Assembly (NCBI GenBank): GCA_964410505.1
Contig: CAYPGR010000004.1
Span: 20,576-84,575, forward strand
DNA length: 64,000 nucleotides
Source: an uncultured Staphylococcaceae bacterium
GTDB taxonomy: Bacteria > Bacillota_I > Bacilli_A > RFN20 > CAG-826
Direction of reading: 5' to 3'
In this document: one piece after another, positions 1 through 64,000 of the stretch
Layout: the number at the start of each line of letters is the position of its first letter
How positions within the stretch are numbered: position 1 is the stretch's first letter
The notes under the pieces: model-generated
What the model saw: the letters and a program-made list of their open reading frames with translations, nothing else
Told to the model about the DNA's origin: nothing
The model's database searches: none
Program-made: the position numbers and the translations under genes

Positions 1-444
1 GAAAAAACCCAAGTTGGGGCAAAAAAAGATGTGATTGCTTTTCTTGAACAAGCGGGTTATCCAAATTACAATGGCGGTCTAACTGCCGCCGAACTCATCA
101 AACGGCCTAACATTACCCTCAACGACATGATGGCTTTTCTCCCTGAAATTGATTTTTCTATCTTAAATCCAAACGATCTTTTTCAACTTGAAACCGATAT
201 CAAATATGAAGGCTACATTGCCAAACAACAACAGGAAGCAAAACGACTTCATAAGCTTGAAGAAGTCGCCATTCCTGAATCATTTATTTATGAACATCTT
301 GATGGATTACGGATTGAAGCCCGGCAAAAGCTGGCTAAAGTCAAGCCATTAACGATTGGCCAAGCAAAGCGAATTAGTGGTGTTAATCCAAACGATATTA
401 TTATTTTGATGACTTATTTACGCCGGTATAAAGAAAATGCCTAA
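1..444 (+). CDS. mnmG: tRNA uridine-5-carboxymethylaminomethyl modification enzyme MnmG (GidA), C-terminal part; 5' end lies upstream of the window
   Basis: Frame 1 is open from nt 1 with no stop. The C-terminal MnmG-like sequence is present (...KYEGYIAKQQQEAKRL...GQAKRISGVNPNDI...). It is followed by rsmG-parA-parB as in origin-proximal operons. Confidence 0.8.
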   Translation, partial: EKTQVGAKKDVIAFLEQAGYPNYNGGLTAAELIKRPNITLNDMMAFLPEIDFSILNPNDLFQLETDIKYEGYIAKQQQEAKRLHKLEEVAIPESFIYEHLDGLRIEARQKLAKVKPLTIGQAKRISGVNPNDIIILMTYLRRYKENA

Positions 445-1138
445 TCTTCTTTTAACTTATTTAAATGAACATTTTGGTGAAGATTTAGCCAAAAGTCTTT
501 TTCCTCAATTCCAACGCTATGCGCAACTTCTCGAAGCACAGAGTAAAATCCATAATTTAACGGCCATCGCACCTGAAGAATATGATGAAAAACATTTTCT
601 TGATTCGCTTCTTTTGATGGAGACTTACCCTTTTCAAGATGAAAAAATAATCGATGTCGGTACTGGCGCCGGATTTCCGGGGCTTGTTTTGGCGATTGCG
701 TTTCCAAAGCTTTACGTCACGCTTCTTGAGCCTACTCGCAAACGGTGCGACTTCCTTACGATTGTGGTGGAAGAGTTAAAACTAAGTAATGTAACAATTG
801 TTAATGAACGGGCGGAAGATTATGTAAAACAGGCGCGTGAGACCTTTGATTTAGCAACGTCAAGAGCGGTTGCCAATTTATCGATTATCCTCGAATTAAG
901 TACACCACTTGTTAAAAAAGGGGGCAGTGTCCTTGTCATGAAGGGTAAAAACTTCCATGAAGAACTTCAAGAGGCGCAACATGCCATTAGCGTCCTGAAG
1001 TTAGAACAATCAACAACAAAGATGCATCATCTGCCAACTGACGAATCGATGCGGGTGAATGCAAGGTTTATAAAAAAAGAGATCACAAACATGAAATATC
1101 CTCGGGCCTACGGTCAAATAAAGAAGAACCCATTATAG
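437..1138 (+). CDS. rsmG: 16S rRNA m7G527 methyltransferase RsmG (GidB)
   Basis: 233 aa with the SAM-methyltransferase glycine motif DVGTGAGFPGL. The start overlaps the mnmG stop by 8 nt, the classic gidA-gidB coupling. Confidence 0.8.
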   Translation: MPNLLLTYLNEHFGEDLAKSLFPQFQRYAQLLEAQSKIHNLTAIAPEEYDEKHFLDSLLLMETYPFQDEKIIDVGTGAGFPGLVLAIAFPKLYVTLLEPTRKRCDFLTIVVEELKLSNVTIVNERAEDYVKQARETFDLATSRAVANLSIILELSTPLVKKGGSVLVMKGKNFHEELQEAQHAISVLKLEQSTTKMHHLPTDESMRVNARFIKKEITNMKYPRAYGQIKKNPL

Positions 1139-1170
1139 GGTTTTTTTGTTATAATGTACGGGAGTAAAAT

Positions 1171-1950
1171 ATGACCAAAATTATTGCAATTGCTAACCAA
1201 AAAGGTGGTGTTGGAAAAACAACGACTGCTATTAATCTGAGTGCCTCTTTTGCGCACTTTGGTCGTAAGGTTTTGCTCATCGATATGGACCCGCAAGGTA
1301 ATTCGAGTCGCGGTCTAGGTCTTGATCCAACAAATGTTAAATATACGATCTACCATAATTTCTTTAAGGGAATCAATATTAACAAAACCATTTATAAAAC
1401 CCCCCTTAAAAATTTAGATGTCATTGGTGCCAATTTATTGCTCGCCCGTACGGATGTCGAAATCACAACTATTCCGCAACACCCTTTTACGGTATTGAAA
1501 TCAAAAATTAAAGAACTTGATCGCAGTTATGATTATATCTTTATTGATTGCCCACCATCGCTTGGCCTTTTAAGTACGAATGCGCTGGTGGCGGCCAATA
1601 GTGTCATCATTCCTGTTCAATGTGAGTATTTTGCCTTAGAAGCCGTCGCGCAAGTTTTAGCCACCATTAAACAAGTCCAAACGTCCCATAACGATCATCT
1701 GAAAATTGAAGGGTTTTTACTCACAATGTACGATGAACGGACCCGGCTAGGGATTGAAATTAGCCAACAAATCAGAGGTTTATTTAAAGAATCGACCTTT
1801 ATGACACCGATTCCTCGGAATATTGCCCTCGCAGAAGCGAGCGCAAAAATGCTCCCGACGATTCTTTACAAACCAAGTTCAAAAGGTTCACTAGCCTATT
1901 TAAATGTTGCTAAGGAAATTATTGAAAATGAAGAAAGAATCGAAGAATAA
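1171..1950 (+). CDS. parA: Chromosome partitioning ATPase ParA/Soj
   Basis: Deviant Walker [18 protein letters not shown] and a full ParA/MinD-family body of 259 aa. Confidence 0.9.
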
Positions 1951-2734
1951 ATTACTTAACGAACATTTAAGTTCCCTTATTTCCAAATATTCTCAAAGTA
2001 ATGTTTTGGATGAACTGGCTAAAGCACATGGCAATTTACCTATTCAAGCGTTGAAAATAGAAGAAATTCTTGACAATCAATTTGTTAAAAAAGTGACTTT
2101 GCCCCCATTTAAACTTAAAATATTTATTGAAAACTACCAACATAATATTTTATTAGAACCACTCGTCGTAAGAGCTAAAGGCGATAAATATGAAGTCATT
2201 ATTGGCCGAAAACGATTAGCGGCTGCCCGTCTTGCGAAACTACCGGAAATTCCGGTTATTATCATGAATTACAATGATGAAGAAACACTTCTCATTCTTT
2301 TGGCAAAAGTAAGAGATGCCCAAGGAAGTGGTGTCCTGGAATTAGCCTACATCTTTGATCACCTACACAAACAATATGGTTATTCACACCAAAGCCTAGC
2401 TAAGTTAGCGATGACGAGTCGGTCGCAAGTGACTAATATACTGCGTCTTTTAAAACTAAGTCAACCGCTTTTAAAGGCCCTCAATTATGAAGAACTCTCA
2501 TTTGGTCATGCGCGGGCATTAATTACAGTCTCGGAAGAAAATGCCCTTAGTTATTTAAGACTCATTACTGAAAATAAACTTTCGGTTCGCGAGATAGAAA
2601 CCCTCCTTAAAGCGCCCAATGAATTGGGTGTGACAGATCAAGAATACTTCTATATCAAACATAAAAACAAAGTGACGATTATCTTCAAGGACGAAATGAT
2701 GGCAAATCAATTTATCCAAAAAAAACTCAAATAA
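1904..2734 (+). CDS. parB: Chromosome partitioning protein ParB/Spo0J (alternative start at 1928)
   Basis: Overlaps the parA 3' end. ParB box region [13 protein letters not shown] and an HTH region are present. Length is 268-276 aa. Confidence 0.8.
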
Positions 2735-2743
2735 TTATATATG

Positions 2744-2772
2744 TTGAAAAAAATACCGATTACGATTATAAT
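2744..2772 (+). promoter_or_regulatory. Sigma-A-type promoter for the FMN riboswitch-ribU transcript
   Basis: TTGAAA-17 nt-TATAAT sits directly upstream of the riboswitch. Confidence 0.4.
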
Positions 2773-2778
2773 GGAATT

Positions 2779-2885
2779 ACTTCAGGGCGGGGTGTAAGTC
2801 CCCACCGGCGGTATACCCCGCGAGCGCAAGCTGAACTAGTGAGATTCTAGTGGCGACAGTTATAGTCTGGATGGGAGAAGACCTT
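2779..2885 (+). promoter_or_regulatory. FMN riboswitch (RFN element)
   Basis: Near-identical to the conserved RFN cores: ...CAGGGCGGGGTGTAAGTCCCCACCGGCGGTA... and ...GCGACAGTTATAGTCTGGATGGGAGAAGA... match the B. subtilis ribD leader motifs GGGTGAAATTCCCGACCGGCGGTA and CCGACAGTGAAAGTCTGGATGGGAGAAGG. The downstream CCTTTC.../GAAAAGG helix can sequester the SD AAAGGGGG of ribU. Confidence 0.8.
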
Positions 2886-2918
2886 TCTTTATAGGCGCTC
2901 TGAAAAGGGGGCCTTTTT

Positions 2919-3554
2919 ATGAACAAAAATGTATTAGAACAATCACCAATTGAATCCAAGGAAAAAGAACCGATTTCACGGCGCCAATCTAAGAGAAGAC
3001 AAACTACCATTATTGTTGGGACAGCTATCTTTGCGGCGATTTCCGTTTTACTATATATTGCCAAAGTACCGCCCTTTATTTTTCCAATTTTCCCACCTCC
3101 ATTTGATTTTTTAGAAATCAATTTTAGTGAAGTGCCAGCAATGATTGCCGGCTTTGCGTATGGACCACTAAGTGGATTCATGGTGTTAGTTATTCGCTTT
3201 CTTGTTAAATTACCTTTAACTTCGACTGCCATGATTGGTGAAGTAGCCGATATTATTTATTCATCGAGTTTCGTCTTAACAGCAACGATTATCTATAAAT
3301 ATCGGCGGACCTTTAAGGGGGTTTTATTAGGATTAAGTATCGCCTTTTTCGTTCAAGTGATCGTGAGTGCGGCCGCAAACTACTTTGTGATTTATGATAT
3401 GTATAATGTGCTATTTGGTGGCCACCTCCCATTTAATGCCAAACAATTTATTGTTTATGTAATCCCCTTTAACATGATTAAAAACTTAATTATTGCGACG
3501 TTGACGCTTCTCGTATATAAGCGGATTTCTAAATTTATTAGAGGTTTCTATTAA
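2919..3554 (+). CDS. ribU: ECF-transporter substrate-specific (S) component, probable riboflavin transporter RibU
   Basis: 211-aa polytopic membrane protein (~5-6 TM) with no ATPase or T component nearby. It lies directly behind an FMN riboswitch, the classic ribU arrangement. Confidence 0.7.
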   Translation: MNKNVLEQSPIESKEKEPISRRQSKRRQTTIIVGTAIFAAISVLLYIAKVPPFIFPIFPPPFDFLEINFSEVPAMIAGFAYGPLSGFMVLVIRFLVKLPLTSTAMIGEVADIIYSSSFVLTATIIYKYRRTFKGVLLGLSIAFFVQVIVSAAANYFVIYDMYNVLFGGHLPFNAKQFIVYVIPFNMIKNLIIATLTLLVYKRISKFIRGFY

Positions 3555-3592
3555 AAGAAAAACGCTAGCGACTTGCTAGCGTTTTCTTTTTC
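3555..3592. terminator. Bidirectional rho-independent terminator between ribU (+) and fer (-)
   Basis: Perfect stem ACGCTAGC-gactt-GCTAGCGT flanked by A-run and T-run. Confidence 0.6.
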
Positions 3593-3607
3593 AAATGGTT
3601 GATAAGT

Positions 3608-3802
3608 TTATTCAACTTTGATCGCGCCGGTTGGGCATGATGCTTCCGCTTCAAGGGCGGCATCGACTAGATCGGCAGGAACAGTATCTGTAAGCGTCTT
3701 CATTTTTCCGTCATCATCCCAATCAAATACTTGTGGGCAAATGGAATTGCAAACACCGCAGCTAATGCATAAATCTTTATCAAGTGTAACTTTACGTGGC
3801 AT
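3608..3802 (-). CDS. fer: Ferredoxin, single 4Fe-4S cluster (Bacillus Fer-like)
   Basis: MPRKVTLDKDLCISCGVCNSICP...ASCPTGAIKVE. AGGAGG lies 7 nt upstream of the ATG at 3802. The longer 81-aa ORF version lacks an RBS. Confidence 0.75.
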   Translation of the reverse strand: MPRKVTLDKDLCISCGVCNSICPQVFDWDDDGKMKTLTDTVPADLVDAALEAEASCPTGAIKVE

Positions 3803-3928
3803 GTTAAACCTCCTAATATAAGTAATTATAACCATTTGAACGGGGCAATTCAATTCATATTAGAAAGAGAATAATTCTAAAGGGTTACCCGAGTAATTTG
3901 TGCTTATTTATATTATTATAAATAGAGT

Positions 3929-4243
3929 ATGGCACGGAAAGAACAAATGCAAACCCGAGTTGATTATTGGCGTGATTATCGGCAAACGATAAAAACGAGT
4001 TTTGCCCGTTCCCAAAAGCCAGAAAAAAAGCCTAAAGTCGTGCAAAAACCGGTCCTTGTGGAAGAAGAAAAAAAGCCTTCGGTTATGCGTGCGGAAGCTT
4101 TACTTAACGAATATGAAAAGAAGAGTGGTGTTGAAGAAGAATCAAAAAGAGAACCAAACGGGTTACTCTTTGGTCTTGCAATCGTGGTGCTTCTTTTAAT
4201 TATCGCCGGTGTAATATTCATGATTTGGAGGTATCAATTATGA
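3929..4243 (+). CDS. Hypothetical small protein, Lys/Glu-rich with C-terminal membrane anchor
   Basis: 104-aa ORF with a C-terminal TM (LLFGLAIVVLLLIIAGVIFMIW). It occupies the position of small ypf genes upstream of cmk in Bacillus. Confidence 0.4.
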   Translation: MARKEQMQTRVDYWRDYRQTIKTSFARSQKPEKKPKVVQKPVLVEEEKKPSVMRAEALLNEYEKKSGVEEESKREPNGLLFGLAIVVLLLIIAGVIFMIWRYQL

Positions 4244-4908
4244 AAAATATAGCCATTGCCATCGATGGTCCTGCCGCAGCAGGAAAATCGACTATTGCCA
4301 AAAAAGTAGCCGCTCATTTTAATTTTGTTTATATCGATACGGGAGCGATGTATCGGGCCTTTACGTGGTATGTTTTAGAAAAAGGACTCGATCCTAAAGA
4401 TGAAAATCTCGCAAATTCAGTCATCTCAGAAGTGCACATTCGCCTTTCAAGTGATGGCAAAGTTTTTGTTAATGGGATGGATGTTTCTAAAGCCATTCGC
4501 GAACCACGGGTATCAGGTAATGTTAGTTACATTGCTTCTTATCCAAAGGTCCGCATTTTCTTAACTGAACAACAACGAGAACTTGCGAAAGAGGTCAGTG
4601 TGGTGATGGATGGCCGTGATATCGGCACCTTCGTTTTACCGCATGCGGATGTCAAAATATTTCAAACCGCTTCAGTCGCTATCCGGGCGAAGCGTCGCTT
4701 TTTGGAAAATGAACAAAAAGGAATTAAAACGAGCCTTGAAGAAATCGAAAAAGAACTTGCTATGCGGGATCATATTGATTCGACGCGGGCGATGGCCCCT
4801 CTTCGTCAAGCAGAAGATGCCATTATTTTAGATACCGATTATCTATCGATTGATGAGGTTGTTGATGTCATCATCAAAATTGTAAATAACAAGATTGGAG
4901 TCAGATAA
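4240..4908 (+). CDS. cmk: Cytidylate kinase
   Basis: P-loop IAIDGPAAAGKST. GGAGG lies 8 nt upstream of the ATG at 4240. Full-length Cmk. Confidence 0.9.
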   Translation: MKNIAIAIDGPAAAGKSTIAKKVAAHFNFVYIDTGAMYRAFTWYVLEKGLDPKDENLANSVISEVHIRLSSDGKVFVNGMDVSKAIREPRVSGNVSYIASYPKVRIFLTEQQRELAKEVSVVMDGRDIGTFVLPHADVKIFQTASVAIRAKRRFLENEQKGIKTSLEEIEKELAMRDHIDSTRAMAPLRQAEDAIILDTDYLSIDEVVDVIIKIVNNKIGVR

Positions 4909-6215
4909 TGTCATTACCTGTCGTTGCCATTGTTGGCACACCAAACGTGGGTAAATCCACCATATTTAATCGGATTATCGGGGAACGTCGGTCGATCATC
5001 CATGATGAACGCGGGGTGACACGCGACCGAATTTATGCCGTTGGCGAATGGTTAACCCGTAAATTTAACTTAATTGACACTGGAGGAATAGAACTTGTAA
5101 AAAGTGCTTTCCAACAACAAATACGTGCCCAAGTTGAAATTGCAATTGAAGAAGCGGATGTCATTATTTATATTGGCGATGGCCCATTAGGAGTTACGTC
5201 CGATGATCGGGAAATTGCAAATCTTTTATATCGCGCAAATAAGCCAGTCGTTGTTGCCGTCAATAAAATTGATGGAGCTGAACACCATTACTTAATTCAA
5301 GATTTCTATGCCCTTGGCCTTGGTGAACCAATTGCCATAAGTGGGGCGCATGGGATTGGGATTGGTGATTTACTCGATGAAGTCATTAGAGTTCTACCAG
5401 AACAAACCGATGATTATCACGAAGATGTGACATCTTTTGCGATAATTGGGCAGCCTAATGTTGGCAAGTCAAGTTTAGTCAACGCGATCTTAAATCGCGA
5501 ACGCGTAATTGTGACGAATATTGAGGGCACGACCCGTGATTCGATTGACACACCATTTACACGTAACGGCAAAGACTATGTCGTGATTGACACGGCAGGC
5601 CTAAAAAAGCGTGGGAAGATTTATGAAAGTGTTGATAAATATGCTGCTTTGCGCGCATTTAGTGCGATTTCAAAGGCGGATATTATATTATTCGTTATTG
5701 ATGCGGTTGCTGGGATTAGAGAGCAAGACAAGCATGTGGTTGGCTACGCCATTGAAGAGAGTAAAGCGATTATCATTGTCGTTAATAAATGGGATGCAAT
5801 TGAGAAAAATGATAAAACGATGAATGAATTCACCGATAAGATTCGCAAGGAGTTCAAGTTTCTCGATTATGCGCCGGTTGTCTATGTATCCGCTTTAACA
5901 AAGTTACGCATCGACCAAATTTTTACGCAAATTGATTTTGTGAGTGATGCCTATCGGCGCCGCGTTGAAACAAACTTACTCAATGAAGTGATTCATCGCG
6001 CCCAACTTTATAACGATCCCCCTGTTTTTAATGGGGGCCGCGTAAAAATTTACTACGCTAACCAAGTGAGTATTAAACCGCCTACCTTTGTCTTTTTTGT
6101 TAATAGTCCACAATATGTTCACTTTTCATATCAACGATATTTAGAAAATCAAATTAGAGAAGCGTTTTCCTTTGAAGGAACGCCACTAAAATTTATCTTC
6201 AGGGAGCGTAAATAA
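4908..6215 (+). CDS. der: GTPase Der (EngA), tandem GTP-binding domains
   Basis: Two G domains (GTPNVGKST... and GQPNVGKSS...) plus a KH-like C-terminus, 435 aa. Confidence 0.9.
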   Translation: MSLPVVAIVGTPNVGKSTIFNRIIGERRSIIHDERGVTRDRIYAVGEWLTRKFNLIDTGGIELVKSAFQQQIRAQVEIAIEEADVIIYIGDGPLGVTSDDREIANLLYRANKPVVVAVNKIDGAEHHYLIQDFYALGLGEPIAISGAHGIGIGDLLDEVIRVLPEQTDDYHEDVTSFAIIGQPNVGKSSLVNAILNRERVIVTNIEGTTRDSIDTPFTRNGKDYVVIDTAGLKKRGKIYESVDKYAALRAFSAISKADIILFVIDAVAGIREQDKHVVGYAIEESKAIIIVVNKWDAIEKNDKTMNEFTDKIRKEFKFLDYAPVVYVSALTKLRIDQIFTQIDFVSDAYRRRVETNLLNEVIHRAQLYNDPPVFNGGRVKIYYANQVSIKPPTFVFFVNSPQYVHFSYQRYLENQIREAFSFEGTPLKFIFRERK

Positions 6216-6216
6216 T

Positions 6217-7221
6217 ATGAATGTTACGATTTTCGGGACGGGAACTTGGGGAACCGCCTTAGCCCAAGTGTTAAGCGATAATGGCCATACCCCTTTACTT
6301 TACGGGATTGAACAGTCGCAAGTAGATGATATCAATCTCAATCACCGCAATACTTTCTTTTTTGGTGATGAAGTTGTCCTCCACCAAAGTGTTCAAGCGA
6401 CCACCGATCTTGACCATGCGATGGCCCATAGCAATATTTACCTCTTAAGTGTGCCTTCTTTTGTGATGCGCGGGCTACTTGATCAAATTAGCCAAAAGCT
6501 TAATAAAAAAGTTCTCTTTATTAATACCGCTAAAGGATTTGATATCGAAAAAGAAGAACGTTTAAGCGATCTCATTCGGGAAGAAATCCAGCCATCGTTT
6601 TTACGTGGTGTGGTGTCCCTGATCGGTCCAAGTCATGCCGAGGAAGTGGTCATTCGGCTCCTTACCGTGGTGACCGCAACGAGCCAGGAATTTGATAATG
6701 CAGTACTTGTCCAAGAACTATTTTCTAATGAATATTTCCGGGTTTATACCCAAACTGATGAAATTGGTGCTGAACTTGGGGTGGCCTATAAAAATGCGAT
6801 TGCCATCGCTAGTGGTGTCCTTGCGGGTCTCGGGTATGGAGATAATGCACGGGCCGCACTTATTACACGAGGCCTCGCAGAAATGGTCCGCTTTGGTCTC
6901 CATTATGGCGCTAAACTTGAAACTTACTTGGGGCTCACTGGCTTAGGTGATTTAATTGTCACGTGTAACTCCGTCCATTCTCGGAACTTTCAAGCGGGCT
7001 TTGAAATTGGCAAGGCTAATAACGCTAAAATCTTTTTGGAAACGAACAAGAAGACCGTTGAAGGTATTCGTACCGCCAAAATTATCCACCAACTTTCATT
7101 AAAGAATGGGCTTGAACTTCCGATTGTGAATGGTATCTATAAAGTTCTCTATGAAAACGCTTTACCAAGCGAAATTGTTAAAATGTTAATGTTAAGACCA
7201 CTTCGAAGCGAGGAAAATTAA
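6217..7221 (+). CDS. gpsA: NAD(P)H-dependent glycerol-3-phosphate dehydrogenase
   Basis: N-terminal Rossmann GTGTWGTALA and GpsA-like body, 334 aa. der-gpsA synteny as in Bacillus. Confidence 0.9.
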   Translation: MNVTIFGTGTWGTALAQVLSDNGHTPLLYGIEQSQVDDINLNHRNTFFFGDEVVLHQSVQATTDLDHAMAHSNIYLLSVPSFVMRGLLDQISQKLNKKVLFINTAKGFDIEKEERLSDLIREEIQPSFLRGVVSLIGPSHAEEVVIRLLTVVTATSQEFDNAVLVQELFSNEYFRVYTQTDEIGAELGVAYKNAIAIASGVLAGLGYGDNARAALITRGLAEMVRFGLHYGAKLETYLGLTGLGDLIVTCNSVHSRNFQAGFEIGKANNAKIFLETNKKTVEGIRTAKIIHQLSLKNGLELPIVNGIYKVLYENALPSEIVKMLMLRPLRSEEN

Positions 7222-7282
7222 TTAGTTCTTGCGAATTATCCGAAGATATGATAATTTGTAATTATTAAAGGAGTTGAGAATT

Positions 7283-7558
7283 ATGAATAAAGCAGAATTG
7301 ATTAGCGTTATTGCCGACGAACTTTTATTGACAAAGCGATCGGTGGAAGAAATCATTGGTTTATTTTGTGAAACTGTCGTCGCGACCCTAGAAAAAGGCG
7401 AAGAAGTTAAATTAACTGGATTCGGCACCTTTGAAATTAGAAAACGTAAAGAACGTCGCGGTGTAAGTCCACAAACTGGAGATGAAATTGTCATTCCAGC
7501 GGGCCGTACGATTGTTTTCAAACCATCAAAATTACTCAAAGAAAAAGTCCAAGGCTAA
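7283..7558 (+). CDS. hup: DNA-binding protein HU
   Basis: MNKAELI...GFGTFEIRKRKERRGVSPQTGDEIVIPAGR... with HU arm motifs. AAGGAG RBS. Confidence 0.9.
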   Translation: MNKAELISVIADELLLTKRSVEEIIGLFCETVVATLEKGEEVKLTGFGTFEIRKRKERRGVSPQTGDEIVIPAGRTIVFKPSKLLKEKVQG

Positions 7559-7582
7559 TTAAGTATTGCACTTGGCTTTCAT

Positions 7583-8251
7583 ATGTCGAACCCTCATTCA
7601 AAGCTTTTTGAAGAAATAGCAACCGTTTTTAATAAGCACGGCTTTAAACTCTACATGGTTGGAGGAACAAGCCGTGATTTTCTTTTGGGCGAAGAAATTG
7701 ATGATTACGATTTTGCCACGGACGCGACACCCGATGATATGCGGGCCTTTTTACCGAAGGCTAATTATCGATTTAGCATGTTTGGAACGATAACTTTCAA
7801 AATCCACGGACAAAAGGTGGAAGTGACCACACTTCGTCAAGAAGGTGAATATCGTGATTTACGGCACCCAAGTGCGATTACATTTGTACGTGAACCCGAG
7901 AAAGATTATGTACGACGTGATTTCACCGTTAATGCCCTTTATATTGATGAAAATTATCGGGTACTTGATTTTTGTCAAGGGCTTGATGATTTAAAAAAAC
8001 GCATTTTACGAATGATTGGTGATCCCCAAGTTCGTTTTAAAGAGGATCCGTTACGGATGTATCGGGCTCTTCGTTTTATTGTTAGATTCGGCTTCAAATT
8101 CGATTTAATACTCAATAATGCAATGACTGAAAATGCCGAATTATCTACAAATTTAAATCCAGATAAAATTGCGGGTGAACGAAGAAAAGTGCACCCTGAG
8201 CACCTCGCTAATTATGATGCTTTGTGTCGTTACTATAAGCTTTCTCTATAG
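7583..8251 (+). CDS. CCA-adding/poly(A) polymerase-family nucleotidyltransferase, head-neck only (222 aa); the tRNA-binding body/tail domains are absent
   Basis: Pol-beta NTase head motifs GGTSRDFLLG and DYDFATDA, then neck motif RRDFTVNALY. The ORF stops 55 nt before glmS with no room for a C-terminal half. Confidence 0.6.
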   Translation: MSNPHSKLFEEIATVFNKHGFKLYMVGGTSRDFLLGEEIDDYDFATDATPDDMRAFLPKANYRFSMFGTITFKIHGQKVEVTTLRQEGEYRDLRHPSAITFVREPEKDYVRRDFTVNALYIDENYRVLDFCQGLDDLKKRILRMIGDPQVRFKEDPLRMYRALRFIVRFGFKFDLILNNAMTENAELSTNLNPDKIAGERRKVHPEHLANYDALCRYYKLSL

Positions 8252-8305
8252 TCGAGGGAGTGAAGTCTTTCATTTGTAGTAAAATATATAACAAGAGGTA
8301 CTTTT

Positions 8306-10093
8306 ATGAGTGGATTTATTGGTCGTGTCAGTGAAAATAGTATTAAAAATCATATATTAAAAGCTTTAAAGGTTTTACAATTCAAAGATGATGATTCGAC
8401 AGGGGTCTTATTATGTGGCCCCAAAAAATGTGAAATCTATAAAACGGTTGGTCAACTTAAAGATCTCCTCCCGCTTATTCCAGAGGAAGATGATGGTTGT
8501 ATTGGAATAGGGCATACCCGGTGGTCCACCTACACGAAACAAACTTTGAATAATGTTTATCCGATTCACTCCCAAAATAAACAGCTCTCGCTTGTCGTCC
8601 ATGGATTAGTCGATAATATCTTAAATATCAAACGTAAATTGGTCAAAAAAGGTTATGTCTTCACGAGTAACTCGGCAGTCGAAGTAGTTGCGAACCTCAT
8701 TGAAGACTCAAGTGGCCAGGGTATTACGAATTTAGAGGCCCTCGGAAAAGCCGTTAACTTATTATCTGGGAGTTACGCGATTGTGGCAGTTTTTAAAGAC
8801 GATCATGAACGTCTTTTCTTTGCGAAAAACGCGAGTCCGCTTATTATCGGTAAAAATGATCAAGCAATGGCGATAACGACTGATTTCCCCGCTATTGCAG
8901 GGGATGCGCATAGTTATTACTATCCGCAGGACGGTGAAATCGGTTATATTACGAAAGATGAACTCTTTGTTTTTGATAACACCTTGAAACCGCAAGCGTT
9001 TACTTTCTCCGAAACATCGGCTTCTGAAGAATCACTTGAACTCGGTGATTACCCACACTATATGTTGAAAGAAATTGAAGAAGCCCCACGGGTCATTCGC
9101 CGCTTAATTAATCAATATTTTGACGGCAGTAAATATCGGTTTGATGACCGGCTCATTGAACGGATTAATCATGCCGATAACATTGTCTTTATTGCCGCGG
9201 GTACAAGCTACAATTCCGCTTTGGTCGGACAACGTTACTTGCGTAACTTCAATAAAAAAGTTGATGTTTTTATTGCCAGTGAATGGATTTATTACCCCTA
9301 TCAAACTGGGACCAATCCGCTTTATGTCTTAATTTCACAATCGGGTGAAACCTCCGATATCTTAAAATGCCTAAAAGTAATTGAAACTTATGGTGGGGAT
9401 GTCCTGGCGATTACAAACACTGAAGTATCGACTTTATATCGGCAGGCAGATTACCGCTTGTTGCTCCATGCCGGTACCGAAATTAGTGTCGCGAGCACGA
9501 AAGCATATATCGCCCAAATTACTTTGCTATCACTTCTTTATGCGCGGCTTGTGAATAAAATAACAACTATTGCGGCGCTTGAATTAGTAATTACGGCGAT
9601 TGAAGCCATTATTAGTCAAAGAGATGAAATTAAAAGGATTGCTAAGGACATTGCAGGTTCTAAAGATGTCTTTTTCCTTGGTCGTGGATTTGATTATGAT
9701 CTCGCAATTGAAGCCCAATTAAAACTTAAAGAAACTTCATACATTCACTCGGAAGCATATGCGGGCGGAGAAATCTTACACGGTCCGATTGCGCTCATTG
9801 AAAAAGAAACGCCGGTTGTGGTATTTGTAAGTGATGAAGCAACGGTGATTGCGATGCGTGAAGTCATTGAAGAATTAAAGAAACGGACCGATAAAATCAT
9901 TATTTGTTCGGCAGCGCCATTTAATTTACCTACTGATCGTTTCTCCATCGAAAAACCAGTTCGCGGTTATCACAGTCCGATTGTCTTTGCGGTATTTGCC
10001 CAATATTTAGCCTACTATACCGCCGTCTCTTTAAATCGGGATGTTGATCGCCCACGGAACTTAGCGAAGGCAGTGAAAGACCGCGATGTTTAA
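8306..10093 (+). CDS. glmS: Glutamine--fructose-6-phosphate aminotransferase homologue with a non-canonical N-terminus (MSGFIG, not MCGIVG)
   Basis: 595 aa. The C-terminal tandem SIS domains are canonical (LISQSGETSD, C-terminal ...DVDRPRNLAKAV). The N-terminal Ntn-glutaminase domain is recognisable but has Ser at position 2. AGAGG RBS. Confidence 0.8.
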   Translation: MSGFIGRVSENSIKNHILKALKVLQFKDDDSTGVLLCGPKKCEIYKTVGQLKDLLPLIPEEDDGCIGIGHTRWSTYTKQTLNNVYPIHSQNKQLSLVVHGLVDNILNIKRKLVKKGYVFTSNSAVEVVANLIEDSSGQGITNLEALGKAVNLLSGSYAIVAVFKDDHERLFFAKNASPLIIGKNDQAMAITTDFPAIAGDAHSYYYPQDGEIGYITKDELFVFDNTLKPQAFTFSETSASEESLELGDYPHYMLKEIEEAPRVIRRLINQYFDGSKYRFDDRLIERINHADNIVFIAAGTSYNSALVGQRYLRNFNKKVDVFIASEWIYYPYQTGTNPLYVLISQSGETSDILKCLKVIETYGGDVLAITNTEVSTLYRQADYRLLLHAGTEISVASTKAYIAQITLLSLLYARLVNKITTIAALELVITAIEAIISQRDEIKRIAKDIAGSKDVFFLGRGFDYDLAIEAQLKLKETSYIHSEAYAGGEILHGPIALIEKETPVVVFVSDEATVIAMREVIEELKKRTDKIIICSAAPFNLPTDRFSIEKPVRGYHSPIVFAVFAQYLAYYTAVSLNRDVDRPRNLAKAVKDRDV

Positions 10094-10727
10094 TAAGGCA
10101 TTAGATTTTCGTTTTATGCTCTTTGAATACTATAAAGAGCTTCGGATGAGTGAAACTGAACTCGTCGTGCTTTTGTTCATTGAGCATTTGCAACAAAAAG
10201 ACACTGATTTTGTCACCCCCGATCTCATCAATTTACAATCAAATATTGACATTCGTCTAATTGATGAGACGATGGTCAAACTTGTCAGTAAAGGCTTTAT
10301 TGAATTTAGTAATCGACACGGGAAAATGGTGACTTCTTTAAACCCATTACGAAAAAAATTGCAAACCCTTTTTGCGCTTGATTATGAGCAAGAAAAAGAG
10401 AATGCGACCGTTGATTTTTCAAATCAAACCGAAGAAATCTATGCCCTCATCCAAAATGGATTTGGTCGCTCTTTATCCCCCGTTGAACTGCAAACCATTA
10501 ATCAATGGTTTTCCTATGGTTATTCAGTTGCAATGATTAAAGAAGCTTATGAAGAAAGTCTAAAAAAGAAACGTTTTAATATTCGGGCCATTGATAAGGC
10601 ACTTCTTAAACTTGCGACCGCTGTTGATTATGCTGTTGAAGGTAAAAGCGCCCAGGATCCAAGTTATCGTAAAGACATCAAACAAACGTTAGATGAAGTA
10701 AATAAAAAGATTAAAGATGACGAATAA
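10086..10727 (+). CDS. dnaD: DnaD-domain replication initiation/membrane attachment protein
   Basis: 213 aa with the C-terminal DnaD/DnaB domain-like region (...LQTINQWFSYGYSVAMIKEAYEESL...). The dnaD-nth adjacency is conserved in Firmicutes. Confidence 0.55.
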   Translation: MFNKALDFRFMLFEYYKELRMSETELVVLLFIEHLQQKDTDFVTPDLINLQSNIDIRLIDETMVKLVSKGFIEFSNRHGKMVTSLNPLRKKLQTLFALDYEQEKENATVDFSNQTEEIYALIQNGFGRSLSPVELQTINQWFSYGYSVAMIKEAYEESLKKKRFNIRAIDKALLKLATAVDYAVEGKSAQDPSYRKDIKQTLDEVNKKIKDDE

Positions 10728-11352
10728 GAATAGAGATAAGATCCTCGCCTTCTTTGACGAGGCTTACCCGGATGTTCAGGGTGAATTAACCTACCAAAAA
10801 GATTATGAATTGCTCATTGCGGTCGTTTTAAGTGCCCAATCTACCGATAAGTCCGTCAATCAAGTCACGACGAAGTTATTTGGTGATTATCCGACTTTTG
10901 ACGCACTCAAAACACTAAAAGAAACCGATTATGCCGTGTATTTTAAAACTCTTGGCCTTTATCGGAATAAGGCCAAACACATTTATCAACTTGTCAATAT
11001 GCTCGATAAAGACTATCAAGGACGCGTTCCTCAAGATAAGGAATCCTTAATGGCCCTTCCTGGGGTTGGTATTAAAACCGCGAATGTGGTGCGCGGGGAA
11101 CTATTTAAAATTCCCGAAATTGCCGTTGATACCCATGTTGCTCGGGTTTCTAAACGATTAGGGTTTGCTACACTTGATGATCAGGTAAATGTCATTGAAA
11201 GCAAACTTCAAACACTTATCCCTCAGAAACGATGGATTAAAACGCACCATCAAATGATTCACTTTGGTCGCTATTTTTGCAAAGCCAAAAAACCGCGTTG
11301 CAAAGAATGCCCGCTCATTGATCTTTGTCTTGAGAAAAAGAAAAATTTATAA
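10717..11352 (+). CDS. nth: Endonuclease III (DNA-(apurinic/apyrimidinic site) lyase)
   Basis: HhH-GPD motif LPGVGIKTANVV and the C-terminal 4Fe-4S cysteines CKAKKPRCKECPLIDLC. Confidence 0.9.
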   Translation: MTNKNRDKILAFFDEAYPDVQGELTYQKDYELLIAVVLSAQSTDKSVNQVTTKLFGDYPTFDALKTLKETDYAVYFKTLGLYRNKAKHIYQLVNMLDKDYQGRVPQDKESLMALPGVGIKTANVVRGELFKIPEIAVDTHVARVSKRLGFATLDDQVNVIESKLQTLIPQKRWIKTHHQMIHFGRYFCKAKKPRCKECPLIDLCLEKKKNL

Positions 11353-11931
11353 CGAAAAGAGTGTTATCACGGCAGGTAAGTAGTTTAAGATTGGGTTGAT
11401 GTTATAAGGGACATGGATCCCTTTTTCTTTAATTAAAGAATACGGAATCGATTTTCGTTCTCCATTATTAGAGGCAGCAATCACAAAGGAGGCCGGTAAA
11501 ACATAGACTTCGTTTTTTAAAGCAAATTCAATAATGAAAAAGGCAATGCCACCATGTTTGATGACGTTTTCTAAATGCTTAATTTGATGGTCGGAAATAT
11601 TATTAAGCGGGAAACTTGTCTTAAGTTGGGTACTCTTTGCCTCGAAGTCGAGATATCGATTGCGATAAAGGCCATTGTAATCGGTCGTCGATTGTTTTTC
11701 AAAATAGGCATTCGTTATTTTGGCCCCCTTCGAGTAATCAATTTTTACAACGTTGATCGGGGTCGGTCGTTTTGTAATGAGGGCAATATCATGCATTAAA
11801 TAATAATCATTCGCAGCGTTAATGATCTTTTCTAGTTGCATCCCGCGGTTTCCGGGTGAAGTCGGCATACTTTTTTTCCGTGAGGTCGCAACTGACTTCG
11901 CGGTATATGGTTTAGAAGGATAATTGACCAT
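11347..11931 (-). CDS. recU: Holliday-junction resolvase RecU
   Basis: 194 aa with RecU-like sequence (...GMQLEKIINAANDYYL...YLDFEAKSTQ...). Confidence 0.85.
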   Translation of the reverse strand: MVNYPSKPYTAKSVATSRKKSMPTSPGNRGMQLEKIINAANDYYLMHDIALITKRPTPINVVKIDYSKGAKITNAYFEKQSTTDYNGLYRNRYLDFEAKSTQLKTSFPLNNISDHQIKHLENVIKHGGIAFFIIEFALKNEVYVLPASFVIAASNNGERKSIPYSLIKEKGIHVPYNINPILNYLPAVITLFSL

Positions 11932-12656
11932 TAGACGATTTCTTCCTCAAGATACTTATAAATATCTTCTGCTGTAACCGTGCCCCCTTCTTTAATCTTT
12001 TGGAGGGCCTTTTTAATGGGGCGAGGCACATTATTGATATTGAGAAGTACGGCCGCATAGCGTTCTTTGATGATCTCGGGTTTTTTAAATAGTTCGTTAA
12101 AGAGATAACCAAGAAGTAGGGCATCATTTAAAGGATCGTGGGCTGGTTCAATCGTCGGTATTTCAAATAGCTTGCAGAGATTTGTGAGAGATAACGTATT
12201 ATTTTTGTCGTCTTTGATGTATTCACTCACGAGGGTACTTAGATCAAGATGGTTCTTGATAATGGTTGTGACAATCCCATGATTAGCTTCAGGCGTATAA
12301 AGAAGTGATTGTTTTAAAATCCGAACATCATGGCTCCCGAAAGTGACGAAACGACTTTTTGAAAAATTCGTGCCAACATACTTTTTAAGTAACGGCAAAG
12401 CTTCTTCAAAACCGATTCCTTCTTTCGCCAGGAGATCACTCGTGATGCCGGTTAATTCTTCAACGAGACGGCCAACATTATGCTTTGCCAACACATATTT
12501 TTTGAAACCAGGATAGAACTTTTTGACGGTTCCGTCCGGATTAAGCGTGGCTTTAACAGCGCCAATGGCAATGGTCTCATGGCTAAACTGGGTCCCCTCT
12601 AAATCAAGAAAAACAATTTGTTTACGGCCTCGGACTTGTTTCAGCAATTTTTTCAT
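11931..12656 (-). CDS. DEDDh-family 3'-5' exonuclease (KapD/DnaQ-like)
   Basis: Exo I IVFLDLEGTQF, Exo II FGSHDVRIL and Exo III HDPLNDALL motifs are all present. Confidence 0.6.
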   Translation of the reverse strand: MKKLLKQVRGRKQIVFLDLEGTQFSHETIAIGAVKATLNPDGTVKKFYPGFKKYVLAKHNVGRLVEELTGITSDLLAKEGIGFEEALPLLKKYVGTNFSKSRFVTFGSHDVRILKQSLLYTPEANHGIVTTIIKNHLDLSTLVSEYIKDDKNNTLSLTNLCKLFEIPTIEPAHDPLNDALLLGYLFNELFKKPEIIKERYAAVLLNINNVPRPIKKALQKIKEGGTVTAEDIYKYLEEEIV

Positions 12657-12699
12657 ATTCTAAATTATACCATAACCATATTTATCATGCTTTGCTTTA

Positions 12700-12728
12700 T
12701 TGCCTTTACCCCCTTTTACATATATAAT
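12700..12728 (+). promoter_or_regulatory. Sigma-A-type promoter of gpsB
   Basis: TTGCCT-17 nt-TATAAT (within TATATAAT) sits 20 nt upstream of the gpsB ATG region. Confidence 0.4.
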
Positions 12729-12746
12729 ATGTATGCGAGGTTACAC

Positions 12747-13097
12747 ATGGCGGAAAAAATACGACTGGATGCTGAAAAAATTCTTAAGAAAAAGTTCAAA
12801 GCAAAAAGTGGCGGTTATGATGCTTTAGAAGTGGATGAATATCTTGATTTAGTGCGCGAAGAATACCTCGTTTTAATGGCGAAGGAAACGGAACTCAATC
12901 ACCTTCTCACTAAAGCCGATAAACTGACAGCCCGGAATGTGGATCTTGAAGCGCTTAATTTACAATTAACCCGCAAAGTTGCCGAATTAGAACGCCTGGT
13001 CGCTAAAGGTGGGACAACGATGGAAAACTTACGGAAAATTGACAAATATGAGCGACAATTATGGGCGCTCGGGGTTGACCCTGGGAAAGTTAAATAA
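12747..13097 (+). CDS. gpsB: DivIVA-domain cell-cycle protein GpsB-like
   Basis: N-terminal DivIVA motif ILKKKFKAKSGGYDALEVDEYLDLV followed by coiled coil. Start at ATG 12747; the longer ORF-track start overlaps the convergent exonuclease gene and the promoter. Confidence 0.65.
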   Translation: MAEKIRLDAEKILKKKFKAKSGGYDALEVDEYLDLVREEYLVLMAKETELNHLLTKADKLTARNVDLEALNLQLTRKVAELERLVAKGGTTMENLRKIDKYERQLWALGVDPGKVK

Positions 13098-13103
13098 TCA
13101 ATA

Positions 13104-13448
13104 CATTCGATCTGGATGATTGCTGGTACTTCGGTATTAGAGGAAAGTCCATGCTCGCACTTGCTGAGATGCAAGTAGTGATTGCGCTAGCGGAAAAAAT
13201 AACGCTAGGTATAGAGGAGTCTATAACGGCGAAGAATGACCTAAGTCCTTGGATATGGTCGGCCTTCCTAAGGTGCCACAGTGACGAAGTTAAGGGGAAA
13301 CTCTTAAGTGGAACGTTGGTAAACCCCGCAAGCGAGAAACCTAAATTTGGTAAGGGAAATAGCAAGGAAGAAATGAATTCTGCGCTGTATGTTCACGCAT
13401 AGATAAATAATTATCCTTCGACAGAACATGGCTTATAGGATCGAATAC
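13104..13448 (+). ncRNA. rnpB: RNase P RNA, bacterial type B
   Basis: Conserved blocks AGAGGAAAGTCCATGCTCGCAC, GTGCCACAGTGACGAAGT, GGTAAACCCCGCAAGCGAGAAACCTAAATTTGGTAAGGGAA and ACAGAACATGGCTTATAGGATCGAAT match Bacillus-type RNase P RNA. P1 pairs ATTCGATC with GATCGAAT. It sits next to gpsB as in B. subtilis. Confidence 0.85.
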
Positions 13449-13464
13449 TCACTAAAGGAGATTT

Positions 13465-14076
13465 ATGAATCTACCAAATAAACTAACAACGATTAGAATG
13501 GGACTTGTTGTCCTCCTCATTATTTTTTTACTTATCCCTTATGAAGCACTTGGGATGACCATGCCGATTGTTTTCGGTAATGTGAGCCTTTTATACTTTA
13601 TCGGTGCGATTGTATTTTTAGTTGCCTCTATTACGGACTATTTTGATGGCTACCTTGCCCGGAAATTTAACCTGATTACAAATTATGGTAAATTCATGGA
13701 CCCCATCGCTGATAAATTGTTAGTTAATTCACTTTTGATTATTCTAATTAGTCCGCAAATGACTGGGCAAATCGGGGTATTGCCGCTATTTGTCATCTTG
13801 ATGATTGGTCGTGATATTGTGGTTGATGGTTTTCGGCTCGTGGCGGCGAACCAAAACAAAGTTTTGGCCGCAAATATTTTTGGGAAACTTAAAACCGTTT
13901 TACAAATGGTGGCGATTACGATGTATTTATTTAATGATTTTCCGTTCTCACTTCTTTATGGCACGGCTTTCCCATATGTTAGTTTTATCATGATGGGACT
14001 TGCCACGGTGGTGTCTCTACTTTCTGGCTTTATTTACATTTTTCAAAACATGAGTGTATTAAAGGAATCAAAATGA
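13465..14076 (+). CDS. pgsA: CDP-diacylglycerol--glycerol-3-phosphate 3-phosphatidyltransferase
   Basis: CDP-alcohol phosphatidyltransferase motif DYFDGYLARKFNLITNYGKFMDPIADK in a polytopic membrane protein. Confidence 0.85.
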   Translation: MNLPNKLTTIRMGLVVLLIIFLLIPYEALGMTMPIVFGNVSLLYFIGAIVFLVASITDYFDGYLARKFNLITNYGKFMDPIADKLLVNSLLIILISPQMTGQIGVLPLFVILMIGRDIVVDGFRLVAANQNKVLAANIFGKLKTVLQMVAITMYLFNDFPFSLLYGTAFPYVSFIMMGLATVVSLLSGFIYIFQNMSVLKESK

Positions 14077-14543
14077 AGAATCATTTAATTCTAGAAAAGA
14101 TGATGGATCTCGGTTTAAAACTCGGCAGTGTTGAATCATTTACCGGTGGCCTTTTTGCATCAACTGTTGTTAATTATCCCGGGGTTTCTTCGATTTTTAA
14201 AGGAAGTGTCGTTGCTTACCAAGATGATGTTAAACATCGGGTCCTAAAAATATCGGAAACTGATTTAAAAAAATATGGCGCAGTCTCGAGCGTTGTCGCC
14301 CTTGAAATGGCGCGTAACGGCCAAAAATTACTCGATGTTGATTTTTGTATTGCGTTTACAGGCAATGCGGGTCCGACGAGTGTGGATGAACATGATGTTG
14401 GTGAAGTGTTTATCGCCCTTGCCTATCGAGAGGATGAAATCCTTGTTCATTTTAAGATTAAAGGTGATCGTCAAAAAGTGCGGACCGAAGCCGTTGAACG
14501 TGGTTTTGAGATTCTTGATCGTGTATTAGAAAATTACAAATAG
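14073..14543 (+). CDS. cinA: CinA C-terminal domain protein (NMN deamidase PncC-like)
   Basis: 156 aa (...GSVESFTGGLFAS...AFTGNAGPT...) in the pgsA-cinA-recA synteny. Confidence 0.8.
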   Translation: MKNHLILEKMMDLGLKLGSVESFTGGLFASTVVNYPGVSSIFKGSVVAYQDDVKHRVLKISETDLKKYGAVSSVVALEMARNGQKLLDVDFCIAFTGNAGPTSVDEHDVGEVFIALAYREDEILVHFKIKGDRQKVRTEAVERGFEILDRVLENYK

Positions 14544-14571
14544 ATGTATTTATAAATAAGGAGATATAAAT

Positions 14572-15552
14572 ATGGCAAAGAATGAAGATAAGAATATATT
14601 AGCCGAGACCCTAAAAGAAATCGAAAAATCTTTTGGGAAAGGCGCGATTATGAAACTTGGCGATCGCCCCGTTGTTAATGTTGATGTTATCCCGACGGGA
14701 TCATTATTAATTGACCAAGCGCTTGGCGTTGGCGGCTACCCCAAAGGCCGAATTATTGAAATTTTCGGACCTGAAAGTAGTGGTAAAACAACCCTCGCAT
14801 TACATGCCATTGCCGAATGTCAAAAGAAAGGTGGCCAAGCGGCATTCGTTGACGCTGAACACGCCATCGATCCTATTTATGCAAAAAATTTAGGCATTAA
14901 TATTGATGAACTTATTTTGGCCCAACCGGATTCCGGAGAACAAGCACTTGAGATTGTTGTTCGGTTAGCGGAAAGTGGCGTGATCGACTTAATCATTGTT
15001 GATAGTGTCGCCGCTTTAGTGCCTGAAGCCGAACTAACTGGCGAGATGGGTGATAATCAAGTTGGCGCACAAGCACGGTTGATGTCGAAAGCTATGCGTA
15101 AATTAGCGGGTGTTTTAAACAAAGCAGAATGTACAGTTATCTTTATCAATCAACTCCGGGAAAAAGTGGGTGTCATCTATGGTAATCCGGAAGTCACTTC
15201 TGGTGGCCGCGCCCTTAAATTCTATTCATCGATCCGCATTGATATTCGTCGGGGTGAAGCCATTAAACAAGGGCCAAAACTCGTGGGTAATCAAGCAAAG
15301 ATTCGGATTGTAAAAAATAAAGTTGCACCCCCATTTGCCGCGTGTGAAATTGATATCATTTACGGTAAAGGGATTTCGAAGATTGGGGAGATTATTGAAC
15401 TCTCAGTTGAAAAGGGATTCATTAAAAAATCAGGTTCTTGGTATGAATACGATGGTCAAAAAATCGGTCAAGGAAAAGAAGCTGCCCAAAACTATATTCT
15501 TGAACGCGAAGAACTACTAATCAAGTTAGAAGCCGCGGTTCGCGCCGCTTAA
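14572..15552 (+). CDS. recA: Recombinase RecA
   Basis: Walker [10 protein letters not shown] and a RecA core of 326 aa. Confidence 0.95.
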
Positions 15553-15576
15553 TTGGCCTAACTTAGATGAAAAAAT

Positions 15577-15606
15577 TAACCTCGGAATAGTTCCGAGGTT
15601 TTTTAA
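15577..15606 (+). terminator. Rho-independent terminator after recA
   Basis: ACCTCGGAA-tag-TTCCGAGGT followed by TTTTTT. Confidence 0.6.
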
Positions 15607-15822
15607 ATGCAATCACTTTTATAATATTTGCAATCTTGTTATAATCTAAATGCGCACAAAGTGCGTTCACCTAAACAAGTTGTTAGGTTATTAATTCACT
15701 TGATTAAAAATTATTAAAAAATTAAAAATTTAGCATTAATGATGTAGCAATAATTGTTTAGAAAATAACTATTTTAAGTTTGGTTTCAAACAAAAATAAC
15801 AACAACGAAAGAAGGAAAAAAT

Positions 15823-17373
15823 ATGGAATGGTTATATTATTTGCTATTTCTTCTTGTCGGACTTGGAATTGGGATTGGATTATTCTTCCTTATCCCAGCC
15901 TTTAAAGCAAAACAAGCATTTGCAAAAGCACAAAAAACAATTAAAGAAGCAGAAATTAAGGCCGAACACATTGTTAAGAGTGCGGAATTAGATGCAAAGC
16001 AATTCGTTTATGAAGGAAAACAAGAACTCGAAAGAGCTGGCAAAGAACGACGTGCCCAAATTAGTGAGTTAGAAAGACTCCTGACCGATCGCGAAAAGGG
16101 CATTGAACGTCGCGATCAATTACTCTTAAGCAAAGAGCAATCTTTAGATGCTCGTCATGAAAATCTCAATGGCAAAATCAAAGAAGCAGATGAACTTAAA
16201 AAGCAACTTCAAGTACGGATTGATTCAATTATTTCCGAACTAGAAAAAGTTGCCCAAATGACGGTAAGTGAAGCACGCACAGAACTCTTCAGTCGCGTCG
16301 ACGCCAAGCTTGAAAAAGAAATCGCCCTTTACATTAAACAACGTGAAGATGAAGCCGATATTCAAGTGAACGATAGGGCCCGTGATATCCTTGCAAATAC
16401 CATTGCACGGTATAGTCAAGAAGTGACCACTGAAAGAACGGTAAGTGCCGTTAGCTTACCAAGTGATGAAATGAAGGGTCGTATCATCGGTCGTGAAGGC
16501 CGTAATATTCGCTCGTTAGAACAATTACTTGGGGTCGATATTTTAATTGACGATACTCCTGAAGTGATTACGGTTTCATGCTTTGATCCAATTCGGCGTG
16601 AAACAGCAAGACGGACGATTGAGATCTTAGTTAAAGACGGCCGTATTCAACCAAGTCGGATTGAAGAAGTCGTTGCCAAAGCAAAAGAAGAATTAGATGA
16701 AGTGATTTTAAAAGCAGGTAAAGATGCTTTAGCGGAATTAGGAATTCCAAACGTTCACCGCGAAATGATTCCTTTTGTTGGTCGTTTAAAATATCGGACC
16801 TCATACGGACAAAGTGCACTAAAACATAGTATTGAAGTCGCACATTTATGTGGGATTATGGCCGCGGAACTTGGTCTTGATGTAACTAAAGCAAAACGAG
16901 CGGGGCTTTTCCATGATATTGGGAAGTCAGCTGACTTTGAATTAGAAGGTAGTCACGTTGAAGTCGGGGCGCGCCTTGCGAAAAAGTACAATGAACCAGA
17001 TTACGTCATTGATGGCATTGAAAGTCATCATGGTGATAAAGAATCACGCTTCATTTTCAGTCAACTTGTCATCGCTGCGGACACATTAAGTGCTGCCCGT
17101 CCTGGTGCAAGAACTGAAACATTAGAAAATTATATTAAACGTCTTGAACAACTTGAAGCAATTTGTAAATCATATGATGGCGTTCAAACAAGCTACGCCA
17201 TGCAAAGCGGACGCGAAGTCCGGGTAATGGTTTATCCTGATAAAGTTGATGATGTAATGGTTAATAAGTTAGTTCGTGATATTCGTGAAAGAATTGAAAA
17301 TGAAATGACCTACCCTGGCCAAATTAAAGTTTCAGTGATTCGTGAATACCGTGCCAACGATGTCGCAAAATAA
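15823..17373 (+). CDS. rny: Ribonuclease Y
   Basis: N-terminal TM, coiled coil, KH domain GREGRNIRSLEQLLGVDILIDD and HD domain HSIEVAHLCG...HDIGK. A ~200-nt AT-rich leader precedes it. Confidence 0.9.
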   Translation: MEWLYYLLFLLVGLGIGIGLFFLIPAFKAKQAFAKAQKTIKEAEIKAEHIVKSAELDAKQFVYEGKQELERAGKERRAQISELERLLTDREKGIERRDQLLLSKEQSLDARHENLNGKIKEADELKKQLQVRIDSIISELEKVAQMTVSEARTELFSRVDAKLEKEIALYIKQREDEADIQVNDRARDILANTIARYSQEVTTERTVSAVSLPSDEMKGRIIGREGRNIRSLEQLLGVDILIDDTPEVITVSCFDPIRRETARRTIEILVKDGRIQPSRIEEVVAKAKEELDEVILKAGKDALAELGIPNVHREMIPFVGRLKYRTSYGQSALKHSIEVAHLCGIMAAELGLDVTKAKRAGLFHDIGKSADFELEGSHVEVGARLAKKYNEPDYVIDGIESHHGDKESRFIFSQLVIAADTLSAARPGARTETLENYIKRLEQLEAICKSYDGVQTSYAMQSGREVRVMVYPDKVDDVMVNKLVRDIRERIENEMTYPGQIKVSVIREYRANDVAK

Positions 17374-18164
17374 TGATTAAGATTTTGTTTATCGGTGATA
17401 TAGTCGGAAAAGCAGGGCGAGAAACACTCGCCCATTTTCTGCCTTCACTCCGCAAAGAACATGACTTCGATCTTGTTATCGCCAACGGTGAAAATGCGAC
17501 GCATGGTCGCGGTCTTAGTAAAAAACATTATCGTGAATTAATGAATCTGGGCATCGATGCCTTTACCCTTGGTAATCATTTTGATGACCGTGAAGAAATT
17601 CGCTCGCTTTTACCTGAAGTGAATAACATTGCGCGACCCCTTAACTTAATTGCGAATTATCCAGGGTCAGGTTCAATCGAAGTGACAACTAAAAAAGGCG
17701 TTAAAGTGCGGATTACGAATATCCTTGGTCAAGCGTTTATGAAAGAAATCATAACCAGCCCGTATGTAGCCTTGAAGATGATTGAAAATGAACATGTAAA
17801 ATCGATTCATATTGTCGACTATCATGCGGAAGCGACCGCTGAAAAGATGACCATTGCATGGGAGTTTGCGGGGCGCATAAGTGCTTTACTTGGAACCCAT
17901 ACCCATGTGCAAACGGTAGACGCTCGGGTTTTACCCGGTGGGACGGCCTATATTAGTGATGTGGGCATGACGGGAGCTTATAACGGGATTATTGGGGCCG
18001 AGCGAACCTCGGTTATTCAAAAAGTATGGTTTGATAAAAAGAAACCCTTCAATTACGATAATAGTGATGATGCCTGCCAATTTAGTGCAGTGATGATGAC
18101 GTTTGATGAAACAACATATCAGGCCTTAACAATTACCCCAATCTATCAAATCTGGAACAAATAA
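17373..18164 (+). CDS. ymdB: 2',3'-cyclic-nucleotide phosphodiesterase YmdB (metallophosphoesterase)
   Basis: MIKILFIGDIVGKAGRE...GNHFDD motifs. rny-ymdB operon as in Bacillus. Confidence 0.85.
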   Translation: MIKILFIGDIVGKAGRETLAHFLPSLRKEHDFDLVIANGENATHGRGLSKKHYRELMNLGIDAFTLGNHFDDREEIRSLLPEVNNIARPLNLIANYPGSGSIEVTTKKGVKVRITNILGQAFMKEIITSPYVALKMIENEHVKSIHIVDYHAEATAEKMTIAWEFAGRISALLGTHTHVQTVDARVLPGGTAYISDVGMTGAYNGIIGAERTSVIQKVWFDKKKPFNYDNSDDACQFSAVMMTFDETTYQALTITPIYQIWNK

Positions 18165-18165
18165 T

Positions 18166-19611
18166 ATGAACAAAATTATCCAAAATTTACCTTCAATGAA
18201 TCAAGCACGTAATCGGCGGCCGCAACGGATTGATTACGAATGTTTTACGTTAGATATTCCCCGTCACGTCAAAGAAACCCTCCATGGCAAGGCGTTTCTT
18301 ATTCGAACCTTTGGCTGTCAAGCAAACGTCCGCGATGAAGAATCCATGGCGGGACTCCTTTCAGCAGCAGGCATGGTGCGGACCGAAGACATCGCCCTGG
18401 CGAGTGTGATTATTTTAAATACCTGTGCTATTCGTGAAAATGCTGAACAAAAATTATTTGGTCAAGTCGGCAATTTGAAAGCTTTAAAAGCGGCCAATAA
18501 TGATTTAATTATTATCGTATCAGGGTGTATGGTTCAGCAAGAATCGGCCCTTGAGAAATTACAAAAATCATATCCCCAAGTTGATATTTTTATGGGTACT
18601 AATGCAATTCATAAGTTGTTAGGTCTCCTTGAAATGAATCTTGAACACAAGAAAAAAGTTTTTGATATCTCAAGTGAGGATATTACAATCTATGAAGATG
18701 TCCCCGTGACACGAATTGCAAAACATAAAGCTTTTGTTAATATCACATTTGGCTGTGATAAATTTTGCACGTATTGCATTGTGCCTTATACTCGCGGTAA
18801 AGAGCGATCACGTAAACCAAGTGACATCTTAAATGAGTGCAAAATATTAATTGCTTCAGGTTACCAAGAAATTACTCTGGTCGGCCAAAATGTTAACGCC
18901 TACGGTTTGGACTTAAAAGACGGAACCACATTTAGCCATATTTTAGAAGAGGTCGCAAAGTTAGGAATTCCGCGTCTTCGTTTTATTACGTCACACCCAT
19001 GGAACTTTGACGATACGATGATTGATGTGATTGCGAAGTATCCAAATATCATGAAAAAAATCCATTTACCGCTCCAAAGCGGGAGTGATGAGATTTTAAG
19101 ACTGATGGGGCGCCGTTATAAAGTGGCAGATTATTGCGAATTAGTGAGGAAACTTCGGTCAAAAATGCCTGATATTGCCCTCACAACAGACATCATTGTT
19201 GGCTTCCCAAATGAAACGGAAGCACAGTTTGAAGAGACCCTTAAAATCGTCGATCAAATTAAATATGCAAGTGCCTTTACGTTCATATACTCACCAAGAA
19301 CAGGTACTCCAGCTGCAAAAATGATTGATAATGTGACGAAAGAAGAAAAAAGTAACCGATTTAATCGCTTAAAATTATTAGTCGATGCTCAAACAGAAGA
19401 AGACGCCAAAACTTATTTAGGTAAAGAAGTCTTCGTTTTAGTCGATGGGGCAAGTAAGAAAGATCGTTCGATTTTAAGCGGATATACCGAATCGGATAAA
19501 ATCGTTCACTTTAAAGGGCCACGCAACTTAATTGGTCAAATTGTTAAAGTGAAAATCAGTGCGACGAAAACCTTTGCCTTAGGTGGAGAACTTCTTGATG
19601 AAACGCGTTGA
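18166..19611 (+). CDS. miaB: tRNA-i6A37 methylthiotransferase MiaB (radical SAM MTTase with TRAM domain)
   Basis: UPF0004 domain FLIRTFGCQANVRDEE, radical-SAM CDKFCTYCIVPYTRG, 481 aa. miaB-ymcA-mutSL synteny. Confidence 0.8.
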   Translation: MNKIIQNLPSMNQARNRRPQRIDYECFTLDIPRHVKETLHGKAFLIRTFGCQANVRDEESMAGLLSAAGMVRTEDIALASVIILNTCAIRENAEQKLFGQVGNLKALKAANNDLIIIVSGCMVQQESALEKLQKSYPQVDIFMGTNAIHKLLGLLEMNLEHKKKVFDISSEDITIYEDVPVTRIAKHKAFVNITFGCDKFCTYCIVPYTRGKERSRKPSDILNECKILIASGYQEITLVGQNVNAYGLDLKDGTTFSHILEEVAKLGIPRLRFITSHPWNFDDTMIDVIAKYPNIMKKIHLPLQSGSDEILRLMGRRYKVADYCELVRKLRSKMPDIALTTDIIVGFPNETEAQFEETLKIVDQIKYASAFTFIYSPRTGTPAAKMIDNVTKEEKSNRFNRLKLLVDAQTEEDAKTYLGKEVFVLVDGASKKDRSILSGYTESDKIVHFKGPRNLIGQIVKVKISATKTFALGGELLDETR

Positions 19612-19909
19612 TCAGGCCCTCGAAAATCTTTTAATTGCGCTTGAGAACGAACCGGTCGTGATTGCTTTTAAAAAAGCCCGCGAACTTGTAACAAATGATG
19701 CATTTATCCTTGCTACTGAAACGAAATTAAAAGATCTCCAACAAGAAATTACCCGGCATGCCATGGACAAAACGCGTCATGAAAATGCTTTAAACGCTTA
19801 CACCCTCTTAAAGCAAAAATATGATGAACATCCTTATGTTATAAATTACAATAGTCTTTTAAATGATGTCAATGATTTACTACTAACCATTAAAACAATA
19901 ATTCAGTGA
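19598..19909 (+). CDS. YmcA/YlbF-family regulatory protein (RicA-like)
   Basis: ~104-aa helical protein between miaB and mutS, the position of ymcA in Bacillus. Start chosen at the second ATG. Confidence 0.5.
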   Translation: MKRVDQALENLLIALENEPVVIAFKKARELVTNDAFILATETKLKDLQQEITRHAMDKTRHENALNAYTLLKQKYDEHPYVINYNSLLNDVNDLLLTIKTIIQ

Positions 19910-19939
19910 CGCCCTTACCATATATGGTAAAATAGCGAT

Positions 19940-22468
19940 ATGGACAAAGAGAAAAAAGTCGTTTATACGCCGATGATTGAACAATACTTACAGATCAAAC
20001 GGGAGAATCCCGGTGTTTTAATCATGTACCGATTGGGTGACTTTTATGAGTTCTTTTTTGAAGATGCCGAAATCGTTGCCAAAGAACTACAGCTCGTATT
20101 AACGAAAAAATCAGCCGGGAACAATCGCAAAATCCCTATGTGTGGCATTCCACACCATGCCTATTCACCCTATCTTGCGAAATTAATTGATGCCGGACAC
20201 AAGGTTGGGATTGTTGAGCAAGTCGAAGACCCAAGTACGGCAAAAGGCATTGTGAAGCGAGAAATAATCCAGATTGTGACCCCTGGTTCAATTGTTGATT
20301 TTGAAGATAGTGAACATAATTTTATTGTGGCCGTTGACGCCTTTATTGATAAATTCACTGTGTGTTACGGTGATGTCTCGACTGGAGATATTTATGTCAC
20401 TTCGTTACCTAGAGAAGAAGCAACCTTAATTAATTATTTAGGTGGACTATCGGCGAAAGAAATCGTTGTTGATTCCGTATTTAGTAACAAACTATTAGGT
20501 GCCATTAAGACCAATTTAAACATTGTGATTTCTTTTGAAAATCAATTACTTGATGTTAACCAATACGAAGATTTATTTACAGAAGTTCACGATGAAGGTG
20601 AACGACAAATTGCCGCTCGTCTTCTTAGTTATTTAACCAAAGCAAAAAAACGCCAATTATCATATTTTAAACCGATTAAAGTTTCAAAAACGCATTCTTT
20701 TTTGCAAATTGATGCCTTTTCGCGACTCAATTTAGAATTAACCCGGACAGTTCGGAACGAGACAAAGTATGGTTCATTATTTTGGCTTCTTGATGAAACG
20801 ACAACCGCGATGGGGAGACGAAAACTAAAAGATTTTATTACCCGTCCATCACGGGATTATGAAGAAATTCTGCGGCGACAAAATATCGTGAATAGTTTTA
20901 TTGTTAACTATCTCACGCGGGCAGAAATAAAAGAACATTTTGCTGGCATTTATGATTTAGAAAGAATTGTCGCACGTATCGCTTTTGGAAGCGCCAATCC
21001 ACGCGATTTACTGCGTCTTAAAACATCACTTATGGCGCTTGAAAAAGCGCGTCGTCTATTAGGGAAAATACGCGAACCCGAAATGAGTGCGCTATATGAT
21101 CAACTCGCAAATAATGATCATTTGGTGACGCTGATTGACGCCGCAATTAGTGAAAATGCCCCGCTTCAAATTAGTGGTGGCGAAATCTTTAAATATGGTT
21201 ATTATGAACGGCTTGATGAATTAATTGATTTATCGCATGGCGGGAAAAAGTGGATTAGTAGTTTCGAGGAGAAAGAAAAGACTAAAACCGGTATTAAAAA
21301 CTTAAAAGTTGGTTACAATCGCGTTTTCGGTTATTTTATTGAAATTAGTAATGGGAACTTAAATCAAGTCAAAGATGAATTTGGATATATCCGGAAACAA
21401 ACAACAAAAAATGGAGAGCGGTTTATCAATGAAGCACTTAAAGAACAAGAGACCCTTATTTTAAGTGCTGAAGAAAAAAGACAACAACTTGAAAAAGAAT
21501 TATTTAATGATTTGCTCAAGAAACTACAACAATCAACAAGAGCCCTGCAAAAATGTGCCGATGCCGTCAGTGAAATTGATGTCTTTCTTGCCTTAGCAGA
21601 AGTTGCCGTAAATAACTCTTTCGTTCGTCCCATCTTTAATCATGAGCGGGTGATTGATATTCAAAATGCCCGCCATCCGGTGCTAAGTAAGTTACTCAAA
21701 GATCATGCCTTTGTTGCTAATGACATCAAACTTGATAAGGAAACGGATGTCTTGATCATCACGGGACCGAATATGGGTGGTAAATCAACACTGATGCGCC
21801 AATTAGCGCTTATTGTTGTCATGGCGCAACTGGGAAGTTTTGTACCTGCAAGTCATGCTAATTTAATGCTCTTTGATCAGATTTTTACACGGATTGGAGC
21901 GAGTGATGACCTCATCAGCGGCCAATCTACCTTTATGGTGGAAATGATTGAAGCGAACTATGCGCTGCGTAAAGCGACGGAAAACTCACTCTTACTCTTT
22001 GATGAAATTGGGCGTGGGACTTCCACTTACGATGGAATGGCGCTTGCGTATGCAATGTTAGAATATATTGCTCAAAAGCTTAAAGTTAAAACTTTATTTA
22101 GCACCCATTATCATGAAATCACGACGATCACGGATCATTTAGCGAATATAAAGAATATTCATGTTGAAGTCAAAGAAGTCGGCAGTAATGTGACCTTTCT
22201 ATATAAAATTAAAGATGGTCCTATGAACAAAAGTTATGGGATTAATGTGGCCCGCCTCGCCGGACTCCCCCTTGAGATTTTAAATAATGCACAAAATCAT
22301 CTTCATACATTTAGTAATACCCCATTAAATGAAGCTGAGGCGCCATCGGAATATGTACCGCTTAAACCACTTTGGTACCAACAACTTGAGCAACTTAAAA
22401 TTGATGAAATGACCCCGCTTGATGCTTTAGTTCTTCTTAAAAAGATTAAAGATGAAGGTTTTAAATAA
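19940..22468 (+). CDS. mutS: DNA mismatch repair protein MutS
   Basis: 842 aa with Walker A GPNMGGKST and the C-terminal MutS domains. Confidence 0.95.
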   Translation: MDKEKKVVYTPMIEQYLQIKRENPGVLIMYRLGDFYEFFFEDAEIVAKELQLVLTKKSAGNNRKIPMCGIPHHAYSPYLAKLIDAGHKVGIVEQVEDPSTAKGIVKREIIQIVTPGSIVDFEDSEHNFIVAVDAFIDKFTVCYGDVSTGDIYVTSLPREEATLINYLGGLSAKEIVVDSVFSNKLLGAIKTNLNIVISFENQLLDVNQYEDLFTEVHDEGERQIAARLLSYLTKAKKRQLSYFKPIKVSKTHSFLQIDAFSRLNLELTRTVRNETKYGSLFWLLDETTTAMGRRKLKDFITRPSRDYEEILRRQNIVNSFIVNYLTRAEIKEHFAGIYDLERIVARIAFGSANPRDLLRLKTSLMALEKARRLLGKIREPEMSALYDQLANNDHLVTLIDAAISENAPLQISGGEIFKYGYYERLDELIDLSHGGKKWISSFEEKEKTKTGIKNLKVGYNRVFGYFIEISNGNLNQVKDEFGYIRKQTTKNGERFINEALKEQETLILSAEEKRQQLEKELFNDLLKKLQQSTRALQKCADAVSEIDVFLALAEVAVNNSFVRPIFNHERVIDIQNARHPVLSKLLKDHAFVANDIKLDKETDVLIITGPNMGGKSTLMRQLALIVVMAQLGSFVPASHANLMLFDQIFTRIGASDDLISGQSTFMVEMIEANYALRKATENSLLLFDEIGRGTSTYDGMALAYAMLEYIAQKLKVKTLFSTHYHEITTITDHLANIKNIHVEVKEVGSNVTFLYKIKDGPMNKSYGINVARLAGLPLEILNNAQNHLHTFSNTPLNEAEAPSEYVPLKPLWYQQLEQLKIDEMTPLDALVLLKKIKDEGFK

Positions 22469-24222
22469 TGGCACGTATTACCTTACTCGATATTGAACTT
22501 GCGAACCAAATAGCAGCAGGGGAAGTCATTGAACGTCCGGCTTCCGTAGTTAAGGAACTCGTTGAAAATAGTATTGATGCTGGTGCTACCCACATTGATA
22601 TTTTTATTTTTGAAGCAGGGCGGAAGAAAATCATTGTTCAAGATAATGGGAGTGGAATCCCACAATCGGAACTTGAACTTGCTTTTTCACGGCATGCAAC
22701 GAGTAAGATTCATAGTGCTTTTGATTTATTTCGCATCAAAACGCTTGGGTTTCGAGGTGAAGCCCTCCCAAGTATCGCATCGATCTCTAAAGTCTTTGTA
22801 GAAACGGCGATTAAAGGAAGTAGTGGTTCGAGTGCGACCATTATTAATGGTGACTTTAAAATTGAAGCATCCGCTGCCAGTCAAGGAACCAAAATTGTCG
22901 TTGAAGAACTATTCTATAATACCCCGGCCCGACTCAAATATTTGAAACTCGACTATACGGAAAACGCAGTGACGAGCGAAATTGTCACCAAAATTGCTTT
23001 AGCACATCCCCATATTAGTTTTAGCCTTTCTTTTGATGACAAACTCCGCTTTAAAACGAGTGGTCGAGATGATTTAAAAGAAACAATTATGAGTATTTAT
23101 GGGCTGAATTATGCAAAAAATATTTTACCAATCAAGTTTTCAACCAATGATTTTGTCGTGACGGGTTTTCTTGGCAACACGAACTTGGTCCGTGCTAATC
23201 GTTATGGTATCATGACAAATCTAAATGGTCGTAATGTCTATATGCCGAAAGTGGTCTCGACCATTATTGACGCCTACCACGGATTCATTGCTCCTAGTCG
23301 ATACCCATTTGTGGTGTTAAATTTTGAAATTGAACCGGAACTGGTCGATGTTAACGTTCACCCAACAAAAAAAGAGGTTCGCTTTTCAAAAGAAGACCAA
23401 TTACGTGAGCTTTTACTCCGTGAAATCCCCAAAGCATTACGGCATGAAGCCTTTATTCCGCAAACCTTAGTGAGTGAGTTTAAAGCACCACTTACATTTG
23501 ATGAAACACCAGTTGCTGAACAACTTTCGTTTAATTTTGTGGAAGAAGAAAAAGACGTTTTTCCACGTGAATTAACCATTAGTGATCTAAGCCCGGACGA
23601 AGAAGAGCCTGTGATGGTGACGTTTCATGAAAATCAATTTCAAGATGTTGTGCCAGTAGCGGCAATTCATCAAACATATATCGTTTGCGAAACAAAAGAT
23701 GGTGGGTTTTGGCTTATTGATCAACATGCCGCCCATGAGCGGATAAATTATGAGAAGTTCCAAAAAATACTCAATGGGCATCTTCATACCCGACCACTTT
23801 TGATCCCTGAAGTGCTTTCCTTTTCACATAGTGAGGCAACACTATTTACCCCTGAAGTACTCGAAATCCTCAAAAGCGTCGGACTGGAAGTGCAACTTTT
23901 TGGGGAGAATACGCTTCGTGTAACGGGTGTACCTAATTATACGAGTGAGTACGATGAGATCATTTATATTCAAGATATTATTGAAGAAGTACTAACAAAT
24001 AAAAAGCTAAATCAAGAAAAATTACGAACGAATGCCATTGCAACGATGGCATGCAAAGCATCAATTAAGGCAAAGCATCGTCTCTCACTTCATGAGATGA
24101 CACATCTTGTTCATGAACTTTTGACGTGTCAAAACCCTTATAGCTGTCCCCATGGTCGACCAACCATTATCAAGTTTTCAAAATATGAAATAGAAAAACT
24201 ATTTAAACGGACGGGAACATGA
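22468..24222 (+). CDS. mutL: DNA mismatch repair protein MutL
   Basis: GHKL ATPase N-terminus VKELVENSIDAGAT and the C-terminal dimerisation domain. Confidence 0.9.
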   Translation: MARITLLDIELANQIAAGEVIERPASVVKELVENSIDAGATHIDIFIFEAGRKKIIVQDNGSGIPQSELELAFSRHATSKIHSAFDLFRIKTLGFRGEALPSIASISKVFVETAIKGSSGSSATIINGDFKIEASAASQGTKIVVEELFYNTPARLKYLKLDYTENAVTSEIVTKIALAHPHISFSLSFDDKLRFKTSGRDDLKETIMSIYGLNYAKNILPIKFSTNDFVVTGFLGNTNLVRANRYGIMTNLNGRNVYMPKVVSTIIDAYHGFIAPSRYPFVVLNFEIEPELVDVNVHPTKKEVRFSKEDQLRELLLREIPKALRHEAFIPQTLVSEFKAPLTFDETPVAEQLSFNFVEEEKDVFPRELTISDLSPDEEEPVMVTFHENQFQDVVPVAAIHQTYIVCETKDGGFWLIDQHAAHERINYEKFQKILNGHLHTRPLLIPEVLSFSHSEATLFTPEVLEILKSVGLEVQLFGENTLRVTGVPNYTSEYDEIIYIQDIIEEVLTNKKLNQEKLRTNAIATMACKASIKAKHRLSLHEMTHLVHELLTCQNPYSCPHGRPTIIKFSKYEIEKLFKRTGT

Positions 24223-25103
24223 TTTTTGTCATAGGTGGCGTAACGGCGGCTGGTAAAAGTAGTCTTGCCTTTAAATTGGCTAAGGCGATTGGCGGCATCA
24301 TTATTAACGCTGACGCCTATGCATTTTACCGTGAACTAAATATTGGCACCGCTAAACCAACGGAAGAAGAATTAGCGTCGGTGCCCACTTTTCTCTTTAA
24401 TAATTTGTCGATTAGTGACCCCTATTCCATTTATGATTATCAACAAGATGTGCGACGCTTGATTGCCATTTATGAACAAAGTAAAAGGCCGATTATCCTT
24501 GTAGGTGGCAGCGGTCTTTACATTCGGGCAGCGCTCTATGACTATCGACTTTCACCTAATATTGGGATTGTGATTGAAGATAATTTCGAAGAGAGTAATG
24601 CATCACTTCATCAAAGACTTACCTTGATTGATCCAGTAGCGGCCGCTAAGATTCATCCGAATAACCGTAAGCGAGTTTTACGCGCATTAGCGATTAGTGA
24701 AAATCAAAGCCGAACGGAAACCAATCATGAACGTCATCTTAAGAGTGGGCCCTTATTTCCTTTTACAATGATTGTCCTGGATGCTTTAAATGAAGTTCTT
24801 GAGAGACGGATTCATGAACGGACAACGGACATGTTTGTGAGCGGTCTCCGTCAAGAAGTAAACGATATTTGCCAGAAATACCCCCAAAATGCGCAAGGTC
24901 TTCAAGCGATTGGCTACAAGGAAATCCTGGCTAATCCCTCAATGACTGATGATGAACTCATTGCCCTGATAAGTCTTCGGACGAGACAATATGCGAAACG
25001 ACAACGTACTTTTTTTCGTCATCAATTTTCTAATGCCACTTGGTTTAGCGACCAACATGAGGCATACTTATTCTTAATTAAGAAATATGAGGATTCATTA
25101 TGA
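24219..25103 (+). CDS. miaA: tRNA dimethylallyltransferase
   Basis: P-loop GVTAAGKSSLA...INADAYAFYRELNIGTAKP. mutL-miaA adjacency. Confidence 0.85.
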   Translation: MIFVIGGVTAAGKSSLAFKLAKAIGGIIINADAYAFYRELNIGTAKPTEEELASVPTFLFNNLSISDPYSIYDYQQDVRRLIAIYEQSKRPIILVGGSGLYIRAALYDYRLSPNIGIVIEDNFEESNASLHQRLTLIDPVAAAKIHPNNRKRVLRALAISENQSRTETNHERHLKSGPLFPFTMIVLDALNEVLERRIHERTTDMFVSGLRQEVNDICQKYPQNAQGLQAIGYKEILANPSMTDDELIALISLRTRQYAKRQRTFFRHQFSNATWFSDQHEAYLFLIKKYEDSL

Positions 25104-26701
25104 TGACTAAACCCATTTTAGATGTTGGAAAAGCCATTGGCTTATGCGCAGATGATTTAGTGATTTATGGCACAACCAAAGCTAAAATTAAAGCGCCTTT
25201 TAATCAAGGTGAACCAACTGGGAAGCTTGTATTAATGACGGCGATTACGCCAACCGCTGCTGGCGAAGGCAAGACCACAATGGCGATTGCCCTCCATGAT
25301 GCCTTATGGGCCCGTGGCCATCAAAGTCTTTTATGCTTAAGGGAGCCTTCGCTCGGACCTGTCTTTGGGATTAAAGGTGGGGCAACGGGTGGCGGAAAAG
25401 CCAAACTATTTCCAAGTGATGATATTAACCTTCATTTTACTGGTGATTTACATGCTTTAACATCAAGCATCAATCTTGTCGCTGCCGTGATTGATAATCA
25501 TATCTATCAAGGGAATGTATTACAACTTGATCCTAAACGTGTGACTTGGAAAAGAGCACTTGACGTGAATGATCGCAGTTTACGACGGATTAAAATTAAT
25601 TTAGGAACAAATGATGGCCAACCCCGTTATGATGAGTTTCAAATCACCGTCGCAAGTGAAATGATGGCAATCATGTGCCTGAGTTTAAGTCCAGAAGATT
25701 TTAAAACCCGGATCAAAGAAGCAATTATTGGTTACAACTTTGCGGGTGAACCGATTCGCCTTGGTGCCCTTGAAATTGAAGATGCGGTCTATCGTCTCAT
25801 GGAAATGGCGTTATTACCAAATCTTGTGCAAACGCTAGAAGGGAATCCCGCCCTCGTCCATGGCGGTCCTTTTGCGAATATCGCCCATGGCTGTAATTCT
25901 TTAATTGCGACACGTTACGCCCTTAGTAGGGCCCCAATTGTAGTAACAGAAGCTGGTTTTGCAAGCGAATTAGGGGCTGAAAAATTTTGTGATATTAAAT
26001 GCCGTATTGGCGGTATCAAACCTCATCTTGCCGTTGTGGTTGCGACTATCAAAGCGTTAAAACTACATGGTGGGGTCAGTGAAACAGATTTAAAAATTGA
26101 AAATGTTGAAGCGCTAAGATACGGATTTCAGAACCTTGTTCAACATATTGAAAATATGAAAAAATTCGGTCTTCAGGTGCTCGTGGCGTTAAATGTATTT
26201 AATGATGATTTTACAAATGAAATCAATGAATTCACCCGTTTTATGGCTGAAGAAAATTATGCATATTCCCTCGTTACTTCGGTCAAAGATGGTTCGATAG
26301 GCGGGCTTGATTTTGCCGATAAGGTCGTCACCATGCTTAAACACGACAATCAATTCCAATTTCTTTATGATAATAAAGATAACGTCAAATGTAAGATTGG
26401 TAAAATTTCCCGAGATCTTTATCGAGCTGATGGGGTTAAGTATAGCCAACGGGCTTTAAAAGAATTAGCAAATATCGAAGCATTAGGATTCGGGCATCTG
26501 CCAGTCTGCATGGCAAAAACACCCCTTTCCTTTAGCGATAATCCTTTATTAAAGAATGCCCCGAGAGGTTTCAAAATAACCATCCGCGAGTTCCGTCTTA
26601 GCGCGGGCGCCGGTTTTATTGTTGCCTTAACGGGAAAAGTCTTGACGATGCCAGGGTTACCAAAAGTTCCAGCCGCAGTGCGAATGAAAGAAGTGCGATA
26701 G
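25100..26701 (+). CDS. fhs: Formate--tetrahydrofolate ligase
   Basis: FTHFS signature ...PTAAGEGKTT... in a 533-aa protein. Confidence 0.9.
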   Translation: MMTKPILDVGKAIGLCADDLVIYGTTKAKIKAPFNQGEPTGKLVLMTAITPTAAGEGKTTMAIALHDALWARGHQSLLCLREPSLGPVFGIKGGATGGGKAKLFPSDDINLHFTGDLHALTSSINLVAAVIDNHIYQGNVLQLDPKRVTWKRALDVNDRSLRRIKINLGTNDGQPRYDEFQITVASEMMAIMCLSLSPEDFKTRIKEAIIGYNFAGEPIRLGALEIEDAVYRLMEMALLPNLVQTLEGNPALVHGGPFANIAHGCNSLIATRYALSRAPIVVTEAGFASELGAEKFCDIKCRIGGIKPHLAVVVATIKALKLHGGVSETDLKIENVEALRYGFQNLVQHIENMKKFGLQVLVALNVFNDDFTNEINEFTRFMAEENYAYSLVTSVKDGSIGGLDFADKVVTMLKHDNQFQFLYDNKDNVKCKIGKISRDLYRADGVKYSQRALKELANIEALGFGHLPVCMAKTPLSFSDNPLLKNAPRGFKITIREFRLSAGAGFIVALTGKVLTMPGLPKVPAAVRMKEVR

Positions 26702-26702
26702 A

Positions 26703-26921
26703 ATGGAACTCATTAAAGTATCATTATTTGATGAGGTAGAGATGAAAAAGCCCCATCCTTGTATCCATAAATCGCATCGTTTTCAAATTATGATGTTGGG
26801 CGCAGATCTCAAACTTCAATGTCTCGGGTGTGGGAATATTGTCTTAATATCACGCATTAAGTTTAATCAAAAGTATAAAAAGACATTATCCGCAAATCAA
26901 GGACCTCTTTTTACTAAATAA
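26703..26921 (+). CDS. Hypothetical small Cys/His protein (possible zinc ribbon)
   Basis: 72-aa ORF that starts 1 nt after the fhs stop, with HPCIHKSH...CLGCGN. Confidence 0.35.
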   Translation: MELIKVSLFDEVEMKKPHPCIHKSHRFQIMMLGADLKLQCLGCGNIVLISRIKFNQKYKKTLSANQGPLFTK

Positions 26922-26948
26922 TTGTATTTGTAGAATAGGGAGGAACCT

Positions 26949-27572
26949 ATTTTACAAGTTATTAACCTTAAAAAAACATATGACATAAGTGAAGTTCTAA
27001 AAGGAATTTCATATACTTTTAAACATGGTCATCTTTATGTCCTGGTTGGGAATTCTGGTAGTGGAAAATCAACTTTTTTACATCTTATCGCGCACCTTAT
27101 TAAACGGTCGGCGGGGGAAATCCGTTATCAAGATCAGCCGTTATCCCCAAACGCTGTTACTCTCGTGATGCAACAACCCTATTTTCTTGGAGACATTTCA
27201 ATTAACGACAATTTAAGGATTAGTGAGATCTTTTCAAAAAAATCGAATAAAGCGATAAAAAAGTCACTCTTCAAGGCTTTTGATCTTGACCAAATAAAGA
27301 ACCGTAAGGTGTCACTTTGTAGTGGCGGTGAGAAAGCTCGTGCGAATATCATTCGTGGCCTTTTGACATGCCGCCCGATTATTTTAATTGATGAGCCGAC
27401 GGCACATTTGGACGCGGAAAATAGTAAACGAGTGGCCGCGCTTCTTAGCCGCTATGCAAAGCGCTGTATTATGATTGTAACCACGCATCAACCACAATTT
27501 TTTCATTTTAGTAATAGTGTTTTTTTAGCAGTTGATGAAGGGATATTGAAGACCAATCATGATCCGGCTTAA
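26949..27572 (+). CDS. ABC transporter ATP-binding protein (stand-alone NBD); no ATG/GTG/TTG start, probable ATT initiation
   Basis: Frame is open from 26934 (after a TAG). Walker A GNSGSGKST is encoded about 130 nt before the first ATG (27165). GGGAGG lies 5 nt upstream of ATT 26949. Signature LCSGGEKAR, Walker B ILIDEPTAHLD, H-loop TTHQ. Confidence 0.6.
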   Translation: MLQVINLKKTYDISEVLKGISYTFKHGHLYVLVGNSGSGKSTFLHLIAHLIKRSAGEIRYQDQPLSPNAVTLVMQQPYFLGDISINDNLRISEIFSKKSNKAIKKSLFKAFDLDQIKNRKVSLCSGGEKARANIIRGLLTCRPIILIDEPTAHLDAENSKRVAALLSRYAKRCIMIVTTHQPQFFHFSNSVFLAVDEGILKTNHDPA

Positions 27573-28803
27573 GCTATTTAAAACGCTATATAATCGCAAT
27601 CTAAAAAAGAATCGATTGATGGTTATCTTTATGTTACTCACCAATTTTTTATTGGGTTCGTTTGTGCTTTTTCTCGATGCGGATAAAGAGGTCGTGACGC
27701 GTCTAGATCAAAGTTATTTAGAACATCTTAGTGTGGGAATTTCATCTTATGAAACCCTAACCACAAACAATGAGTTAATTAATGTACGTATGCACCAACG
27801 ACCTCCTATGGATATCTTAACTTCGATGATGACCCATATCGGTTACTTTGAGGTTCGCCCTGATTATGGTCTTCTTTTTGATCACGCAGAATTAATGATG
27901 TTTGAAAAAATATTAAACAAGCCAACGATTGCGATTCATGCTTTAAAAACGAATGCCATTGGTATCAATCGTTCATTTTATGATGAACTAATTGATGCAG
28001 TGCAGCCGCTTGATAGCCTCATCATTAATCTCAAAATTGCATTTACCTTAAGTTTGAATGCAACTGATCTCGACATTAATATTAACGAATCCCTTAGCAT
28101 CTCCTATATTCATGATGAGGCCCCTTTTTTTCTCACCCCAAAGCTCTACCTTCCACAGTCGATGATTGATGAAAAAATTGGGGGTTACCAGTTATTTGAG
28201 GATGTAACGATAAATGATTATTTACTTAATTTGCCTAATGATCATCCCTCCAGTGGTTATCAGTTGCTTTGTCATCTTGAATCCAATGCTCAAAAGCAAC
28301 GCCTCATTTCTCTTGTTGAAGATTTAAGTGACGACACCTATGGCTATGTGCTGACAGGTGATACGGTGAGCAAACTTCAAAGTGTCAAGGCAATGTTTTT
28401 CTACGTAAATCTTTTAGTATCAATCTTTCTTGTGCTTATTGTTATCGGGTGTATTGTGGTTTACGTGACTATTATTCATACGTCTTTACTCTCTTCGATG
28501 CGGCAAATGGCGCTTTTAAGTATTTGGGGTGCAAAGAAAGGGCAACTGTTCGCACTATTTATCAGTTTGGTAATGTTCAATTTTGTTATGGGATTAAGTG
28601 TCTTTCTTCTATTTCCGCCTCTTATAACAGCGCTTAACCGCTTTTTATCCTCCTTTCTTCGAATGCCTTTAATCTTCGGTTTCAAATCTTTCCGCATTTT
28701 TATTCTTATCACATCGCAATTCGTGATTATGACGATACTCTACACCGTGCTTTTCTTCGTGAATAATCGAAAGCCACTCTTGTATTTATTACTAGATGCT
28801 TAA
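27559..28803 (+). CDS. FtsX/MacB-type ABC permease with ~250-aa extracytoplasmic domain
   Basis: TM1, then a large external domain, then three C-terminal TMs. It overlaps the upstream NBD gene by 14 nt. Confidence 0.7.
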   Translation: MIRLKLFKTLYNRNLKKNRLMVIFMLLTNFLLGSFVLFLDADKEVVTRLDQSYLEHLSVGISSYETLTTNNELINVRMHQRPPMDILTSMMTHIGYFEVRPDYGLLFDHAELMMFEKILNKPTIAIHALKTNAIGINRSFYDELIDAVQPLDSLIINLKIAFTLSLNATDLDININESLSISYIHDEAPFFLTPKLYLPQSMIDEKIGGYQLFEDVTINDYLLNLPNDHPSSGYQLLCHLESNAQKQRLISLVEDLSDDTYGYVLTGDTVSKLQSVKAMFFYVNLLVSIFLVLIVIGCIVVYVTIIHTSLLSSMRQMALLSIWGAKKGQLFALFISLVMFNFVMGLSVFLLFPPLITALNRFLSSFLRMPLIFGFKSFRIFILITSQFVIMTILYTVLFFVNNRKPLLYLLLDA

Positions 28804-31498
28804 GATAAAAGATTTAAAATGTCGGCTTGATGGGTGTGATATTCTTGATATCGATGACTTGCATATAAAGGGGCCCGGCCTCTATATTTTAAGTGGCCCT
28901 TCAGGATGCGGAAAAACGACATTACTCAATGTCATTGTGGGTTTAGAAAAAAGATATCAGGGGCACGTTCACGTATTTAATCGCGACTACCAAAAGATTA
29001 AAGAAAAGGATATTGTTCGCTTGCGATCGAGCCATTTTAGTATCTTCTTTCAACATAATGTTTTCCTCGAAGATTTAATGCTTAAGGATAATATTCGACT
29101 TTCTCGGGTATATAATCACAAAGATCCCCATCATCCTTTTACGCATGAAGTGAATCAATTATGTTCGCAATTAAGAATTTCAAAAGCCGCTTTTCAAAAA
29201 GTGAGTACGCTTTCTGGTGGCGAAAAAACACGAGGTGGCATTGCGCGTGCACTCTCAAAAGTTGTCCCGCTTTACATTTTTGATGAACCGACCGCTGCCC
29301 TTGACCGTGAGAATGCGGCCCAAGTGATGGAACTAATCGACATTAAGGCAAAGACGAGTATTGTGTTGTTGGTCACCCATGATACGACTTTGGCCCAAAC
29401 TCACGCAAATATTATTTATCATATGGCTTATGGACGTATTGTCAAAGAAGAAGTGGTTAAACCCGTTCTTAAAAAGGAGGTCCCTTCCGGGCAATTGATT
29501 GATTATCGCGAGAATGCGCCCGTTATTGCCCATCAGTTAATTAAAGCTAAAAAAAGTCGTCACCTCGTTACCGGGGCAAGCATCAATTTGGGATTAATTG
29601 GGATTGGTCTCTCGCTTTTATTAGTCAGTGCGGTCAATACAAAACTTGTGCAAGCTTTTAAGGGGCAATTTAATGAAGAAACAATCTATATTCGGTCATC
29701 TTTTTCACCGCAAGTAAACAAAATTCTGAGTCCATCTGACGATCAAATTAATCTAGATTTCGGCGGAAATTCGATGATTGGATCGGTCTATTTAAATAAC
29801 TTTGATCATTTCTTTCCTGATACCAATGAGTTAAAGATACATGTTGATCGTTATCAAATTCCCTTGCCTTCTTTCCATATTGGGCTTTTTAATGAGGCGT
29901 TATTTTTAGAGGAAGTGAGCTCAGATTTAAGTCCTTCAATCACGGTCCTGGCGGACGATGAGTTAGCACTTGTCTTACCGCAAGATGATTTCAAAATCAT
30001 GCAAAATATCCTCGGACTCCCTTATAAAAATAAGATTGATGATTTATCGTTTTATATTAGCCGTAACCCCGTGGTCTTAAACTTAAGTGTTGCGAATAAG
30101 TGGTGGGATTATGAGGATAATTTTAGCTATCTTTTAAAGGCTGTGATGCTCGGGAGCAAGGCTGCGATTGTGCTCAACACCCCTCATCAAGTTCGCCAAT
30201 TGTTTGAAGAGAAAATGCCCTTTCCTTCGTCATTAGATCAATTAAAGAATGAGGACTATCCGTGGATTCTTAAAAAACTTAATTATTTATTTTCTATGCG
30301 TCCGTTTGATATCTTATGGGATCCCCAAATGTATCATAAGTATCTCCCCTTTAGCGCGAATAATCGTTTTTTTACCCATCTTAGTGATAATCAGCATTTG
30401 AAGCGACGTCTATTACTTTATGAAACGCCACCGAAGTTCAATTATGTGGTGACCAGTTTTGAATCCTCTCTTTCACCCACTTTTTATACATTCAATCGTG
30501 GCCTGCACTTTATCCCTGAATTGTTGCTTTTGGGATTTCAAAATAATTTTATGATGAGTAGTGATCCTGTTCTAGTTGAGGATTTTATACGCATCGATAA
30601 AAGTTATGTTTCTGTTTTAAATCCAGAGATAAAACTGGATCCGAAAATAACGAACTTTGGCCTACATCAAAATAGTTTTGGGAGCTTTCATTTCGATAAT
30701 CTTCAAGGCTTTCATACCCTGGATAGTATTGGTATTTCTCGTGGCTTAGCCGAGCAATTATTCGGTAGTACGGATGCTCTTGGGAAAGACCTTCATGTGG
30801 GTGCGTTAATTGATGTCTATGAAGGAGAAGAAGGTTATCACAAGGAATATCAAATGATGACGCTTCGCGTTGTAGAAGTGGTTAAACATTCTGGCATAGC
30901 CATCTATCAGCATCCATTGTGGCCTTATCTTCTCTTTAAAGATAAATTTGGTGTTTCACCCTTAGCGCTTGAGTTAACGGGCGCTTTATTTGTTGATGGC
31001 ATGACTATGGATTCCTTAATATCAGGGCAGACTTATGAAATTGACCATCCTTATCGATCGTTCAAGGATACGATTGATGAAACAATCAATAACTTAAAGC
31101 GTTACACAACGATGGTAGCGTTGGGATCTTTTTTATTAAGTGTCCTCATTATTTTCGTGGTCATATATTTACTCATTTCTGAGACGAATGATCAGTTCAG
31201 CGGTCTTTATTTAATGGGCTATCCAAAAGAAGCCATACAAGATGTGGTCACACATTATATTGTCACATTCATCTCGGTGATTTTGATGATCGCTTTGATA
31301 CAGCTTTTCATCCTGTCGCTTGTGATTGAGTTCATCTTAATGGATTTTTTAAAGATCTCTTTTCACTACTCGTTCCATTACCAACCTTATCTTTGGGTAT
31401 TGGTCCTGACGATGATGGTGTTAATAGGGACGCTTTTTTACTTTAAATGGCTAATGAAAGACCATGATCTCTTACAATTTTCGAAACGTGATTTATAA
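28796..31498 (+). CDS. Fused ABC ATPase + FtsX/MacB-type permease (900 aa) with ~480-aa extracytoplasmic domain
   Basis: N-terminal NBD (GPSGCGKTT, LSGGEKTRGGIARAL, IFDEPTAALD), TM1, a large external domain and three C-terminal TMs. It overlaps the upstream permease gene by 8 nt. Confidence 0.75.
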   Translation: MLKIKDLKCRLDGCDILDIDDLHIKGPGLYILSGPSGCGKTTLLNVIVGLEKRYQGHVHVFNRDYQKIKEKDIVRLRSSHFSIFFQHNVFLEDLMLKDNIRLSRVYNHKDPHHPFTHEVNQLCSQLRISKAAFQKVSTLSGGEKTRGGIARALSKVVPLYIFDEPTAALDRENAAQVMELIDIKAKTSIVLLVTHDTTLAQTHANIIYHMAYGRIVKEEVVKPVLKKEVPSGQLIDYRENAPVIAHQLIKAKKSRHLVTGASINLGLIGIGLSLLLVSAVNTKLVQAFKGQFNEETIYIRSSFSPQVNKILSPSDDQINLDFGGNSMIGSVYLNNFDHFFPDTNELKIHVDRYQIPLPSFHIGLFNEALFLEEVSSDLSPSITVLADDELALVLPQDDFKIMQNILGLPYKNKIDDLSFYISRNPVVLNLSVANKWWDYEDNFSYLLKAVMLGSKAAIVLNTPHQVRQLFEEKMPFPSSLDQLKNEDYPWILKKLNYLFSMRPFDILWDPQMYHKYLPFSANNRFFTHLSDNQHLKRRLLLYETPPKFNYVVTSFESSLSPTFYTFNRGLHFIPELLLLGFQNNFMMSSDPVLVEDFIRIDKSYVSVLNPEIKLDPKITNFGLHQNSFGSFHFDNLQGFHTLDSIGISRGLAEQLFGSTDALGKDLHVGALIDVYEGEEGYHKEYQMMTLRVVEVVKHSGIAIYQHPLWPYLLFKDKFGVSPLALELTGALFVDGMTMDSLISGQTYEIDHPYRSFKDTIDETINNLKRYTTMVALGSFLLSVLIIFVVIYLLISETNDQFSGLYLMGYPKEAIQDVVTHYIVTFISVILMIALIQLFILSLVIEFILMDFLKISFHYSFHYQPYLWVLVLTMMVLIGTLFYFKWLMKDHDLLQFSKRDL

Positions 31499-31674
31499 AA
31501 ATGAGTGAATTTCATTCAAATATCGTCGATTTTTGATGTTTTATTGACCAATTTATTATAATTTTTAACCATTTTGAGAATATCGTACATTCTTGTTGTT
31601 ATTTTATAATTAGTTGTTATAATGAATGAGTGTTTACAACACAAATAGACTAATAAGTCATGGAAGGATTACCG

Positions 31675-31872
31675 ATGAAGGGCACTATTAAAATGTTCAA
31701 CAAGGAAAAAGGCTTTGGATTTATCCACGCCGAAGACGGCACTGATGTCTTTTTCCACTACTCATCACTCGTTATGGACGGTTTCAAAACCATCACTAAC
31801 GGTGAACAAGTCGAATTTACTTTAGAACAATCAGATCGCGGACCAAGAGCTGCGAAAATTGTTAAGTTATAA
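31675..31872 (+). CDS. cspA: Cold-shock protein (CspA family)
   Basis: MKGTIKMFNKEKGFGFI... with RNP motifs. GGAAGGA RBS. A long AT-rich 5' leader is typical of csp genes. Confidence 0.9.
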   Translation: MKGTIKMFNKEKGFGFIHAEDGTDVFFHYSSLVMDGFKTITNGEQVEFTLEQSDRGPRAAKIVKL

Positions 31873-31892
31873 TTTAGCTTTGTGAGTTTCTA

Positions 31893-31920
31893 AAAGCCCA
31901 TCTGAAGAGGTGGGCTTTTT
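31893..31920 (+). terminator. Rho-independent terminator after cspA
   Basis: AAGCCCATCTGAAGAGGTGGGCTTTTT. Confidence 0.5.
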
Positions 31921-32014
31921 CATTTCTTATTTCAAAAACACATTTGCTTTTGTTATCGTTCTTTATTGCTTATATGTAATATAAGTAATATAATACTACG
32001 GAAAGCGAGGGTAT

Positions 32015-33130
32015 ATGGCATTAAGTGTAGGCATTGTAGGGTTACCAAATGTTGGAAAGTCAACACTTTTTAACGCCTTGACCTCGAGTAAAGTTGAAGC
32101 TGCAAACTATCCTTTTGCGACCATTAACCCCAACAAAGGCATCGTCCGGGTTTTGGACCCAAGAGTGAAGGTACTTTCTGAACATTTTTTACCTGAAAAA
32201 ACAATTTATGCAACGATTGAATTTAATGATATTGCTGGTCTTGTGCGCGGTGCAAACCGTGGCGAAGGGCTCGGTAATCAGTTTTTAGGTCATATTCGGG
32301 AATGTGATGTGATACTTCAGGTCGTACGCTGTTTTGGTGACAGTGATATTATTCACGTTGAAAACAGTGTGGATGCTGAACGTGATATTGGCATTATTAA
32401 CCTAGAGTTAATCTTTAAAGATCTCGATACCCTTTATAAACGCAAGGGAAAAGTGGAAACCAAAGCCCGTGTCAATAAAGAAAAAGAAGCAATGTTTGAG
32501 TTAGATATTTTAAATACCTTAATTCCGGCCCTTGAAAATGAAACCCCTGCTCGTTTAGTCAAGGATCTCAATAATATCGAACGCGCTTTTGTGAAAGCAA
32601 ATTATGGACTTTTAACATTTAAGCCAGTTATTTATGTGGCTAATATTAGTGATACTGAATACCAAAGTTTTGAATCAAATGAGCAATATAGAAAAGTAAA
32701 AGCCATTGCGAGTCGTGAACATGCTGAAGTGGTGGCGATTAGCGCTGCGATTGAGGCGGAAATTGCGAGTATGACAAGTAGCGAACAAGAACTTTATTTT
32801 GCTGAACTTGGGATTGATAAATCAGGTCTAAATAAAATTAGTGAAGTGGCGTATAAAACGCTTGGTTTACTAAGTTTCTTCACGGTTGGTAAAGATGAAG
32901 TACGGGCTTGGACTTTTCTTGAGGGGATGACGGCACCGCAATGTGCCGGTGTCATTCACAGTGACTTCGAGCGCGGTTTTATCCGAGCGGATGTTTATCA
33001 TTATGAAGACTTTCTTAAGTATCGGGATGAAGTAAAAGTTAAAGAAGCCGGAAAAATGCGAAGTGAAGGAAAAGAATACTTAATGAAAGATGGCGATATC
33101 GTATTTTTTAAGTTTAATGTTAAAAAATAG
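32015..33130 (+). CDS. ychF: Ribosome-binding ATPase YchF
   Basis: GIVGLPNVGKSTLFNALT and a C-terminal TGS domain, 371 aa. A TTGCTT-17-TATAAT promoter lies upstream. Confidence 0.9.
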   Translation: MALSVGIVGLPNVGKSTLFNALTSSKVEAANYPFATINPNKGIVRVLDPRVKVLSEHFLPEKTIYATIEFNDIAGLVRGANRGEGLGNQFLGHIRECDVILQVVRCFGDSDIIHVENSVDAERDIGIINLELIFKDLDTLYKRKGKVETKARVNKEKEAMFELDILNTLIPALENETPARLVKDLNNIERAFVKANYGLLTFKPVIYVANISDTEYQSFESNEQYRKVKAIASREHAEVVAISAAIEAEIASMTSSEQELYFAELGIDKSGLNKISEVAYKTLGLLSFFTVGKDEVRAWTFLEGMTAPQCAGVIHSDFERGFIRADVYHYEDFLKYRDEVKVKEAGKMRSEGKEYLMKDGDIVFFKFNVKK

Positions 33131-33187
33131 ATATTTATTCTTTAATTTATACTATGTATAAAGTATACTAATTAATTGGGGAAACGA

Positions 33188-34807
33188 ATGATTGAAAACT
33201 ATTTACAAACTTTAGTTAAAGACGCAGCGGAACAACTGGGTCTTTCATTATCGGTTTCTCAGGTTGTCATTGAAACAAGCAAAGACGCCGCTCATGGAGA
33301 CTATGCAACGAATATTGCGATGCAACTTTCACGGCAGTTACGAAAAAACCCACGTGAGGTTGCAAGTCAATTAATCGCCCGTCTTGATCAATCAAAGATG
33401 GAAAAAATCGAAATTGCGGGACCTGGTTTTATTAATTTTTTCTTAAAACCAAGTGCCTTGACCCAATATATTCCGCTCATCATTGAACAAGGTGAAAACT
33501 TTGGCAATGGTGCTAAACAACAAAAAACTGTCAATATCGAATTTGTCAGTGCGAACCCAACGGGAAAACTCCATTTAGGCCATGCGCGCGGTGCATCGGT
33601 TGGCGATTCTCTAGCGCGGCTCTTTACGAAAAGTGGTTACGAAGTTATCAAAGAGTTTTATGTCAATGATGCCGGCGTTCAAATTAACAATCTCGGGCAT
33701 TCACTTTATACCCGTTATCTTAATCTTCTTGGTATCAATAAAGCGATGCCTGAAAATGGTTATTTTAGCGAAGATTTAATTGCCATTGCTCAAATGTTAA
33801 TGGATGAAGTAGGGGATGCCTATAAAGAAGAAAATGACACCAGTTTAGAATTTTTCAAATCGAGAGGTTCAAGCATTTTCCTCGATATTATTCGCCAAGA
33901 TCTCGCTGCTTTTAAAGTAATTTTTGATGTGTATTCATTTGAATCAAAAGTAAAAGAAAAAGATGCCATTAGTAGATTACTTACAAAGTTAGCGCCTTAT
34001 ACTTATGTGGAAGAAGGGGCAACCTTTCTAAGAACAACCCAATTTGGTGACGATAAAGACCGTGTCATTATTAAATCAAATGGCGAGCATACATACTTTT
34101 TACCGGATATTGTTTATCATCTTGATAAATTAGGTCGTAAAGCGGATTTATTAATAGACGTTTTGGGAGCTGATCATCACGGTTATATTGGCCGAATGAA
34201 ATCAGCACTTCAAATGTTTGGCTATGGTCCAGAAACTCTGGAAGTTCAAATTATCCAAATGGTCCGTATTATCAAGGACGGCGAAGAATTAAAAATGAGC
34301 AAGCGTACGGGGAATGCGATTACCCTTGAAGAATTAATTGCCGAAGTCGGTGTTGACGCGGCCCGTTATTTCTTTATTGCCAAATCGGCTTCAACCCATT
34401 TTGATTTTGATCTTAATTTAGCCCAGGAAAGAACAAGTGCCAATCCTGTTTATTATGCCCAATATGCACATGCGCGTCTCAGTGCCGTCTTAAGTAAGGG
34501 CACGATTTATCCATTAGATACAAGTGGCAATGGTTTACATACCGCCGAGGAATTAAGTTTAGTGAAGCAACTTATTGCTTATCCCGGGGTAGTACTTGAT
34601 GCAACCACAACAAGAGAACCATACAAGGTTGCTAATTATATTCAAAAATTAGCGAGTTTAGTCCATAGTTATTACACAGAAGTTCGTATTCTTGATGACA
34701 CCAACCCACTTTTAACAAGTGCACGATTAGGGTTATCAAAAGCGACTCAAATTATTTTAAAAGATGCATTATCACTCCTCGGTGTTAGTGCCCCTATATC
34801 AATGTAA
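33188..34807 (+). CDS. argS: Arginine--tRNA ligase
   Basis: Class I HIGH-type motif PTGKLHLGHARG and KMSKR-like KMSKRTG, ~540 aa. Confidence 0.9.
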   Translation: MIENYLQTLVKDAAEQLGLSLSVSQVVIETSKDAAHGDYATNIAMQLSRQLRKNPREVASQLIARLDQSKMEKIEIAGPGFINFFLKPSALTQYIPLIIEQGENFGNGAKQQKTVNIEFVSANPTGKLHLGHARGASVGDSLARLFTKSGYEVIKEFYVNDAGVQINNLGHSLYTRYLNLLGINKAMPENGYFSEDLIAIAQMLMDEVGDAYKEENDTSLEFFKSRGSSIFLDIIRQDLAAFKVIFDVYSFESKVKEKDAISRLLTKLAPYTYVEEGATFLRTTQFGDDKDRVIIKSNGEHTYFLPDIVYHLDKLGRKADLLIDVLGADHHGYIGRMKSALQMFGYGPETLEVQIIQMVRIIKDGEELKMSKRTGNAITLEELIAEVGVDAARYFFIAKSASTHFDFDLNLAQERTSANPVYYAQYAHARLSAVLSKGTIYPLDTSGNGLHTAEELSLVKQLIAYPGVVLDATTTREPYKVANYIQKLASLVHSYYTEVRILDDTNPLLTSARLGLSKATQIILKDALSLLGVSAPISM

Positions 34808-34819
34808 AGGAGAAAACAT

Positions 34820-35203
34820 ATGAGAAAACGGACAAATATTGAAATCGCCTACGATTTACTAAAAGAAAAAGGAACCGCCCTTCCCTTTTATGAATTATGG
34901 CAAAAGATCGTTAACGAACATGAATACAGTGAAGCACAAGGTCACGATATGATTTCGAAGTTTTATACTTCCCTTCTTATGGATGGTCGCTTTGTTAATC
35001 TCGGTGACAACACATGGGAATTACGGGAACGCGTCTTATTTGATGACATCGCCCTTCCTTTAAGTGAAGTCTATACAGATCTTGAAGAAACCGAAGAAGA
35101 TGATGAAGATGAAGCCCCAGAAATTTTATACTTTGATGATGAATCTACTGAAATTGACCCCGAAAAAGAATTAAAAACAATCGTTTTAACCGAAGATGAA
35201 TAA
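34820..35203 (+). CDS. rpoE: RNA polymerase delta subunit
   Basis: N-terminal HARE-HTH-like domain followed by a highly acidic C-terminal tail (EETEEDDEDEAPE...). Confidence 0.7.
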   Translation: MRKRTNIEIAYDLLKEKGTALPFYELWQKIVNEHEYSEAQGHDMISKFYTSLLMDGRFVNLGDNTWELRERVLFDDIALPLSEVYTDLEETEEDDEDEAPEILYFDDESTEIDPEKELKTIVLTEDE

Positions 35204-35224
35204 CCATTAGAAAGAGGAATTATT

Positions 35225-36082
35225 ATGCCATTAGTTAGTATGAAAGAAATGCTCATTAGAGCAAATAAAGAAAAATACGCTGTTGCTCAATTTAACACCA
35301 ACAACTTAGAATGGACCATCGCCATTCTTGATGAAGTCGAAGCTTTAAAAGCACCTGTGATTATTGGTGTTAGTGAAGGCGCCGCCAAACATATGGGAGG
35401 TTTTAATGTCATCGTCCATATGATTAAAGGGTTAATTAAGGATCGCGGATATACCATTCCGATCGCCATTCACCTTGACCATGGTAGTAGTGAAGAAGTA
35501 TGTAAAAAAGCGATTGACGCAGGATTTACATCTGTCATGATTGACGCCAGTCACCACCCATTTAAAGAAAACTTAGAAATTACCAAACGGGTAGTGGCTT
35601 ATGCCCATGCCCATGGCGTTAGCGTTGAAAGTGAACTTGGAAGCATTGGCGGTCAAGAAGAACATGTCATTGCTGAAACCATGTATGCTAACCCAAATGA
35701 ATGTTTAGAAATGGTCCAAACCACTGGGATTGATTGCTTAGCCCCAGCCCTTGGCAGTGTCCATGGTCCCTACCAAGGCGAACCAAAACTTGGTTTTGAT
35801 GAAATGGAAAATATCAATAAGCTGTGCGGTGTCCCACTGGTTCTTCATGGCGGTAGCGGTATTCCTGATTTCCAAATTAAAAAAGCAATTGCCCGTGGCA
35901 CTGCAAAAATTAATGTTAATACGGAATGTCAACAAGCTTTTACGAAGGCAGTGAGAGAAGTCTTAAGTGCAGACGCAAAAGTTTATGACCCACGTAAATA
36001 TATCGTTCCAGGAATGAAAGGCATCAAAGCCGTAGTTCGTGAAAAATGCGAAATTTTCGGTTGTGTTGGTAAAGCGGCATAG
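35225..36082 (+). CDS. fba: Fructose-bisphosphate aldolase, class II
   Basis: ...[15 protein letters not shown]...HLDHG...LHGGSG... in a 285-aa protein. Confidence 0.9.
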
Positions 36083-36084
36083 TT

Positions 36085-37017
36085 GTGTTTAGTGCCTTAA
36101 AAGAATTTATCGAGCGTCACGAAACCATTACTATTTTTTCTCATGTCTATCCCGATGGTGATGCGCTTGGCAGCATTGTTGGGCTCCAAGAATTAATCAA
36201 GACTAATTATCCATCGAAAACCGTTTATGGAATAGGGGCTGTCGTTGCCCCTTTTTCACAAATTATTGGCGAATTAGACGTGATTGGTGATGACCTGATT
36301 AAGAATAGTGGCGCGCTCGTAATTGATGTTGCAAATGGTGACCGGGTATTTGATCAACGGTTTAAGCTTGCCAAAGAATCCTTTAAACTCGACCACCATC
36401 TGTTTGTGGAAAAGTTTACAAATGATGAACTTGTGATTACGAATCGCATTGCGACGGCTGAAATTATTGGCGAGTTTATGATTGCCGAGAACTTAAAAAT
36501 TAATCCCCTTGGTGCCACGGCCCTTCTTTTGGGCATCATCACCGATTCAGGACGTTTTATGTATGATCTAACGTCCGTGATTACCTTTGAAGTCGTTGCG
36601 CGACTAATGGCATTTCACGCGGATTTAAAACTTATCAATTCCGTTTTATCACAGCGGAAAATTGATGGTTTAAAACCCCGTGGCCATTTTATGCTAAATT
36701 ATGAAACTTATGAAAATGTGATTTATATTATTGTTGATAACCCAACGCTTAAAGCGTTCAATATTGCCCCAAATCAAGGAAGTATGTTTGTTAACACTTA
36801 TGCTGGGATTGAAGGTTATGACTCTTGGGCAACCTTCTTAATTGAAGAAAATGGTGCCGTCTTTGTTGAGTTACGTTCAAGATCCCGCAATGTGCAAAAA
36901 GTGGCAACGACCTTTGGTGGTGGCGGCCATTTAAAAGCGAGTGGTTGTCGTTTAGAAAATAGAGCCAAGATTGACGATGTCATCCAAGCTCTTTCGAAAG
37001 CCGAGGATTTAAATTAA
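36085..37017 (+). CDS. nrnA: DHH/DHHA1 phosphoesterase NrnA (oligoribonuclease / pAp phosphatase)
   Basis: DHH motifs HVYPDGDALGS...DHH and a C-terminal GGGH. GTG start. Confidence 0.8.
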   Translation: MFSALKEFIERHETITIFSHVYPDGDALGSIVGLQELIKTNYPSKTVYGIGAVVAPFSQIIGELDVIGDDLIKNSGALVIDVANGDRVFDQRFKLAKESFKLDHHLFVEKFTNDELVITNRIATAEIIGEFMIAENLKINPLGATALLLGIITDSGRFMYDLTSVITFEVVARLMAFHADLKLINSVLSQRKIDGLKPRGHFMLNYETYENVIYIIVDNPTLKAFNIAPNQGSMFVNTYAGIEGYDSWATFLIEENGAVFVELRSRSRNVQKVATTFGGGGHLKASGCRLENRAKIDDVIQALSKAEDLN

Positions 37018-37796
37018 TGTACAAACGTGAAATTGAAGCGGCGATTAAGGCAGGCCTTATCGCTAAAGATATTATTATGCACTATTATCGTTCCACTTTT
37101 GAAGTGGAAATTAAAGATGACCAGTCCCCAGTAACAATTGCCGATCAAGAAGCGGATCTAGCAATCCGTCAATATCTTGCCCCTCTTTTTCCAAATTATC
37201 ATTTCTTAACGGAAGAAGGCGTCGATAATTTGGAGCGCTTAACGGCCGATTATGTATGGATTATCGATCCACTTGATGGGACAAAAGATTTTATCAATCG
37301 TGATGATGAATTTACGACATGTATTGCGCTTTCTTATCAAGGTGAAATCGTTGTAGGGGTGATTGTCGCCCCGGTGACGGGCCGTGTCTTCTTCGCTAGT
37401 AAAAATGGCGGTAGTTTTGAACGACTCCCAAATGGCGAAAATCGTCGTTTACAGGTGAGTGACAGGACCCAAAACATTACCATCTCAGCTTCACGCTATC
37501 ACCGTCGCCCGATTGAAAATGATTACCTTGAACGGAATAAGGATTTATTCGCGAAGGTGGTCACGCTTGGCTCAACCTTAAAGGCCATTGCGATTGCGAG
37601 CGGGGAAATCGAAATGTTTTATCGCGGCAGTGCCGGTACCAAAGAATGGGATGTGGCTGCTGCCGATATTATTGTGACTGAAGCAGGAGGACTCTTTATC
37701 GAGCCCGATGGTAGTAAAATAAAATATAACAAAAAAGATGTCCAAAATCGAAAAGGTTATATCATTGTTAATCGTAAGGAGAATATTCGTTTATGA
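37017..37796 (+). CDS. Inositol-monophosphatase-family / CysQ-like 3'(2'),5'-bisphosphate nucleotidase
   Basis: IMPase motif WIIDPLDGTKDF. Start overlaps the nrnA stop (TAATG). Confidence 0.75.
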   Translation: MYKREIEAAIKAGLIAKDIIMHYYRSTFEVEIKDDQSPVTIADQEADLAIRQYLAPLFPNYHFLTEEGVDNLERLTADYVWIIDPLDGTKDFINRDDEFTTCIALSYQGEIVVGVIVAPVTGRVFFASKNGGSFERLPNGENRRLQVSDRTQNITISASRYHRRPIENDYLERNKDLFAKVVTLGSTLKAIAIASGEIEMFYRGSAGTKEWDVAAADIIVTEAGGLFIEPDGSKIKYNKKDVQNRKGYIIVNRKENIRL

Positions 37797-39268
37797 AGTT
37801 AAGACGATTCGTACTATTCCCGCTTTTAGCCATCGTGCTCATTAGTTGCAATCGTCATACATCAAGCGAACCAATCAGTGTTCCGCTTACGTATGATGTT
37901 TATCAAGATGAAGAATATAGTGCTGTCGTGGATGAAGAAGGTTTTACGCTTATCGATTTCTATGGCTTAAATGATTATCATGGGGCACTTGAATATAATG
38001 TTGAAGATCGGATGCCGGGTATTGCGCGCCTCAACCAATTTTTAAAAACGGAGCGGGATAAAAATCCGGGTGGCACTGTCTTAATTGCTAATGGTGATAT
38101 GTGGCAAGGAAGTGCCGATTCGAACATGACAAGAGGCAAGATTGTTAATCACGCCTTAAATCATATGGGATTTGCAGCCTTAACGCTTGGTAATCACGAA
38201 TTTGACTGGGGAATCGATCTTATTAAAGCAAATAAACTTGATTCAAATTTCCCATACCTTGGTTCAAATATTATCGACAAAGAGTCACGTGAAGTGATTG
38301 ACTTTGTTGATCCATCGCCGCTGATTGAACGCGATGGCGTTAAAATTGGGATTATCGGAACGATGGGAAGTGATTTAAAAACAACCATCCAAACAAGTTA
38401 CGTTGAAGATCTCGAATTTGATATTTTAACGACCTATGTTGAAAGCGAAGCCGCGCGGTTACGGGAAGCAGGTGCGAACTTAATTATGCTGGCGGCCCAT
38501 GATACGTGGGTATCTAACCTCACACCAGACCGCCGGTCGTTAGTCGATGAAAAAATTGTTGATGTGGTCTTTACAGGCCATCAACATGCCCTCGACAAAC
38601 AACTCGTTAACGGCGTGCCCATTCTTCAAACAAGAGGTCGAGGACGCGATGTCATGCACGCGCAACTTGGGTATAATAAACTCACCCAGGAAGTCAAACT
38701 TGTAAGCAGCGACGTGATTGAAAATATTCATGAAAAAGAACTAATAGAAGATGAAGTGAGTGCCTACATCTATAACTATTTCTATGAGCAATATGGCATT
38801 GAAGCGATCAAGAACGAAGTTTTAGGGACGCTGATAAATAAAGATATGACAAGAAGTTCAGTCGCCAAACTGGTCGTTGAAGCGATGACCAAAGCTTATC
38901 CTACTGCGGTTGGAGCCCTTCACAATGTTAATGGCGGTATTCGCGCTGAATTTAGCGTGGGAGACATTACGTATAACGATGTTTATAGTGCTTTCCCGTT
39001 TGATAATGAACTATATTTAATTACACTTTCGGGGCGTCGATTACAAAGCCTCATGAGCGCTAGTGGAAACTTTGCCTACTACTTTACCCTTGGGTATGAG
39101 GATGTTGATCCAAGTGCGATGTATCAAGTAGTCACCATTAGTTTTGTTTACGAACTTAATGGTTCACCCGTTAGCGGCCTACCCTACGAAAATATGTTTA
39201 CATATCCACGCGATATCGTCGCTGATTTTATCCGTGTTAATGAAGTTATAGATGGGAATCAATATTAA
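37793..39268 (+). CDS. Lipoprotein, bifunctional metallophosphatase/5'-nucleotidase family
   Basis: Lipobox LISC, metallophosphatase motif GNHEFD and a 5'-nucleotidase C-terminal domain, 491 aa. Confidence 0.8.
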   Translation: MKLRRFVLFPLLAIVLISCNRHTSSEPISVPLTYDVYQDEEYSAVVDEEGFTLIDFYGLNDYHGALEYNVEDRMPGIARLNQFLKTERDKNPGGTVLIANGDMWQGSADSNMTRGKIVNHALNHMGFAALTLGNHEFDWGIDLIKANKLDSNFPYLGSNIIDKESREVIDFVDPSPLIERDGVKIGIIGTMGSDLKTTIQTSYVEDLEFDILTTYVESEAARLREAGANLIMLAAHDTWVSNLTPDRRSLVDEKIVDVVFTGHQHALDKQLVNGVPILQTRGRGRDVMHAQLGYNKLTQEVKLVSSDVIENIHEKELIEDEVSAYIYNYFYEQYGIEAIKNEVLGTLINKDMTRSSVAKLVVEAMTKAYPTAVGALHNVNGGIRAEFSVGDITYNDVYSAFPFDNELYLITLSGRRLQSLMSASGNFAYYFTLGYEDVDPSAMYQVVTISFVYELNGSPVSGLPYENMFTYPRDIVADFIRVNEVIDGNQY

Positions 39269-40848
39269 TGAAAAAAATAAGTTTTTTAATCCTTGCCTTG
39301 TTAGTGAGCGGTTGTACCCCAACTTCTAGTGCAAGTAGTGATGCAATCACAAGTTTGCCGTCAGAAAGCACAAGTGAGACTAGTAGCAGCCAATCCTCAA
39401 GCGAAGGATTAACCACAAGTGATATCACTTCAACAACTGAATCCTCCTCCCTCACTAGTAGCGAAGAAAGTTCAATCCCTAGTTCAAGTGAAGATACTAG
39501 AACAGGAATGAGGAAATTGAATTTCTATGGAATCAATGATTTCCATGGTGCGGTAATCGAGTCAAGTACTGAACCGGGCATCTTTAAGTTAGGGAGTTAT
39601 TTAAAAACCCAATACGCGAAAAATCCTGAAGGATCAATTTTTATCAATGCTGGTGATTTTTGGCAAGGAAGCGCTGACTCAAATATCAATAAAGGCGCTT
39701 TTTTAACTGAAGCGATGAATGTTTTGGATTTAGATGCCTTTACCCTTGGTAATCACGAATTCGACTGGTTTGATGTGGCGATTGAAGCAAATAAAGCACG
39801 CGCTTCTTATCCCTTTTTAGGGGCGAATGTCATCAAAAAGGAAACCAACGCGATTGCAACGAACCTTGTCCACTATGATGACACCTTTAAAGCGAGTGTC
39901 ATTGTCGAAAAAAATGATGTAAAAGTTGGGATTGTTGGAACAACAGGATCAACCCTCGAGGGCTCAATTTTAGGTACCTCCATTGCCCCTTATTCCTTTA
40001 ATCCAGTAGATACTTATATTCGCAGTGAAGTCGCAAACTTGCGGGCGCTTGGCGCAGATGTGATTGCGTTAAGTACCCATGATTCACTTTATGGTTCAAT
40101 AGGTGAATATACAGGGATTATCAATGATCGCTTAGTCGATGTTATTTTTACTGGCCACGCCCATGCGCAACATAATGAAAAAATAAATGGTATTCCAGTC
40201 TTACAAACGAATGGTTATGGCAAACAAGTTATGGAAGTTGATGCTTTTTATGACTTTGACGAAAAATCCTTCTTGGTTGAAGCAACTCGACTCCAAACCG
40301 CAAATATCATTAAGGAATTTAGTGAAGATCAGGAACTTCTTAATCTATTTAATGAGGATTATTTAGATGAAATAAGTATTATAAAAAATGAAGTTGTCGG
40401 GACATTAACGACAGATATTTCGAAACCAGGCCTTGTGAATATGGCCAATCAATTAATGTTTGAATTTGCTTCTTCTGATTTCGGGCTCACTGATGTGGTT
40501 GCTGTTCATAACCTTGGGGGCGTCCGTGTGGATTTTGGCTTACCTGCGGGTGAAGTGACATATGGTGACATTTATCGGGCTTTTCCGTTTGATAATGAAG
40601 TGATGATTATTGAAAATATGAGTGGATCTGAAATTGCGAGTTTTATAGGAAGATCCAATTATTCTCTCCCTGCAAAATCGACACTCCTTAGTTCTAAAAT
40701 GTATAATTTAGTGACCATTGATTATCTGAGTTTTTATGAATATTCTAATACCATAAATTATGATCAAACACATACCCATCAATTTGTAAGGGAGATGGTT
40801 GCCGATTTATTCCGTGCTGAGCAAACGATTAATGGATCTAGCTATTAA
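39268..40848 (+). CDS. Lipoprotein, 5'-nucleotidase family, paralogue with Ser/Thr-rich linker
   Basis: Lipobox LVSGC, a ~70-aa S/T/E-rich low-complexity linker, then GNHEFD. It is a tandem paralogue of the preceding gene. Confidence 0.8.
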   Translation: MKKISFLILALLVSGCTPTSSASSDAITSLPSESTSETSSSQSSSEGLTTSDITSTTESSSLTSSEESSIPSSSEDTRTGMRKLNFYGINDFHGAVIESSTEPGIFKLGSYLKTQYAKNPEGSIFINAGDFWQGSADSNINKGAFLTEAMNVLDLDAFTLGNHEFDWFDVAIEANKARASYPFLGANVIKKETNAIATNLVHYDDTFKASVIVEKNDVKVGIVGTTGSTLEGSILGTSIAPYSFNPVDTYIRSEVANLRALGADVIALSTHDSLYGSIGEYTGIINDRLVDVIFTGHAHAQHNEKINGIPVLQTNGYGKQVMEVDAFYDFDEKSFLVEATRLQTANIIKEFSEDQELLNLFNEDYLDEISIIKNEVVGTLTTDISKPGLVNMANQLMFEFASSDFGLTDVVAVHNLGGVRVDFGLPAGEVTYGDIYRAFPFDNEVMIIENMSGSEIASFIGRSNYSLPAKSTLLSSKMYNLVTIDYLSFYEYSNTINYDQTHTHQFVREMVADLFRAEQTINGSSY

Positions 40849-40871
40849 TTGATCTATGTATTTTTCTTAAA

Positions 40872-40900
40872 AAAGAGGCCTACCCTAGACCTCTTTTTTA
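40872..40900. terminator. Bidirectional terminator between the convergent nucleotidase and nfu genes
   Basis: AAAAAAGAGGcctaccctagaCCTCTTTTTT. Confidence 0.5.
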
Positions 40901-40918
40901 TATCACGTTGGGGATTAA

Positions 40919-41224
40919 TTAAACAAGCATGACACCAAGGACACCGGGAACTTCTTCCATAAGTAGTTCCTCTATGCCGTATTCAAGGGTTTCATCGACA
41001 AACGCACAGCCATCACAAGCACCAGTCATTTTTATGTAGACAAAACCATCTTCATAGCGGACAAATTCTATGTCTCCACCATGGCTTCGAATATATGGTT
41101 TGATGCGGTTTAAGAGCACCTTAATCGTGTTTTCAGTGTGTAGTAAATCTTCCATGGCAATAGTATAACAAATGTGGGTTGTAATTTCATAAAATACATC
41201 TATAAAAATTGGATTTACGTTCAT
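40919..41224 (-). CDS. NifU-like (Nfu) Fe-S cluster assembly domain protein
   Basis: C-terminal Nfu domain with GACDGC. The N-terminal 23 aa may not be translated; an alternative start lies at 41155. Confidence 0.6.
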   Translation of the reverse strand: MNVNPIFIDVFYEITTHICYTIAMEDLLHTENTIKVLLNRIKPYIRSHGGDIEFVRYEDGFVYIKMTGACDGCAFVDETLEYGIEELLMEEVPGVLGVMLV

Positions 41225-41297
41225 TTAGCGGCGATGATTTCTCCGACATCATTTAAGTGGATAAATTTGATATCATTGAAGAGAAAAGAGGACAAAT

Positions 41298-42299
41298 ATG
41301 GAAATCTTTAAAGCAGGTCAAATTCATAACTTAACGTTAAGAAACAAAATTATGATGGCTCCGATGTGTATGTATGAAAGTGATGCTAGTGGTGTCGTGA
41401 AACCGTTTCATATGGCCCATTATGTAGCGCGTGGATATGGCGGGGTCGGCCTTGTTATTCAAGAAGCAACAGCGGTATTGAAAAATGGCCGCATTAGTGC
41501 GAATGATCTTGGCATCTGGGCTGATGAACACGTTGAAGGACTCAAAAACCTCGTCTCTTTCGTGCATACGTCTGGGGCAAAAATGGGGATTCAACTTGGA
41601 CATGCAGGCCGAAAATGCGGGGTCCAGCATGATCGTATAATAGCCCCAAGTGCGATGGCATTTAGTGACCGTTATGCTACCCCAGTCGCTCTTGACAAAA
41701 CGGAAATTGAACTTATTATTAAAGCCTTTGGGAATGCTGCAAGACGGGCCATCGTCGCCGGTTACGATTATATCGAAGTGCATGCCGCACATGGGTATTT
41801 GATTAATCAATTTCTCTCCCCTTTAACGAATAAAAGAACCGACGATTATGGCGGTTCATTAACCAATCGCGTCCGTTTTCTAAAAGAAATATTACTCGAA
41901 ATTCGTCAATACTGGTCTGGCCCAGTTGCAGTCCGGGTGAGTGCTGAAGAATATAGTGAAAATGGTCACCATCCGCTAGATACAGTTAAGGTATTAGAAG
42001 AAGTCCGCGATCTGATTGATATTGTTAATGTATCATCTGGGGGTGTCGTTCCAGTTGTTCCACCTGTTTACCCAGGATACCAAATTCCTTTTGCGAAAGT
42101 CATCAAGGAAGCGGGTTTTAAAGTAATAGGTGGTGGCCTCCTTGAAGGGGTGCCGATGATGAATCAAATCCTCAAAGAAAAACAATTTGATTTCATTTAT
42201 TTGGGACGGGAACTATTGCTTAATCCCTATTTTGTGATTAAAGAAGCCAAGAAAATAGATCATGAACAAGCATTAAATGCATATAAACGTGGTTTTTAG
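41298..42299 (+). CDS. namA: NADPH dehydrogenase / Old Yellow Enzyme (YqjM/NamA-like)
   Basis: MEIFKAGQIHNLTLRNKIMMAPMCMYES...HAAHGYLINQFLSP in a 333-aa protein. Confidence 0.85.
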   Translation: MEIFKAGQIHNLTLRNKIMMAPMCMYESDASGVVKPFHMAHYVARGYGGVGLVIQEATAVLKNGRISANDLGIWADEHVEGLKNLVSFVHTSGAKMGIQLGHAGRKCGVQHDRIIAPSAMAFSDRYATPVALDKTEIELIIKAFGNAARRAIVAGYDYIEVHAAHGYLINQFLSPLTNKRTDDYGGSLTNRVRFLKEILLEIRQYWSGPVAVRVSAEEYSENGHHPLDTVKVLEEVRDLIDIVNVSSGGVVPVVPPVYPGYQIPFAKVIKEAGFKVIGGGLLEGVPMMNQILKEKQFDFIYLGRELLLNPYFVIKEAKKIDHEQALNAYKRGF

Positions 42300-42348
42300 G
42301 TGAAATTTGTCATAATCATTTATGAGAGAAAATGGAGGATGATTCACA

Positions 42349-42876
42349 ATGAAAAACTCAATTTATGACCTGAGTGTCAAGCGTGTCGACGGTAGTGAAC
42401 AATCATTAAAAGCGTACGAAGGAAAAGTCTTATTGATCTTTAACTCTGCCACTAAATGCGGCTTTACGGTCCAATATGATGCGATTGAAGCCCTACACGA
42501 AAAATACCATGGTCAAGGGTTAGAAGTGCTTGATTTTCCATCCAATCAATTCATGAACCAAGCACCAGGCACAAGTGAACAAATTGCGACTTATTGTCGA
42601 GTAACCTTTAATACAAAATTTGAAACTTTTCAAAAAATTAATGTAAATGGTAAAGATCAAAGTCCGCTTTTCGCCTTTTTAAAAGCAGCGCAACCACAAG
42701 ACTTTCCCCTACGGAAACGCTCCTTTATTCAAAAACTATTCCGCAAAAAAGAAGATATCTCTTGGAACTTTACAAAATTTTTAGTGGATCGACAAGGTCA
42801 TGTTGTTAAGCGATATGCGCCCCGGATCAAGCCCGAAGATATGGAAGCCGATATTGTCACACTGTTACAGAAGTAG
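42349..42876 (+). CDS. gpx: Glutathione peroxidase-family protein
   Basis: Active-site NSATKCGFT and FPSNQF motifs. Confidence 0.85.
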   Translation: MKNSIYDLSVKRVDGSEQSLKAYEGKVLLIFNSATKCGFTVQYDAIEALHEKYHGQGLEVLDFPSNQFMNQAPGTSEQIATYCRVTFNTKFETFQKINVNGKDQSPLFAFLKAAQPQDFPLRKRSFIQKLFRKKEDISWNFTKFLVDRQGHVVKRYAPRIKPEDMEADIVTLLQK

Positions 42877-42891
42877 TTACAATTTATCATA

Positions 42892-42922
42892 AAAAAAGCT
42901 CACGATATGTGAGCTTTTATTT
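42892..42922 (+). terminator. Rho-independent terminator after gpx
   Basis: AGCTCAC-gatatg-TGAGCT followed by TTTTATTTT. Confidence 0.6.
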
Positions 42923-42983
42923 TGTGGATGGTGCCCGGGGCCGGACTTGAACCGGCACGGTGTCGCCACCGCAGGATTTTAAG
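42920..42983 (-). repeat. Direct repeat: 64-bp perfect copy of the 3' portion (anticodon loop to CCA) of the tRNA-Leu(UAA) gene at 44176..44239; attL/attR-like
   Basis: Identical string TTTTGTGGATGGTGCCCGGGGCCGGACTTGAACCGGCACGGTGTCGCCACCGCAGGATTTTAAG occurs at both sites. The two copies diverge immediately afterwards. Confidence 0.75.
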
Positions 42984-43143
42984 ACTGTTGGTTATTCGCA
43001 ACTTCAAAAAATAGCAAACTTAACCAAACCACAAAATATATCGCATTTAAAACAATTTACAGTCTTAATTTGTAGAAGAACAAATTTCTAATGTTTGATT
43101 AAGTATGTTAAAATAAAAATACTATGTATTTGAGGAACACCAA

Positions 43144-43962
43144 ATGTTTAAAGAATTTTTGAATGATCGTGTAGATCTACCTAAACTAAAACGTTTTGCA
43201 ATTTTAGGCAACTCTAAAACCAACGACTTTGAGAGAAAATTAGATTATTTAATTAATGTTGCGGAAAAAGAAAATTGGGATCAAACCGACATTCACACTG
43301 GAAGGAAAAATTCCACCATTTTTTATTATATTGTTCATACGTTTGATCGAATTCATACTCAAAAAAAGATCTATTTTGACGATAATTATGAAAATTCCTT
43401 TTTCAACACAGGTTTGATGGACAGTCAAGGCAATGAAATTCTCGGTCACTTTACTAAATCCACCTTTCACAAGGAAGGAGATGCTTCTAGTAACTATTGG
43501 TATTTTAAAGCTTTTCTAAAGTCAAATGATAAGGACTTTGTTCGACTTTGTAAAACAAAGCCGGAACCCGCAACCTATTTTGATGACTACAACGAATTAT
43601 ATTTTGATCCAAAATTAAATATTGAAATAAATTTCGATCATATTTATGACGATAATTTCATTCGATTACCCGATTCATTAAAAACATTAGACAAGGAAAT
43701 GGCTAGAATGGTTTTTGATGGATTTCTTTCATTCACAAAAAAGAAGATTATTAGAAACAACCGTATACCGGTCCCTCAATTTTACGATAATAAAATAACC
43801 TTTTTAATCCCCGTCAAAATATTTGACAAGGATACTGTTGTAATTGCATTAGAAAAAATCAACAATAGCTATATAGCAAATACTGTTTTAACAATGGGCA
43901 TGGCTTACAACTGCGCGCGGCTAATAACAAAGCCCGAAAGCAATTGGCTGCTTATTGACTAA
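43144..43962 (+). CDS. Hypothetical protein (272 aa), orphan cargo of the tRNA-Leu islet
   Basis: GAGGA RBS 8 nt upstream of the ATG and a dedicated terminator at 44110..44148. Soluble, Asp/Asn/Phe/Tyr/Lys-rich, with no recognised catalytic motif. Confidence 0.6.
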   Translation: MFKEFLNDRVDLPKLKRFAILGNSKTNDFERKLDYLINVAEKENWDQTDIHTGRKNSTIFYYIVHTFDRIHTQKKIYFDDNYENSFFNTGLMDSQGNEILGHFTKSTFHKEGDASSNYWYFKAFLKSNDKDFVRLCKTKPEPATYFDDYNELYFDPKLNIEINFDHIYDDNFIRLPDSLKTLDKEMARMVFDGFLSFTKKKIIRNNRIPVPQFYDNKITFLIPVKIFDKDTVVIALEKINNSYIANTVLTMGMAYNCARLITKPESNWLLID

Positions 43963-44109
43963 TTATTTGTATTTTTGTTTACAATAAAAATAATATTTGA
44001 TAGTATTAATACATCATCAGTTAAACAACAATATAAGACATTAAAATAATTAAAATAATTTATACTGATGATAAAAATACATACGACTCTTACATATTAC
44101 AAACACATA

Positions 44110-44148
44110 AGGGAGCATCAAACAATTAGATGCTCTTTTTCTTTTTTT
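44110..44148 (+). terminator. Rho-independent terminator for the islet gene
   Basis: GAGCATC-aaacaatta-GATGCTC followed by TTTTTCTTTTTTT. Confidence 0.5.
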
Positions 44149-44180
44149 AAAAAAACAAGCCGTTAGGCTTGTCTTTTTTG
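44148..44180 (-). terminator. Terminator of the minus-strand tRNA operon (bidirectional hairpin)
   Basis: CAAGCC-gtta-GGCTTG flanked by an A-run and a T-run, directly 3' of tRNA-Leu. Confidence 0.5.
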
Positions 44181-44271
44181 TGGATGGTGCCCGGGGCCGG
44201 ACTTGAACCGGCACGGTGTCGCCACCGCAGGATTTTAAGTCCTGTGCGTCTACCTGTTCCGCCACCTGGGC
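44181..44271 (-). tRNA. tRNA-Leu (anticodon UAA), long variable arm, CCA encoded
   Basis: Reverse complement is GCCCAGGTGGCGGAACAGGTAGACGC...CTTAAAATC...GGTTCAAGTCCGGCCCCGGGCACCA. There is one A.C mismatch in the acceptor stem. Confidence 0.85.
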
Positions 44272-44278
44272 ATCTAAA

Positions 44279-44354
44279 TGGTCTCCCGTGTAAGACTCGA
44301 ACTTACGACCCTTTGATTAAAAGTCAAATGCTCTACCACTGAGCTAACGGGAGA
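44279..44354 (-). tRNA. tRNA-Lys (anticodon UUU)
   Basis: Reverse complement is TCTCCCGTTAGCTCAGTGGTAGAGCATTTGACTTTTAATCAAAGGGTCGTAAGTTCGAGTCTTACACGGGAGACCA. Confidence 0.85.
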
Positions 44355-44356
44355 TT

Positions 44357-44432
44357 TGGCTGGGGCACCTAGATTCGAACTAGGGAGATGACAGAGTCAA
44401 AGTCTGTTGCCTTACCGCTTGGCTATGCCCCA
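44357..44432 (-). tRNA. tRNA-Gln (anticodon UUG)
   Basis: Reverse complement is TGGGGCATAGCCAAGCGGTAAGGCAACAGACTTTGACTCTGTCATCTCCCTAGTTCGAATCTAGGTGCCCCAGCCA. Confidence 0.85.
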
Positions 44433-44439
44433 ACACGGA

Positions 44440-44523
44440 TGGTGGGGGAGGGCGGATTTGAACCACCGAACCCTAAGGAACTGATTTACAGTCAGCCGCG
44501 TTTGACCACTTCGCTACTCCCCC
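44440..44523 (-). tRNA. tRNA-Tyr (anticodon GUA), long variable arm
   Basis: Reverse complement is GGGGGAGTAGCGAAGTGGTCAAACGCGGCTGACTGTAAATCAGTTCCTTAGGGTTCGGTGGTTCAAATCCGCCCTCCCCCACCA. Confidence 0.85.
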
Positions 44524-44545
44524 AAGCAATTTTGCATAAAATAAA

Positions 44546-44621
44546 TGGTGGATGGTGAGGGGTTTGAACCCCCGACCTCCGCCGTGTAAAGGCGATGCTC
44601 TCCCAGCTGAGCTAACCATCC
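44546..44621 (-). tRNA. tRNA-Val (anticodon UAC)
   Basis: Reverse complement is GGATGGTTAGCTCAGCTGGGAGAGCATCGCCTTTACACGGCGGAGGTCGGGGGTTCAAACCCCTCACCATCCACCA. Confidence 0.8.
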
Positions 44622-44649
44622 GGGTCAGGTCGCTAATTTATGCTTATTT

Positions 44650-44678
44650 AGTCTATCACTTGAACGTTTTTTAGTCAA
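44650..44678 (-). promoter_or_regulatory. Sigma-A-type promoter of the tRNA Val-Tyr-Gln-Lys-Leu operon
   Basis: On the minus strand, TTGACT-17 nt-TAGACT lies ~25 nt upstream of tRNA-Val. Confidence 0.45.
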
Positions 44679-44701
44679 CAAATAATGCTACTAATCAGAC
44701 A

Positions 44702-45985
44702 TTAATTATAGCCAGGTTTCCCTAAAAGCTTGAACATATTTCGTTTGTACACTTCAACCCCAGGTTGATCGAATGGATTGATATCTAAAAGGTAAGCACT
44801 AACCGCACAGGAGCGCATAAAGAAATAGAACATATAACCTAATGTTTTGGCATTTAAGCGTGGAATTTCAAAAATTAGATTAGGCACTTTACCTTCATTC
44901 ACGTGGGCACTTAAAGTCCCTAAAAATGCTTGTTTATTAACGTAACTTAGGTTTTTTCCAGCAAGATAATTGAGTTCATCTAGATCTTCTTTTTCTAATG
45001 GGACGATCACATCTTCTGCGGGTTCGTCAATATAGAGAATCGTTTCAAAAAGGATGGGCGAGCCATCTTGGATAAATTGGCCTAAACTATGGAGATCGGT
45101 TGAGAACGTAACGGATGCTGGGAATAACCCCTTTTTCTCTTTTCCTTCGCTTTCACCATAGAGTTGCTTAAGCCATTCATTAATCATTGCATATTGAGGT
45201 TCATAGACAACATAGAGCTCACTCTTAAAGTTATGGCGGTACATGTGGTCGCGAATAATCGCGTATTTATATAAATCGTGGTTTAGATTGTCAATGCTCT
45301 CTAAACGGGCTTTTTGGGCTCCTTCCATTAAGTCATCAATGTTGATCCCTGCGACCGCGAGGGGGAGAAGTCCGACTGCCGTTAAGACGCTATAACGACC
45401 GCCAATATCACTTGGTAAAGTGAATGTTTCATAGTGATTGTCCGTTGCTAGTTTACGAAGCGCACCACTTTTCGCATCAGTTGTTGCAAAGATGGCTTGA
45501 TTGGCTTTTGTTAGACCAACTTTTCCGATCAAGAGATTCTTTAATAGACGAAAGGCAATGCTTGTTTCGGTGGTTGTACCACTTTTTGAAATGACGTTAA
45601 TTGCAAATTTTTTATTTTTTAAATAAGCCAAGGTTTGTGCAGTAAGCGTTGGGGAAAAAGTATGGCCAAGAAATATTATTTCTATCCCATTATTTGGGAG
45701 GAGACCATTGATCGCTTCGATTGCGGCCCGAGCCCCAAGGTAAGAACCACCAATACCGGTGACAACCAACGTATCGTAGTTTTCACGGATTTTTTTCGCA
45801 ACCGCTTTAATTTTAGTGAATTCGGTTTGATCATAATTGATTGGCCAATCAGCCCACCCTAAATAATCATGACCACGTCCCGATTTTTCATTGATACTTT
45901 TGTTAATTTCCTTGACGACATCTTTATAGGTCGCAAAGTCAATGGTATTTAATAAGTGGTTAGTGTTAAGTTTAATCATGTTCAA
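44702..45985 (-). CDS. pgi: Glucose-6-phosphate isomerase
   Basis: Firmicute-type Pgi of 427 aa with SIS domains. Confidence 0.9.
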   Translation of the reverse strand: MNMIKLNTNHLLNTIDFATYKDVVKEINKSINEKSGRGHDYLGWADWPINYDQTEFTKIKAVAKKIRENYDTLVVTGIGGSYLGARAAIEAINGLLPNNGIEIIFLGHTFSPTLTAQTLAYLKNKKFAINVISKSGTTTETSIAFRLLKNLLIGKVGLTKANQAIFATTDAKSGALRKLATDNHYETFTLPSDIGGRYSVLTAVGLLPLAVAGINIDDLMEGAQKARLESIDNLNHDLYKYAIIRDHMYRHNFKSELYVVYEPQYAMINEWLKQLYGESEGKEKKGLFPASVTFSTDLHSLGQFIQDGSPILFETILYIDEPAEDVIVPLEKEDLDELNYLAGKNLSYVNKQAFLGTLSAHVNEGKVPNLIFEIPRLNAKTLGYMFYFFMRSCAVSAYLLDINPFDQPGVEVYKRNMFKLLGKPGYN

Positions 45986-46343
45986 TCTCCTTGATTGCCT
46001 CCTCGATCCATTGGGGGAGGGCTTTTTCTAGCGCTGTAAAATCAACTTGGATGGGATTTATTTTTGCAGTATTTTTATCCCGCATGAAAAGAATGCGTTC
46101 ATGATGGGGTACTGATTTAAGTGATAGTTTTAAAAACCCATTGAGGTCATCGATTTCAATAATTCGGACTCTGATATTTGCATTAACTTTTAAGTAAGTG
46201 TTTATATTACTAATATATGCATCACTGATTTGCTTAATATGTAAAAGTCCGGTTCGGTTTTCCGGAAAAGAAATAAGGGCACCATAAGGACGAATGTCAG
46301 TGATGGTTCCTTCTACAACGGCATTTAGAACAAATTTATTCAT
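45972..46343 (-). CDS. S1 RNA-binding domain protein (YugI/GSP13-like)
   Basis: Single S1 domain of 123 aa. It is adjacent to pgi, as yugI is in B. subtilis. Confidence 0.7.
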   Translation of the reverse strand: MNKFVLNAVVEGTITDIRPYGALISFPENRTGLLHIKQISDAYISNINTYLKVNANIRVRIIEIDDLNGFLKLSLKSVPHHERILFMRDKNTAKINPIQVDFTALEKALPQWIEEAIKEIEHD

Positions 46344-46344
46344 G

Positions 46345-47175
46345 TTAGTTTAAAATTTGTTTCTTCTTTTCAATTTGTTCGGCAACGTTTACTTGATCGA
46401 TAATTAGTTTAACAATCGAGGTGATATCTGACCGTTCACTATAGTCGGCTCGGGCAACAAAATTAACACGACCTTCGTTATAAAGGTATTCCACTTTTTC
46501 ACGCTCACCTTTAGGGTATACGGCAATGGAGTGTCCGCCATTTTGCTTCACAAGGAGCATGACGGGTACATCGGTCATTCCATCCCCAATGTAAATGATA
46601 TTACGATGTGGAATACGGTGGAGCGATTTACGGTTAACGGCGTTATCTTCAGTCGTATCAAGAACCCCTTTTGTAATACGGAAGTAGAACTGGGTTTTAG
46701 CCGTGTAGTTAATGGCTAATTTAGGCCAGACTGGTACTTTAGTTTCCGGATCAAAATAAAATTCACATCCAAAAATAGCCTTGAAGTGTTTGGCAATTTC
46801 CGATCCTTCAATAATTTCTTTGGTGCCGGAACTAACGAGGTAATGTTCAATCTTAATACCCTTCTTTTCGCCATATTGGTTGATACGGTCAAACCACGTT
46901 AAGACACCATCAAAGTATTTGAGGTCTTTGCCAAGATTAAACAAATATTCTTTGGTCAATTTGATGCCTTTTTCTCGGGCTTGGATAATCATCATGTACA
47001 TATAGGAAAGAATTCTTTCAACACCGGTTTTGTCACTAAATTTACCGGTTTCACCCCAGAATTCAGCGGGTGTCATACCAAGGGCTGGGATAAAACTATA
47101 GTTTTGCATATCTTCATGGGTGAGGGTTTTATCAAAGTCATAAATAATCGCGATAATCGGTTTGTCAGTGTTCAT
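46345..47175 (-). CDS. HAD-superfamily hydrolase
   Basis: HAD motif I IIYDFDKTLT and motif IV IGDGMTD. TTGACA-17-ATAAAAT promoter and GGAGG RBS upstream on the minus strand. Confidence 0.7.
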   Translation of the reverse strand: MNTDKPIIAIIYDFDKTLTHEDMQNYSFIPALGMTPAEFWGETGKFSDKTGVERILSYMYMMIIQAREKGIKLTKEYLFNLGKDLKYFDGVLTWFDRINQYGEKKGIKIEHYLVSSGTKEIIEGSEIAKHFKAIFGCEFYFDPETKVPVWPKLAINYTAKTQFYFRITKGVLDTTEDNAVNRKSLHRIPHRNIIYIGDGMTDVPVMLLVKQNGGHSIAVYPKGEREKVEYLYNEGRVNFVARADYSERSDITSIVKLIIDQVNVAEQIEKKKQILN

Positions 47176-47286
47176 AATATAAACCTCCGTTTATATTTTA
47201 TCATTTACATTGTGGTTTTGTCAAAAACGGGTACTTCGTACCCAAACCATTGCAAAATAGCCTTAATTTTGTGTTATAATCATTTT

Positions 47287-47760
47287 ATGTTATACGTAAG
47301 AATTACTATATTTGTGATTTTAATTGTCTATCTTGTGATGTCATTTTTCTTTGTTCATATCTCCCTTCGGTATTCGCAACAATTAAAGATGAGCCAAGAG
47401 AAAATATACAACCTTTTTGCTGGGCAATTCGCCCTTTTTAAGCTTCTTGCGAAAGAAATGAAGTGGAAACATCAAGATGAAGAGGATATCACACTCTTAC
47501 TTCAGGAAAGAAAGTTATCCGAACTCAATAAATTGGTTGGCGAGCGTGATCAAGCGCTTAGAATTGCTCTTAAAGAGAGTGGCGAATTATCACAACCCGT
47601 TTCAACAATCTTAAAAGGGATTGATGAAAATGTTACCTTAATCCGAAATGAAATCTATCGGCATAATAAAATTGTTGATAATATCAATGTTAATACTGAC
47701 TCCATCGTCTTCTCAATTTTTGTTGTCATTTTAAAATTGAAAAAATTGCCTAAAATTTAG
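47287..47760 (+). CDS. Hypothetical membrane-anchored coiled-coil protein
   Basis: 157 aa with an N-terminal TM then a charged helical region. Preceded by TTGCAA...TGTTATAAT. The ORF-track N-terminal extension (46981..) overlaps the HAD gene and is rejected. Confidence 0.4.
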   Translation: MLYVRITIFVILIVYLVMSFFFVHISLRYSQQLKMSQEKIYNLFAGQFALFKLLAKEMKWKHQDEEDITLLLQERKLSELNKLVGERDQALRIALKESGELSQPVSTILKGIDENVTLIRNEIYRHNKIVDNINVNTDSIVFSIFVVILKLKKLPKI

Positions 47761-47830
47761 TTATTATAATCGTTTTATTAATTAAACTAATGCTTTAGTA
47801 ATATAATTACTAAGGAAAGAAGGTTTTATT

Positions 47831-49429
47831 ATGAACAAACGCCCTATTATCTTCACAATTTTGGATGGCTATGGCTATTCAACTAACAAAATCGGCAATG
47901 CTGTCTTAGCTGCCCAAACCCCAAATATTTCTGGCTTCTTTGCTAAATATCCCACAACATTGATTGAGGCCTCTGGCGAAGCAGTTGGATTACCCGATGG
48001 CCAAATGGGAAATAGCGAAGTTGGTCATATGAATATTGGTGCTGGCCGCATTGTATATCAATCATTGACCTATATTAATCAATTAATTAAGGATGGCCGA
48101 TTTTATCAAAATGAGGAATATATTAATGCCATCAAGCATACCCTTAAGCATAAGTCCAAACTGCATATTTTTGGGTTAGTAAGCGATGGTGGTGTCCACT
48201 CACACCTCAATCACATCCTTGCCTTACTTGATCTTGCAAAGATGCATGGTGCAAAGAATGCCTATTTACATGCCTTCATGGATGGTCGTGATGTCTCCCC
48301 ACAAAATGGTCCTGGTTATATTAAGACGATTGTTGATCACATGGAAAAAATTAATTTTGGTGAACTTGCAACAATTGGCGGTCGCTATTACGGCATGGAT
48401 CGGGACAAAAATATGGACCGTGTCAATGTTGCCTATGAAGCCATTGTCGATCGCAAAGGACTCCTTTTTAGTGACTATCAAGACTACTTTGCAACGCAAT
48501 ACAAAACTTTACCAACCCAAGGTTTTGAAGCTAGTGATGAATTCTTAATCCCCGGGATCAATGAAAAAGTAAATGGTAAGGTCGAAGATAATGATGCCAT
48601 CATCTTTATCAACTACCGTCCTGATCGTGCCATTCAAATGAGTACGATTATCACGAATCCACATTTTTACGAAAATCCGCCACTTAAGGATGGGAAACCA
48701 CAATGGAAAGCCTATAAACCCGCAACCGAACTAAATAATATTTATTTTGTTTGTACGATGAAATACGCAGATTCAGTTAAAGGCCATATCGCCTTATCGT
48801 TACCGAAGTTAGATAATGGACTCGGCGTGTTCTTAGCCAATCATGGTTACAAACAACTTCGTATCGCGGAAACTGAAAAGTATGCTCACGTCACATTTTT
48901 CTTTGATGGAACCGTTAATTTTGATGGGGTTGAAAAGCCGGAATTAAAAGGCAGTCGACGCGTCTTGGTGCCATCACCGAAAGTCGCCACATATGACTTA
49001 AAACCAGAAATGGCCAGTCGCGAAATTACAGATGCGCTCATCAAAGAACTTGATAAGGGTGACCTCGATGTTGTCATCTTAAACTTTGCAAGTCCAGATA
49101 TGGTAGGCCATACGGCGATTATGAGCGCGGTTGTCAAGGCCGTAGAAGTCGTTGATGAATGTGTGGGTCGCATTGTGTCATGGGTTAATGCCCATGATGC
49201 GACTTTAATCTTAACGGCCGATCACGGTAACGCCGAGAAATTACTTGATGAAGAGGGTAGACCATACACCGCTCATACGACAAATCTCGTGCAATTTGCG
49301 ATTAATCGTGAGAATATAAAGTTAATGCCAAAAGGTGGCAAGCTTGGCAACATTGCCCCAACGATTATCGAGTTACTTGGCGATAATCCCCCAGTTGAAA
49401 TGACAGAACCAAGTTTAATCATTAAATAA
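47831..49429 (+). CDS. gpmI: 2,3-bisphosphoglycerate-independent phosphoglycerate mutase
   Basis: MNKRPIIFTILDGYGY... in a 532-aa iPGM. Confidence 0.9.
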   Translation: MNKRPIIFTILDGYGYSTNKIGNAVLAAQTPNISGFFAKYPTTLIEASGEAVGLPDGQMGNSEVGHMNIGAGRIVYQSLTYINQLIKDGRFYQNEEYINAIKHTLKHKSKLHIFGLVSDGGVHSHLNHILALLDLAKMHGAKNAYLHAFMDGRDVSPQNGPGYIKTIVDHMEKINFGELATIGGRYYGMDRDKNMDRVNVAYEAIVDRKGLLFSDYQDYFATQYKTLPTQGFEASDEFLIPGINEKVNGKVEDNDAIIFINYRPDRAIQMSTIITNPHFYENPPLKDGKPQWKAYKPATELNNIYFVCTMKYADSVKGHIALSLPKLDNGLGVFLANHGYKQLRIAETEKYAHVTFFFDGTVNFDGVEKPELKGSRRVLVPSPKVATYDLKPEMASREITDALIKELDKGDLDVVILNFASPDMVGHTAIMSAVVKAVEVVDECVGRIVSWVNAHDATLILTADHGNAEKLLDEEGRPYTAHTTNLVQFAINRENIKLMPKGGKLGNIAPTIIELLGDNPPVEMTEPSLIIK

Positions 49430-49444
49430 AGAAAGGAACTAACA

Positions 49445-51130
49445 ATGAAATTTAGTGAATATCCTTTTCATATTCCAAATATCGAAAAGGTCCAAAAACA
49501 ACTAGCCAAATACATCGAGCAATTTAAAGAAGCAAAAGATGCAGCTAGTGCCTCTAAGGTGATGACAAAAATCTCGAAGTATTTTGATGATGTGGTCACC
49601 GATGCCGTGATTATCAGTGTGAAGTTTTCACAAGATTCACGCAATGAAGAATATGTGAAAGCACAGGAGTATGTTGATCATCATTTCCCATACCTAAGTG
49701 CCCAACTCAATGACTATAACAAACTTTTAGTGGAATCACCATTCCGCGCTGAACTTGAAAAAACATGGGGTAGTTACCTCTTTAAAATGTTTGAGAACTC
49801 CATCAAAACGTTTGATCCAAGCATTATCGAATTACTCCAAAAAGAATCTCTACTTGTTAATGAATATTCAAAAATCATGTCCGGTGCACAAATTAAGTTT
49901 GATGGTGAAATTTACAACCTATCACAATTAGGGAAATTCACCCAACATAAGGACCGTGACATTCGTAAACGGGCCAGTATGGCAAGCATCAAGTTTTTCG
50001 AGGAAAACGACGCAGAATTTGGTCGTATTTATCATGAACTCGTCCAAGTCCGTCATCAAATGGCCGTCAAATTAGGCTTTAAAAACTTCGTGGAACTCGG
50101 TTATTTAAAACTCGGTCGTCTCGATTATACGTCAAAAGAAGTTGCGGGGTACCGCGACCAAATTTATCGCGAAGTAGTCCCGCTGGTTGATAAGTTATAT
50201 AAAGCCAGTCTTAAAAGAGCCGGTATCAAAGGCGCTCGCTTCTATGATTTAAGTCAAGATTTTGCTGATGGCAATCCTGTTCCATCAGGCAATAGTGTCG
50301 AACTGACTAAAGCAGCGATGAAAATGTATGATGAATTAAGTCCTGAAACTGGAAAATTCTTCCGCTTTATGGTCGATAATGAACTACTTGACTTAGATGC
50401 TCGTGCCGGAAAACGGGGTGGCGGTTATATGACCTACTTCCCACGTTACCAAGCACCTTTCATCTTTGCGAACTTTAATGGTACGGCGCATGACGTTGAT
50501 ACGTTAACCCATGAAGTGGGCCATGCTTACCAAGGTTATGAAAGTCGCAATATTAAAGTTAGTGAATATCGTCAACCAACCCTTGAAGCCTGTGAAATTC
50601 ATTCAATGTCAATGGAATTTTTCGCATGGCCATGGATGGAATCACTTTTTGATAATGCTGAAAAATATCGTCTATCCCATCTCGAAGGGGCCATTAAATT
50701 CCTCCCATATGGGGTGGCGGTTGATGAGTTCCAAGAATATATCTATACGAATCCAAATATGACCCATGAAGAACGTTGTGCAAAATGGCGTGAAATTGAA
50801 AAGAAATATTTGCCAGTCCGTAATTATAAAGGCGCCCCTTACTTAGAAAAAGGCGGCTTCTGGATTCGTCAAGCCCACATCTTTAATAGCCCATTCTATT
50901 ATATTGACTATACCTTAGCCCAAGTGGTTGCCTTCCAATTCGCCACAGAAATGTGGAAAGATCGCACAAAAGCTTGGAAAAAGTATGTTAAGCTTTGTAA
51001 ACTTGGTGGACGCTATCCATTTGTAGAATTACTAGAAAAAGCTAAATTACGTAATCCATTTGTTGAAGGAAACGTAAAAAAGGTTATTCGACCACTCAAA
51101 CGTAAACTCAAAGAACTTGAGTTAAAATAG
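49445..51130 (+). CDS. pepF: M3B-family oligoendopeptidase (PepF-like)
   Basis: Zinc motif HEVGHAYQ in a 561-aa protein. Confidence 0.8.
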   Translation: MKFSEYPFHIPNIEKVQKQLAKYIEQFKEAKDAASASKVMTKISKYFDDVVTDAVIISVKFSQDSRNEEYVKAQEYVDHHFPYLSAQLNDYNKLLVESPFRAELEKTWGSYLFKMFENSIKTFDPSIIELLQKESLLVNEYSKIMSGAQIKFDGEIYNLSQLGKFTQHKDRDIRKRASMASIKFFEENDAEFGRIYHELVQVRHQMAVKLGFKNFVELGYLKLGRLDYTSKEVAGYRDQIYREVVPLVDKLYKASLKRAGIKGARFYDLSQDFADGNPVPSGNSVELTKAAMKMYDELSPETGKFFRFMVDNELLDLDARAGKRGGGYMTYFPRYQAPFIFANFNGTAHDVDTLTHEVGHAYQGYESRNIKVSEYRQPTLEACEIHSMSMEFFAWPWMESLFDNAEKYRLSHLEGAIKFLPYGVAVDEFQEYIYTNPNMTHEERCAKWREIEKKYLPVRNYKGAPYLEKGGFWIRQAHIFNSPFYYIDYTLAQVVAFQFATEMWKDRTKAWKKYVKLCKLGGRYPFVELLEKAKLRNPFVEGNVKKVIRPLKRKLKELELK

Positions 51131-51142
51131 ACGAAAACTAAT

Positions 51143-51178
51143 CAAAAGGGGTCATCTCGTTATGACCCCTTTTTTTAT
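51143..51178. terminator. Bidirectional terminator between pepF (+) and rex (-)
   Basis: AAAAGGGGTCAT-ctcgtt-ATGACCCCTTTTTTT. Confidence 0.55.
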
Positions 51179-51179
51179 C

Positions 51180-51839
51180 TTATTTTTTACTCCGCCGTTT
51201 GCGTTTTGATGCTTTGAGATTATAGTTTAGTAGGCTTAAGCTACTTGCCATGTTTTCATTTTGTAAGATAACATCATCGGGAACGTTGATGTGTGTCGGC
51301 GCGAAATTCCAAATTGCTTTAATGCCAGCAGCGATGGCAAAATCGACGAGTTGTTGGGCATATTCTTTTGGCACAGTAATGATGGCAATTTCCGCATTGG
51401 TTTCTTTAATAACTGTAGCCAGATCATCAATTTCATAAATATGTTTACCATCAATATCGGTGCCGATTAATTCGGGGTTCCGATCAAATCCAGCCGCAAT
51501 TTGTAGGCCCCATTCGCCAAAACCGCTATAGTTGAGCAAAGCGCGGCCCAGATGACCAACGCCGATTAAGATGGCATTTGTTAGTTTTGTATAGACGCCA
51601 AAATCAAGCATTTCTTTAACGAGGACATCGGCTTCACGACCGAGTTTAGGATTGCCTGGCGTGACACAAATTTGGGATAAATCTTTTTTTACGGTTTCGA
51701 CATTGATACCAGTAATTTCACTAATTTGCGGGGCCGTGATATAACGGGCGCCTTCTTCGAGCAAACGACGGGAAATGGTCAGATAAATAGGTAGCCGATA
51801 GACTAGATTTTTCGATATTGATTTTGGTTTTTGGTTCAT
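51180..51839 (-). CDS. rex: Redox-sensing transcriptional repressor Rex
   Basis: N-terminal wHTH (...YRLPIYLTISRRL...) and Rossmann GVGHLGRALL. It ends in a short Lys/Arg-rich tail. Confidence 0.85.
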   Translation of the reverse strand: MNQKPKSISKNLVYRLPIYLTISRRLLEEGARYITAPQISEITGINVETVKKDLSQICVTPGNPKLGREADVLVKEMLDFGVYTKLTNAILIGVGHLGRALLNYSGFGEWGLQIAAGFDRNPELIGTDIDGKHIYEIDDLATVIKETNAEIAIITVPKEYAQQLVDFAIAAGIKAIWNFAPTHINVPDDVILQNENMASSLSLLNYNLKASKRKRRSKK

Positions 51840-51951
51840 AAATACCCCTCATATGTGGAAAAGAATCCCTAATTAATCTTTAGTATATATAATATCGGTA
51901 AAAAAATATAGGAAAAACTATTAATGAGCATTAAATATGTGATTTAAAGGC

Positions 51952-52512
51952 TTATTTAAGGTGACGAATTATCCGGCAAGGGTTACCGACTGCAACGACA
52001 TTTGCGGGAATGTTCTTAGTTACAACTGAACCAGCACCAATCACACTATTTTCCCCAATCGTCACACCAGGATTAATGACCGTATTTCCGCCGATCCAAA
52101 CATTGTCTTCGATGGTAATTGGAAGACCAAATTCTAAACCTGATTTTCGAGTCTCAAAATCGGTCGGATGGCCTGCTGTATATAAGGAGACGCGTGGCCC
52201 CAATAAAACATTGTTGCCAATCGTGATCGGGGCTACATCAAGGAAAATGCAATCATAGTTGGCAAAGAAGTTATCGCCAATAAAGATGTTGAGGCCATAA
52301 TCAAAGTAGAGGGGTGCTTCTATCGTCGCATTTGCACCAATATGTTTGAATAATGACGTCAACAATCCCATTCTCTCATCCTTTGTAAGCGTCCGATCAA
52401 AGTTATATTTTTCATAGGTTGTCTTTGCGTTGGCTCGTAGCACTTTCAAATACAAATCATCAGCATGATAAAGTTCGCCACTAATCATTTTAAAATATTC
52501 ATTTTGTTTCAT
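51952..52512 (-). CDS. maa: Maltose/galactoside O-acetyltransferase (hexapeptide-repeat, Maa-like)
   Basis: Left-handed beta-helix hexapeptide repeats and a Maa-like N-terminus. Confidence 0.8.
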   Translation of the reverse strand: MKQNEYFKMISGELYHADDLYLKVLRANAKTTYEKYNFDRTLTKDERMGLLTSLFKHIGANATIEAPLYFDYGLNIFIGDNFFANYDCIFLDVAPITIGNNVLLGPRVSLYTAGHPTDFETRKSGLEFGLPITIEDNVWIGGNTVINPGVTIGENSVIGAGSVVTKNIPANVVAVGNPCRIIRHLK

Positions 52513-52537
52513 AATCCACCTAGTTATATATTACGAT

Positions 52538-52565
52538 AAAATAAAAACTCCCTCGCGGGAGTTGC
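52538..52565 (-). terminator. Terminator hairpin 3' of tRNA-Leu(GAG), 25 nt upstream of the maa RBS
   Basis: Minus strand AACTCCC-gcga-GGGAGTT followed by TTTTATTTTAT. Confidence 0.5.
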
Positions 52566-52575
52566 ATTCAGTTTA

Positions 52576-52659
52576 TGGTGCAGCCAGAGAGACTTGAACT
52601 CTCACGGGAATCCCATACGCCCCTCAAACGTACGCGTCTACCAGTTCCGCCATGGCTGC
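52576..52659 (-). tRNA. tRNA-Leu (anticodon GAG), long variable arm
   Basis: Reverse complement is GCAGCCATGGCGGAACTGGTAGACGCGTACGTTTGAGGGGCGTATGGGATTCCCGTGAGAGTTCAAGTCTCTCTGGCTGCACCA. Confidence 0.8.
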
Positions 52660-52669
52660 ATCGACTTAA

Positions 52670-52697
52670 ATTATAACAAGTTTCGTAAAAGTTTCAA
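52670..52697 (-). promoter_or_regulatory. Promoter of the lone tRNA-Leu(GAG)
   Basis: Minus strand TTGAAA-16 nt-(TGT)TATAAT ending ~10 nt before the tRNA 5' end. Confidence 0.4.
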
Positions 52698-52771
52698 CCA
52701 CAATAGTATATTATTTATCATATTTTCTTAGAATGATAGATTCGCGCAATTCTTATTGCTTATTTTATTAA

Positions 52772-53698
52772 TTAATCGTCAAGATTAGATTCTTCACTAA
52801 GGTAAGCGGGTCGATTAAGCAGTTGATCACGGACATCATAAACAACCTTTAAAATGTATTTTAAGATGATTGTTATAAGGAGGGTTCCTAAGGTAATGCT
52901 CATGTAGAGCCACATATTAGAATACGGACTAATGAGGCCAATCACGAGTTGAGTGATTAAGCCAAGGAAAAGAAAGATGCAAATCAGATTGGGGACAAGT
53001 TCATAGATTCTTGAGAATTGTTCAATTCCTGTCATCCCATACTTAAATAGTTTCTTAAAAGACCATTTTGTCGTCCCAGCAGCTCGGTCATGATATTCAT
53101 ATTCGACACACTTGCGCTTAAAGCCGATGCTTGAAGAAATGCCTTTCGAATAGCGACGTTTATCTTTGAAGGCGACGAAGGCCTTCATAACATCTTTATC
53201 AAGAAGGGCGAAATCACGAGCACTTGAAACTGTGTTTTTATCACCTGTCAAAACGGCATAAACTTTGTAAAAAAGTGTTGAGAATACTTTTTTAAGAAAG
53301 GCTTGGCCTTTCCGGTCCTTGTTGCGGGCATAGATATACTTATATCCTTCTTCATAATAGCGAATAAAATCAATCATAATTGAAGGTGGATCCTGAAGAT
53401 CAGCGTCCATGAATAAGCACGCGTCGACATTCATTTTTAAACTCGCCTCTAATCCTGCTAGCATCGAGGATTCTTTACCAAAATTGCGTGAAAAGGAAAT
53501 GAACTTGACGCGGGAATCAAGGGCGGCTTTTTCTTTAATTAAAGGCAATGTTTTATCTTTTGAACCATCATTAACAAAAAGAAGAGTGAACTCATATTGC
53601 GGAATTTTACTGATGACTTTAGTAATTTCTTCGTATAACGTAAAAATCATTTCTTCTTCGTTATAACAAGGGATAATAAGACTTATTTTTTTGTTCAT
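52772..53698 (-). CDS. GT2 polyprenol-phosphate glycosyltransferase (GtrB/CsbB-like)
   Basis: LIIPCYNEE...VNDGSKD...DADLQD motifs plus two C-terminal TMs. AAAGGTG RBS before the ATG at 53698. Confidence 0.8.
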   Translation of the reverse strand: MNKKISLIIPCYNEEEMIFTLYEEITKVISKIPQYEFTLLFVNDGSKDKTLPLIKEKAALDSRVKFISFSRNFGKESSMLAGLEASLKMNVDACLFMDADLQDPPSIMIDFIRYYEEGYKYIYARNKDRKGQAFLKKVFSTLFYKVYAVLTGDKNTVSSARDFALLDKDVMKAFVAFKDKRRYSKGISSSIGFKRKCVEYEYHDRAAGTTKWSFKKLFKYGMTGIEQFSRIYELVPNLICIFLFLGLITQLVIGLISPYSNMWLYMSITLGTLLITIILKYILKVVYDVRDQLLNRPAYLSEESNLDD

Positions 53699-53778
53699 AA
53701 ATACACCTTTACTTACCAAATCATATCATTTTAAATGAACTAAGTAAATTTATTGTGTATTCATAATATAATTAGATT

Positions 53779-56526
53779 ATGAATCCTTTTTGGTTATGGT
53801 TAAAGCGAACATTTAATGGTGAAAATTTAAAGAAGGTATTTCTCACTACTTTACCCTATGTCCTTGCTTTCTTATTACCGATGCTTTTAGCGGTTGACCT
53901 CTTTCGTCAAAATGGATATTTTCCCTTCGATCAAAATGGCCATAGTTTGGCGATGATTGATATGCAGGGGCAATACATTCCTTTTTTTCGGTATTACAAA
54001 CAACTTTTAGCGGGTGATGTTGACCTCTTTTATACCCTCGGTAAGGTACTTGGTGGCGACATGTTATCGATTTTTCTATATTATCTTGCCTCACCATTTA
54101 ATTTGCTAGTGGCTTTTGTTTCTAATATTGATCTACCAATCGCGCTTGTTTGGATTGTTATCTTAAAGTTATCTACCGCAGGGTTAACATCCTTTATTGT
54201 CCTAAACAAACTTCATAAAAACACCTATGTTAACCTCATTTTTTCTATAGCTTATGCTCTTATCGCCTATAACTTTGTTTATTATTCCAATATTATGTGG
54301 CTTGATGGCGTCCTTGCTTTACCACTTGTCGCGCTTGGAATTAATTATATTGTGCGTGATAAATCAATCCTACTTTATGTATTTTCGCTTACCTATGTCC
54401 TCATGACATCGTGGTATATCGGGATCATGGTTTGCTTATTTAGCGTCTTTTTTTTCATCACCGATTACATAAGCGAGTTCGGTGGTTCGCTTACAAAAAC
54501 ACGGCCCCTCATTAAGTTCACCGTTGCTTCGCTTGTCGCCGGCATCGCTTCCTTTGCCTTTTGGGGAACTGCCATTATTAATATTATGGGGACCAAAGGG
54601 TCTTCGAGTTTTACGAAGCTATCGACAACAATTCGCCTTTTTTACGACGCGATTAATATTGAACGTGGTTTTATTTTTGGTGGTTATCAAGGGATGAGTG
54701 ATATCACGGGGCAAACCGTTGTTTTCTATGTCGGGGCTATTCCATCAATTTTGACTCTCCTATTTTTTGTAAATCCCGCTTTTACGATCAAAAAGAGGCT
54801 AGCAGTCGGAGGACTATTTGCACTCTATCTTTTAGCTTTTTTTAATAAAGGATTAGATCACCTCTTCCATGGCGGTCCAGCCCCCAATTGGTTTCCGGGT
54901 CGATATTCATTTATTTTTGGTTTTTTAATCATTTTTTACGGCGCAAAATCATTTACAAAAATAGGTCAACTGAGATGGTTTAGTTTTTTGGCGCCGATTG
55001 CAGTCTATGCCGCTTTGTTAGTGAAAATAAGCACTAGCGGATACTTCTTTATGAACCAAGGGATTATTCTATTTAGTGCGAGTCTGACTCTCATCTTTTT
55101 CGTCTACTTGATTGAACGGGAGGTATGGATCAGAAGAATGAGAACCATCCATTATCGTATCTTAGTGAAAAAAGGTAGTCTATCACTTTTAACCTTCTTC
55201 TTACTTATTCTTAGCATGAGTAATGTCTATAGTAACAATGATGAAATCCTCAAACGTTTTGATGAAACCTTGCGCCATCAAACGATGGCCTCGTACATCT
55301 CGGATGAGAAATTAACATCAGTCTTTGATTATCTTAAGGGCTATGATGATAGTCTTTATCGAGTCGAAAAGTCCTTTATTCGCCAGGGAACTTACAATAA
55401 TGCGAATAATGATGCCCTCTATTATGGTTATAACGGTTTATCGCACTATTCTTCGAGTGAAAAGAAATCAACCATGAATTATCTTAAAAAAATCGGTTAT
55501 CAATACAATGGATTTAATCTTAATTATGAAAATGGCTCTACCTTAGCAATGAACGCCTACCTAGGCGTGAAATATATCCTTGATAAAGGACGAAATATAA
55601 ATCTAGATTTTGTCAGTCACCTCGATTCATTACCCTACACCGATGAAGATGGGGTGAAAATCTATCAAAATGATTATGCGTTACCGTTTCTTTTTCCGAT
55701 TCGTAATTCAAATTACGAATATGTCAGTGAAGGAAGACGTATCAATGACAATGAAATTTATTGGTTTGATATGTTTGAATACCAAAATAGTATTTTCAAA
55801 ACGATGGTGAGTACCGTTGTTGATGAATTTGGACTTCAAAAAGATATTTTCAAGAAAGCGACGTATACTAAAACACTTGCAAATGTTTCCGCCCTCAGTG
55901 ATCCATTTACTTATGAAGTACCGAGCAATGGCGCACTGGTTTATCAAATTGATTATGATCAAAATGCCAATTACTATTACTATTTCCACACCAGAGATAC
56001 GCGCGATTTATTTTTATACGAAAATGGGTCCTCTCGTTCCTATTTTTCTTATCACAGTTATCAAGTAAACGGGCTTAGACAAACGGGGCCAACTGGACAA
56101 CTAGCAGTCAGAATCGATTCACCAAAAGCAAAGGTTTATGTGCAAGAAGCCATCTATTATGAAGATTTAGCAGTGCTTGAAGAATATATTGCAGCGATAA
56201 AAGCCCAAGCTGGCGTGGATTTAAAACAAGATACGACGTCGCATTATGCGGCAAGTGTGACAACGAATAATGCTGACCAAATGATGCTACTAACGCTTCC
56301 TTATGACGAAAATTTTAGAATTTTTGTTGATGGCAAAAAAATAGAATCTTTCACGCGTTTTAATATTTTTACGGGGTTCACAATCAAAAATTCGGGTGTC
56401 CATCAGGTGGTCATCAAATATGTCCAACCTAGTTTTACAATTGGCATTCCGCTGATGTTTATTTCCTTAAGCGCCACGGTTGGTGCGATTTTAGTGTTGA
56501 AGCATGGTCGTCGAAAAGAGTCTTAA
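53779..56526 (+). CDS. yfhO: YfhO-family GT-C membrane glycosyltransferase (915 aa)
   Basis: Polytopic N-terminal half (~13 TM) plus a large C-terminal extracytoplasmic domain and a terminal TM. It is divergent from the GT2 gene, as in the csbB-yfhO pair. Confidence 0.8.
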   Translation: MNPFWLWLKRTFNGENLKKVFLTTLPYVLAFLLPMLLAVDLFRQNGYFPFDQNGHSLAMIDMQGQYIPFFRYYKQLLAGDVDLFYTLGKVLGGDMLSIFLYYLASPFNLLVAFVSNIDLPIALVWIVILKLSTAGLTSFIVLNKLHKNTYVNLIFSIAYALIAYNFVYYSNIMWLDGVLALPLVALGINYIVRDKSILLYVFSLTYVLMTSWYIGIMVCLFSVFFFITDYISEFGGSLTKTRPLIKFTVASLVAGIASFAFWGTAIINIMGTKGSSSFTKLSTTIRLFYDAINIERGFIFGGYQGMSDITGQTVVFYVGAIPSILTLLFFVNPAFTIKKRLAVGGLFALYLLAFFNKGLDHLFHGGPAPNWFPGRYSFIFGFLIIFYGAKSFTKIGQLRWFSFLAPIAVYAALLVKISTSGYFFMNQGIILFSASLTLIFFVYLIEREVWIRRMRTIHYRILVKKGSLSLLTFFLLILSMSNVYSNNDEILKRFDETLRHQTMASYISDEKLTSVFDYLKGYDDSLYRVEKSFIRQGTYNNANNDALYYGYNGLSHYSSSEKKSTMNYLKKIGYQYNGFNLNYENGSTLAMNAYLGVKYILDKGRNINLDFVSHLDSLPYTDEDGVKIYQNDYALPFLFPIRNSNYEYVSEGRRINDNEIYWFDMFEYQNSIFKTMVSTVVDEFGLQKDIFKKATYTKTLANVSALSDPFTYEVPSNGALVYQIDYDQNANYYYYFHTRDTRDLFLYENGSSRSYFSYHSYQVNGLRQTGPTGQLAVRIDSPKAKVYVQEAIYYEDLAVLEEYIAAIKAQAGVDLKQDTTSHYAASVTTNNADQMMLLTLPYDENFRIFVDGKKIESFTRFNIFTGFTIKNSGVHQVVIKYVQPSFTIGIPLMFISLSATVGAILVLKHGRRKES

Positions 56527-57812
56527 TTAAGACGAGGCTTTAGATTGTTTTCGTTTTCAATTTTTTCCAATACTTTGGGAGCTTCATAAATCAAATATAT
56601 AATAAGGAATAAGTTGATTAACGCCGCTAGCCGGACACTATCTTGATCCAAAAATTTGAAGATATAGCCGCCCATTAAAAAGTGGGTATAGGCAAGGACT
56701 GAGGAGAAGGACATTAAGAGACCAAGCCAGTATTTTCGTTTGTATACCAAAACATATAAAATGACAAAAGCATCTGCCATATAGAAATATCGCTCATGCA
56801 TATGGGGCAGAACAAAAGGTGATAATAGTGAAAAGAGGACGGCAACATAGATGGTGTTTTTAGGGGTTGCTGGTACCTTGTAGTGGAATAATACCAAAAT
56901 GGCAACACCGATGGCGGCAAACGCCCCGATAATGCCAGCGCCTGCATTAATCCCACCTTTAAGGGCGGAAAATTCGAAGAAAGCATAGATTGAACCGGCG
57001 CCGTAATTGGCGTTTTTATATAATCCCGTAATTTGAAGTTTGTACATATCAAAAGGCATATTAAAAGGTGCGCCAGCGATATAACTCGGAATAAAGGTTA
57101 CAAAAATAGCGGCAAATAGAATAATTAATGACCGTAATTTAAACACTTTATTGAGCCATAAAAAGACTAATACTGGTAAAAAGAAGGTGGTTTGCAATTT
57201 TATGGCAATCGCAAAGCCAAGCAGCACCATTGCCCAACCATGTTTTTCCCGGATAAGAAAATACAACGTCCACACGACAAGGGCGACATACATTTGATCG
57301 GCTTGCCCCCAAAGCCCAGAGTTTAAGATGCTCGTTGGGAAGAAGACCAAAACGATAAAACTGATGAGTGAAAAATAATGATTCTTATTCCAAAGTCTAA
57401 TCAACTTAATAACCCCAAAGGCTAAAATATAATCAAATAAAATACTTGAGAGTTTAATGGATACAATTCCATCAAGGGGTAAGTAGGATAATAACGCCAG
57501 GATGTTGATATACGCGACCGGATAATCACCCGGTTTAGAGATCACTTGTGGCGTCCACGGATAAGAACCCATCGCTTTAAAGCCACCATTTTGCTTCAAA
57601 AAATTAAACCATGGTAAGAGGGCCCCATACATATCGCCACTTAAATAGCGAATAAAGACCCAACGAACAAGAAATGATAAGACAAAGATGACGGCAAAGA
57701 CGAGGATAAGATAGTATCTCCGAAAGTAAGTCATAAAGAGGTCAAATATTTTGTTGCAAAAAGTATCTATGCTTTTACTTATCTTTATAAGCCAGTTTTT
57801 TAATGGTTTCAT
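56523..57812 (-). CDS. Second GT-C-fold polytopic glycosyltransferase (PMT_2/DUF2029-like), 429 aa
   Basis: About 11 predicted TMs with short loops. It is convergent with yfhO and lies directly upstream of a gtrA-like gene. Confidence 0.55.
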   Translation of the reverse strand: MKPLKNWLIKISKSIDTFCNKIFDLFMTYFRRYYLILVFAVIFVLSFLVRWVFIRYLSGDMYGALLPWFNFLKQNGGFKAMGSYPWTPQVISKPGDYPVAYINILALLSYLPLDGIVSIKLSSILFDYILAFGVIKLIRLWNKNHYFSLISFIVLVFFPTSILNSGLWGQADQMYVALVVWTLYFLIREKHGWAMVLLGFAIAIKLQTTFFLPVLVFLWLNKVFKLRSLIILFAAIFVTFIPSYIAGAPFNMPFDMYKLQITGLYKNANYGAGSIYAFFEFSALKGGINAGAGIIGAFAAIGVAILVLFHYKVPATPKNTIYVAVLFSLLSPFVLPHMHERYFYMADAFVILYVLVYKRKYWLGLLMSFSSVLAYTHFLMGGYIFKFLDQDSVRLAALINLFLIIYLIYEAPKVLEKIENENNLKPRLN

Positions 57813-57830
57813 GATGAACTCCTTCGTGCG

Positions 57831-58349
57831 TTATACATTTTCTTTTTTGGGCTTAAACAAGAATACTTTACGAGTGACGTAGTTGTAAATGAGAACAATA
57901 AAAGTCGCAAAACCAAAGACAATCACAAACCAGAAGAAATTCTCATCCATTGGAATGATGAGATTACCAAGTTCTTTAATGCCGTAGTTAATGAGAAAAC
58001 CGCCTGTACTTAATAGGACAAAAAGGACAAATCCATTCAATGAACGTGATGTCTTTGTATTTTCAACATTTTTAAAGACAAGAACGATGGACAAAATATA
58101 ATTTGTAATCACGCCAAATATAAAACCCGCTAATGAGGCAACAAATATATTAGAGGTTAACTTAAATATCCATAAGATATAAACTTCACCACGGGGGTAG
58201 ATCACATACTGGACTAAGGCACTAACAAGGAAATCGACGGCGGTGCAGATGACGCCAACAATAATAAAGCGCAGAATTTCTGCTTGATTTGTTTTATTTA
58301 ACAGGAATTTTTTAAGCATGTTGATGAGGTTCCTCCATGTAAAACTCAT
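57831..58349 (-). CDS. GtrA-family polyprenol-phosphate-sugar flippase-like protein
   Basis: GtrA N-terminal signature ...AEILRFIIVGVICTAVDFLV... and 4 TMs. The ORF-track N-terminal extension overlaps the pduL start and is rejected. The true start is at 58349 or 58319. Confidence 0.55.
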   Translation of the reverse strand: MSFTWRNLINMLKKFLLNKTNQAEILRFIIVGVICTAVDFLVSALVQYVIYPRGEVYILWIFKLTSNIFVASLAGFIFGVITNYILSIVLVFKNVENTKTSRSLNGFVLFVLLSTGGFLINYGIKELGNLIIPMDENFFWFVIVFGFATFIVLIYNYVTRKVFLFKPKKENV

Positions 58350-58459
58350 TTTAGCATTTATTAGTTTTAAAACTAAAATTAATAAGACAAGTAAACTATT
58401 TGTCACTTCATTTTGTAATAATTTGATATAATTAGCCCGATAACTGAAGGAGAAAACAT

Positions 58460-59035
58460 ATGCGTAAAATATTAGTAGAAACATCCGCCCGGCATATTCA
58501 CTTAAGTAAAGCTGATTTAGCAATCTTATGCGGAGAAAATTCCGAACTTGCGGTTCGGGGCATGCTTAGTCAACCTGGTCAATATGCAAGCACCACAAAA
58601 TTAACAGTCGTTGGTTTAAAAAGAAACTTCGAAGGGGTCACCGTCCTTGGACCGACCCGTGGCGCGAGCCAAGTTGAAATTTCACAAACGGATGCCTTTG
58701 CCCTTGGCTTAGTTGCTCCCATTCGTGAAAGTGGTGATATTAAAGGGACCCCAGGCGTCACCTTAATTGGTCCTGCTGGATCTGTCACTTTAAAAGAAGG
58801 TTTAATTATTGCCAAACGGCATATTCACATGACGCCCGCTGATGCTGAAGAGTTCGGCGTTAAAAATGGTGAAATCGTTGCGGTTCGTGTTAAGACTGAT
58901 GAACGGAGTCTTGTCTTCGAAGATGTCGTTATTCGGGTGCGCGAAGACTTCGCATTAGCCATGCACATCGATACGGATGAAGCCAATGCTGCCGGGATCA
59001 AAGGTAGTGTCCTTGGCGAATTGATTAAGCTCTAA
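58460..59035 (+). CDS. pduL: PduL-type phosphate acyltransferase (phosphotransacetylase/propanoyltransferase)
   Basis: Duplicated PduL motifs SARHIHL and KRHIHM. GAAGGAG RBS. No BMC shell genes or encapsulation peptide nearby. Confidence 0.75.
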   Translation: MRKILVETSARHIHLSKADLAILCGENSELAVRGMLSQPGQYASTTKLTVVGLKRNFEGVTVLGPTRGASQVEISQTDAFALGLVAPIRESGDIKGTPGVTLIGPAGSVTLKEGLIIAKRHIHMTPADAEEFGVKNGEIVAVRVKTDERSLVFEDVVIRVREDFALAMHIDTDEANAAGIKGSVLGELIKL

Positions 59036-59048
59036 AATTGGATAAAAA

Positions 59049-59079
59049 AGTAAGGTGGGGAGACCCACCTTTTTCTTTT
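59049..59079 (+). terminator. Terminator after pduL
   Basis: AAGGTGGG-gaga-CCCACCTT followed by TTTCTTTT. Confidence 0.5.
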
Positions 59080-59106
59080 GACTTAAAGACCCCTATTCTG
59101 TATAAT
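59078..59106 (+). promoter_or_regulatory. Consensus sigma-A promoter of the metK leader
   Basis: TTGACT-17 nt-TATAAT. Confidence 0.55.
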
Positions 59107-59113
59107 AAGCCTA

Positions 59114-59240
59114 CCTTATCAAGAACTACATTCCGGCAATGATGTAGTAGCAACTCTTATGAACATAAGTAAGTGCTCGCCAAAGGCAAATCGTAACGAT
59201 AAGGAAAGTGTTAAATTACTTTCCTTGGGAAAGTATTTTT
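59114..59240 (+). promoter_or_regulatory. SAM-I-clan (S-box-like) riboswitch variant with terminator/antiterminator expression platform
   Basis: P1 CCTTATC/GATAAGG with the CTTATCAAGA box, a P2 hairpin CTACAT/ATGTAG, and P3 GCAAC...GTGC followed by CCAAAGG. There is no P4 and no GGAGGGA/GGCCC. Downstream, GGAAAGT/ACTTTCC/GGAAAGT+TTTTT form mutually exclusive hairpins sharing the P1 3' strand. Confidence 0.6.
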
Positions 59241-59257
59241 AATTAAAGGGGGAAAAT

Positions 59258-60439
59258 ATGACGAAATATAAATTATTTACAAGCGAATCGGTGAGTGAAG
59301 GCCATCCCGATAAGCTATGCGATCAAATTAGTGATGCGATTCTTGATGCCGCGTTAGCAATTGATCCCAATGCACGCGTGGCGGCAGAAGTTTTTGCGAC
59401 GACGAATTTTGTCTTAATTAGCGGCGAAATCACATTAGAGGGACATGCCCCTGATTATGAGACAATTGCGCGGCGCGTCATCGAAGAAGTCGGCTATACC
59501 AATCCCGAACTTGGATTTAGCGCCCAAGAAGCACAAATTCTTGTTAAGATGAACACCCAGAGCCCAGATATTGCCCAAGGGGTGACCCAAACGGAACCCG
59601 AACAACAAGGGGCAGGCGACCAAGGCATTATGTTTGGGTATGCGACCACTGAAAGTGAAGGGTTGATGCCACTTGCGATTGTCATCGCCCACAAACTCAT
59701 GCGCACGGCCACCAAGATGCGGAAAGAAGGTCGTTTTCCTGGTGCTCGTCCCGACATGAAATCACAAGTCACCATGCGGTATTACGAGGATGGAAAAACA
59801 GAAATTGACACCATCTTAATGAGTGTGCAACATGATGATCATATCGATTTTCAAGCTTTTAAAGCGTATATTCATGAAGCAATCATGATTCCTGTTGTTG
59901 AGAGTTTTGGCCTCAACCTTGATTTTAATTTCTTGGTTAATCCCACCGGTCGTTTTGTCACTGGTGGACCAGCGGGTGATACCGGCTTAACAGGACGTAA
60001 AATAATTGTGGATACATATGGTGGTTACGCAAAACATGGGGGTGGTGCCTTCAGCGGCAAAGATCCCAGCAAAGTCGATCGAAGCGCCGCTTATTATGCG
60101 CGTTATATTGCAAAGAACATCGTGGCATCTGGCGCATGTGAACGGGTTGAAATTCAACTCAGTTACGCGATTGGTATCCCGTCTCCAATTAGTATACACG
60201 TCGATACATTTAATACTGAAACGGTCTCAATTGATCTTATTTTTGCCGCGATTAAGAAATATTTTGATTGCCGCCCTGGGATGATTACAAAGGAATTCAG
60301 TTTGCGCAAGCCCACTTTTAAATATCAAAGTTTAAGTGCCTTAGGCCACTTTGGGCGACCTGATTTAGATACGCCTTGGGAAAAGACCGATAAAGCCGAT
60401 TTGCTCCGTGCTTTTTTCAATAAACCGCTTTCTAAGTGA
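59258..60439 (+). CDS. metK: S-adenosylmethionine synthetase
   Basis: GHPDK, GAGDQG and related MetK motifs in a 393-aa protein. Confidence 0.95.
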   Translation: MTKYKLFTSESVSEGHPDKLCDQISDAILDAALAIDPNARVAAEVFATTNFVLISGEITLEGHAPDYETIARRVIEEVGYTNPELGFSAQEAQILVKMNTQSPDIAQGVTQTEPEQQGAGDQGIMFGYATTESEGLMPLAIVIAHKLMRTATKMRKEGRFPGARPDMKSQVTMRYYEDGKTEIDTILMSVQHDDHIDFQAFKAYIHEAIMIPVVESFGLNLDFNFLVNPTGRFVTGGPAGDTGLTGRKIIVDTYGGYAKHGGGAFSGKDPSKVDRSAAYYARYIAKNIVASGACERVEIQLSYAIGIPSPISIHVDTFNTETVSIDLIFAAIKKYFDCRPGMITKEFSLRKPTFKYQSLSALGHFGRPDLDTPWEKTDKADLLRAFFNKPLSK

Positions 60440-60527
60440 AAAAGGTCATCAGATTTTCAAATCTTTTGAGTGCATGGTAAAATAAAATTACAAAGAAAGC
60501 CATCTCTTGATAGAAAGGAACTGATAC

Positions 60528-61082
60528 ATGAAATATCAAATTGTTGGCAAAAACATCGTCGTAACAGACGCAATAAGAAATGCGCTCCAAAAAAAGCTTT
60601 CACGCATGGACAAATACTTTATCATTAGTGATGAAATTGATTGTCGAGCGGTTGTGAGCAAACAACGGGCGATGGCCAAAGTAGAAGTGACGATCTTTAC
60701 GAAGCATCTTGACTTTCGTTCCGAGGAAAAAGACCCCGATTTATATGCAGCTTTTGATAAAGCGATTGATGCGCTTCAACAGCAAATGCGTAAACTAAAG
60801 ACGCGATTAAGCCGTAAACATAAATTAAGTTTAGGTGAAGCAATTGCCTTTGAAAACTTTGATGCCGCTGCAGAAGAAAAAGACCTAGATGCTGACAAAG
60901 TTGTGAGAATGAAGTCAATCTATTTAGAACCGATGGCGCTTGAAGATGCCATTACTAGAATGGAAGCCTTAGGCCATAAATTCTTCCTCTATTTAGATAT
61001 GGAAGACAACTTAATTTCGCTCCTTTATATGCGAAATGATGGCGGTTACGGAATTATCCAATCTGAAAATAAATTAAAGTAA
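60528..61082 (+). CDS. hpf: Ribosome hibernation-promoting factor, long form
   Basis: N-terminal YfiA/RaiA domain plus a C-terminal dimerisation domain, 184 aa. Confidence 0.85.
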   Translation: MKYQIVGKNIVVTDAIRNALQKKLSRMDKYFIISDEIDCRAVVSKQRAMAKVEVTIFTKHLDFRSEEKDPDLYAAFDKAIDALQQQMRKLKTRLSRKHKLSLGEAIAFENFDAAAEEKDLDADKVVRMKSIYLEPMALEDAITRMEALGHKFFLYLDMEDNLISLLYMRNDGGYGIIQSENKLK

Positions 61083-61099
61083 ATCTCAAAATAATAGAT

Positions 61100-61130
61100 A
61101 AGGGCTAGTCTAAGACTAGTCCTTTTTATT
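61100..61130 (+). terminator. Terminator after hpf
   Basis: GGGCTAGTC-taa-GACTAGTCC followed by TTTTTATTTT. Confidence 0.5.
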
Positions 61131-61170
61131 TTCTTAGAAAAAATTCGTTTTTGTTGTATAATTACATAGC

Positions 61171-62007
61171 ATGGAAAAACACGTTAAACTTCTCGCTAGT
61201 GATCTTGATGGTACCCTCTTTTATCCAAAACGGCGGATAACGATGATTGCCAAAAAAAATCGTAAATTTCTTACCCGATTTTTAAATGAGGGCAATAAAC
61301 TTGTTTTCGTCACCGGTCGAAGTCCCGCATACGCAAAAAAAGTTTCGCGAAAACTTGGTCATGAAATTGATGTCATTGGGATGAATGGGGCTTATACCAT
61401 TATTGATGGTAAAGTTGAAAATGAACATTTTCTTGATTTCAATATTGCAAAGATGCTTTTTGACCTTAACTCACTATTTCCCATCCTTGGAACCATGCTT
61501 ATCTCAAGAAAACACCCCCTTCTCATATCGACGCCTCCCATTAGTGCGGCATTCCGTCTTTTTTACCGTGTCTATTACTGGTTTCAAGGCGTTTATGCGG
61601 AAGATTATCATTTCTCAAATGAAGAATTTGTGCGAGAAATTAAATCTAAGGAAGTGTACAAACTCATGATTTTCTTTGGTTTATCAAAACGCGGGGTTAA
61701 AACCGCAGCCAAAGCCAATAATTATTTACGAGAATTTTATCCGGGCCAATTTGAGGCAAGTTGGACGAATGGGTTTATCGAAATTACCCCAATTGGTTCT
61801 TCAAAGGCGGGTGGACTAGAGCGGTATATTGCCTCAAAAAACATGACGGATGATCAGGTCTATGTGGTCGGTGATTCTGGAAATGATATCTCAATGTTTA
61901 ATGCTTTTTATGATCGTTCCTTTTGTTTAAAACATTCTCATAAAAAAGTAAAACGTTATGCGAAAACGATTATCCGTCGTTTTCATCATTTAGAACGATA
62001 TTTATAG
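61171..62007 (+). CDS. HAD-IIB (Cof-type) sugar-phosphatase-like hydrolase
   Basis: LLASDLDGTL motif I, VTGRS, and C-terminal GDSGNDISMF. Confidence 0.75.
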   Translation: MEKHVKLLASDLDGTLFYPKRRITMIAKKNRKFLTRFLNEGNKLVFVTGRSPAYAKKVSRKLGHEIDVIGMNGAYTIIDGKVENEHFLDFNIAKMLFDLNSLFPILGTMLISRKHPLLISTPPISAAFRLFYRVYYWFQGVYAEDYHFSNEEFVREIKSKEVYKLMIFFGLSKRGVKTAAKANNYLREFYPGQFEASWTNGFIEITPIGSSKAGGLERYIASKNMTDDQVYVVGDSGNDISMFNAFYDRSFCLKHSHKKVKRYAKTIIRRFHHLERYL

Positions 62008-62019
62008 GAGGTTAGTCAT

Positions 62020-62877
62020 ATGACTACAATTACAGCTTATATTTTTGGCATCTATCAACTGAGTATGATGGTTCGTGATGTCCTTGGCTACGTCGCCCCA
62101 CAAGGTGAAAAGAAATTTAGCAAAGATGCTTATGAAAGAAGAAGTAAAACCTTTGAATTACTTTCGGGAGAAGGTAGTCCGTTTGCACATTTTGTTTCGA
62201 TTAATAAAGATAAATCAGAAAAACTTGTCGGCAACTTAAGTGAATTCCAAAAAGACATTTACTCTTCAGAATCCCTAATCTTCCGGGTTGTCGGTGACTT
62301 TGTTGAAGTTGACGCCAGTCAACATTTACGCGTTTACGATATGACCATTGGCATCTATCAAACTTTCTCGGATATTTTAAAAGGCTACTTACAATTTGGT
62401 GAACAAAATCCTGAATTTGATAAACGCGTGGCAACCTTAATCCGTGAAGACGAATATTATTTCCGTTCGCTTGCTCACTTTGCCCTTGTAAATGATCTAT
62501 TTAAATTATTCAAAGAATATAGTGACGCTCGGAATCGTGATAAAAGTGATGACAACCCGGTCGCGAAATTTATTAATGAAGATATCAAAAAAGTAGTTGG
62601 GTTTATTAATTTCTTAGATAAACACAATACCATAAAAAATGTAACCTACAAACTGATGACCGACAATGTGAAAGCCTTTATTGAAAATATGTCAGGTCAA
62701 CGCGAATTACCAGCAGGTAAGAACTTCCCTGAGGTCTTTAATGAACTGAATGCGATGTGTCTTAAAACGCTCCAAGATGCAGAAGCCAAATGGCGCGATC
62801 TATTCTTACCACTCGCCCGTGAGCATGCGGATATGCTTAACAATAACGAAAGAAAGAATCCTGAGGATTTGTCCTAA
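62020..62877 (+). CDS. Hypothetical protein (285 aa), translationally coupled to the degV-family gene
   Basis: GGAGG RBS. Its stop overlaps the next start (TAATATG). No recognised motif. Confidence 0.5.
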   Translation: MTTITAYIFGIYQLSMMVRDVLGYVAPQGEKKFSKDAYERRSKTFELLSGEGSPFAHFVSINKDKSEKLVGNLSEFQKDIYSSESLIFRVVGDFVEVDASQHLRVYDMTIGIYQTFSDILKGYLQFGEQNPEFDKRVATLIREDEYYFRSLAHFALVNDLFKLFKEYSDARNRDKSDDNPVAKFINEDIKKVVGFINFLDKHNTIKNVTYKLMTDNVKAFIENMSGQRELPAGKNFPEVFNELNAMCLKTLQDAEAKWRDLFLPLAREHADMLNNNERKNPEDLS

Positions 62878-62878
62878 T

Positions 62879-63739
62879 ATGCGTAAAACAGCCATTCTAT
62901 TTGATTCAACTGCGGTCATTGACCCAGTTAACATTGAAAAATTCGATATTTCGTTTGTTTCAATGAACTTAGCCATTAACGGTGAAAACTTCCGTTCAAT
63001 GGATCTCGACGAAGATAAGTTTCGACAAGAATTTTTAACCTATAAAAATGTCAAGAGTGGATCACCATCACCCTATGATTTTGAGGTGGTCATTAACGAA
63101 AAATTTAATCAAGGTTATGAAGAAGTCGTTATCATTACGCTTTCTAGCAAAATTAGTGCGACCTATAGCGTCGCAAAAATGGCCGTTGACACGTTAAGTG
63201 ATGAACGAAAAGCAAAAACATTCGTCTTTGATTCCCTTTATGGATCGGTTGGCCAAGATGCGCTTGTTGCTTCACTAGTCAATCTCCTTGAACAAGATCC
63301 AACTGCCGCTCAAATCATGGCGGCACTTGAAAGTCGCGTGAACCAAAATACAGTATTATTTGAATTAGGCGACTTAAAACACCTCGTAAAAGGCGGTCGG
63401 CTTAGTACGATTAAATACATCATTAGTATGGCCTTAAAAATCCGCCCTCTCGTCGAATTTCATAACGGTGAGTTAAAGGTCATTGCTCAAAACCGTAATC
63501 GGAGTAAAACAATGGATGCGATTTTTAGCAAGATTGATGATTTTGTGACAAAATTCAAGCATGTTTATATCAATTTATTTAGTTATCATCCCAATGATAA
63601 TATTTTTGTTGCCCTCCGTGATATAATCAAGACACGTTGGCCACAAATTATCGTCAACGCAACCAAACGGATTGATCCAGTTTATATGACCCATGTCGGC
63701 GTTGACGGATATGCCGTTTCAATTGTAAGTTTCAATTAG
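62879..63739 (+). CDS. DegV-family fatty-acid-binding protein
   Basis: MRKTAILFDSTAVIDP... N-terminus typical of DegV/EDD fold, 286 aa. The longer ORF-track start (62750) overlaps the previous gene and is rejected. Confidence 0.8.
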   Translation: MRKTAILFDSTAVIDPVNIEKFDISFVSMNLAINGENFRSMDLDEDKFRQEFLTYKNVKSGSPSPYDFEVVINEKFNQGYEEVVIITLSSKISATYSVAKMAVDTLSDERKAKTFVFDSLYGSVGQDALVASLVNLLEQDPTAAQIMAALESRVNQNTVLFELGDLKHLVKGGRLSTIKYIISMALKIRPLVEFHNGELKVIAQNRNRSKTMDAIFSKIDDFVTKFKHVYINLFSYHPNDNIFVALRDIIKTRWPQIIVNATKRIDPVYMTHVGVDGYAVSIVSFN

Positions 63740-63749
63740 GAGAGAACAT

Positions 63750-64000
63750 ATGAAAAACAAAAAAATCAGTGGGGGCGAATTAACGCTCTATATTATCTAC
63801 TTATTAATCGGATTAGGTGGTGTGACACTTGCGGTCTTAAATATTATCGGCATGAATATTCCCAATATCGAAAACCCGCTTCGCTTAGCCGATGAATCTT
63901 TTGCCAAAACAATGAAGATGAATTTCCTTGTCTTCGGCTCTTTACTTATTGTTTTGGCCGGTATATTATCGGCGATTACGCTAGCTGTTAATGGCGCTAA
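63750..64000 (+). CDS. Hypothetical membrane protein, 5' part (runs off the window end)
   Basis: AGGAGAG RBS. MKNKKISGGELTLYIIYLLIGLGGVTLAV... with two TM segments. No stop codon occurs before nt 64000. Confidence 0.4.
   Translation, partial: MKNKKISGGELTLYIIYLLIGLGGVTLAVLNIIGMNIPNIENPLRLADESFAKTMKMNFLVFGSLLIVLAGILSAITLAVNGA

Follow-up and report, generated by a model that had tools for sequence, protein, structure and literature searches.

The window, by which we mean the whole 64-kb (64,000-nucleotide) stretch of DNA that was analysed, encodes a 595-residue protein that is a GlmS homologue along its whole length and whose gene is denoted glmS* here. A single chain combines an Ntn domain with two SIS domains (Pfam GATase_6/7 and SIS). 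End-to-end profile matches exceed the curated cut-offs of both NF001484 (518.7 bits, cut-off 381) and TIGR01135 (495.3 bits, cut-off 418), and the alignment with E. coli GlmS (4amv) spans residues 1–590 at 32% identity. An AF2 model of the product (pLDDT 87, with residues 584–595 below 50) compares with the two-domain E. coli GlmS structures 2j6h and 1jxa at a TM of 0.83–0.86; in Foldseek the best E-values belong to chains of 3OOJ, at a TM of only about 0.55. Annotation pipelines name the glmS* proteins plain GlmS. The features of the locus are collected in Table 1.

Table 1 Features of the glmS* locus, in window coordinates.
Feature	Position	Strand	Basis
PolyA_pol/CCA-type nucleotidyltransferase, 222 aa, head domain only; upstream neighbour	7583..8251	+	Pfam PF01743; conserved neighbour
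Ribosome-binding site AAGAGG, 7 nt 5' of ATG	8293..8298	+	sequence, related loci
glmS* gene, Cys-less full-length GlmS homologue	8306..10093	+	ORF, GlmS models, E. coli alignment, AF2 model
Ntn class-II amidotransferase domain, residues 1–240, putative pseudo-glutaminase	8306..9025	+	Pfam GATase_6/7, substitutions, dN/dS
Codon 2 AGT (Ser), Cys1 in canonical GlmS	8309..8311	+	sequence, related loci
His99, at the position of oxyanion-hole Asn98	8600..8602	+	alignment; H/N/D/T across the clade
Ala124, at the position of E. coli Asp123	8675..8677	+	D123 to A in 31/31 variants
Isomerase half, two SIS domains, residues 241–595, active-site residues kept	9026..10093	+	Pfam SIS 121 bits, alignment, dN/dS 0.05
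Lys588, equivalent of E. coli Lys603	10067..10069	+	invariant
Altered tail K-D-R-D-V in place of canonical T-V-E	10076..10090	+	alignment
8-nt overlap of glmS* stop and dnaD start (ATGTTTAA)	10086..10093	+	sequence
dnaD, downstream neighbour	10086..10727	+	Pfam DnaD_N and DnaB_2; conserved neighbour

The gene opens with ATG AGT GGA TTT ATT GGT, which reads M-S-G-F-I-G and places a serine where GlmS has its nucleophile Cys1 (MCG...). Is this start real? The initial annotation had argued that it was not mis-called, and this is borne out: upstream the frame runs for 14 codons to a TGA, with no ATG, GTG or TTG and no Cys codon. A second in-frame stop, TAG, lies four codons above the TGA, so that the start is valid under genetic code 4 too; both a mis-called start and code-4 read-through are thereby ruled out. 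Variants at codon 2 form 27 protein clusters with MSG (55–91% identity) and four with MGG, at 52–91% identity when taken together, and Cys1 is accordingly Ser or Gly in 31 of 31 clade members. The next-best matches outside the clade, at 45% identity or less, all begin with MCG. All nine loci that have the start on the contig read ATG-AGT or ATG-GGT, each behind a ribosome-binding site, and purine-rich stretches resembling such a site precede the start in all loci related to glmS*. AGT is one substitution away from TGT, and a sequencing error at codon 2, which had been raised as a point to check, or a wrong start might account for the missing cysteine. The chance of such an artefact is negligible: AGT recurs in seven independent assemblies (L001–L007) and GGT stands in two more (L009, L010), the MSG/MGG starts are clade-wide, the upstream frame is closed, and the clade is fixed for more than ten active-site substitutions that occur together. 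Together these refute it.

How far does the change extend beyond codon 2? On alignment to E. coli GlmS, every divergent glutaminase motif quoted in the initial annotation is present, and in E. coli numbering these motifs hold the changes C1S, A75S, H77Y, G78T, N98H, D123A and T124V. The N-domain further carries R26K, G27D, Y28D, H86Y and H97V. Positions that are more than 95% conserved in canonical GlmS but altered in the variants comprise C1, Y25, R26, G27, Y28, A75, H77, G78, P80, H86, H97, D123 and T124, as well as A602, T606, V607 and E608 of the tail. The changes A75S, H77Y, H86Y and D123A are fixed in the clade; the replacement residues Ser75, Tyr77, Tyr86 and Ala123 are invariant across it, a hint that the former pocket may have come under a constraint of a new kind, beyond a purely structural role. 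For glutamine binding Arg73 and Asp123 were considered: Arg73 is kept, and Asp123, which binds the α-amino group of glutamine in the E. coli enzyme, is Ala in 31 of 31 variants. Trp74 and Thr76 of the Q-loop are retained along with Arg73. At the N-terminus MSGF[IV]GR is well conserved, with Ser invariant in the 27 MSG clusters, and the Gly1 sister subclade otherwise carries the same changes as the Ser1 members. Removal of the oxyanion-hole Asn had been proposed as well. This holds for the window protein, in which Gly99 is kept and the oxyanion pair is His-Gly instead of Asn98-Gly99, but not for the clade as a whole, where position 98 drifts between H, N, D and T. Positions lining the GlmS ammonia channel are presumably also among the clade-wide changes, R26 and Y28 being taken here as channel residues. 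The main observation, a GlmS homologue with an altered glutaminase site, is confirmed; judged from sequence, the glutamine-hydrolysing site of the glmS* product is disabled and has been for a long time.

In the isomerase half, equivalents of S303, S347, Q348, S349, T352, K485, E488, H504 and K603 are present in 31 of 31 variants, and 78 conserved C-domain columns are kept. Lys603, the Schiff-base lysine of the E. coli isomerase site, corresponds to K588 of the glmS* product, Glu488 to E476, His504 to H492 and Lys485 to K473; the phosphate loop S347-Q-S-G-E-T352 (SQSGET) is invariant and lies at S344–T349. The earlier description of this half as canonical thus stands for every isomerase-site residue checked, but not throughout: K503L and S483Q are clade-specific changes, and the near-invariant canonical tail ...LAKSVTVE has become ...LAKAVKDRDV in the window protein, with positions 606–608 variable or absent within the clade.

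Are both domains maintained? Between two of the related loci (L003 and L004), dN/dS is about 0.14 for the N-domain and 0.05 for the C-domain. For the window gene dS is saturated even against a 91%-identical relative, which leaves a dN comparison and a dN/dS bound as usable measures; in the one genome pair compared (window and L085), the N-domain dN of 0.089 lies below that of Nth (0.188) and PolyA_pol (0.223). The ratio of N-domain to C-domain divergence is 1.65–2.4 in the variants versus 1.2–1.3 in canonical GlmS. Frameshifts or stops are found in none of the 31 clusters. In NJ trees of the N-domain and of the C-domain alike, the variant clade is monophyletic, and it is nested within canonical MCG GlmS of uncultured Bacilli. 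As far as substitution patterns tell, both domains are under purifying selection, which together with the clade-wide conservation strongly supports the earlier view that the divergence is genuine and not an error.

The run cmk-der-hbs-PolyA_pol-glmS*-dnaD-nth-recU is invariant in 11 loci. The overlap with dnaD is also seen in L001, L003–L006, L008 and L085, and in L002, L009 and L010 the two genes adjoin without it. The glmS ribozyme (RF00234) is absent from the window and from seven variant loci, two positive controls (L021, L086) having an upstream copy; it is missing from most canonical sister loci too, so that its absence does not discriminate. The scanned ORFs of the window and the called genes of L001 yielded no recognisable nagA, nagB or sugar transporter, and about 45 ORFs scanned within the 64 kb no recognisable peptidoglycan or amino-sugar genes. 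The window does carry a GT2/YfhO/GtrA glycosylation set and encodes the glycolysis enzymes FBA, PGI and iPGM.

At least three member genomes belong to GTDB RFN20/CAG-826, genus UBA1361, with sizes of about 1.2–1.5 Mb; the genome of L005 lies in this genus. Could glmS* be a paralogue, as had initially been considered? Within the limits of a pattern scan (KET[TS]YIH[AS]E, STKAYIAQ; copies with other motifs would escape it), no second glmS locus came up in the nine variant-bearing assemblies, each a species genome. A search starting from the GlmM of a sister locus (L019) gave no match assignable to CAG-826; one candidate, P0209, was rejected as coming from a different organism with 52% GC and a canonical cdaA-glmM-glmS arrangement. 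The RFN20/CAG-826 family is predicted, at the family level, to be peptidoglycan-deficient (PMC10868615). The wall-less relatives Acholeplasma, Anaeroplasma and strain zrk7 have canonical MCG GlmS, so glmS is retained there despite wall loss. The available portions of the supplementary tables of PMC11915838 and PMC10868615 (metaproteome, KO) hold no glmS, nagA, nagB or glmM entries.

What, then, does the protein do? We favour, with a probability of roughly 0.6, a natural pseudo-glutaminase GlmS that interconverts Fru6P and NH3 with GlcN6P without glutamine. The gene descends from the lineage's own glutamine:fructose-6-phosphate amidotransferase, and its product would no longer take its nitrogen from glutamine. 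The SIS half may still run the ketose/aminoaldose chemistry, Fru6P + NH3 <-> GlcN6P + H2O, and swap ammonia directly with the solvent, and the dead Ntn domain, with its retained Q-loop, could be kept for structural reasons, to cap the sugar site or to pair with it. The SIS-only homologues GlmD and NagB-II carry out the same interconversion without a glutaminase domain. The glmS* product probably makes or breaks GlcN6P with free ammonia, and its net role is more likely biosynthetic than deaminating. In a wall-less, reduced bacterium that lives by fermentation in ammonia-rich habitats, for example, anaerobic digesters, it might provide the GlcN6P from which glycoconjugates are built, and it could act as a deaminase when amino sugars are plentiful. 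Counting against synthesis, the equilibrium and all SIS-only relatives known to us favour deamination. A precedent in its favour is that a glmS defect is suppressed by overexpressed nagB (PMC11822699). Against it, a glmS nagB double mutant fails to grow on mineral medium when given E. coli GlmS whose Cys has been deleted or replaced by Ala (PMC11822699). Losing the Cys is therefore not enough for a useful ammonia-dependent synthase, and the favoured reading has to presuppose additional adaptation. On a natural Cys-less or ammonia-dependent GlmS, the literature searched had nothing relevant. The functions first listed for the gene, namely a glutaminase-dead or ammonia-dependent GlmS, a deaminase-like enzyme or a sensor, are the right list, which the evidence separates only in part.

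An isomerase site left intact while glutaminase and channel residues are lost would also suit a dedicated catabolic GlcN6P deaminase, whose GlmD/NagB-II-like SIS half would channel amino sugars of degraded biomass into glycolysis, with the N-domain as ballast. Partial matches to the NagB-II and GlmD models, the description of UBA1361 as a hydrolyser in digesters, the glycolysis enzymes of the window and the inability of E. coli GlmS C1A to serve as a synthase in vivo (PMC11822699) all point this way. We regard it as a serious if unlikely competitor: the matches score far under the family cut-offs (128.7 versus 430 bits for NagB-II NF046059, 112.2 versus 580 bits for GlmD NF041128), nagA, a transporter and a regulator are absent nearby in 11 of 11 loci, and glmS* sits among replication and housekeeping genes and runs into dnaD. 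Moreover, known deaminases of the SIS fold shed the N-domain, which is kept here under constraint. The old glutamine pocket might instead have been rebuilt for a new ligand, making the N-domain the entry site of another nitrogen donor or an allosteric sensor that gates the isomerase site. Ser1 (Gly in a minority subclade), Arg73, Ser75, Tyr77, Tyr86 and Ala123, all fixed or nearly so, are the basis of this reading, which we consider doubtful. If true, wall-less bacteria would control amino-sugar flux in a way that is new, with a possible tie to dnaD, the replication gene to which glmS* is translationally coupled.

Might the protein still be an amidotransferase that uses Ser1 as its Ntn nucleophile, in the manner of the Ser-Ntn hydrolases, to attack glutamine or another amide donor? 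The serine directly follows the initiator Met and would be exposed if Met were removed, its motif is conserved, and Arg73, Trp74, Thr76 and Gly99 are kept. Yet Gly replaces it in a subclade with otherwise equal changes, Asp123 is lost in all members, position 98 drifts, and there is no constraint on the C-tail or on R26 and Y28 of the channel, all of which makes this improbable. A non-enzymatic role, be it as a sugar-phosphate sensor or a partner of neighbouring functions, or else decay of the gene after wall loss, would fit a lineage predicted to be wall-less, an N-domain under looser constraint than in canonical GlmS, invariant clade-specific replacements in the old pocket and the tight coupling to dnaD. 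It is improbable given that all catalytic isomerase residues are kept across synonymous-saturated divergence, that dN/dS is 0.05 in the C-domain and that all 31 clusters have open frames; for sensing alone, Lys603, Glu488 and His504 need not all have been preserved.

In general, GlmS counts as the universal gateway into amino-sugar biosynthesis, dependent on glutamine and unable to do without Cys1. A long-kept gene with a destroyed glutaminase site would mean either that the isomerase half serves the cell alone on free ammonia or that the dead domain has another role. For RFN20/CAG-826 and other reduced bacteria of this kind from guts and digesters, metabolic models would then wrongly assume glutamine-dependent GlcN6P synthesis. 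The case bears on the repurposing of enzymes after cell-wall loss and on the long-standing question whether GlmS chemistry can use exogenous ammonia, and glmS* could serve engineers as a natural model for making GlcN6P without glutamine.

Canonical GlmS (EC 2.6.1.16; E. coli, PDB 1JXA/2J6H/4AMV) shares the two-domain fold and has identical isomerase catalytic and phosphate-binding residues. In contrast to it, the glmS* product is without Cys1, Asp123, His77, His86 and His97, Asn98 is missing in the window protein, and residues 26–28 and the C-terminal TVE tail are not conserved in the clade; the gene is not located beside glmM and has no glmS ribozyme. The SIS-only enzymes GlmD (archaeal, NF041128) and NagB-II (Shewanella type, NF046059; PDB 2CB0, 3HBA, 8EOL) are homologous to the C-terminal half (E 1e-23 to 1e-37) but lack an Ntn domain, whereas the glmS* product keeps 240 residues of it under selection, stays well short of their cut-offs and is placed with true GlmS by the trees. 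Membership in the Ser-nucleophile Ntn hydrolases fails on the Ser to Gly change of the subclade and the non-conserved oxyanion residue. A Cys-less, inactive Ntn domain kept as a structural part is known from the AsnB homologues β-lactam synthetase and carbapenam synthetase, which share only the Ntn fold with GlmS and differ in synthetase domain and chemistry. Classical NagB (GlcN6P deaminase/isomerase) catalyses the reaction proposed here with an unrelated, non-homologous fold, and its overexpression can replace GlmS (PMC11822699). Engineered E. coli GlmS C1A (PDB 3OOJ) and the Cys2Ala and Cys2-deletion alleles are likewise GlmS without the nucleophile. While these laboratory alleles have lost function and do not sustain growth (PMC11822699), the natural glmS* has many further fixed changes, maintained by selection across the clade.

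The Cys-less glmS homologue of the window, here called glmS*, opens with ATG AGT GGA TTT ATT GGT, and its 595-residue product is a member of the GlmS family by sequence and fold. It matches the NCBIfam GlmS model NF001484 (518.7 bits, curated cut-off 381) and TIGR01135 (495.3 bits, cut-off 418) end to end, combines the Pfam Ntn amidotransferase domain with SIS domains, and its alignment to E. coli GlmS (4amv) spans residues 1–590. A confident AlphaFold model (pLDDT 87, pTM 0.81), disordered in the tail (residues 584–595), superimposes on the two-domain E. coli enzyme with a TM-score of 0.83–0.86 and on the isolated glutaminase domain with 0.93. The initial annotation had called the start correct, and this holds: AAGAGG lies 7 nt 5' of the ATG, and the upstream frame contains neither a start codon nor Cys ahead of a TGA. 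Four codons above it follows an in-frame TAG, at which the preceding gene ends; reading TGA as Trp therefore leaves the call unchanged.

Which residues have changed? In E. coli GlmS, whose numbering is used here, the structural work of Isupov, Teplyakov and Mouilleron assigns these roles: the oxyanion hole consists of Asn98 and Gly99, the carboxylate and amino groups of glutamine are bound by Arg73 and Asp123, residues 73–80 make up the Q-loop, Arg26, Tyr28 and Trp74 with the C-tail 600–608 line or gate the ammonia channel, and Cys1 is the nucleophile. GlmS* carries C1S, A75S, H77Y, G78T, N98H, D123A and T124V, and retains SQSGET and the Lys of NLAK, as had been stated initially. When 31 variants starting MSG or MGG are compared with 89 canonical sequences, the clade departs from columns conserved to more than 95% in canonical GlmS at C1, I3, V4, G19, Y25, R26, G27, Y28, A34, A75, H77, G78, P80, H86, H97, V100, T122 and D123 in the N-domain, A602, T606, V607 and E608 in the C-terminal tail, and K503, S483 and a few others in the C-domain, where 78 conserved columns are kept. 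S75, Y77, Y86, S122 and A123 are fixed in the clade; positions 26 (K/D/N/Q/E) and 98 (H/N/D/T) drift. Arg73, Trp74 and Thr76 remain, as do all isomerase catalytic or phosphate-binding residues checked (S303, S347, Q348, S349, T352, K485, E488, H504, K603). The glutaminase apparatus and the presumed interdomain-channel positions are no longer conserved; the isomerase site is.

Searching 5.8 billion clustered proteins, the 27 clusters closest to GlmS* (55–91% identity) all start MSG and the next four (52–55%) MGG; at 45% identity or below, all the matches listed start MCG save one shorter protein without the N-terminus. At the DNA level, ATG-AGT occurs in seven independent assemblies and ATG-GGT in two, each behind a ribosome-binding site. 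These clusters and codons bear out the earlier suggestion of genuine divergence, and with the upstream frame closed an artefact is excluded. Among 1.84 billion representatives at 50% identity the whole clade is one entry (998 bits), followed by a canonical GlmS (665 bits); 137 of the 148 remaining top matches start MCG, the others being start miscalls or fragments plus one singleton. Separate neighbour-joining trees of N- and C-domain both place the variants as one clade within canonical GlmS of uncultured Bacilli MAGs, which indicates a single origin without domain swap. Within the open-access literature that could be searched, we came across no account of a natural clade of Cys-less GlmS. 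The result is solid and hints at mechanism; the clade is small and any function assigned to it putative.

The singleton, P0322, is a second, independent Cys-less GlmS on a Logan contig (SRR11702760). It has C1S, T76A, H77R, H86Y and N98S, keeps R26, R73, D123 and the TVE tail, and is most closely related (72% identity) to canonical proteins. It lies in a classical cdaA-cdaR-glmM-glmS operon directly 3' of a glmS ribozyme, and may either have been inactivated recently or still function, without Cys, in a biosynthetic context.

The MAGs that carry related loci bear the labels Tenericutes bacterium ADurb.Bin239 and ADurb.Bin087, Bacillales bacterium UBA1361 and Bacilli bacterium. In the supplementary tables of two papers, UBA1361 is assigned to GTDB Bacilli; RFN20; CAG-826, with genomes of 1.2–1.5 Mb, ~36% GC and 94–99% completeness; GCA_002069815.1, within the ADurb accession range, belongs to this genus. 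The window (GC ~39%, class-B RNase P RNA) is 90–94% identical to these loci in RecA and 68–69% in GlmS*; its genome is a relative that presumably belongs to this family. All 11 loci, Gly subclade included, share the housekeeping run cmk-der-(gpsA)-hbs-PolyA_pol-glmS*-dnaD-nth-recU-...-rnpB-pgsA-cinA-recA; in the window, the glmS* stop and dnaD start overlap by 8 nt. None of these neighbours recurs in canonical sister genomes, one of which has glmS in the classical cdaA-glmM-glmS operon. In another (L021), a GlcN6P-sensing ribozyme apparently controls glutamine supply and its consumer alike. A glmS ribozyme was detected neither in the window nor in any of seven variant loci. The other scanned ORFs of the window are housekeeping or glycolytic, apart from a GT2/YfhO/GtrA glycosylation set; none of them was recognised as a mur, pbp, nag or glm gene.

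Features of the window and of related loci
Locus	Feature	Position	Strand	Remark
Window	FMN riboswitch	2774–2886		arrangement with ECF component kept in L003, L004, L010
Window	ECF-type transporter component	2919–3554
Window	PolyA_pol/CCA-type gene	7583–8251		222 aa, head domain only, about half usual CCA-adding enzyme length; directly upstream of glmS*
Window	glmS*	8306–10093	+
Window	recU	11347–11931	-	abuts nth; no ponA beside
Window	DivIVA-domain gene	12618–13097
Window	ABC-related region	27165–31498		includes 414-aa ORF without Pfam match, 900-aa ORF with N-terminal ABC ATPase domain only
Window	ABC ATPase fragment	27165–27572		135 aa, GTG start
Window	tandem paralogous ORFs	37793–40848		491 and 526 aa; match 5'-nucleotidase C-terminal domain only
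Window	glycosylation group	52772–58523
Window	GT2 glycosyltransferase	52772–53719	-
Window	YfhO	53779–56526	+
Window	GtrA-like protein	57831–58523	-
L021	ribozyme to canonical glmS	7599–11779		sister Bacillota MAG
L021	glmS ribozyme	7599–7737
L021	type III glutamine synthetase	7880–9976
L086	glmS ribozyme	9833–9979
L086	P0322 gene	10001–11824
L006	c-di-GMP-I riboswitch	170–244	-	near contig end, variant lineage

The GT2/YfhO/GtrA group corresponds to the three-part teichoic-acid glycosylation set of Bacillus and Listeria, here in a lineage predicted to be without peptidoglycan and standard teichoic-acid synthesis. In Bacillus subtilis ponA (PBP1) lies beside recU; recU without ponA and a retained DivIVA gene fit cell-wall loss with some division proteins kept. 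The FMN riboswitch with its ECF component suggests riboflavin uptake rather than synthesis, and the ABC region may be a disrupted or unusual system. The tandem ORFs come after a DHH/DHHA1 phosphoesterase and an inositol-monophosphatase-family gene, together a nucleotide-scavenging cluster. The c-di-GMP-I riboswitch has no counterpart above threshold in an Rfam scan of the window. PolyA_pol evolves fast (70% identity, dN 0.22) against a genome with Der and DnaD 97–98% identical.

Both halves of GlmS* are under purifying selection. In the least saturated informative pair (L003 and L004), dN/dS is 0.14 for the N-domain and 0.05 for the C-domain. Against the 91%-identical relative L085, where dS is saturated (>1.1), dN is 0.089 for the N-domain, 0.038 for the C-domain, 0.188 for Nth and 0.223 for PolyA_pol. 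The N-domain diverges 1.65–2.4 times as much as the C-domain in the clade versus 1.2–1.3 times in canonical GlmS; together with dN/dS, these ratios describe an N-domain that is relaxed yet clearly maintained, not a decaying remnant.

What might such an enzyme do? We give a probability of roughly 60% to glutamine-independent interconversion of Fru6P and GlcN6P. The nitrogen source would no longer be glutamine; the SIS half would still form the Lys603 Schiff base and run the Glu488/His504 chemistry, converting Fru6P + NH3 to GlcN6P and back while ammonia passes to and from the solvent. The N-domain may have been kept for closing or stabilising the sugar site, for which the retention of Arg73, Trp74 and Thr76 can be cited. 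An amidotransferase relying on Ser1 is disfavoured by Gly replacing Ser in one subclade, the invariant Asp123-to-Ala change and the drift of position 98. A pure sensor or decaying gene is likewise disfavoured: no catalytic residue of the isomerase has been lost, and dN/dS is 0.05.

Within glutamine-independent interconversion, we somewhat favour GlcN6P synthesis as the net role: glmS* has a constitutive housekeeping setting without catabolic partners in its vicinity, the window holds glycosylation machinery, other wall-less relatives (Acholeplasma, Anaeroplasma, strain zrk7) keep a normal glmS, and digester habitats are rich in ammonia. Net deamination has SIS-only GlmD and NagB-II as precedent, and the thermodynamics of the interconversion count for it. 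In its favour, too, E. coli GlmS with Cys changed to Ala fails to support growth (PMC11822699).

Compared with known systems, GlmS* lacks four defining features of EC 2.6.1.16 (Cys1, Asn98, Asp123 and the TVE tail) and labelling it a glutamine-dependent transaminase would be wrong. With scores far below their cut-offs, it falls outside the GlmD and NagB-II families, though it probably works like them. Conceptually, the nearest parallel is found in beta-lactam and carbapenam synthetases, whose Ntn domain lacks the Cys.

Follow-up and report, generated by a model that had tools for sequence, protein, structure and literature searches.

The window, meaning the whole 64-kb stretch of DNA that was analysed, contains a cluster of three overlapping genes on the forward strand, designated P1, P2 and P3, whose features are collected in Table 1. 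All three are real open reading frames, except that the start of P1 needs correction. The overlaps of 14 and 8 nt among the three genes had been reported in a preliminary description of this DNA, and both are borne out by the coordinates. No Shine-Dalgarno sequence was found in the window upstream of the P3 ATG, which together with the 8-nt overlap fits a coupling of P3 to P2 by termination and reinitiation. The cluster is preceded by a 72-aa open reading frame (26703-26921), also noted previously, which encodes a DUF951 protein (PF06107, 68 bits). This gene is a fixed housekeeping neighbour and nothing marks DUF951 as a component of the system. Because the DUF951 gene and P1 share a reading frame in the window, read-through from one into the other was considered; it was rejected, as two stop codons stand between them and the frames differ in an orthologous locus (L001). 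Elsewhere, the window also holds GlmS, DivIVA and a YfhO/GtrA cluster.

Table 1. Features of the P1-P2-P3 cluster, with positions given in the window
Feature	Position	Strand	Basis or remarks
P1 Shine-Dalgarno AGGGAGG (26937-26943) and proposed non-canonical ATT start (26949-26951)	26937..26951	+	Sequence
P1, stand-alone ABC ATPase, 207 aa from ATT	26949..27572	+	PF00005, 84.4 bits; detached NBD of the short half
P1/P2 overlap (P1 stop with P2 start)	27559..27572	+	14 nt
P2, predicted stand-alone type VII (MacB/FtsX-fold) permease, 414 aa	27559..28803	+	Predicted structure and profile comparisons
P2 TM1	~27601-27675	+	Model/hydropathy
P2 external domain, ~226 aa	~27679-28359	+	Between TM1 and TM2
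P2 TM2-TM4	~28360-28764	+	Model/hydropathy
P2/P3 overlap (P2 stop with P3 start)	28796..28803	+	8 nt, ATGCTTAA
P3, ATPase-permease fusion, long half, 900 aa	28796..31498	+	PF00005, 85.0 bits
P3 NBD	28796-29455	+	PF00005
P3 TM1	~29552-29662	+	Model/hydropathy
P3 external domain, ~462 aa	~29663-31048	+	Between TM1 and TM2
P3 TM2-TM4	~31049-31462	+	Model/hydropathy

The identification of P1 as an ABC ATPase (NBD) holds: like the N-terminus of P3, it possesses the Walker A and B motifs, the signature and the H-loop, and the Walker B Glu is E149 in P1 and E164 in P3. The start of P1 had been placed at 26934, but this position is simply the codon that follows an in-frame TAG, not a start codon. No in-frame ATG, GTG or TTG occurs ahead of the P1 Walker A motif, and for this reason a mechanical list of open reading frames gives only a 135-aa fragment with a GTG start (27165-27572). 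The most likely start, as read from the sequence, is an ATT at 26949, which stands 5 nt after GGAGG (26939-26943), a strong Shine-Dalgarno sequence. The context GGAGG-N5-ATT-TTA-CA is common to nine loci of the window’s clade, all of which have kept a full-length P1 frame with an intact Walker A, and in a more distant split clade (L003 and L004) the start is a TTG that lies one codon further downstream than the aligned ATT. Conservation of the ATT start hints that P1 translation is deliberately held low or regulated. Concerning ATP hydrolysis motifs, the Walker A Lys, the Walker B Asp-Glu, SGGE and the H-loop His occur in ~100% of both the P1 and P3 NBD families, and a degenerate ATP site, as a signature of a heterodimer, was sought in both families and found in neither. 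The best NCBIfam match for the P1 and P3 NBDs is TIGR03608, with 117.5 and 135.1 bits (cut-off 254.85), while the LolD model TIGR02211 gives 102.5 and 104.5 bits (cut-off 307.75) and the FtsE model TIGR02673 gives 91.6 and 121.8 bits (cut-off 264.85).

P2 has 0 matches in Pfam and NCBIfam, and its family profile yielded only chance matches (E 2-3) among PDB sequences. An AF2 model of the protein (pLDDT 82.8) is matched with a Foldseek probability of 1.00 by the S. pneumoniae permease Spr0695, which tops the list, and by MacB, YtrF, LolE/C, YbbP, HrtB, BceB and FtsX. The same probability was obtained over 255 columns with the isolated periplasmic domain of LolE (5udf), and each of the 31 PDB matches at E<=1e-3 is a type VII permease. 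The FtsX-type assignment given earlier to P2 is thus upheld for the fold, by predicted structure and profile, while the label itself is invisible to Pfam and NCBIfam. The P2 profile retrieved 215 representatives among 1.84 billion proteins, mostly fused proteins of 640-705 aa in which the permease part is matched, with the alignment running over residues ~245-660 of these NBD-permeases. Some of the fused relatives carry PF02687 (FtsX) and a near-threshold PF12704 (MacB_PCD), the latter scoring 25.0 against a cut-off of 27 in the fused orthologue P0181. A 2118-aa protein (P0150) that was matched over 23 stretches when the representatives were searched was discarded as a tandem-repeat artefact, its Pfam scores being spurious as well.

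P3 had been described as a 900-aa fusion of an NBD and a permease, and both the length and the fusion agree with the PF00005 match and with a MacB/FtsX fold in the model of the C-terminus. In the AF2 model of P3 (pLDDT 86.0), the top Foldseek matches are full-length MacB structures (5lil, 5gko, 5nik), with E values from 3e-24 to 3e-19. The FtsX model PF02687 remains sub-threshold over residues 773-881 (17.7 bits, cut-off 25.5) and is carried by full-length P3 homologues at ~25% identity. The external domains are close in size to the ~250 aa and ~480 aa originally proposed for P2 and P3, respectively. The P3 external domain comprises residues 290-751, with an insertion of ~285 aa. Its profile found no match in PDB sequences or Pfam, and retrieved the long halves of loci outside its own alignment with E values from 3e-86 to 3e-51. 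PF12704, the MacB periplasmic core, gave no Pfam match in P2, P3 or the P3 external domain. Judged from these profile searches, the ~460-aa domain is without known sequence relatives beyond its own family.

The two permeases share a 1+3 TM pattern by hydropathy, seen in P2 and in the C-terminus of P3, in which a large loop separates TM1 from TM2. In the models, TM2 is a helix of the 55-56-residue class, which is stalk-length, in both P2 (H268-322) and P3 (H752-807). Orthologues retrieved by the P2 and P3 profiles score 27-42 bits on PF02687. A MacB/FtsX (type VII ABC) fold is therefore supported for both permeases, as predicted by the models. When compared by hhalign, the P2 family and the C-terminus of the P3 family align with a probability of 93.9% (E 1.5e-7), and P2 is a paralogue of the P3 permease. 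The P3 external domain shows no similarity to the P2 family by the same method (probability 0.15%), which places the match between P2 and P3 in the membrane and membrane-proximal part. The external domains are accordingly dissimilar, as had been stated in the preliminary description, with no profile similarity to each other.

Orthologous loci, 20 in total with the window included, have been compared for their gene content and arrangement. All of them have a short half next to a long one, with the order conserved and the genes either overlapping or abutting, and all occupy one chromosomal slot, miaA-fhs-DUF951-[ABC]-csp-ychF. The wider neighbours are always mutL/miaB, miaA, fhs, DUF951, csp, ychF and argS; at one locus (L094) a class A PBP adjoins. 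The short half is split in 11 loci (window, L001, L003, L004, L087-L093), and both halves are fused in the remaining nine (L002, L005, L094-L100), with lengths of 641-699 aa for the short half and 902-937 aa for the long one. Overlaps of the 8-nt P2/P3 type are seen again in most of the split loci and in several of the fused ones. When scored against two HMMs, one for the NBDs of short fused halves and one for those of long halves, all eight P1 proteins tested do better on the former, while the long-half NBDs behave in the opposite way in 24 of 24 cases; P1 is the orthologue of the short-half NBD. With the short half fused in nine loci and split in 11, the window carries a conserved two-half system in a form altered by gene fission; the split-plus-fused layout is derived, through fission of the first gene in an older, more widespread fused pair. 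Homologous loci that always encode a symmetric homodimeric MacB had been named in the preliminary description as grounds for rejecting its reading; instead, two unlike halves were found at 20 of 20 loci.

The fused pairs, present in MAGs labelled Bacilli or Erysipelotrichaceae (among them L002, GCA_024407935.1; L097; and L098, GCA_022487405.1), are true orthologues that share with the window the slot, the short and long halves and the external domain of the long half. They differ in that their short half is a single polypeptide with a canonical start, whereas that of the window’s clade is made up of P1, with its ATT start, and P2, and in that both permeases of that clade have diverged past Pfam detection. 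When contigs were scanned with the P3 alignment, generic ATPase motifs overwhelmed the output, which contained one true orthologue (L005) and one unrelated fused pair from an Anaeroplasmataceae MAG (L011, 689+884 aa). The latter is matched by neither the P2 nor the external-domain profile, and was rejected as an orthologue and excluded from the counts.

The best reading of these observations, with a probability of roughly 0.6, is that P1, P2 and P3 form one asymmetric type VII ABC machine with two non-identical halves. The conserved pairing of the halves, the gene overlaps and the missing P3 Shine-Dalgarno sequence are all compatible with a heterodimeric 1:1:1 assembly, for which LolCE is a precedent among paralogous type VII permeases (PMC5985334), but they would be compatible with two homodimers as well; the obligate heterodimer of the preliminary description is thus a probable reading. 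The operon may, on the other hand, encode two separate homodimeric type VII transporters, (P1)2(P2)2 and (P3)2, which may serve the same pathway. P3 alone has all the parts of a MacB-like homodimer, P1 and P2 have all those of an FtsEX-like (or HrtAB-like) one, and both NBD families keep the motifs that two identical active sites would need. Many heterodimeric ABC proteins show ATP-site asymmetry and, with both ATPases fully canonical, the degenerate site that would indicate a heterodimer is absent here. Fused NBD-4TM proteins that occur singly and have a very large external domain are also known from elsewhere (801-1153 aa; L006, L007, L008, L051), and these are presumably homodimers. Nevertheless, the halves have stayed adjacent and in the same order at every locus even though the long halves are only ~25% identical, no lineage with a single half alone was seen among the 20 loci, and the window P3 appears to depend on its coupling to P2. 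Taken with the LolCE precedent, this makes a pair of independent homodimers a somewhat unlikely account. A further alternative is that P1 is a decaying gene, a truncated ATPase starting at GTG 27165 and devoid of Walker A, with P2 and P3 sharing the P3 ATPase. The lack of a canonical start before Walker A would agree with this, as would the 130-135 aa that gene callers give for P1 in the window and in L001. It is, however, highly improbable, considering that the ATT frame has kept its strong Shine-Dalgarno sequence and is free of internal stops across nine loci whose P3 proteins are only ~45% identical to that of the window, and that L003 and L004 start at the neighbouring TTG.

As regards the cellular role, the cluster lies within a series of closely spaced housekeeping genes on one strand, an arrangement suggestive of co-transcription. 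An accessory pump for antimicrobial-peptide or bacteriocin export, immunity or resistance (of the lactococcin-972, YknXYZ, Spr0693-0695 or BceAB-like types) has been considered in place of a housekeeping function, on the grounds that TIGR03608, a putative bacteriocin-export ABC model of the lactococcin 972 group, is the best NCBIfam match of both NBDs and that Spr0695 heads the structural matches of P2. The TIGR03608 scores are, however, far under the cut-off, and no bacteriocin gene, HlyD/MFP-type adaptor, histidine kinase or response regulator was found beside the cluster in the 20 loci; likewise, none of these loci has a conserved substrate, adaptor or partner gene adjoining it. The constant gene setting is also unlike that of mobile or accessory resistance cassettes, and a peptide pump is considered unlikely. 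Chromosomal fixation and the packed housekeeping context instead lead us to infer a constitutive role in the cell envelope for the window’s clade, rather than accessory resistance.

In the asymmetric machine favoured here, the short half would consist of two polypeptides, with the P1 ATPase docking onto the P2 permease, and the long half would be the single polypeptide P3. ATP binding would bring the P1 ATPase together with the ATPase domain of P3 as a head-to-tail dimer with two canonical ATP sites, and the long TM1/TM2 stalks of P2 and P3 would pass the movement on to the unlike external domains. Such mechanotransmission, proposed by analogy with MacB, LolCDE and FtsEX, would perform its work on the extracytoplasmic side, acting on a substrate or partner that is embedded in the membrane or located at the surface, instead of moving a solute through a pore.

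ABC modules commonly undergo fission and fusion, which tempers the interest of the split layout taken by itself. Even so, the family is small, is a fixture of the core genome of its clade and always has two unlike halves. MacB, LolCDE, FtsEX, BceAB and YbbAP each perform a distinct job in the cell envelope and, to our knowledge, every new type VII architecture studied so far has led to a new job. If the heterodimer is real, the organisational range known for the type VII superfamily would be widened, and the fused and split forms would constitute a natural pair with which to study the effect of ATPase tethering on coupling. It may tentatively be put forward that this is the first type VII machine to combine two distinct ATPases with two distinct permeases, a lineage-specific core envelope mechanotransducer of an uncultured Erysipelotrichaceae-like Bacilli clade in which the 460-aa domain is a new partner or substrate module; a layout with one half split and the other fused is not in the list of PMC5985334.

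Among known systems, MacB from E. coli, A. actinomycetemcomitans and A. baumannii resembles P3 in having an N-terminal ATPase, a connecting helix, TM1, an external domain and TM2-TM4. In diderms MacB is a homodimer acting with the MacA adaptor and TolC, whereas here an adaptor gene is absent and an unlike second half is always present, and its external domain of ~200 aa contrasts with the far longer one of P3, which has no MacB_PCD Pfam match. MacAB-type tripartite pumps, including YknXYZ and Spr0693-0695, have a co-encoded adaptor, while none occurs among the called neighbours in the 20 loci. A Borrelia MacB-like system (PMC13078400) was also considered as a relative and rejected, being homodimeric, Lol-like and unrelated. 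LolCDE (7arh, 9rld, 7mdx) is the established type VII heterodimer, in which paralogous permeases have external domains with different roles, and the P2 model resembles LolE and LolC across its full length. In LolCDE, however, two copies of one ATPase (LolD) are used and all components are separate polypeptides, in contrast to the two different ATPases, one of them fused, encoded here. The LolCDE host is a diderm with LolA, whereas the present genomes have Bacilli-type markers (RNase P class B, source MAG names) and no LolA-like gene nearby.

FtsEX is similar to P1-P2 in its split ATPase and 4-TM permease. It serves a housekeeping function and drives its external partner by mechanotransmission, and P1-P2-P3 may be comparable in both respects. 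The external domain of FtsX is nevertheless much smaller than the two found here, FtsX forms homodimers, and in the Foldseek comparison of P2 its structures rank with the weaker matches. The organisational permutations of the type VII family have been set out in PMC5985334. YbbAP and BceAB, both of which match P2 structurally, are type VII systems of an asymmetric kind, their two permease modules being non-identical and their external domains unequal. BceAB modules have an adjacent two-component system, unlike any of the 20 loci. In YbbAP and BceAB a single 10-TM polypeptide contains both permease modules, and the ATPase is in every case a separate protein (PMC5985334), whereas the P2 and P3 modules are on separate polypeptides with 4 TM each, one of which has its own ATPase.

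The three ABC genes of the window, encoding a stand-alone ATPase (P1), a stand-alone permease (P2) and an ATPase-permease fusion (P3), are tightly linked, as the preliminary description had claimed, with overlaps of 14 nt between P1 and P2 and of 8 nt between P2 and P3. The Cys/His ORF that it placed upstream is also present and corresponds to a DUF951 protein. The P1 frame is open over 26934-27572, and the start at 26934 did not hold: an in-frame TAG comes immediately before, and this position is simply the next codon. A Walker A motif, GNSGSGKST, is encoded in the frame with no ATG, GTG or TTG upstream of it, so that a mechanical ORF list gives only a 135-aa GTG fragment for P1. An ATT is found at 26949, 5 nt past a GGAGG, and its context (TTTATTTGTAAAGTAGGAGGnnCCTATTTTACA) is common to nine loci, the window and eight relatives of its clade, in which the full-length frame is intact and the spacer after the DUF951 gene is nearly identical in nucleotides, with long-half (P3) proteins only ~45% identical to that of the window. 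Because context and frame are conserved across these loci, P1 is assigned a putative ATT start, preceded by a strong Shine-Dalgarno sequence. A pseudogene was also considered and is ruled out by the same conservation. In L003 and L004, loci of a more distant split clade, a TTG start lies a single codon downstream of the position that aligns with the ATT, and in fused relatives the start codon is ATG, TTG or GTG. The conserved ATT and spacer may point to initiation that is regulated or deliberately kept weak; alternatively, the spacer may be conserved for an embedded promoter -10 element (TGTAAAGT).

Features of the window discussed in the text
Feature	Position	Strand	Remarks
FMN riboswitch	2774-2886		98 bits; directly upstream of ECF gene
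ECF-transporter S-component gene	2919-3554		PF12822
GlmS	8306-10093		
RNase P RNA, bacterial class B	13108-13440		270 bits
DUF951 ORF	26703-26921		72 aa; PF06107, 68 bits
Spacer after DUF951 with ATT start	26922-26951		spacer 27 nt; 4123-4153 in L001, equivalent positions in L087-L093
P1	26949-27572	+	ABC ATPase, 207 aa counted from ATT
P2	27559-28803	+	ORF, 414 aa
P3	28796-31498	+	ORF, 900 aa
csp promoter-like sites	31533-31562; 31596-31623		two, good
csp (cold-shock gene)	31660-31872		downstream of P3
Terminator after csp	31892-31919		strong
Tandem Metallophos/5'-nucleotidase-C genes	37793-40848		491 and 526 aa
Five-tRNA gene cluster	44188-44621	-	
Envelope glycosylation cluster	51952-58523		Hexapep acetyltransferase, GT2 glycosyltransferase, 915-aa YfhO-family, GT87-like membrane and GtrA-like proteins

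PF00005 is matched by both P1 (84.4 bits) and the N-terminal ~220 residues of P3 (85.0 bits), in agreement with the ATPase domains originally assigned to them. The best NCBIfam matches of both are ATPases of type VII systems (lactococcin-972 group, LolD, FtsE, DevA and MacB), with every score falling far short of the curated cut-offs. The Walker A Lys, Walker B Asp-Glu, SGGE and H-loop His are ~100% conserved in both ATPase families, no degenerate site occurs in either, and both ATP sites are predicted to be canonical. The assignment of P2 and P3 as FtsX-type permeases was not borne out by domain searches, with no match whatever for P2 in Pfam or NCBIfam and a sub-threshold match of P3 to Pfam FtsX (17.7 bits, cut-off 25.5, residues 773-881); it was recovered from predicted structures. 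Hydropathy indicates a 1+3 TM pattern in both proteins, and AlphaFold2 models built on family alignments were confident (pLDDT 82.8 for P2 and 86.0 for P3). At E<=1e-3 the P2 model matched type VII permeases only (Spr0695 (5xu1), MacB, YtrF, LolE/LolC, YbbP, HrtB, BceB, FtsX and the isolated LolE periplasmic domain), while P3 came closest to structures of full-length MacB (E 3e-24 to 3e-19). P2 residues 92-394 were also aligned to P3 residues 626-879 by hhalign (93.9% probability, E 1.5e-7). The external domains, described as large (~250 and ~480 aa) and dissimilar, measure ~226 aa (P2) and ~462 aa (P3) in the models, and that of P3 alone (residues 288-766) has no similarity to P2, Pfam or PDB sequences. 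By fold, domain order and long modelled TM2 helices (55-56 residues in P2 and P3), the system is predicted to belong with the mechanotransmission ABC machines reviewed in PMC5985334.

Only 14 P2 homologues were detected by word index among 5.8 billion proteins, and 1.84 billion representatives, searched exhaustively with a HMMER profile, yielded 215 matches. The top ~16 are stand-alone (414-460 aa), and the remainder are mostly 640-705 aa and aligned at residues ~245-660, where the permease of an ATPase-permease fusion lies; PF02687 is above threshold in several of the fused matches and PF12704 near threshold in one. Full-length P3 homologues extend down to ~21-25% identity, many with PF02687, and the MAGs they come from bear the labels Bacilli bacterium and Tenericutes bacterium ADurb.Bin024; an Erysipelotrichaceae MAG is among the sources of the short-fused family. 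Homologous loci might always have encoded a symmetric homodimeric MacB; the 20 orthologous loci examined (the window and 19 others) carry two different halves, as a split trio in 11 (window, L001, L003, L004, L087-L093) and as two fused genes of 641-699 and 902-937 aa in nine (L002, L005, L094-L100). All loci long enough to display neighbours share the slot (mutL or miaB)-miaA-fhs-DUF951-[ABC]-csp-ychF-(ispF)-argS. In almost all loci examined the DUF951 ORF lies ahead of the ABC genes, and it looks like a fixed housekeeping neighbour, with no sign of being a system component. A profile of the long-half external domain finds long halves absent from its build set (E 3e-86 to 3e-51), all eight P1 sequences score higher with an HMM of short-fused ATPase domains than with one of long-half ATPase domains, and the long-half HMM scores higher in 24/24 long-half ATPases of the split clade. 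Together with the fused and split loci, these results show that the layout in the window derives from an older pair of genes, the first of which underwent fission.

The preferred model, to which a probability of about 60% is given, is a P1-P2-P3 heterodimer, in which the detached ATPase P1 would be seated on P2 and would pair with the tethered ATPase of P3, with the two unlike external domains possibly splitting the labour after the manner of LolC and LolE. Two co-encoded homodimers are considered less likely: each half holds every part that a homodimer requires, and the intact ATP sites of both ATPases agree with such an arrangement, but no lineage with one half alone was seen among the 20 loci, where the short-half and long-half genes overlap or abut, and gene order and overlap are retained across lineages with long halves only ~25% identical. 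In addition, P3 in the window is without a Shine-Dalgarno sequence of its own and has ATGCTTAA in common with the end of P2, consistent with translation that is coupled and equimolar. These observations support the mixed complex indirectly.

No conserved substrate gene emerged in the loci examined: none of the genes expected for an adaptor, a bacteriocin, a two-component system, a LolA-like protein or a hydrolase is a constant neighbour of the cluster, which speaks against placing the system in the MacAB/YknXYZ, BceAB, Lol or lactococcin-972 sub-families. A predicted lipoprotein neighbour occurs only in the fused locus L099 (9885-11438), where an extra gene overlapping the long-half 3' end encodes 517 aa with an LSSC lipobox, a HEVGHLLGLDDYY zinc-metalloprotease motif (HEVGH) and no Pfam match on record; this single occurrence is a possible external partner and would fit control of an external hydrolase. 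No convincing promoter was found immediately upstream of P1 and no terminator after P3. In most orthologous loci a csp gene comes after the ABC genes; that of the window, with promoter-like sites and a terminator of its own, is apparently transcribed separately. A constitutive envelope role would be favoured over an accessory resistance role, because core-genome synteny is fixed and the same-strand genes are tightly packed.

Elsewhere in the window, the RNase P RNA marks a low-GC Gram-positive or Mollicutes-type lineage, and the FMN riboswitch and ECF gene (2774-3554) are probably a riboflavin uptake unit. The glycosylation cluster, GlmS and a DivIVA-domain gene suggest that the organism makes cell-surface glycopolymers, and the tandem Metallophos/5'-nucleotidase-C pair is presumably a recent duplication.

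An Anaeroplasmataceae MAG carries another adjoining pair of fused ATPase-4TM genes (L011, 5896-10621; 689 and 884 aa), neither of which matched the P2 and long-external-domain profiles, and paired non-identical fused MacB-like halves may thus not be confined to a single family. Clostridia and Collinsella MAGs (L006, L007, L008, L051) carry ATPase-4TM fusions as singletons, with no second half nearby; the external loops of these proteins are very large, for total lengths of 801-1153 aa. PMC5985334 lists these organisational forms for the family: the fused homodimer (MacB), the split homodimer (FtsEX), two permeases with one ATPase (LolCDE) and double permeases with a separate ATPase (BceAB, YbbAP). 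Both the pair of two different fused halves and the mixed form of the window, a split half beside a fused one, are absent from this list, and literature searches found no description of either. The components are of a known kind; what is new is how they are arranged, the presence of two different ATPases and the long external domain.

Follow-up and report, generated by a model that had tools for sequence, protein, structure and literature searches.

Is the short AT-rich islet that lies between an intact tRNA-Leu(UAA) gene and a second copy of the 3' part of that gene the dead remnant of an integrated element, or a unit that still moves? Scars made of tRNA fragments have been described, as have att-flanked elements without an integrase, and both are usually taken for dead remnants. 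Based on the architecture of the locus within the window, by which we mean the whole 64,000-nucleotide stretch analysed, and on its occurrence in related genomes, we propose that positions 42984-44175 are probably an integrative mini-element of 1.19 kb that has no integrase of its own and entered tRNA-Leu(UAA) at the anticodon loop, through site-specific recombination by an enzyme encoded elsewhere in the cell. The features of the locus are the following:

42894-42918, both strands: native bidirectional terminator hairpin in the chromosomal flank, outside the element (terminator scan of both strands)
42920-42983, minus strand: distal att core copy, a displaced 3' fragment of tRNA-Leu(UAA) with 9 nt of flank and 55 nt from CCA to the anticodon loop, 100% identical to 44176-44239
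42984-43143, plus strand: left arm, non-coding and AT-rich (sequence reading)
43144-43962, plus strand: DUF3825 gene, 272 aa, the only protein-coding cargo
43978-44006, plus strand: sRNA promoter, TTTACA, 17 nt, TGnTAGTAT (promoter scan)
44008-44148, plus strand: candidate sRNA of ~135 nt (covariance model and pair conservation)
44155-44172, no strand assigned: element-borne hairpin between an A-run and a T-run (terminator scan on the plus strand; minus-strand reading from the sequence)
44176-44239, minus strand: tRNA-proximal att core copy, the 3' part of the working tRNA (identical repeat, single copy in the empty-site allele)
44185-44271, minus strand: intact tRNA-Leu(UAA), the integration target (ARAGORN; Rfam tRNA, 55 bits)

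A repeat search recovered one family of 64 nt, whose two copies (42920-42983 and 44176-44239) are 100% identical and lie 1,256 bp apart on the same strand, exactly as an earlier note on this DNA had placed them; the probability of a perfect 64-mer repeat arising by chance in 64 kb is negligible. The note had rightly recognized the repeat as the 3' part of the tRNA together with some flank, but its division into 59 and 5 nt is off by four, as ARAGORN assigns 55 nt (44185-44239) to tRNA-Leu(UAA), starting with the first base of its anticodon loop and ending with CCA, and leaves a 9-nt 3' flank, TTTTGTGGA (44176-44184). The identity of the tRNA was likewise correct, and its strand, which had been left unstated, is minus; ARAGORN places it at the end of a Val-Tyr-Gln-Lys-Leu cluster. 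The displaced fragment has the orientation of the intact tRNA and is located downstream of it. ARAGORN and Rfam detect no tRNA at 42920-42983, and the left copy is not a functional tRNA, which disposes of the objection that it might belong to a functional paralogue. The repeat block begins at the very edge of the anticodon loop, and the presumed crossover site is the anticodon stem-loop, CAGGA-TTTTAAG-TCCTG in the plus-strand reading.

We then compared the locus with its relatives, as the earlier note had recommended, and observed the empty site in three conspecific metagenome contigs (L150, L151 and L152; 97.6-98.7% nucleotide identity), in which gpx is followed by the terminator, one core and an intact tRNA-Leu. 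These contigs lack exactly 1,256 bp, corresponding to 42984-44239 of the window; in them and in two similar places the left alignment stops at 42983 and the right one begins at 44176, with one 64-nt core common to both. The core of the empty-site allele carries one SNP in the 9-nt flank, and it lies directly behind the terminator at 42894-42918, which serves gpx and, in this allele, the tRNA operon as well. The duplicated fragment is absent from all 53 related PGI-tRNA loci, contrary to what a conserved ancestral duplication would predict. The occupied structure recurs in independent assemblies, namely the window, ERZ27247346 and Logan contigs from at least three runs, including SRR8449813 and SRR21159517; ERZ2648110 is a further islet-positive sample. 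Together with the lack of a tRNA at the left copy, the empty sites and the non-ancestral nature of the duplication support the interpretation of the repeats as the att-site footprint of an insertion into a tRNA gene without an integrase.

The DNA between the two copies (42984-44175; 1,192 bp) has a G+C content of 29.1% versus 39.0% for the whole window, which lies below all 1,257 sliding windows of 1,192 bp taken in 50-bp steps and bears out the AT-richness remarked upon before; the DUF3825 gene itself has the lowest G+C among the 45 ORFs of at least 200 aa with an ATG start in the window. This gene (43144-43962) is the sole ORF of more than 75 aa in the islet. Profile searches matched its product to no recombinase family, the islet contains no integration or transfer genes, and no recombinase motif was found anywhere in the 64-kb window. 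The claim that an integrase is lacking thus holds, whereas the claim of only one gene does not: a second gene, an sRNA unit running from promoter to terminator, occupies ~43978-44148. The left arm contains a TGnTAAAAT extended -10 box at ~43108-43116, upstream of DUF3825, which the consensus promoter scan did not list; the TGTTAAAAT box is common to the window and contigs L059 and L149, described below. At the other end, a minus-strand reading of the hairpin at 44155-44172 suggests that it takes over from the native terminator of the tRNA operon. The ends of the islet are not linked by an inverted repeat, and the flanking repeat is 64 nt of tRNA, in place of the terminal inverted repeats and short target duplication that define IS elements and MITEs. 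An integron gene cassette was also considered and rejected, as the alignment shows that the hairpin arms after DUF3825 do not have attC boxes (R''/L''-L'/R' sites, RYYYAAC ... GTTRRRY) in the right places and that the boxes are not conserved among homologues.

The candidate sRNA is predicted to form a stem of 9-10 bp (~44013-44021 with 44062-44070) closing an AT-rich loop of ~45 nt, followed on the 3' side by a conserved linker of ~35 nt and an intrinsic terminator (44113-44119 with 44129-44135, then a T-run); the predicted transcript spans ~44011-44148. A covariance model matches seven DUF3825 loci with E-values from 1e-13 to 2e-4, and across six loci the -35 and -10 boxes of the promoter are conserved while the spacer varies. 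In the alignment 87% of cells are paired, with double changes in 12 of the 18 pairs, a level reached by none of 500 shuffles and above the 38-61% of slid controls. The candidate matches no Rfam family. A role as antisense regulator of the DUF3825 leader was rejected, since RNAduplex z-scores range from -1.8 to +1.9 in seven loci with no consistent signal. The ORF list contains no small ORF partner beside DUF3825 in the islet; the sRNA is a candidate partner of the protein, whose toxin function is putative.

DUF3825 itself shows a weak match to the RelE/ParE-like fold, in which helices are followed by an antiparallel sheet; conserved residues of the protein are R204/N205/R207, E237, Y243/N246, Y255 and R259. 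A profile search of PDB sequences and NCBIfam returned nothing for it, PADLOC gave only a weak partial match to PDC-M13A (E=0.0016), and we found no mention of it in the literature searched. Its homologues behave as typical accessory cargo of islands, prophages and plasmids. They occur at prophage ends or in moron positions, such as gp21 of Listeria phage A006 and Javan385 (41270-42001 of 42,560), as well as PV036433 (59060-59812 of 60,444), and in ~14 A006-like prophage contigs the gene lies 1.3-3.7 kb from the contig ends. One A006-like prophage contig (L112) has it beside the lysis genes, another locus (L063) in the opposite orientation inside replication genes; further homologues reside on plasmids, one of only 3.1 kb, and one adjoins an HTH-MTaX1-methylase unit. 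In L084 the homologue belongs to a 6-kb tRNA-Ala island with a broken integrase, of which only fragments are left. Among ~70 distinct DUF3825 loci, a tRNA 3'-fragment bracket was seen at L084 and the window only. The weak fold match and the phage-moron, small-plasmid and restriction-modification settings suggest a toxin-like or anti-phage module that may favour retention. DUF3825 thereby gains a concrete setting, as an autonomous module with a conserved partner sRNA on phages, plasmids and islands, possibly with a toxin-like role.

A diverged variant of the islet was found in a second species (species B; the window represents species A). Contigs L149 and L154 contain a 1,141-bp islet between 57-nt repeats at the same tRNA, and their flank is 99.5% identical to L006, the species-B reference genome, in which the site is empty; precise empty attB sites thus coexist with occupied ones in both species. 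The species-B DUF3825 gene is 76.7% identical to that of the window at the nucleotide level and 87.5% at the protein level, and both the sRNA and the core-abutting hairpin are present. The left arms, at 35% identity, are unrelated apart from the extended -10 box. The identity block ends 2 nt further than in variant A, where it ends at the edge of the anticodon loop, and in both variants the hairpin, whose stem ACAAGC/GCTTGT is conserved in L149 and L059, is separated from the repeat core by 3-9 nt and from the 3' end of the tRNA by 9-12 nt. Despite ~24% divergence of the islets, the displaced fragments are still perfect (64/64 in A and 57/57 in B), which points to recent insertion or to selection on the att site.

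In contig L059 a copy of the species-B islet (99.9% identical over 1,156 nt), with its left junction unchanged, lies at one end of a unit of 8,671 bp, and the 57-nt core lies at the other. The unit is inserted in an ORF for an IS110-family transposase between 13-nt imperfect repeats, AGGATTT[A/T]AAGTC, and its removal restores an uninterrupted 83-aa DEDD_Tnp_IS110 frame (E=9e-12). The target, TAGGA-TTTAAAG-TCTTA, is a mimic of the anticodon stem-loop, i.e. a pseudo-att site. This copy sits in another replicon. The remaining 7.47 kb of the unit begins immediately after the islet and stops directly before the core, has a G+C content of 43-53% versus 28-29% for the islet, shows no match in the plasmid collection, and encodes, ~1 kb away from the core, an integrase with a catalytic domain (Pfam E=8e-38) but no N-terminal domains. 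There is no internal att between islet and segment, so the composite was not formed by att accretion.

Based on the precise empty sites, the diverged variant at the same tRNA and the pseudo-att copy, we regard the islet as an att-flanked, integrase-less mini-element of the CIME (cis-mobilizable element) type rather than a random decay scar. Of the two options offered by the earlier note, a decayed element or a satellite mobilized in trans, the evidence favours the satellite, given that two variants ~24% diverged share the same integrase-less architecture and that a secondary pseudo-att copy exists. The attP of the element would be a copy of the tRNA from its anticodon loop through CCA, together with the 9 nt of flank. 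Crossover would occur within the 7-nt anticodon loop, such that the element-borne copy (44176-44239) completes a working tRNA, the original 3' part is pushed to the far end (42920-42983), and the incoming hairpin terminates the tRNA operon. The cargo may be viewed as a self-contained two-gene module, in which DUF3825 has a promoter to itself and the ~135-nt structured sRNA both a promoter and a terminator. With no recombinase encoded on the element, the enzyme would come from elsewhere in the cell, for instance from a prophage, ICE or IME; it was most likely a tyrosine integrase supplied in trans, presumably of the kind that targets anticodon loops.

In an excised circle, the predicted attP junction would have the core between two stretches of islet, ...GGCTTGTC-core-ACTGTTGGTT..., and the corresponding attB junction would read gpx terminator-core-TCCTGTGCG. 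Exact searches of viral contigs for 55-, 41- and 22-nt stretches of the core and for the B-type attP/attR junction gave no matches and hence no candidate helper phage, and the core-bearing prophage or integrase envisaged in the earlier note did not emerge from them; the islet DNA also has no match in the phage collection. Several candidates for circles or transfers were discarded. Two 1,252-bp Logan contigs (L004 and L005) consist of the islet plus 30 nt of repeat per side, reflecting a k=31 graph break, and the 1,238-bp contig L154 is an integrated copy. An independent transfer into L001, where the islet is 100% and the rest 93.6% identical, was likewise rejected, as the identity spans the whole left flank and the switch to species B falls inside the tRNA cluster; L001 and L149 are reciprocal products of an assembly swap or a recombinant, not evidence of mobility.

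It might be argued that the islet is an immobile scar, all that is left of a larger prophage or ICE once integrated at tRNA-Leu, with the polymorphism arising by RecA deletion between the 64-nt repeats, for which 64 nt of perfect homology are sufficient, or by homologous replacement. DUF3825 is indeed often the outermost gene of prophages (Javan385, PV036433 and the A006-like contigs), the tRNA-Ala island of L084 could represent an intermediate state of such decay, and neither a helper integrase nor a circular form was found. We nevertheless consider this scenario unlikely: independent decay would have needed identical deletion end-points twice to yield the same minimal architecture in the two diverged variants, neither of the two non-functional fragments has diverged from the tRNA (100% identity), and the near-identical copy in L059 bears the hallmark short imperfect repeats of a pseudo-att site. 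A related proposal, which we hold to be very unlikely, treats the islet as a CIME in the strict sense, left over from an 8.7-kb element of the L059 type whose integrase-bearing 7.47-kb segment is ancestral. The position of the integrase domain near the core is the usual tRNA-proximal one, and DUF3825 lies at the distal end as in a complete island. Against this stand the discordant G+C content of the segment, its exact fit between islet and core, its truncated integrase and its lack of plasmid matches; furthermore, the adjacency of hairpin and core common to the A and B islets makes insertion of the segment into an existing islet more parsimonious.

An artefact or an origin without a recombinase, be it assembly error, tandem duplication or Campbell-type homologous integration of a circle bearing a tRNA fragment, has a virtually negligible probability. 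Chimeras can be demonstrated among metagenome assemblies around this tRNA cluster, but the structure recurs in independent assemblies, both variants have the repeat boundary at the anticodon loop, and the 13 nt of similarity at the pseudo-att insertion are too little for homologous integration. Self-mobilization, with DUF3825 and the sRNA forming an unrecognized, possibly RNA-assisted recombination system that recognizes the tRNA-Leu anticodon stem-loop without a helper, would explain the mobility of an integrase-less 1.2-kb unit across two species. We find it scarcely credible, however, as phages and chromosomes carry the same DUF3825-sRNA module with no repeats around it, as the fold is closer to RelE/ParE RNases than to any recombinase, and as variants A and B have unrelated left arms. 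Much more likely than self-mobilization, and a tentative possibility, is a stable lineage of miniature integrase-parasitizing elements in which DUF3825 and the sRNA enforce retention as a novel toxin or defence module composed of protein and RNA.

Among known systems, the mini-element is at 1.1-1.2 kb about 10 times smaller than CIMEs, and resembles them in the intact att sites, both kept (64/64 in A, 57/57 in B), that flank it at the 3' end of a target gene, in the lack of integrase, excisionase and transfer genes, and in its presumed dependence on the enzyme of another element; the L059 composite is likewise comparable to composite elements moving as one unit. CIMEs of streptococci have lost integration and transfer genes and kept attL and attR (PMC5704250). 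In contrast to these, no homology was found between the islet and any ICE or IME, and its integrase-less form is conserved in two diverged variants, unlike recent decay. With prophage morons, accessory units that are transcribed independently, such as A006 gp21, it shares a unit with its own promoter and terminators, but it stands outside a prophage, alone between att sites. DUF3825 differs from RelE/ParE toxins in having no sequence-level match, a threefold larger size and no adjacent protein antitoxin, and the islet differs from type III toxin-antitoxin systems in having, instead of a repeat array upstream of the gene, one RNA unit downstream of it, for which no complementarity to the DUF3825 leader was found.

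The likeness to tRNA islands extends to an intact tDNA with a displaced direct 3' fragment, an identity block from the anticodon loop to past the 3' end, restoration of the target gene by the element, foreign composition and, by the criteria of Islander, a crossover at a recognized sublocation, the anticodon loop, which the pseudo-att repeat also covers. Islander reported the anticodon-centred 'A' type signature in 2,083 islands, and it cites Williams 2002 for anticodon-loop (type A) attP sites (PMC4383910). The islet is far smaller than typical islands, and it has no integrase gene, which Islander demands; pipelines of this type drop such elements for that reason. It nonetheless shows three signs of being live: precise presence and absence in two species, a minimal architecture kept at ~24% divergence, and a near-identical copy at a pseudo-att site. 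These point to a class of miniature elements that use the integrases of other elements, an integrase counterpart of MITEs that current methods would miss.

A repeat search of the window recovered the perfect 64-nt direct repeat reported in the earlier note, the sole one described, at 42920-42983 and 44176-44239 (spacing 1,256 bp). The features that it brackets or adjoins are:

42894-42918, native terminator of the tRNA operon, now stranded beside the left tRNA fragment
43144-43962, DUF3825 gene (272 aa; Pfam E=1e-52), the sole islet ORF longer than 75 aa
43978-44006, plus strand, promoter TTTACA-17-TGnTAGTAT of a candidate sRNA, 3' of the DUF3825 stop codon
43978-44148, plus strand, promoter-terminator unit of this candidate sRNA, with a transcript of about 135 nt and an intrinsic terminator reaching to about 44148
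44155-44172, read on the minus strand, final islet hairpin flanked by an A-run and a T-run, starting 12 nt downstream of the tRNA 3' end
44185-44271, minus strand, tRNA-Leu(UAA) (ARAGORN, with Rfam in agreement)

ARAGORN makes tRNA-Leu(UAA) the final gene of a Val-Tyr-Gln-Lys-Leu cluster downstream of the gene for glucose-6-phosphate isomerase (PGI) and, based on its placement, the right-hand repeat comprises 55 nt of tRNA, beginning with the first nucleotide of the anticodon loop and ending with the CCA, plus 9 nt of 3' flank, rather than the 59 and 5 nt first proposed. No tRNA was called at the left copy, which is thus a fragment only; it lies downstream of the intact tRNA-Leu in the same orientation, as a displaced 3' fragment would. 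The 1,192-bp islet between the copies (42984-44175) has a G+C content of 29.1% against 39.0% for the window, below every other sampled stretch of that length, which bears out its earlier description as AT-rich. Its final hairpin, in the minus-strand reading, replaces the native tRNA-operon terminator.

The host belongs to an uncultured Bacilli lineage whose closest PGI loci in the species-representative collection show 81% protein identity. DUF3825, the glutathione peroxidase gene (gpx) and the duplicated tRNA fragment were absent from all 53 related PGI-tRNA loci, which speaks against the duplication being a conserved ancestral feature. Exact look-up of the neighboring S1-domain protein recovered conspecific contigs (L150, L151 and L152, with two similar places) that are 97.6-98.7% identical to the window. 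In the three named contigs gpx directly follows PGI and the tRNA cluster, and their alignments to the window stop at 42983 and resume at 44176, leaving one 64-nt core, with a single base different within its 9-nt flank, and exactly 1,256 bp missing: the empty site for which the earlier note had suggested looking. The window and ERZ27247346 have occupied alleles, as do Logan contigs from at least three sequencing runs, including SRR8449813 and SRR21159517. At 44256 (G, in the D-loop of tRNA-Leu) and 44273-44274 (the Leu-Lys spacer) the window differs from the conspecific empty-site contigs, with which a second species, B, agrees. Only the window species, in occupied and empty alleles alike, has gpx (42349-42876) between the tRNA cluster and a flavin oxidoreductase gene. 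The gene is missing at that position in L006, the representative genome of species B, and in L010; it was gained or lost at this hotspot separately from the islet.

In species B, contig L149 carries a 1,141-bp islet at the same tRNA-Leu between 57-nt repeats (TGGTGCCC...TTTTAAGTC), with a DUF3825 gene showing 76.7% nucleotide and 87.5% amino acid identity to that of the window, the same sRNA and a homologous hairpin adjoining the core, and with a left arm unrelated to the window's. Its left flank, 99.5% identical to L006, has a flavin oxidoreductase gene (334 aa) and the native terminator but no gpx. L006 itself has an empty site, and L154, from a different sample, supplies a third integrated copy. 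L149 and contig L001 come from one sample (ERZ27247346) and are reciprocal mosaics of the two species that switch inside the conserved tRNA cluster (window 44240-44620): L001 matches the window at 100% as far as 44255 and L006 at 99.8% beyond it, and L149 matches L006 at 99.5% until the islet is reached and the window at 100% from about 44600 onward. The mosaicism is probably an assembly swap, the other reading being a real inter-species recombinant, and we do not count it as evidence of mobility. At the species-B junction of flank, fragment and islet the repeat measures only 57 nt, below the final assembly k of 141 that the contig names imply, and the junction should therefore be real.

The species-B type of islet recurs in contig L059, with 99.9% identity over 1,156 nt and the same left junction (AAGTC/AGTCATG), followed by a 7.47-kb segment (1271-8741; 43-53% G+C) and then the 57-nt core, the segment spanning exactly from the last base of the islet to the first base of the core. 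It encodes an ABC transporter, RelA/SpoT-like, MATE and MarR proteins, and an N-terminally truncated Tn916-like integrase. A C-terminal fragment in it resembles, by eye only, a large serine recombinase, and Pfam found no recombinase family there. A 13-nt imperfect repeat (AGGATTT[A/T]AAGTC) stands on either side of the complete 8,671-bp unit, whose removal in silico restores an uninterrupted 83-aa frame with an IS110 transposase N-terminal domain (E=9e-12). Both flanks are halves of one gene, which excludes an assembly chimera. The target TAGGA-TTTAAAG-TCTTA has the 5-7-5 layout of the anticodon stem-loop CAGGA-TTTTAAG-TCCTG, as expected when a tyrosine recombinase with a 7-bp overlap integrates attP at a secondary site, and this is what the unit looks like from its sequence.

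We conclude that site-specific recombination at the anticodon loop brought in the islet as an att-flanked element, in support of the att-footprint interpretation of the earlier note. Of the two histories offered there, we prefer mobilization in trans to random decay into a scar. The two variants, about 24% apart, share one minimal layout, in which 3-9 nt separate the homologous hairpin from the core and 9-12 nt separate it from the 3' end of the tRNA, both functionless tRNA fragments remain perfect copies, and the islet is polymorphic in both species with a near-identical copy at a pseudo-site. The shared layout further implies that the integrase-less form is older than the split of the variants, and makes insertion into the islet the better reading of the extra segment of L059. 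RecA-dependent deletion between the repeats would likewise yield precise empty sites, and the L059 event might have used an integrase inside the composite itself. Core searches in viral contigs and a recombinase search of the window found no helper integrase, and no circle junction was found among the short islet contigs examined. A weak point of movement in trans is that the unrelated left arms of the two variants do not fit a single arm-binding helper.

As to content, the single gene noted earlier stands as the one ORF, DUF3825; the sRNA unit, a second gene, had been overlooked, and we add it as a partner together with a possible RelE-like nature of DUF3825. The protein also matches phrog_11623, whose function is unknown, and has no NCBIfam match and only a weak partial match in PADLOC; a literature search found no paper mentioning DUF3825. 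In the predicted sRNA an AT-rich loop is closed by a stem of 9-10 bp, and a conserved unpaired stretch and the intrinsic terminator follow. In an alignment of DUF3825 loci its promoter boxes are conserved and the spacer is variable. A covariance model places it after DUF3825 in seven loci; in this small sample of 7 sequences, with the alignment fitted to the model, 87% of cells pair and 12 of 18 pairs are changed on both sides, a pairing level reached by none of 500 shuffles (slid controls, 38-61%). The homologous units lie at:

L059, 1103-1234
L133, 5112-5238
L132, 1325-1451
L134, 3312-3450
L060, 2356-2491
L063, 7396-7531

The unit, with its stem covariation, sits directly downstream of DUF3825 within a clade of at least 57% identity, and was not detected after more distant homologs (A006-like phages) or copies adjacent to SSB genes. 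No Rfam family matches it, and no complementarity to the DUF3825 leader was found.

DUF3825 recurs in other settings. Locus L084 has a 6-kb island in tRNA-Ala(GGC) (8452-14506), bracketed by two 56-nt copies of the tRNA's 3' part, with only tyrosine integrase fragments, beside the tRNA, a DUF3825 gene and a 507-aa possible FokI-like nuclease (sub-threshold Pfam cleavage-domain match, E=0.005); it looks like a decaying island with the same cargo family. At L085 (9526-12187) tRNA-Leu(UAG) is followed after 40 bp by DUF3825 and then by a gene for a large serine recombinase; 146 bp upstream of this tRNA, a 28-nt stretch of its 5' end recurs. Moron-like copies adjoin the endolysin gene of an A006-like prophage contig (L112), lie near the record ends of Streptococcus phage Javan385 and Ruminococcus/Monoglobales phages, and sit in opposite orientation inside the replication module of phage contig L063; at L133 the gene adjoins an HTH-MTaX1-methylase unit. 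It is one of very few genes of the 3,103-bp Enterobacter roggenkampii plasmid NZ_CP095175.1 (735-1469) and occurs on about 35 Campylobacter plasmids, carriage consistent with a maintenance or defense role. At L073 (1334-3133; likewise L074 and L121) a distant homolog (38% identity) lies within perfect 27-nt AT-rich direct repeats 1.77 kb apart (TATATATGATTATATTATTATATTTTA), which could delimit a further small unit or stem from duplication of a promoter. Two other genomes of Bacilli (L135 and L143, 7489-8819) have a copy with 59-61% identity at a conserved position after peptidase M16 and SSB genes, indicating that DUF3825 is not always mobile; the sRNA model finds nothing in the 540-875 bp non-coding stretch that follows. 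We treat these settings as no more than a lead that DUF3825 and its candidate partner sRNA may form a toxin-like or anti-phage module.

Among known systems, integron cassettes, insertion sequences and MITEs were each rejected as the identity of the islet. Its signature matches the anticodon-centered tRNA islands of Islander, except that the integrase gene, their defining feature (PMC4383910), is absent. Cis-mobilizable elements (CIMEs) are defined by retained att sites and the loss of integration and transfer genes (PMC5704250), and the islet falls within that definition, although it is far smaller, without visible ICE or IME ancestry and, it seems, a stable form.

Follow-up and report, generated by a model that had tools for sequence, protein, structure and literature searches.

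A DUF3825 gene and a conserved small-RNA-like gene behind it form a compact cassette on a probable prophage-type islet at tRNA-Leu(UAA)

A 1.2 kb islet inserted at a tRNA-Leu(UAA) gene carries a gene for a DUF3825 protein and, directly behind it, a conserved sRNA-like gene that is apparently undescribed. The islet lies within the window, by which we mean the whole 64,000-nt stretch of DNA that was analysed. A preliminary description of the window had taken the 272-aa protein to be an orphan and its gene to be the sole coding sequence between the att-like repeats, followed by a ~150-nt AT-rich 3′ UTR. We show here that the protein has a large family, and that the supposed 3′ UTR behaves as a separate sRNA gene with its own conserved promoter. 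The coordinates of the features are collected in Table 1.

Table 1. Features of the islet and its borders, in window coordinates
Feature	Position	Strand	Evidence or remark
Native bidirectional gpx/tRNA terminator	42894-42918		Just outside left repeat, after glutathione-peroxidase gene
Left att-like direct repeat	42920..42983	.	100% identity over 64 nt to 44176-44239
Candidate extended -10 promoter of DUF3825 gene, TGtTAAAAT	43106..43114	+	Read from sequence; putative
Ribosome-binding site GAGGA	43132..43136	+	7 nt before ATG; read from sequence
DUF3825 protein gene, 272 aa, ATG start	43144..43962	+	ORF; Pfam; PHROG; AF2; pN/pS
sRNA-gene promoter: TTTACA, 17 nt, TG-n-TAGTAT	43978..44006	+	Starts 16 nt after stop codon
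sRNA-like gene, ~136 nt	44013..44148	+	MFE z-score; P1 shuffles; covariation; covariance model
P1 stem of the sRNA	44013-44021 / 44064-44072	+	Closes 42-nt A/U-rich loop
Unpaired A/C-rich linker	44073-44108	+	Motif UAUAU-(G)ACAAAC
sRNA terminator hairpin GAGCATC/GATGCTC	44113-44135	+	T run after it; U tract to 44148
Second, insert-borne bidirectional terminator	44155..44172	.	Read from sequence
Right att-like direct repeat, within intact tRNA-Leu(UAA)	44176..44239	.	Repeat identity
Intact tRNA-Leu(UAA), integration target	44185..44271	-	ARAGORN; Rfam tRNA 55 bits

The islet is bounded by two perfect direct repeats (64/64 nt identical, with a spacing of 1256 nt), which enclose 1,192 bp of DNA with a GC content of 29.1%, 10 points lower than the 39.0% of the window. 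The right repeat comprises positions 33–87 of the intact tRNA-Leu(UAA), anticodon loop through 3′ end, together with a further 9 nt past that end; the left repeat is a displaced, promoterless copy of the same 3′ half (42929–42983) with its 9-nt 3′ flank. The tRNA-Leu(UAA) is the final gene of a Val-Tyr-Gln-Lys-Leu tRNA operon, which on the minus strand is now ended by the terminator that the insert carries, in place of the native terminator stranded beyond the left repeat. Identity over 64 nt that extends as far as the anticodon loop is characteristic of att sites used by tyrosine integrases. No integrase was found in the 64-kb window by tblastn with four tyrosine integrases, and an insert without its own integrase can be no more than a remnant or a derivative that is not autonomous. 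As an object the islet is of an ordinary kind, an att-flanked, integrase-less remnant. Such islets are familiar as the CIMEs of streptococcal ICEs and as decayed tRNA-linked genomic islets, and the present one resembles them in having intact att repeats that stem from the 3′ end of a tRNA and neither integrase nor transfer genes; it differs from them in its length of only 1.2 kb and in that no helper element was identified for it.

The same islet was found in other metagenome assemblies. When the empty site (attB) was looked for, every contig found either had the insert or broke at the repeat, and no empty site was recovered among them. Logan contigs of 1252 bp were considered as a possible excised circle and rejected: they correspond to window positions 42954–44205, that is, to the unique 1192 bp with 30 nt (k−1) of repeat on each side, as left by an assembly break at the repeat. 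No phage record had DNA-level similarity to the islet, and the 35-nt att core was absent from the viral contigs searched. The repeats and the low GC content bear out the earlier view that the gene is self-contained and stands on an islet acquired horizontally at the att site of a tRNA, and it is very likely that the islet is an acquired cassette of the prophage type. That view also had the DUF3825 gene as the sole coding sequence between the repeats; no other credible ORF was found there.

By its sequence, the 272-aa protein belongs as a new member to a family that is known but entirely uncharacterised. Pfam DUF3825 (PF12873) matched it with an E-value of 1.3e-52 (179.2 bits against a cut-off of 27), passing the gathering threshold and spanning the whole domain (aa 38–268 against profile positions 3–238 of 238). 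PHROG 11623, a phage family of unknown function, matched residues 13–270 (profile 6–256 of 258; E 7.4e-56), and an identical protein from a MAG named ‘Bacilli bacterium’ (MFA5659822.1) is a ‘DUF3825 domain-containing protein’ at NCBI. The suspicion that the protein might belong to a DUF-type family was thus well founded, and the label of orphan has to be dropped, since searching 1.84 billion cluster representatives with a profile (E up to 1e-3) placed ~2,460 clusters at 50% identity in the family. In the full-text library that was searched, no paper mentioned DUF3825 or PF12873. Across 38 sequences, two phage proteins among them, the residues N88 T89 G90, H166, R174, R204 N205 R207, P211 Q212 Y214, E237, N246 T247, M253 A254 Y255, A258 R259 L260 and W268 were invariant. 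Homology to the DUF3825/PHROG 11623 proteins, of which gp21 of Listeria phage A006 is an example, is full length, with the motifs NTG(L), DH, RNxRxxVPQxY, E237, NT and MAYxxARL in common.

Reading by eye had given no recognisable motif, and the searches agree: Pfam and NCBIfam scans revealed no known catalytic motif and no family other than DUF3825, NCBIfam giving no match to the protein at all and Pfam no second recurring family among 38 family members. PADLOC-DB v2 returned no system match; its single weak, partial hit, to PDC-M13A (E 0.0016), was missing from 37/37 relatives and was judged to be due to chance, and membership of a known defence family was rejected. Against its relatives the gene is under purifying selection, with a pN of 0.13–0.23 and a saturated pS of 0.76–0.89, in line with the earlier impression that it is selected rather than junk. 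The ribosome-binding site proposed for it is present, although one nucleotide closer to the start codon than the 8 nt originally given. TGnTATAAT-type elements stand equally far upstream in homologous loci, and the gene is presumably transcribed from its candidate extended −10 promoter.

Alignment similarity between the window and its closest relatives extends beyond the DUF3825 stop codon, and it is there that the sRNA-like gene lies. Twelve loci were examined (the window, L038, L040, L039, L045, L041, L008, L043, L034, L044, L011 and L010), and the full layout of promoter, 5′ stem, GACAAAC linker and terminator was present in 12 of the 15 loci of the clade of at least 49% identity. In all 12 the promoter stands 4–96 nt past the stop codon, with a TTTACA or TTGACA-like −35 element, a spacing of 16–17 nt and a −10 element of the form TAnnnT, usually with TGn in front. 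The first stem, P1, starts 6–12 nt after the −10 element and closes an A/U-rich loop of 38–66 nt; behind it come the linker, with its conserved UAUAU-GACAAAC motif, and an intrinsic terminator. In the window this terminator is the hairpin with following T run that had been assigned to the DUF3825 gene as its own. More distant DUF3825 genes, including those of phages A006 and Javan385, are followed by a plain terminator only, so that the sRNA is a feature of one subfamily, represented by Bacilli and Erysipelotrichales MAGs, rather than of DUF3825 in general.

The fold of the element is more stable than expected from its composition, with an MFE z-score of −5.16 for the element of the window and a z of −5.9 for its P1 against shuffles. 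P1 beat dinucleotide shuffles in each of the 12 loci (z −3.4 to −6.8; Fisher p 8e-19). MAFFT alignment of the 12 sRNAs, with or without N padding, left P1 unaligned, and we therefore combined a hand-anchored analysis with controls and a four-sequence seed for Infernal. In the hand-anchored analysis P1 was paired in 82/84 cells and all seven pairs covaried, with eight G-U pairs on the + strand; pairing was kept although the arms were on average only 38% identical between loci. When the arms were permuted, a mean of 48.5 cells was paired (maximum 69), and slid partners gave 24–43.

The covariance model built from four sequences ranked four further elements, all downstream of DUF3825 genes, at the top of a 551-kb search, and its relatives were found only behind DUF3825 genes. 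In the resulting eight-sequence alignment, which was fitted to the model, 93.4% of cells were paired as against 59.3% after shuffling, a value reached by none of 500 shuffles, and 15/16 pairs showed compensatory change; RNAalifold predicted the same two helices. Eight of the 12 sRNA loci are accordingly confirmed by covariance model. A second model did not reach L010, L011, L043 and L044, the four most divergent candidates, whose elements are backed by architecture and by the shuffle statistics. A scan of 1.1 Mb with a composite pattern gave 15 hits, comprising 11 directly after DUF3825 stop codons, three tRNA genes and one other site. The sRNA can still be aligned among loci whose synonymous sites are saturated. 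Rfam had no match at the element, either in the window (E up to 10) or in six other loci (E up to 1). We consider it likely that the element downstream of DUF3825 is a functional RNA.

No terminator lies between the DUF3825 stop codon and the element, so an mRNA of the gene must read through it, and with one terminator common to both genes the mRNA ends in the sRNA sequence. The element could in that case be a mere structured 3′ UTR with terminator that stabilises the DUF3825 mRNA, its promoter-like hexamers having arisen by chance in AT-rich DNA, and promoter-like sites were indeed not in excess in the region, eight being found where 7.2 were expected from shuffles. The regularity of the promoter argues otherwise: the −35 element and its spacing recur in every one of the 12 loci and the TGn extension in most, and in 11/12 loci P1 begins only 6–8 nt past the −10 element, a register that would be hard to explain without a transcription start. 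We regard the 3′ UTR reading as improbable, and even under it the RNA structure would remain conserved and functional. A distinct sRNA gene, transcribed from its own promoter, probably accounts better for the layout.

A link to RNA also comes from the protein family. Longer DUF3825 relatives in other lineages carry one or two cold-shock domains (CSD) in front, an S1 domain behind, or a GYF domain combined with a CSD, fusions that are absent from the protein of the window. The recurrent partners, cold-shock and S1 domains, are all known for binding nucleic acid in single-stranded form, usually RNA. By the logic of domain fusion, DUF3825 would most likely act on or with RNA, which would make RNA its presumptive substrate; on this sequence-based argument we put the chance that the protein acts on or binds RNA at about even.

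The predicted structure does not yet place the protein. The AlphaFold2 model is confident (pLDDT 89.4, pTM 0.85) and has two alpha/beta halves, for which Foldseek found no significant structural match in the PDB or BFVD, and a sequence-profile search of the PDB with the DUF3825 protein likewise found no match. In the model the C-terminal half consists of a strand, three helices, a four-stranded meander and a helix. This half aligned weakly in Foldseek to the RNase toxins RelE, YoeB, HigB and BrnT, with target-normalised TM scores of 0.35–0.49 over 67–99 columns, probabilities of at most 0.28 and E-values of at least 1, and hhalign comparison with YoeB and RelE sequences found nothing at the profile level. 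We treat the possible likeness of the modelled C-terminal half to RelE/YoeB toxins as a lead only.

The main rival to a toxin- or exclusion-like role is a regulatory module, in which DUF3825 would function like FinO/ProQ, as a chaperone of RNA or a regulator that binds it, and the sRNA would hit host or prophage transcripts through its A/C-rich linker. A conserved single-stranded motif beside a terminator hairpin is the usual layout of trans-acting sRNAs, the fusion partners of the family are RNA-binding domains and not nucleases, and neither a nuclease-like motif nor such a fold was detected. Against this, Pfam showed no similarity to FinO/ProQ or Hfq, and the cognate mRNA was, at its 5′ region, no better a pairing partner for the sRNA than non-cognate mRNAs were. 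We think such a chaperone–sRNA pair unlikely. The pairing comparison also led us to reject a type I-like antisense action on the leader of the same mRNA: cognate duplexes averaged −6.3 kcal/mol and non-cognate ones −7.0 kcal/mol, and cognate sRNA–leader pairs had unremarkable ranks across the 12 loci. An 18-nt match between sRNA and mRNA leader in the window (repeat I7, 78% complementary) looked promising at first.

The contexts of the relatives are those of an accessory gene. In Listeria phage A006, gp21, which is 40% identical, lies between the endolysin and the region of AcrIIA1, attP and integrase, and in Streptococcus phage Javan385 the homologue follows the lysin at the prophage end. Elsewhere the DUF3825 gene comes after a holin-CHAP lysin (L043, where a DUF3800 gene is close by) or a LysM protein near TnpB (L044), or abuts a tyrosine integrase (L035 and L036, both viral contigs). 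Some neighbourhoods resemble defence islands: the gene stands beside AIPR and a split integrase in L045 and beside an HTH-MTaX1-DNA methylase in L038, and in L041 it occupies the margin of an HsdM-containing island. Several MAGs have it as a solitary gene amid housekeeping genes, with different neighbours in each. No conserved protein neighbour was found. The family occurs in bacteria and their temperate phages, and it is distributed in the way of a prophage ‘moron’, or accessory gene, and not of a housekeeping gene. The original proposal of a defence or accessory candidate holds in so far as relatives count among the accessory genes of temperate phages and occupy defence-island-like spots, and does not hold as regards any PADLOC family; ‘accessory, possibly anti-phage’ is a reasonable description of the gene.

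The relatives amid housekeeping genes could be taken to mean that the gene is itself a vertically inherited housekeeping gene that lies by chance beside a partially duplicated tRNA. With neighbours that differ in every genome, phage members in the family, an atypical GC content and a foreign terminator carried by the insert, this is the least probable of the explanations, and we give it almost no weight. A tRNA gene lies within 500 nt of the DUF3825 gene in 4/22 genome loci (Gly, Glu, Trp and Ala), in addition to Leu in the window, where by a rough estimate a random gene would have a chance of ~2%; this fits repeated decay of elements integrated at tRNA genes.

One might instead see in the islet an autonomous miniature mobile element, with DUF3825 as a new type of recombinase that the adjacent RNA would direct to tRNA genes, much as bridge RNA directs IS110. 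The islet does consist of one protein gene and one non-coding RNA between target-derived repeats, without an integrase, and close relatives adjoin five different tRNA genes in differing neighbourhoods. Yet no tRNA-fragment repeats flank the other copies, those next to tRNAs included, and many copies reside within prophages or adjoin ordinary tyrosine integrases, whose att signature the 64-nt block itself bears. Pfam detected no recombinase domain or motif, and nothing like the DEDD/RuvC recombinase of IS110-type elements is present. The complementarity between sRNA and adjacent tRNA, which such guidance would use, was inconsistent (z +1.8 to −3.1), and RNA-guided targeting of the tRNA was rejected. 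An autonomous miniature element of this type would be very improbable.

The explanation that we prefer begins with a temperate-phage-type integrative element, or a miniature derivative of one, which would have entered the segment of tRNA-Leu(UAA) between anticodon loop and 3′ end by site-specific recombination. Its bulk, including the integrase, would then have been lost, unless the islet is a naturally tiny, non-autonomous element mobilised in trans. What remains would be a selected, self-contained ‘moron’ cassette of two co-oriented genes, the DUF3825 gene with its own promoter and ribosome-binding site and, immediately downstream, an sRNA gene of ~135 nt with a strong promoter of its own. 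The protein would be an RNA-directed factor and the sRNA, as the only conserved neighbour of its gene, would most likely be its partner, whether as bound ligand, regulator or neutraliser; the two would accordingly be expected to interact. The pair may benefit the lysogen, for instance by phage exclusion in the manner of a protein–RNA toxin–antitoxin (TA) or abortive-infection module, with a presumed defence or toxin activity. For this account as a whole, a prophage-type remnant with an RNA-directed DUF3825 and partner-sRNA cassette, we judge the balance of evidence to be slightly favourable. The cassette shares with prophage morons located between lysin and att site its own promoter and terminator, a GC content below that of the host, the position at a prophage end and a variable presence; unlike them, it has lost its phage and pairs a protein gene with an sRNA gene.

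For the TA component of this explanation, the type III systems (ToxIN, CptIN and TenpIN) offer a possible working analogy, since they too combine a protein gene with a separately promoted non-coding RNA in a mobile module of two genes that phages and islands carry. The differences are that the RNA of the islet lies downstream and not upstream of the protein gene, that the protein is not ToxN/AbiQ, CptN or TenpN (Pfam and PADLOC gave DUF3825 only), and that there is no tandem-repeat antitoxin array, TRF giving only a 9-nt unit repeated 2.3 times in the sRNA region. Because of these departures from type III we hold a TA- or abortive-infection-like role, itself drawn by analogy, to be doubtful, though as a working model it is the most attractive. 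With similar reserve we suggest that DUF3825 and the sRNA might constitute an unrecognised two-component protein–RNA system that temperate Firmicute phages have spread as a moron; the sRNA would control an RNA-directed effector, and single-chain versions of this activity would be found in the DUF3825 proteins that other phyla have fused to CSD or S1 domains.

DUF3825 is a sizeable family without a solved structure or a detectable fold relative. The lysogenic-conversion slot of its genes in prophages, the fusions to CSD and S1 domains and the covarying sRNA together provide hypotheses that can be tested for what had been a bare DUF; the conserved sRNA partner and the pattern of RNA-binding fusions make the family experimentally tractable, and the cassette, at 1.1 kb, is compact and can be tested directly. 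If it did act in TA or exclusion, it would add a new family to phage–host conflict biology and a new class of structured RNA; otherwise it would still be a new sRNA–protein pair in the poorly studied Bacilli and Erysipelotrichales. A close parallel is DUF3800 with the RNA motifs DUF3800-I to -X (Rfam RF02969 etc.), likewise an uncharacterised prophage protein with a conserved structured RNA, although both the protein family and the RNA differ, the DUF3825-linked RNA belonging to no Rfam family. In L043 the two occur close together: at a distance of 2.2 kb from the DUF3825 cassette, Rfam identified a DUF3800-I RNA next to the DUF3800 gene. Prophage DUF proteins that come with a structured RNA dedicated to them thus have a precedent.

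At the islet, the 1,192-bp insert between direct repeats of the tRNA-Leu(UAA) 3' half, the same function is performed by two distinct bidirectional terminators. The native one now stands after the displaced tRNA fragment only, while the insert-borne one now ends the tRNA operon; because of this, the element has kept both termination of the operon and the tRNA 3' half. Within the loop of the sRNA-like gene, the 9-nt unit ATTAAAATA is present in 2.3 copies, a repeat that was not seen in the other loci.

Features in the window and at loci carrying DUF3825 relatives (coordinates are those of each locus)
Feature	Location	Strand	Remarks
Native terminator	window 42894-42918		bidirectional
Insert-borne terminator	window 44155-44172		bidirectional
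sRNA loop repeat	window 44040-44060		
Second tRNA-Leu, anticodon GAG	window 52576-52659	-	its promoter and terminator matched the composite scan
Composite-scan match	L008:9282-9452	+	~150 nt upstream of tRNA-Glu
Version of the downstream element	L006:10856-10980		GC-richer, apparently degenerate; behind 61%-identical homologue
DUF3825+sRNA surroundings	L045:84-5288		defence-island-like context
HTH - MTaX1 - DNA (cytosine) methylase module	L038:380-3104		directly upstream of DUF3825 cassette
DUF3800-I RNA	L043:5775-5880	+	Rfam RF02969, 94 bits

The L006 homologue adjoins tRNA-Gly, and the element behind it comprises a short stem, a linker (UUGACUGUC...AAAAAAGG) and a terminator, with no clear promoter; its score of 17 bits with the covariance model of the downstream element is at noise level. 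Among the matches to the composite scan, which looked for a promoter, a 7-bp stem and a terminator, only that in L008 is neither a tRNA nor located behind a DUF3825 gene; it may represent another small RNA, or may have arisen by chance. No islet adjoins tRNA-Leu(GAG).

In L045 the gene order is HNH, tyrosine integrase, AIPR, DUF3825+sRNA and an HTH gene, with the integrase split into two pieces (216 aa and 65 aa) and the AIPR abortive-infection protein encoded on the opposite strand. The module preceding the L038 cassette could serve in restriction-modification or defence. The L043 cassette shares one prophage-end accessory region with the DUF3800-I RNA, immediately downstream of which lies a DUF3800 gene; DUF3800 and its RNA form a second protein-plus-structured-RNA pair in this moron cluster.

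In the Bradymonadales loci L017 and L022, as judged from the sequence by eye alone, a small hydrophobic ORF that resembles the YqaE/Pmp3 family lies ~90-250 nt downstream of the CSD-type DUF3825 homologue.
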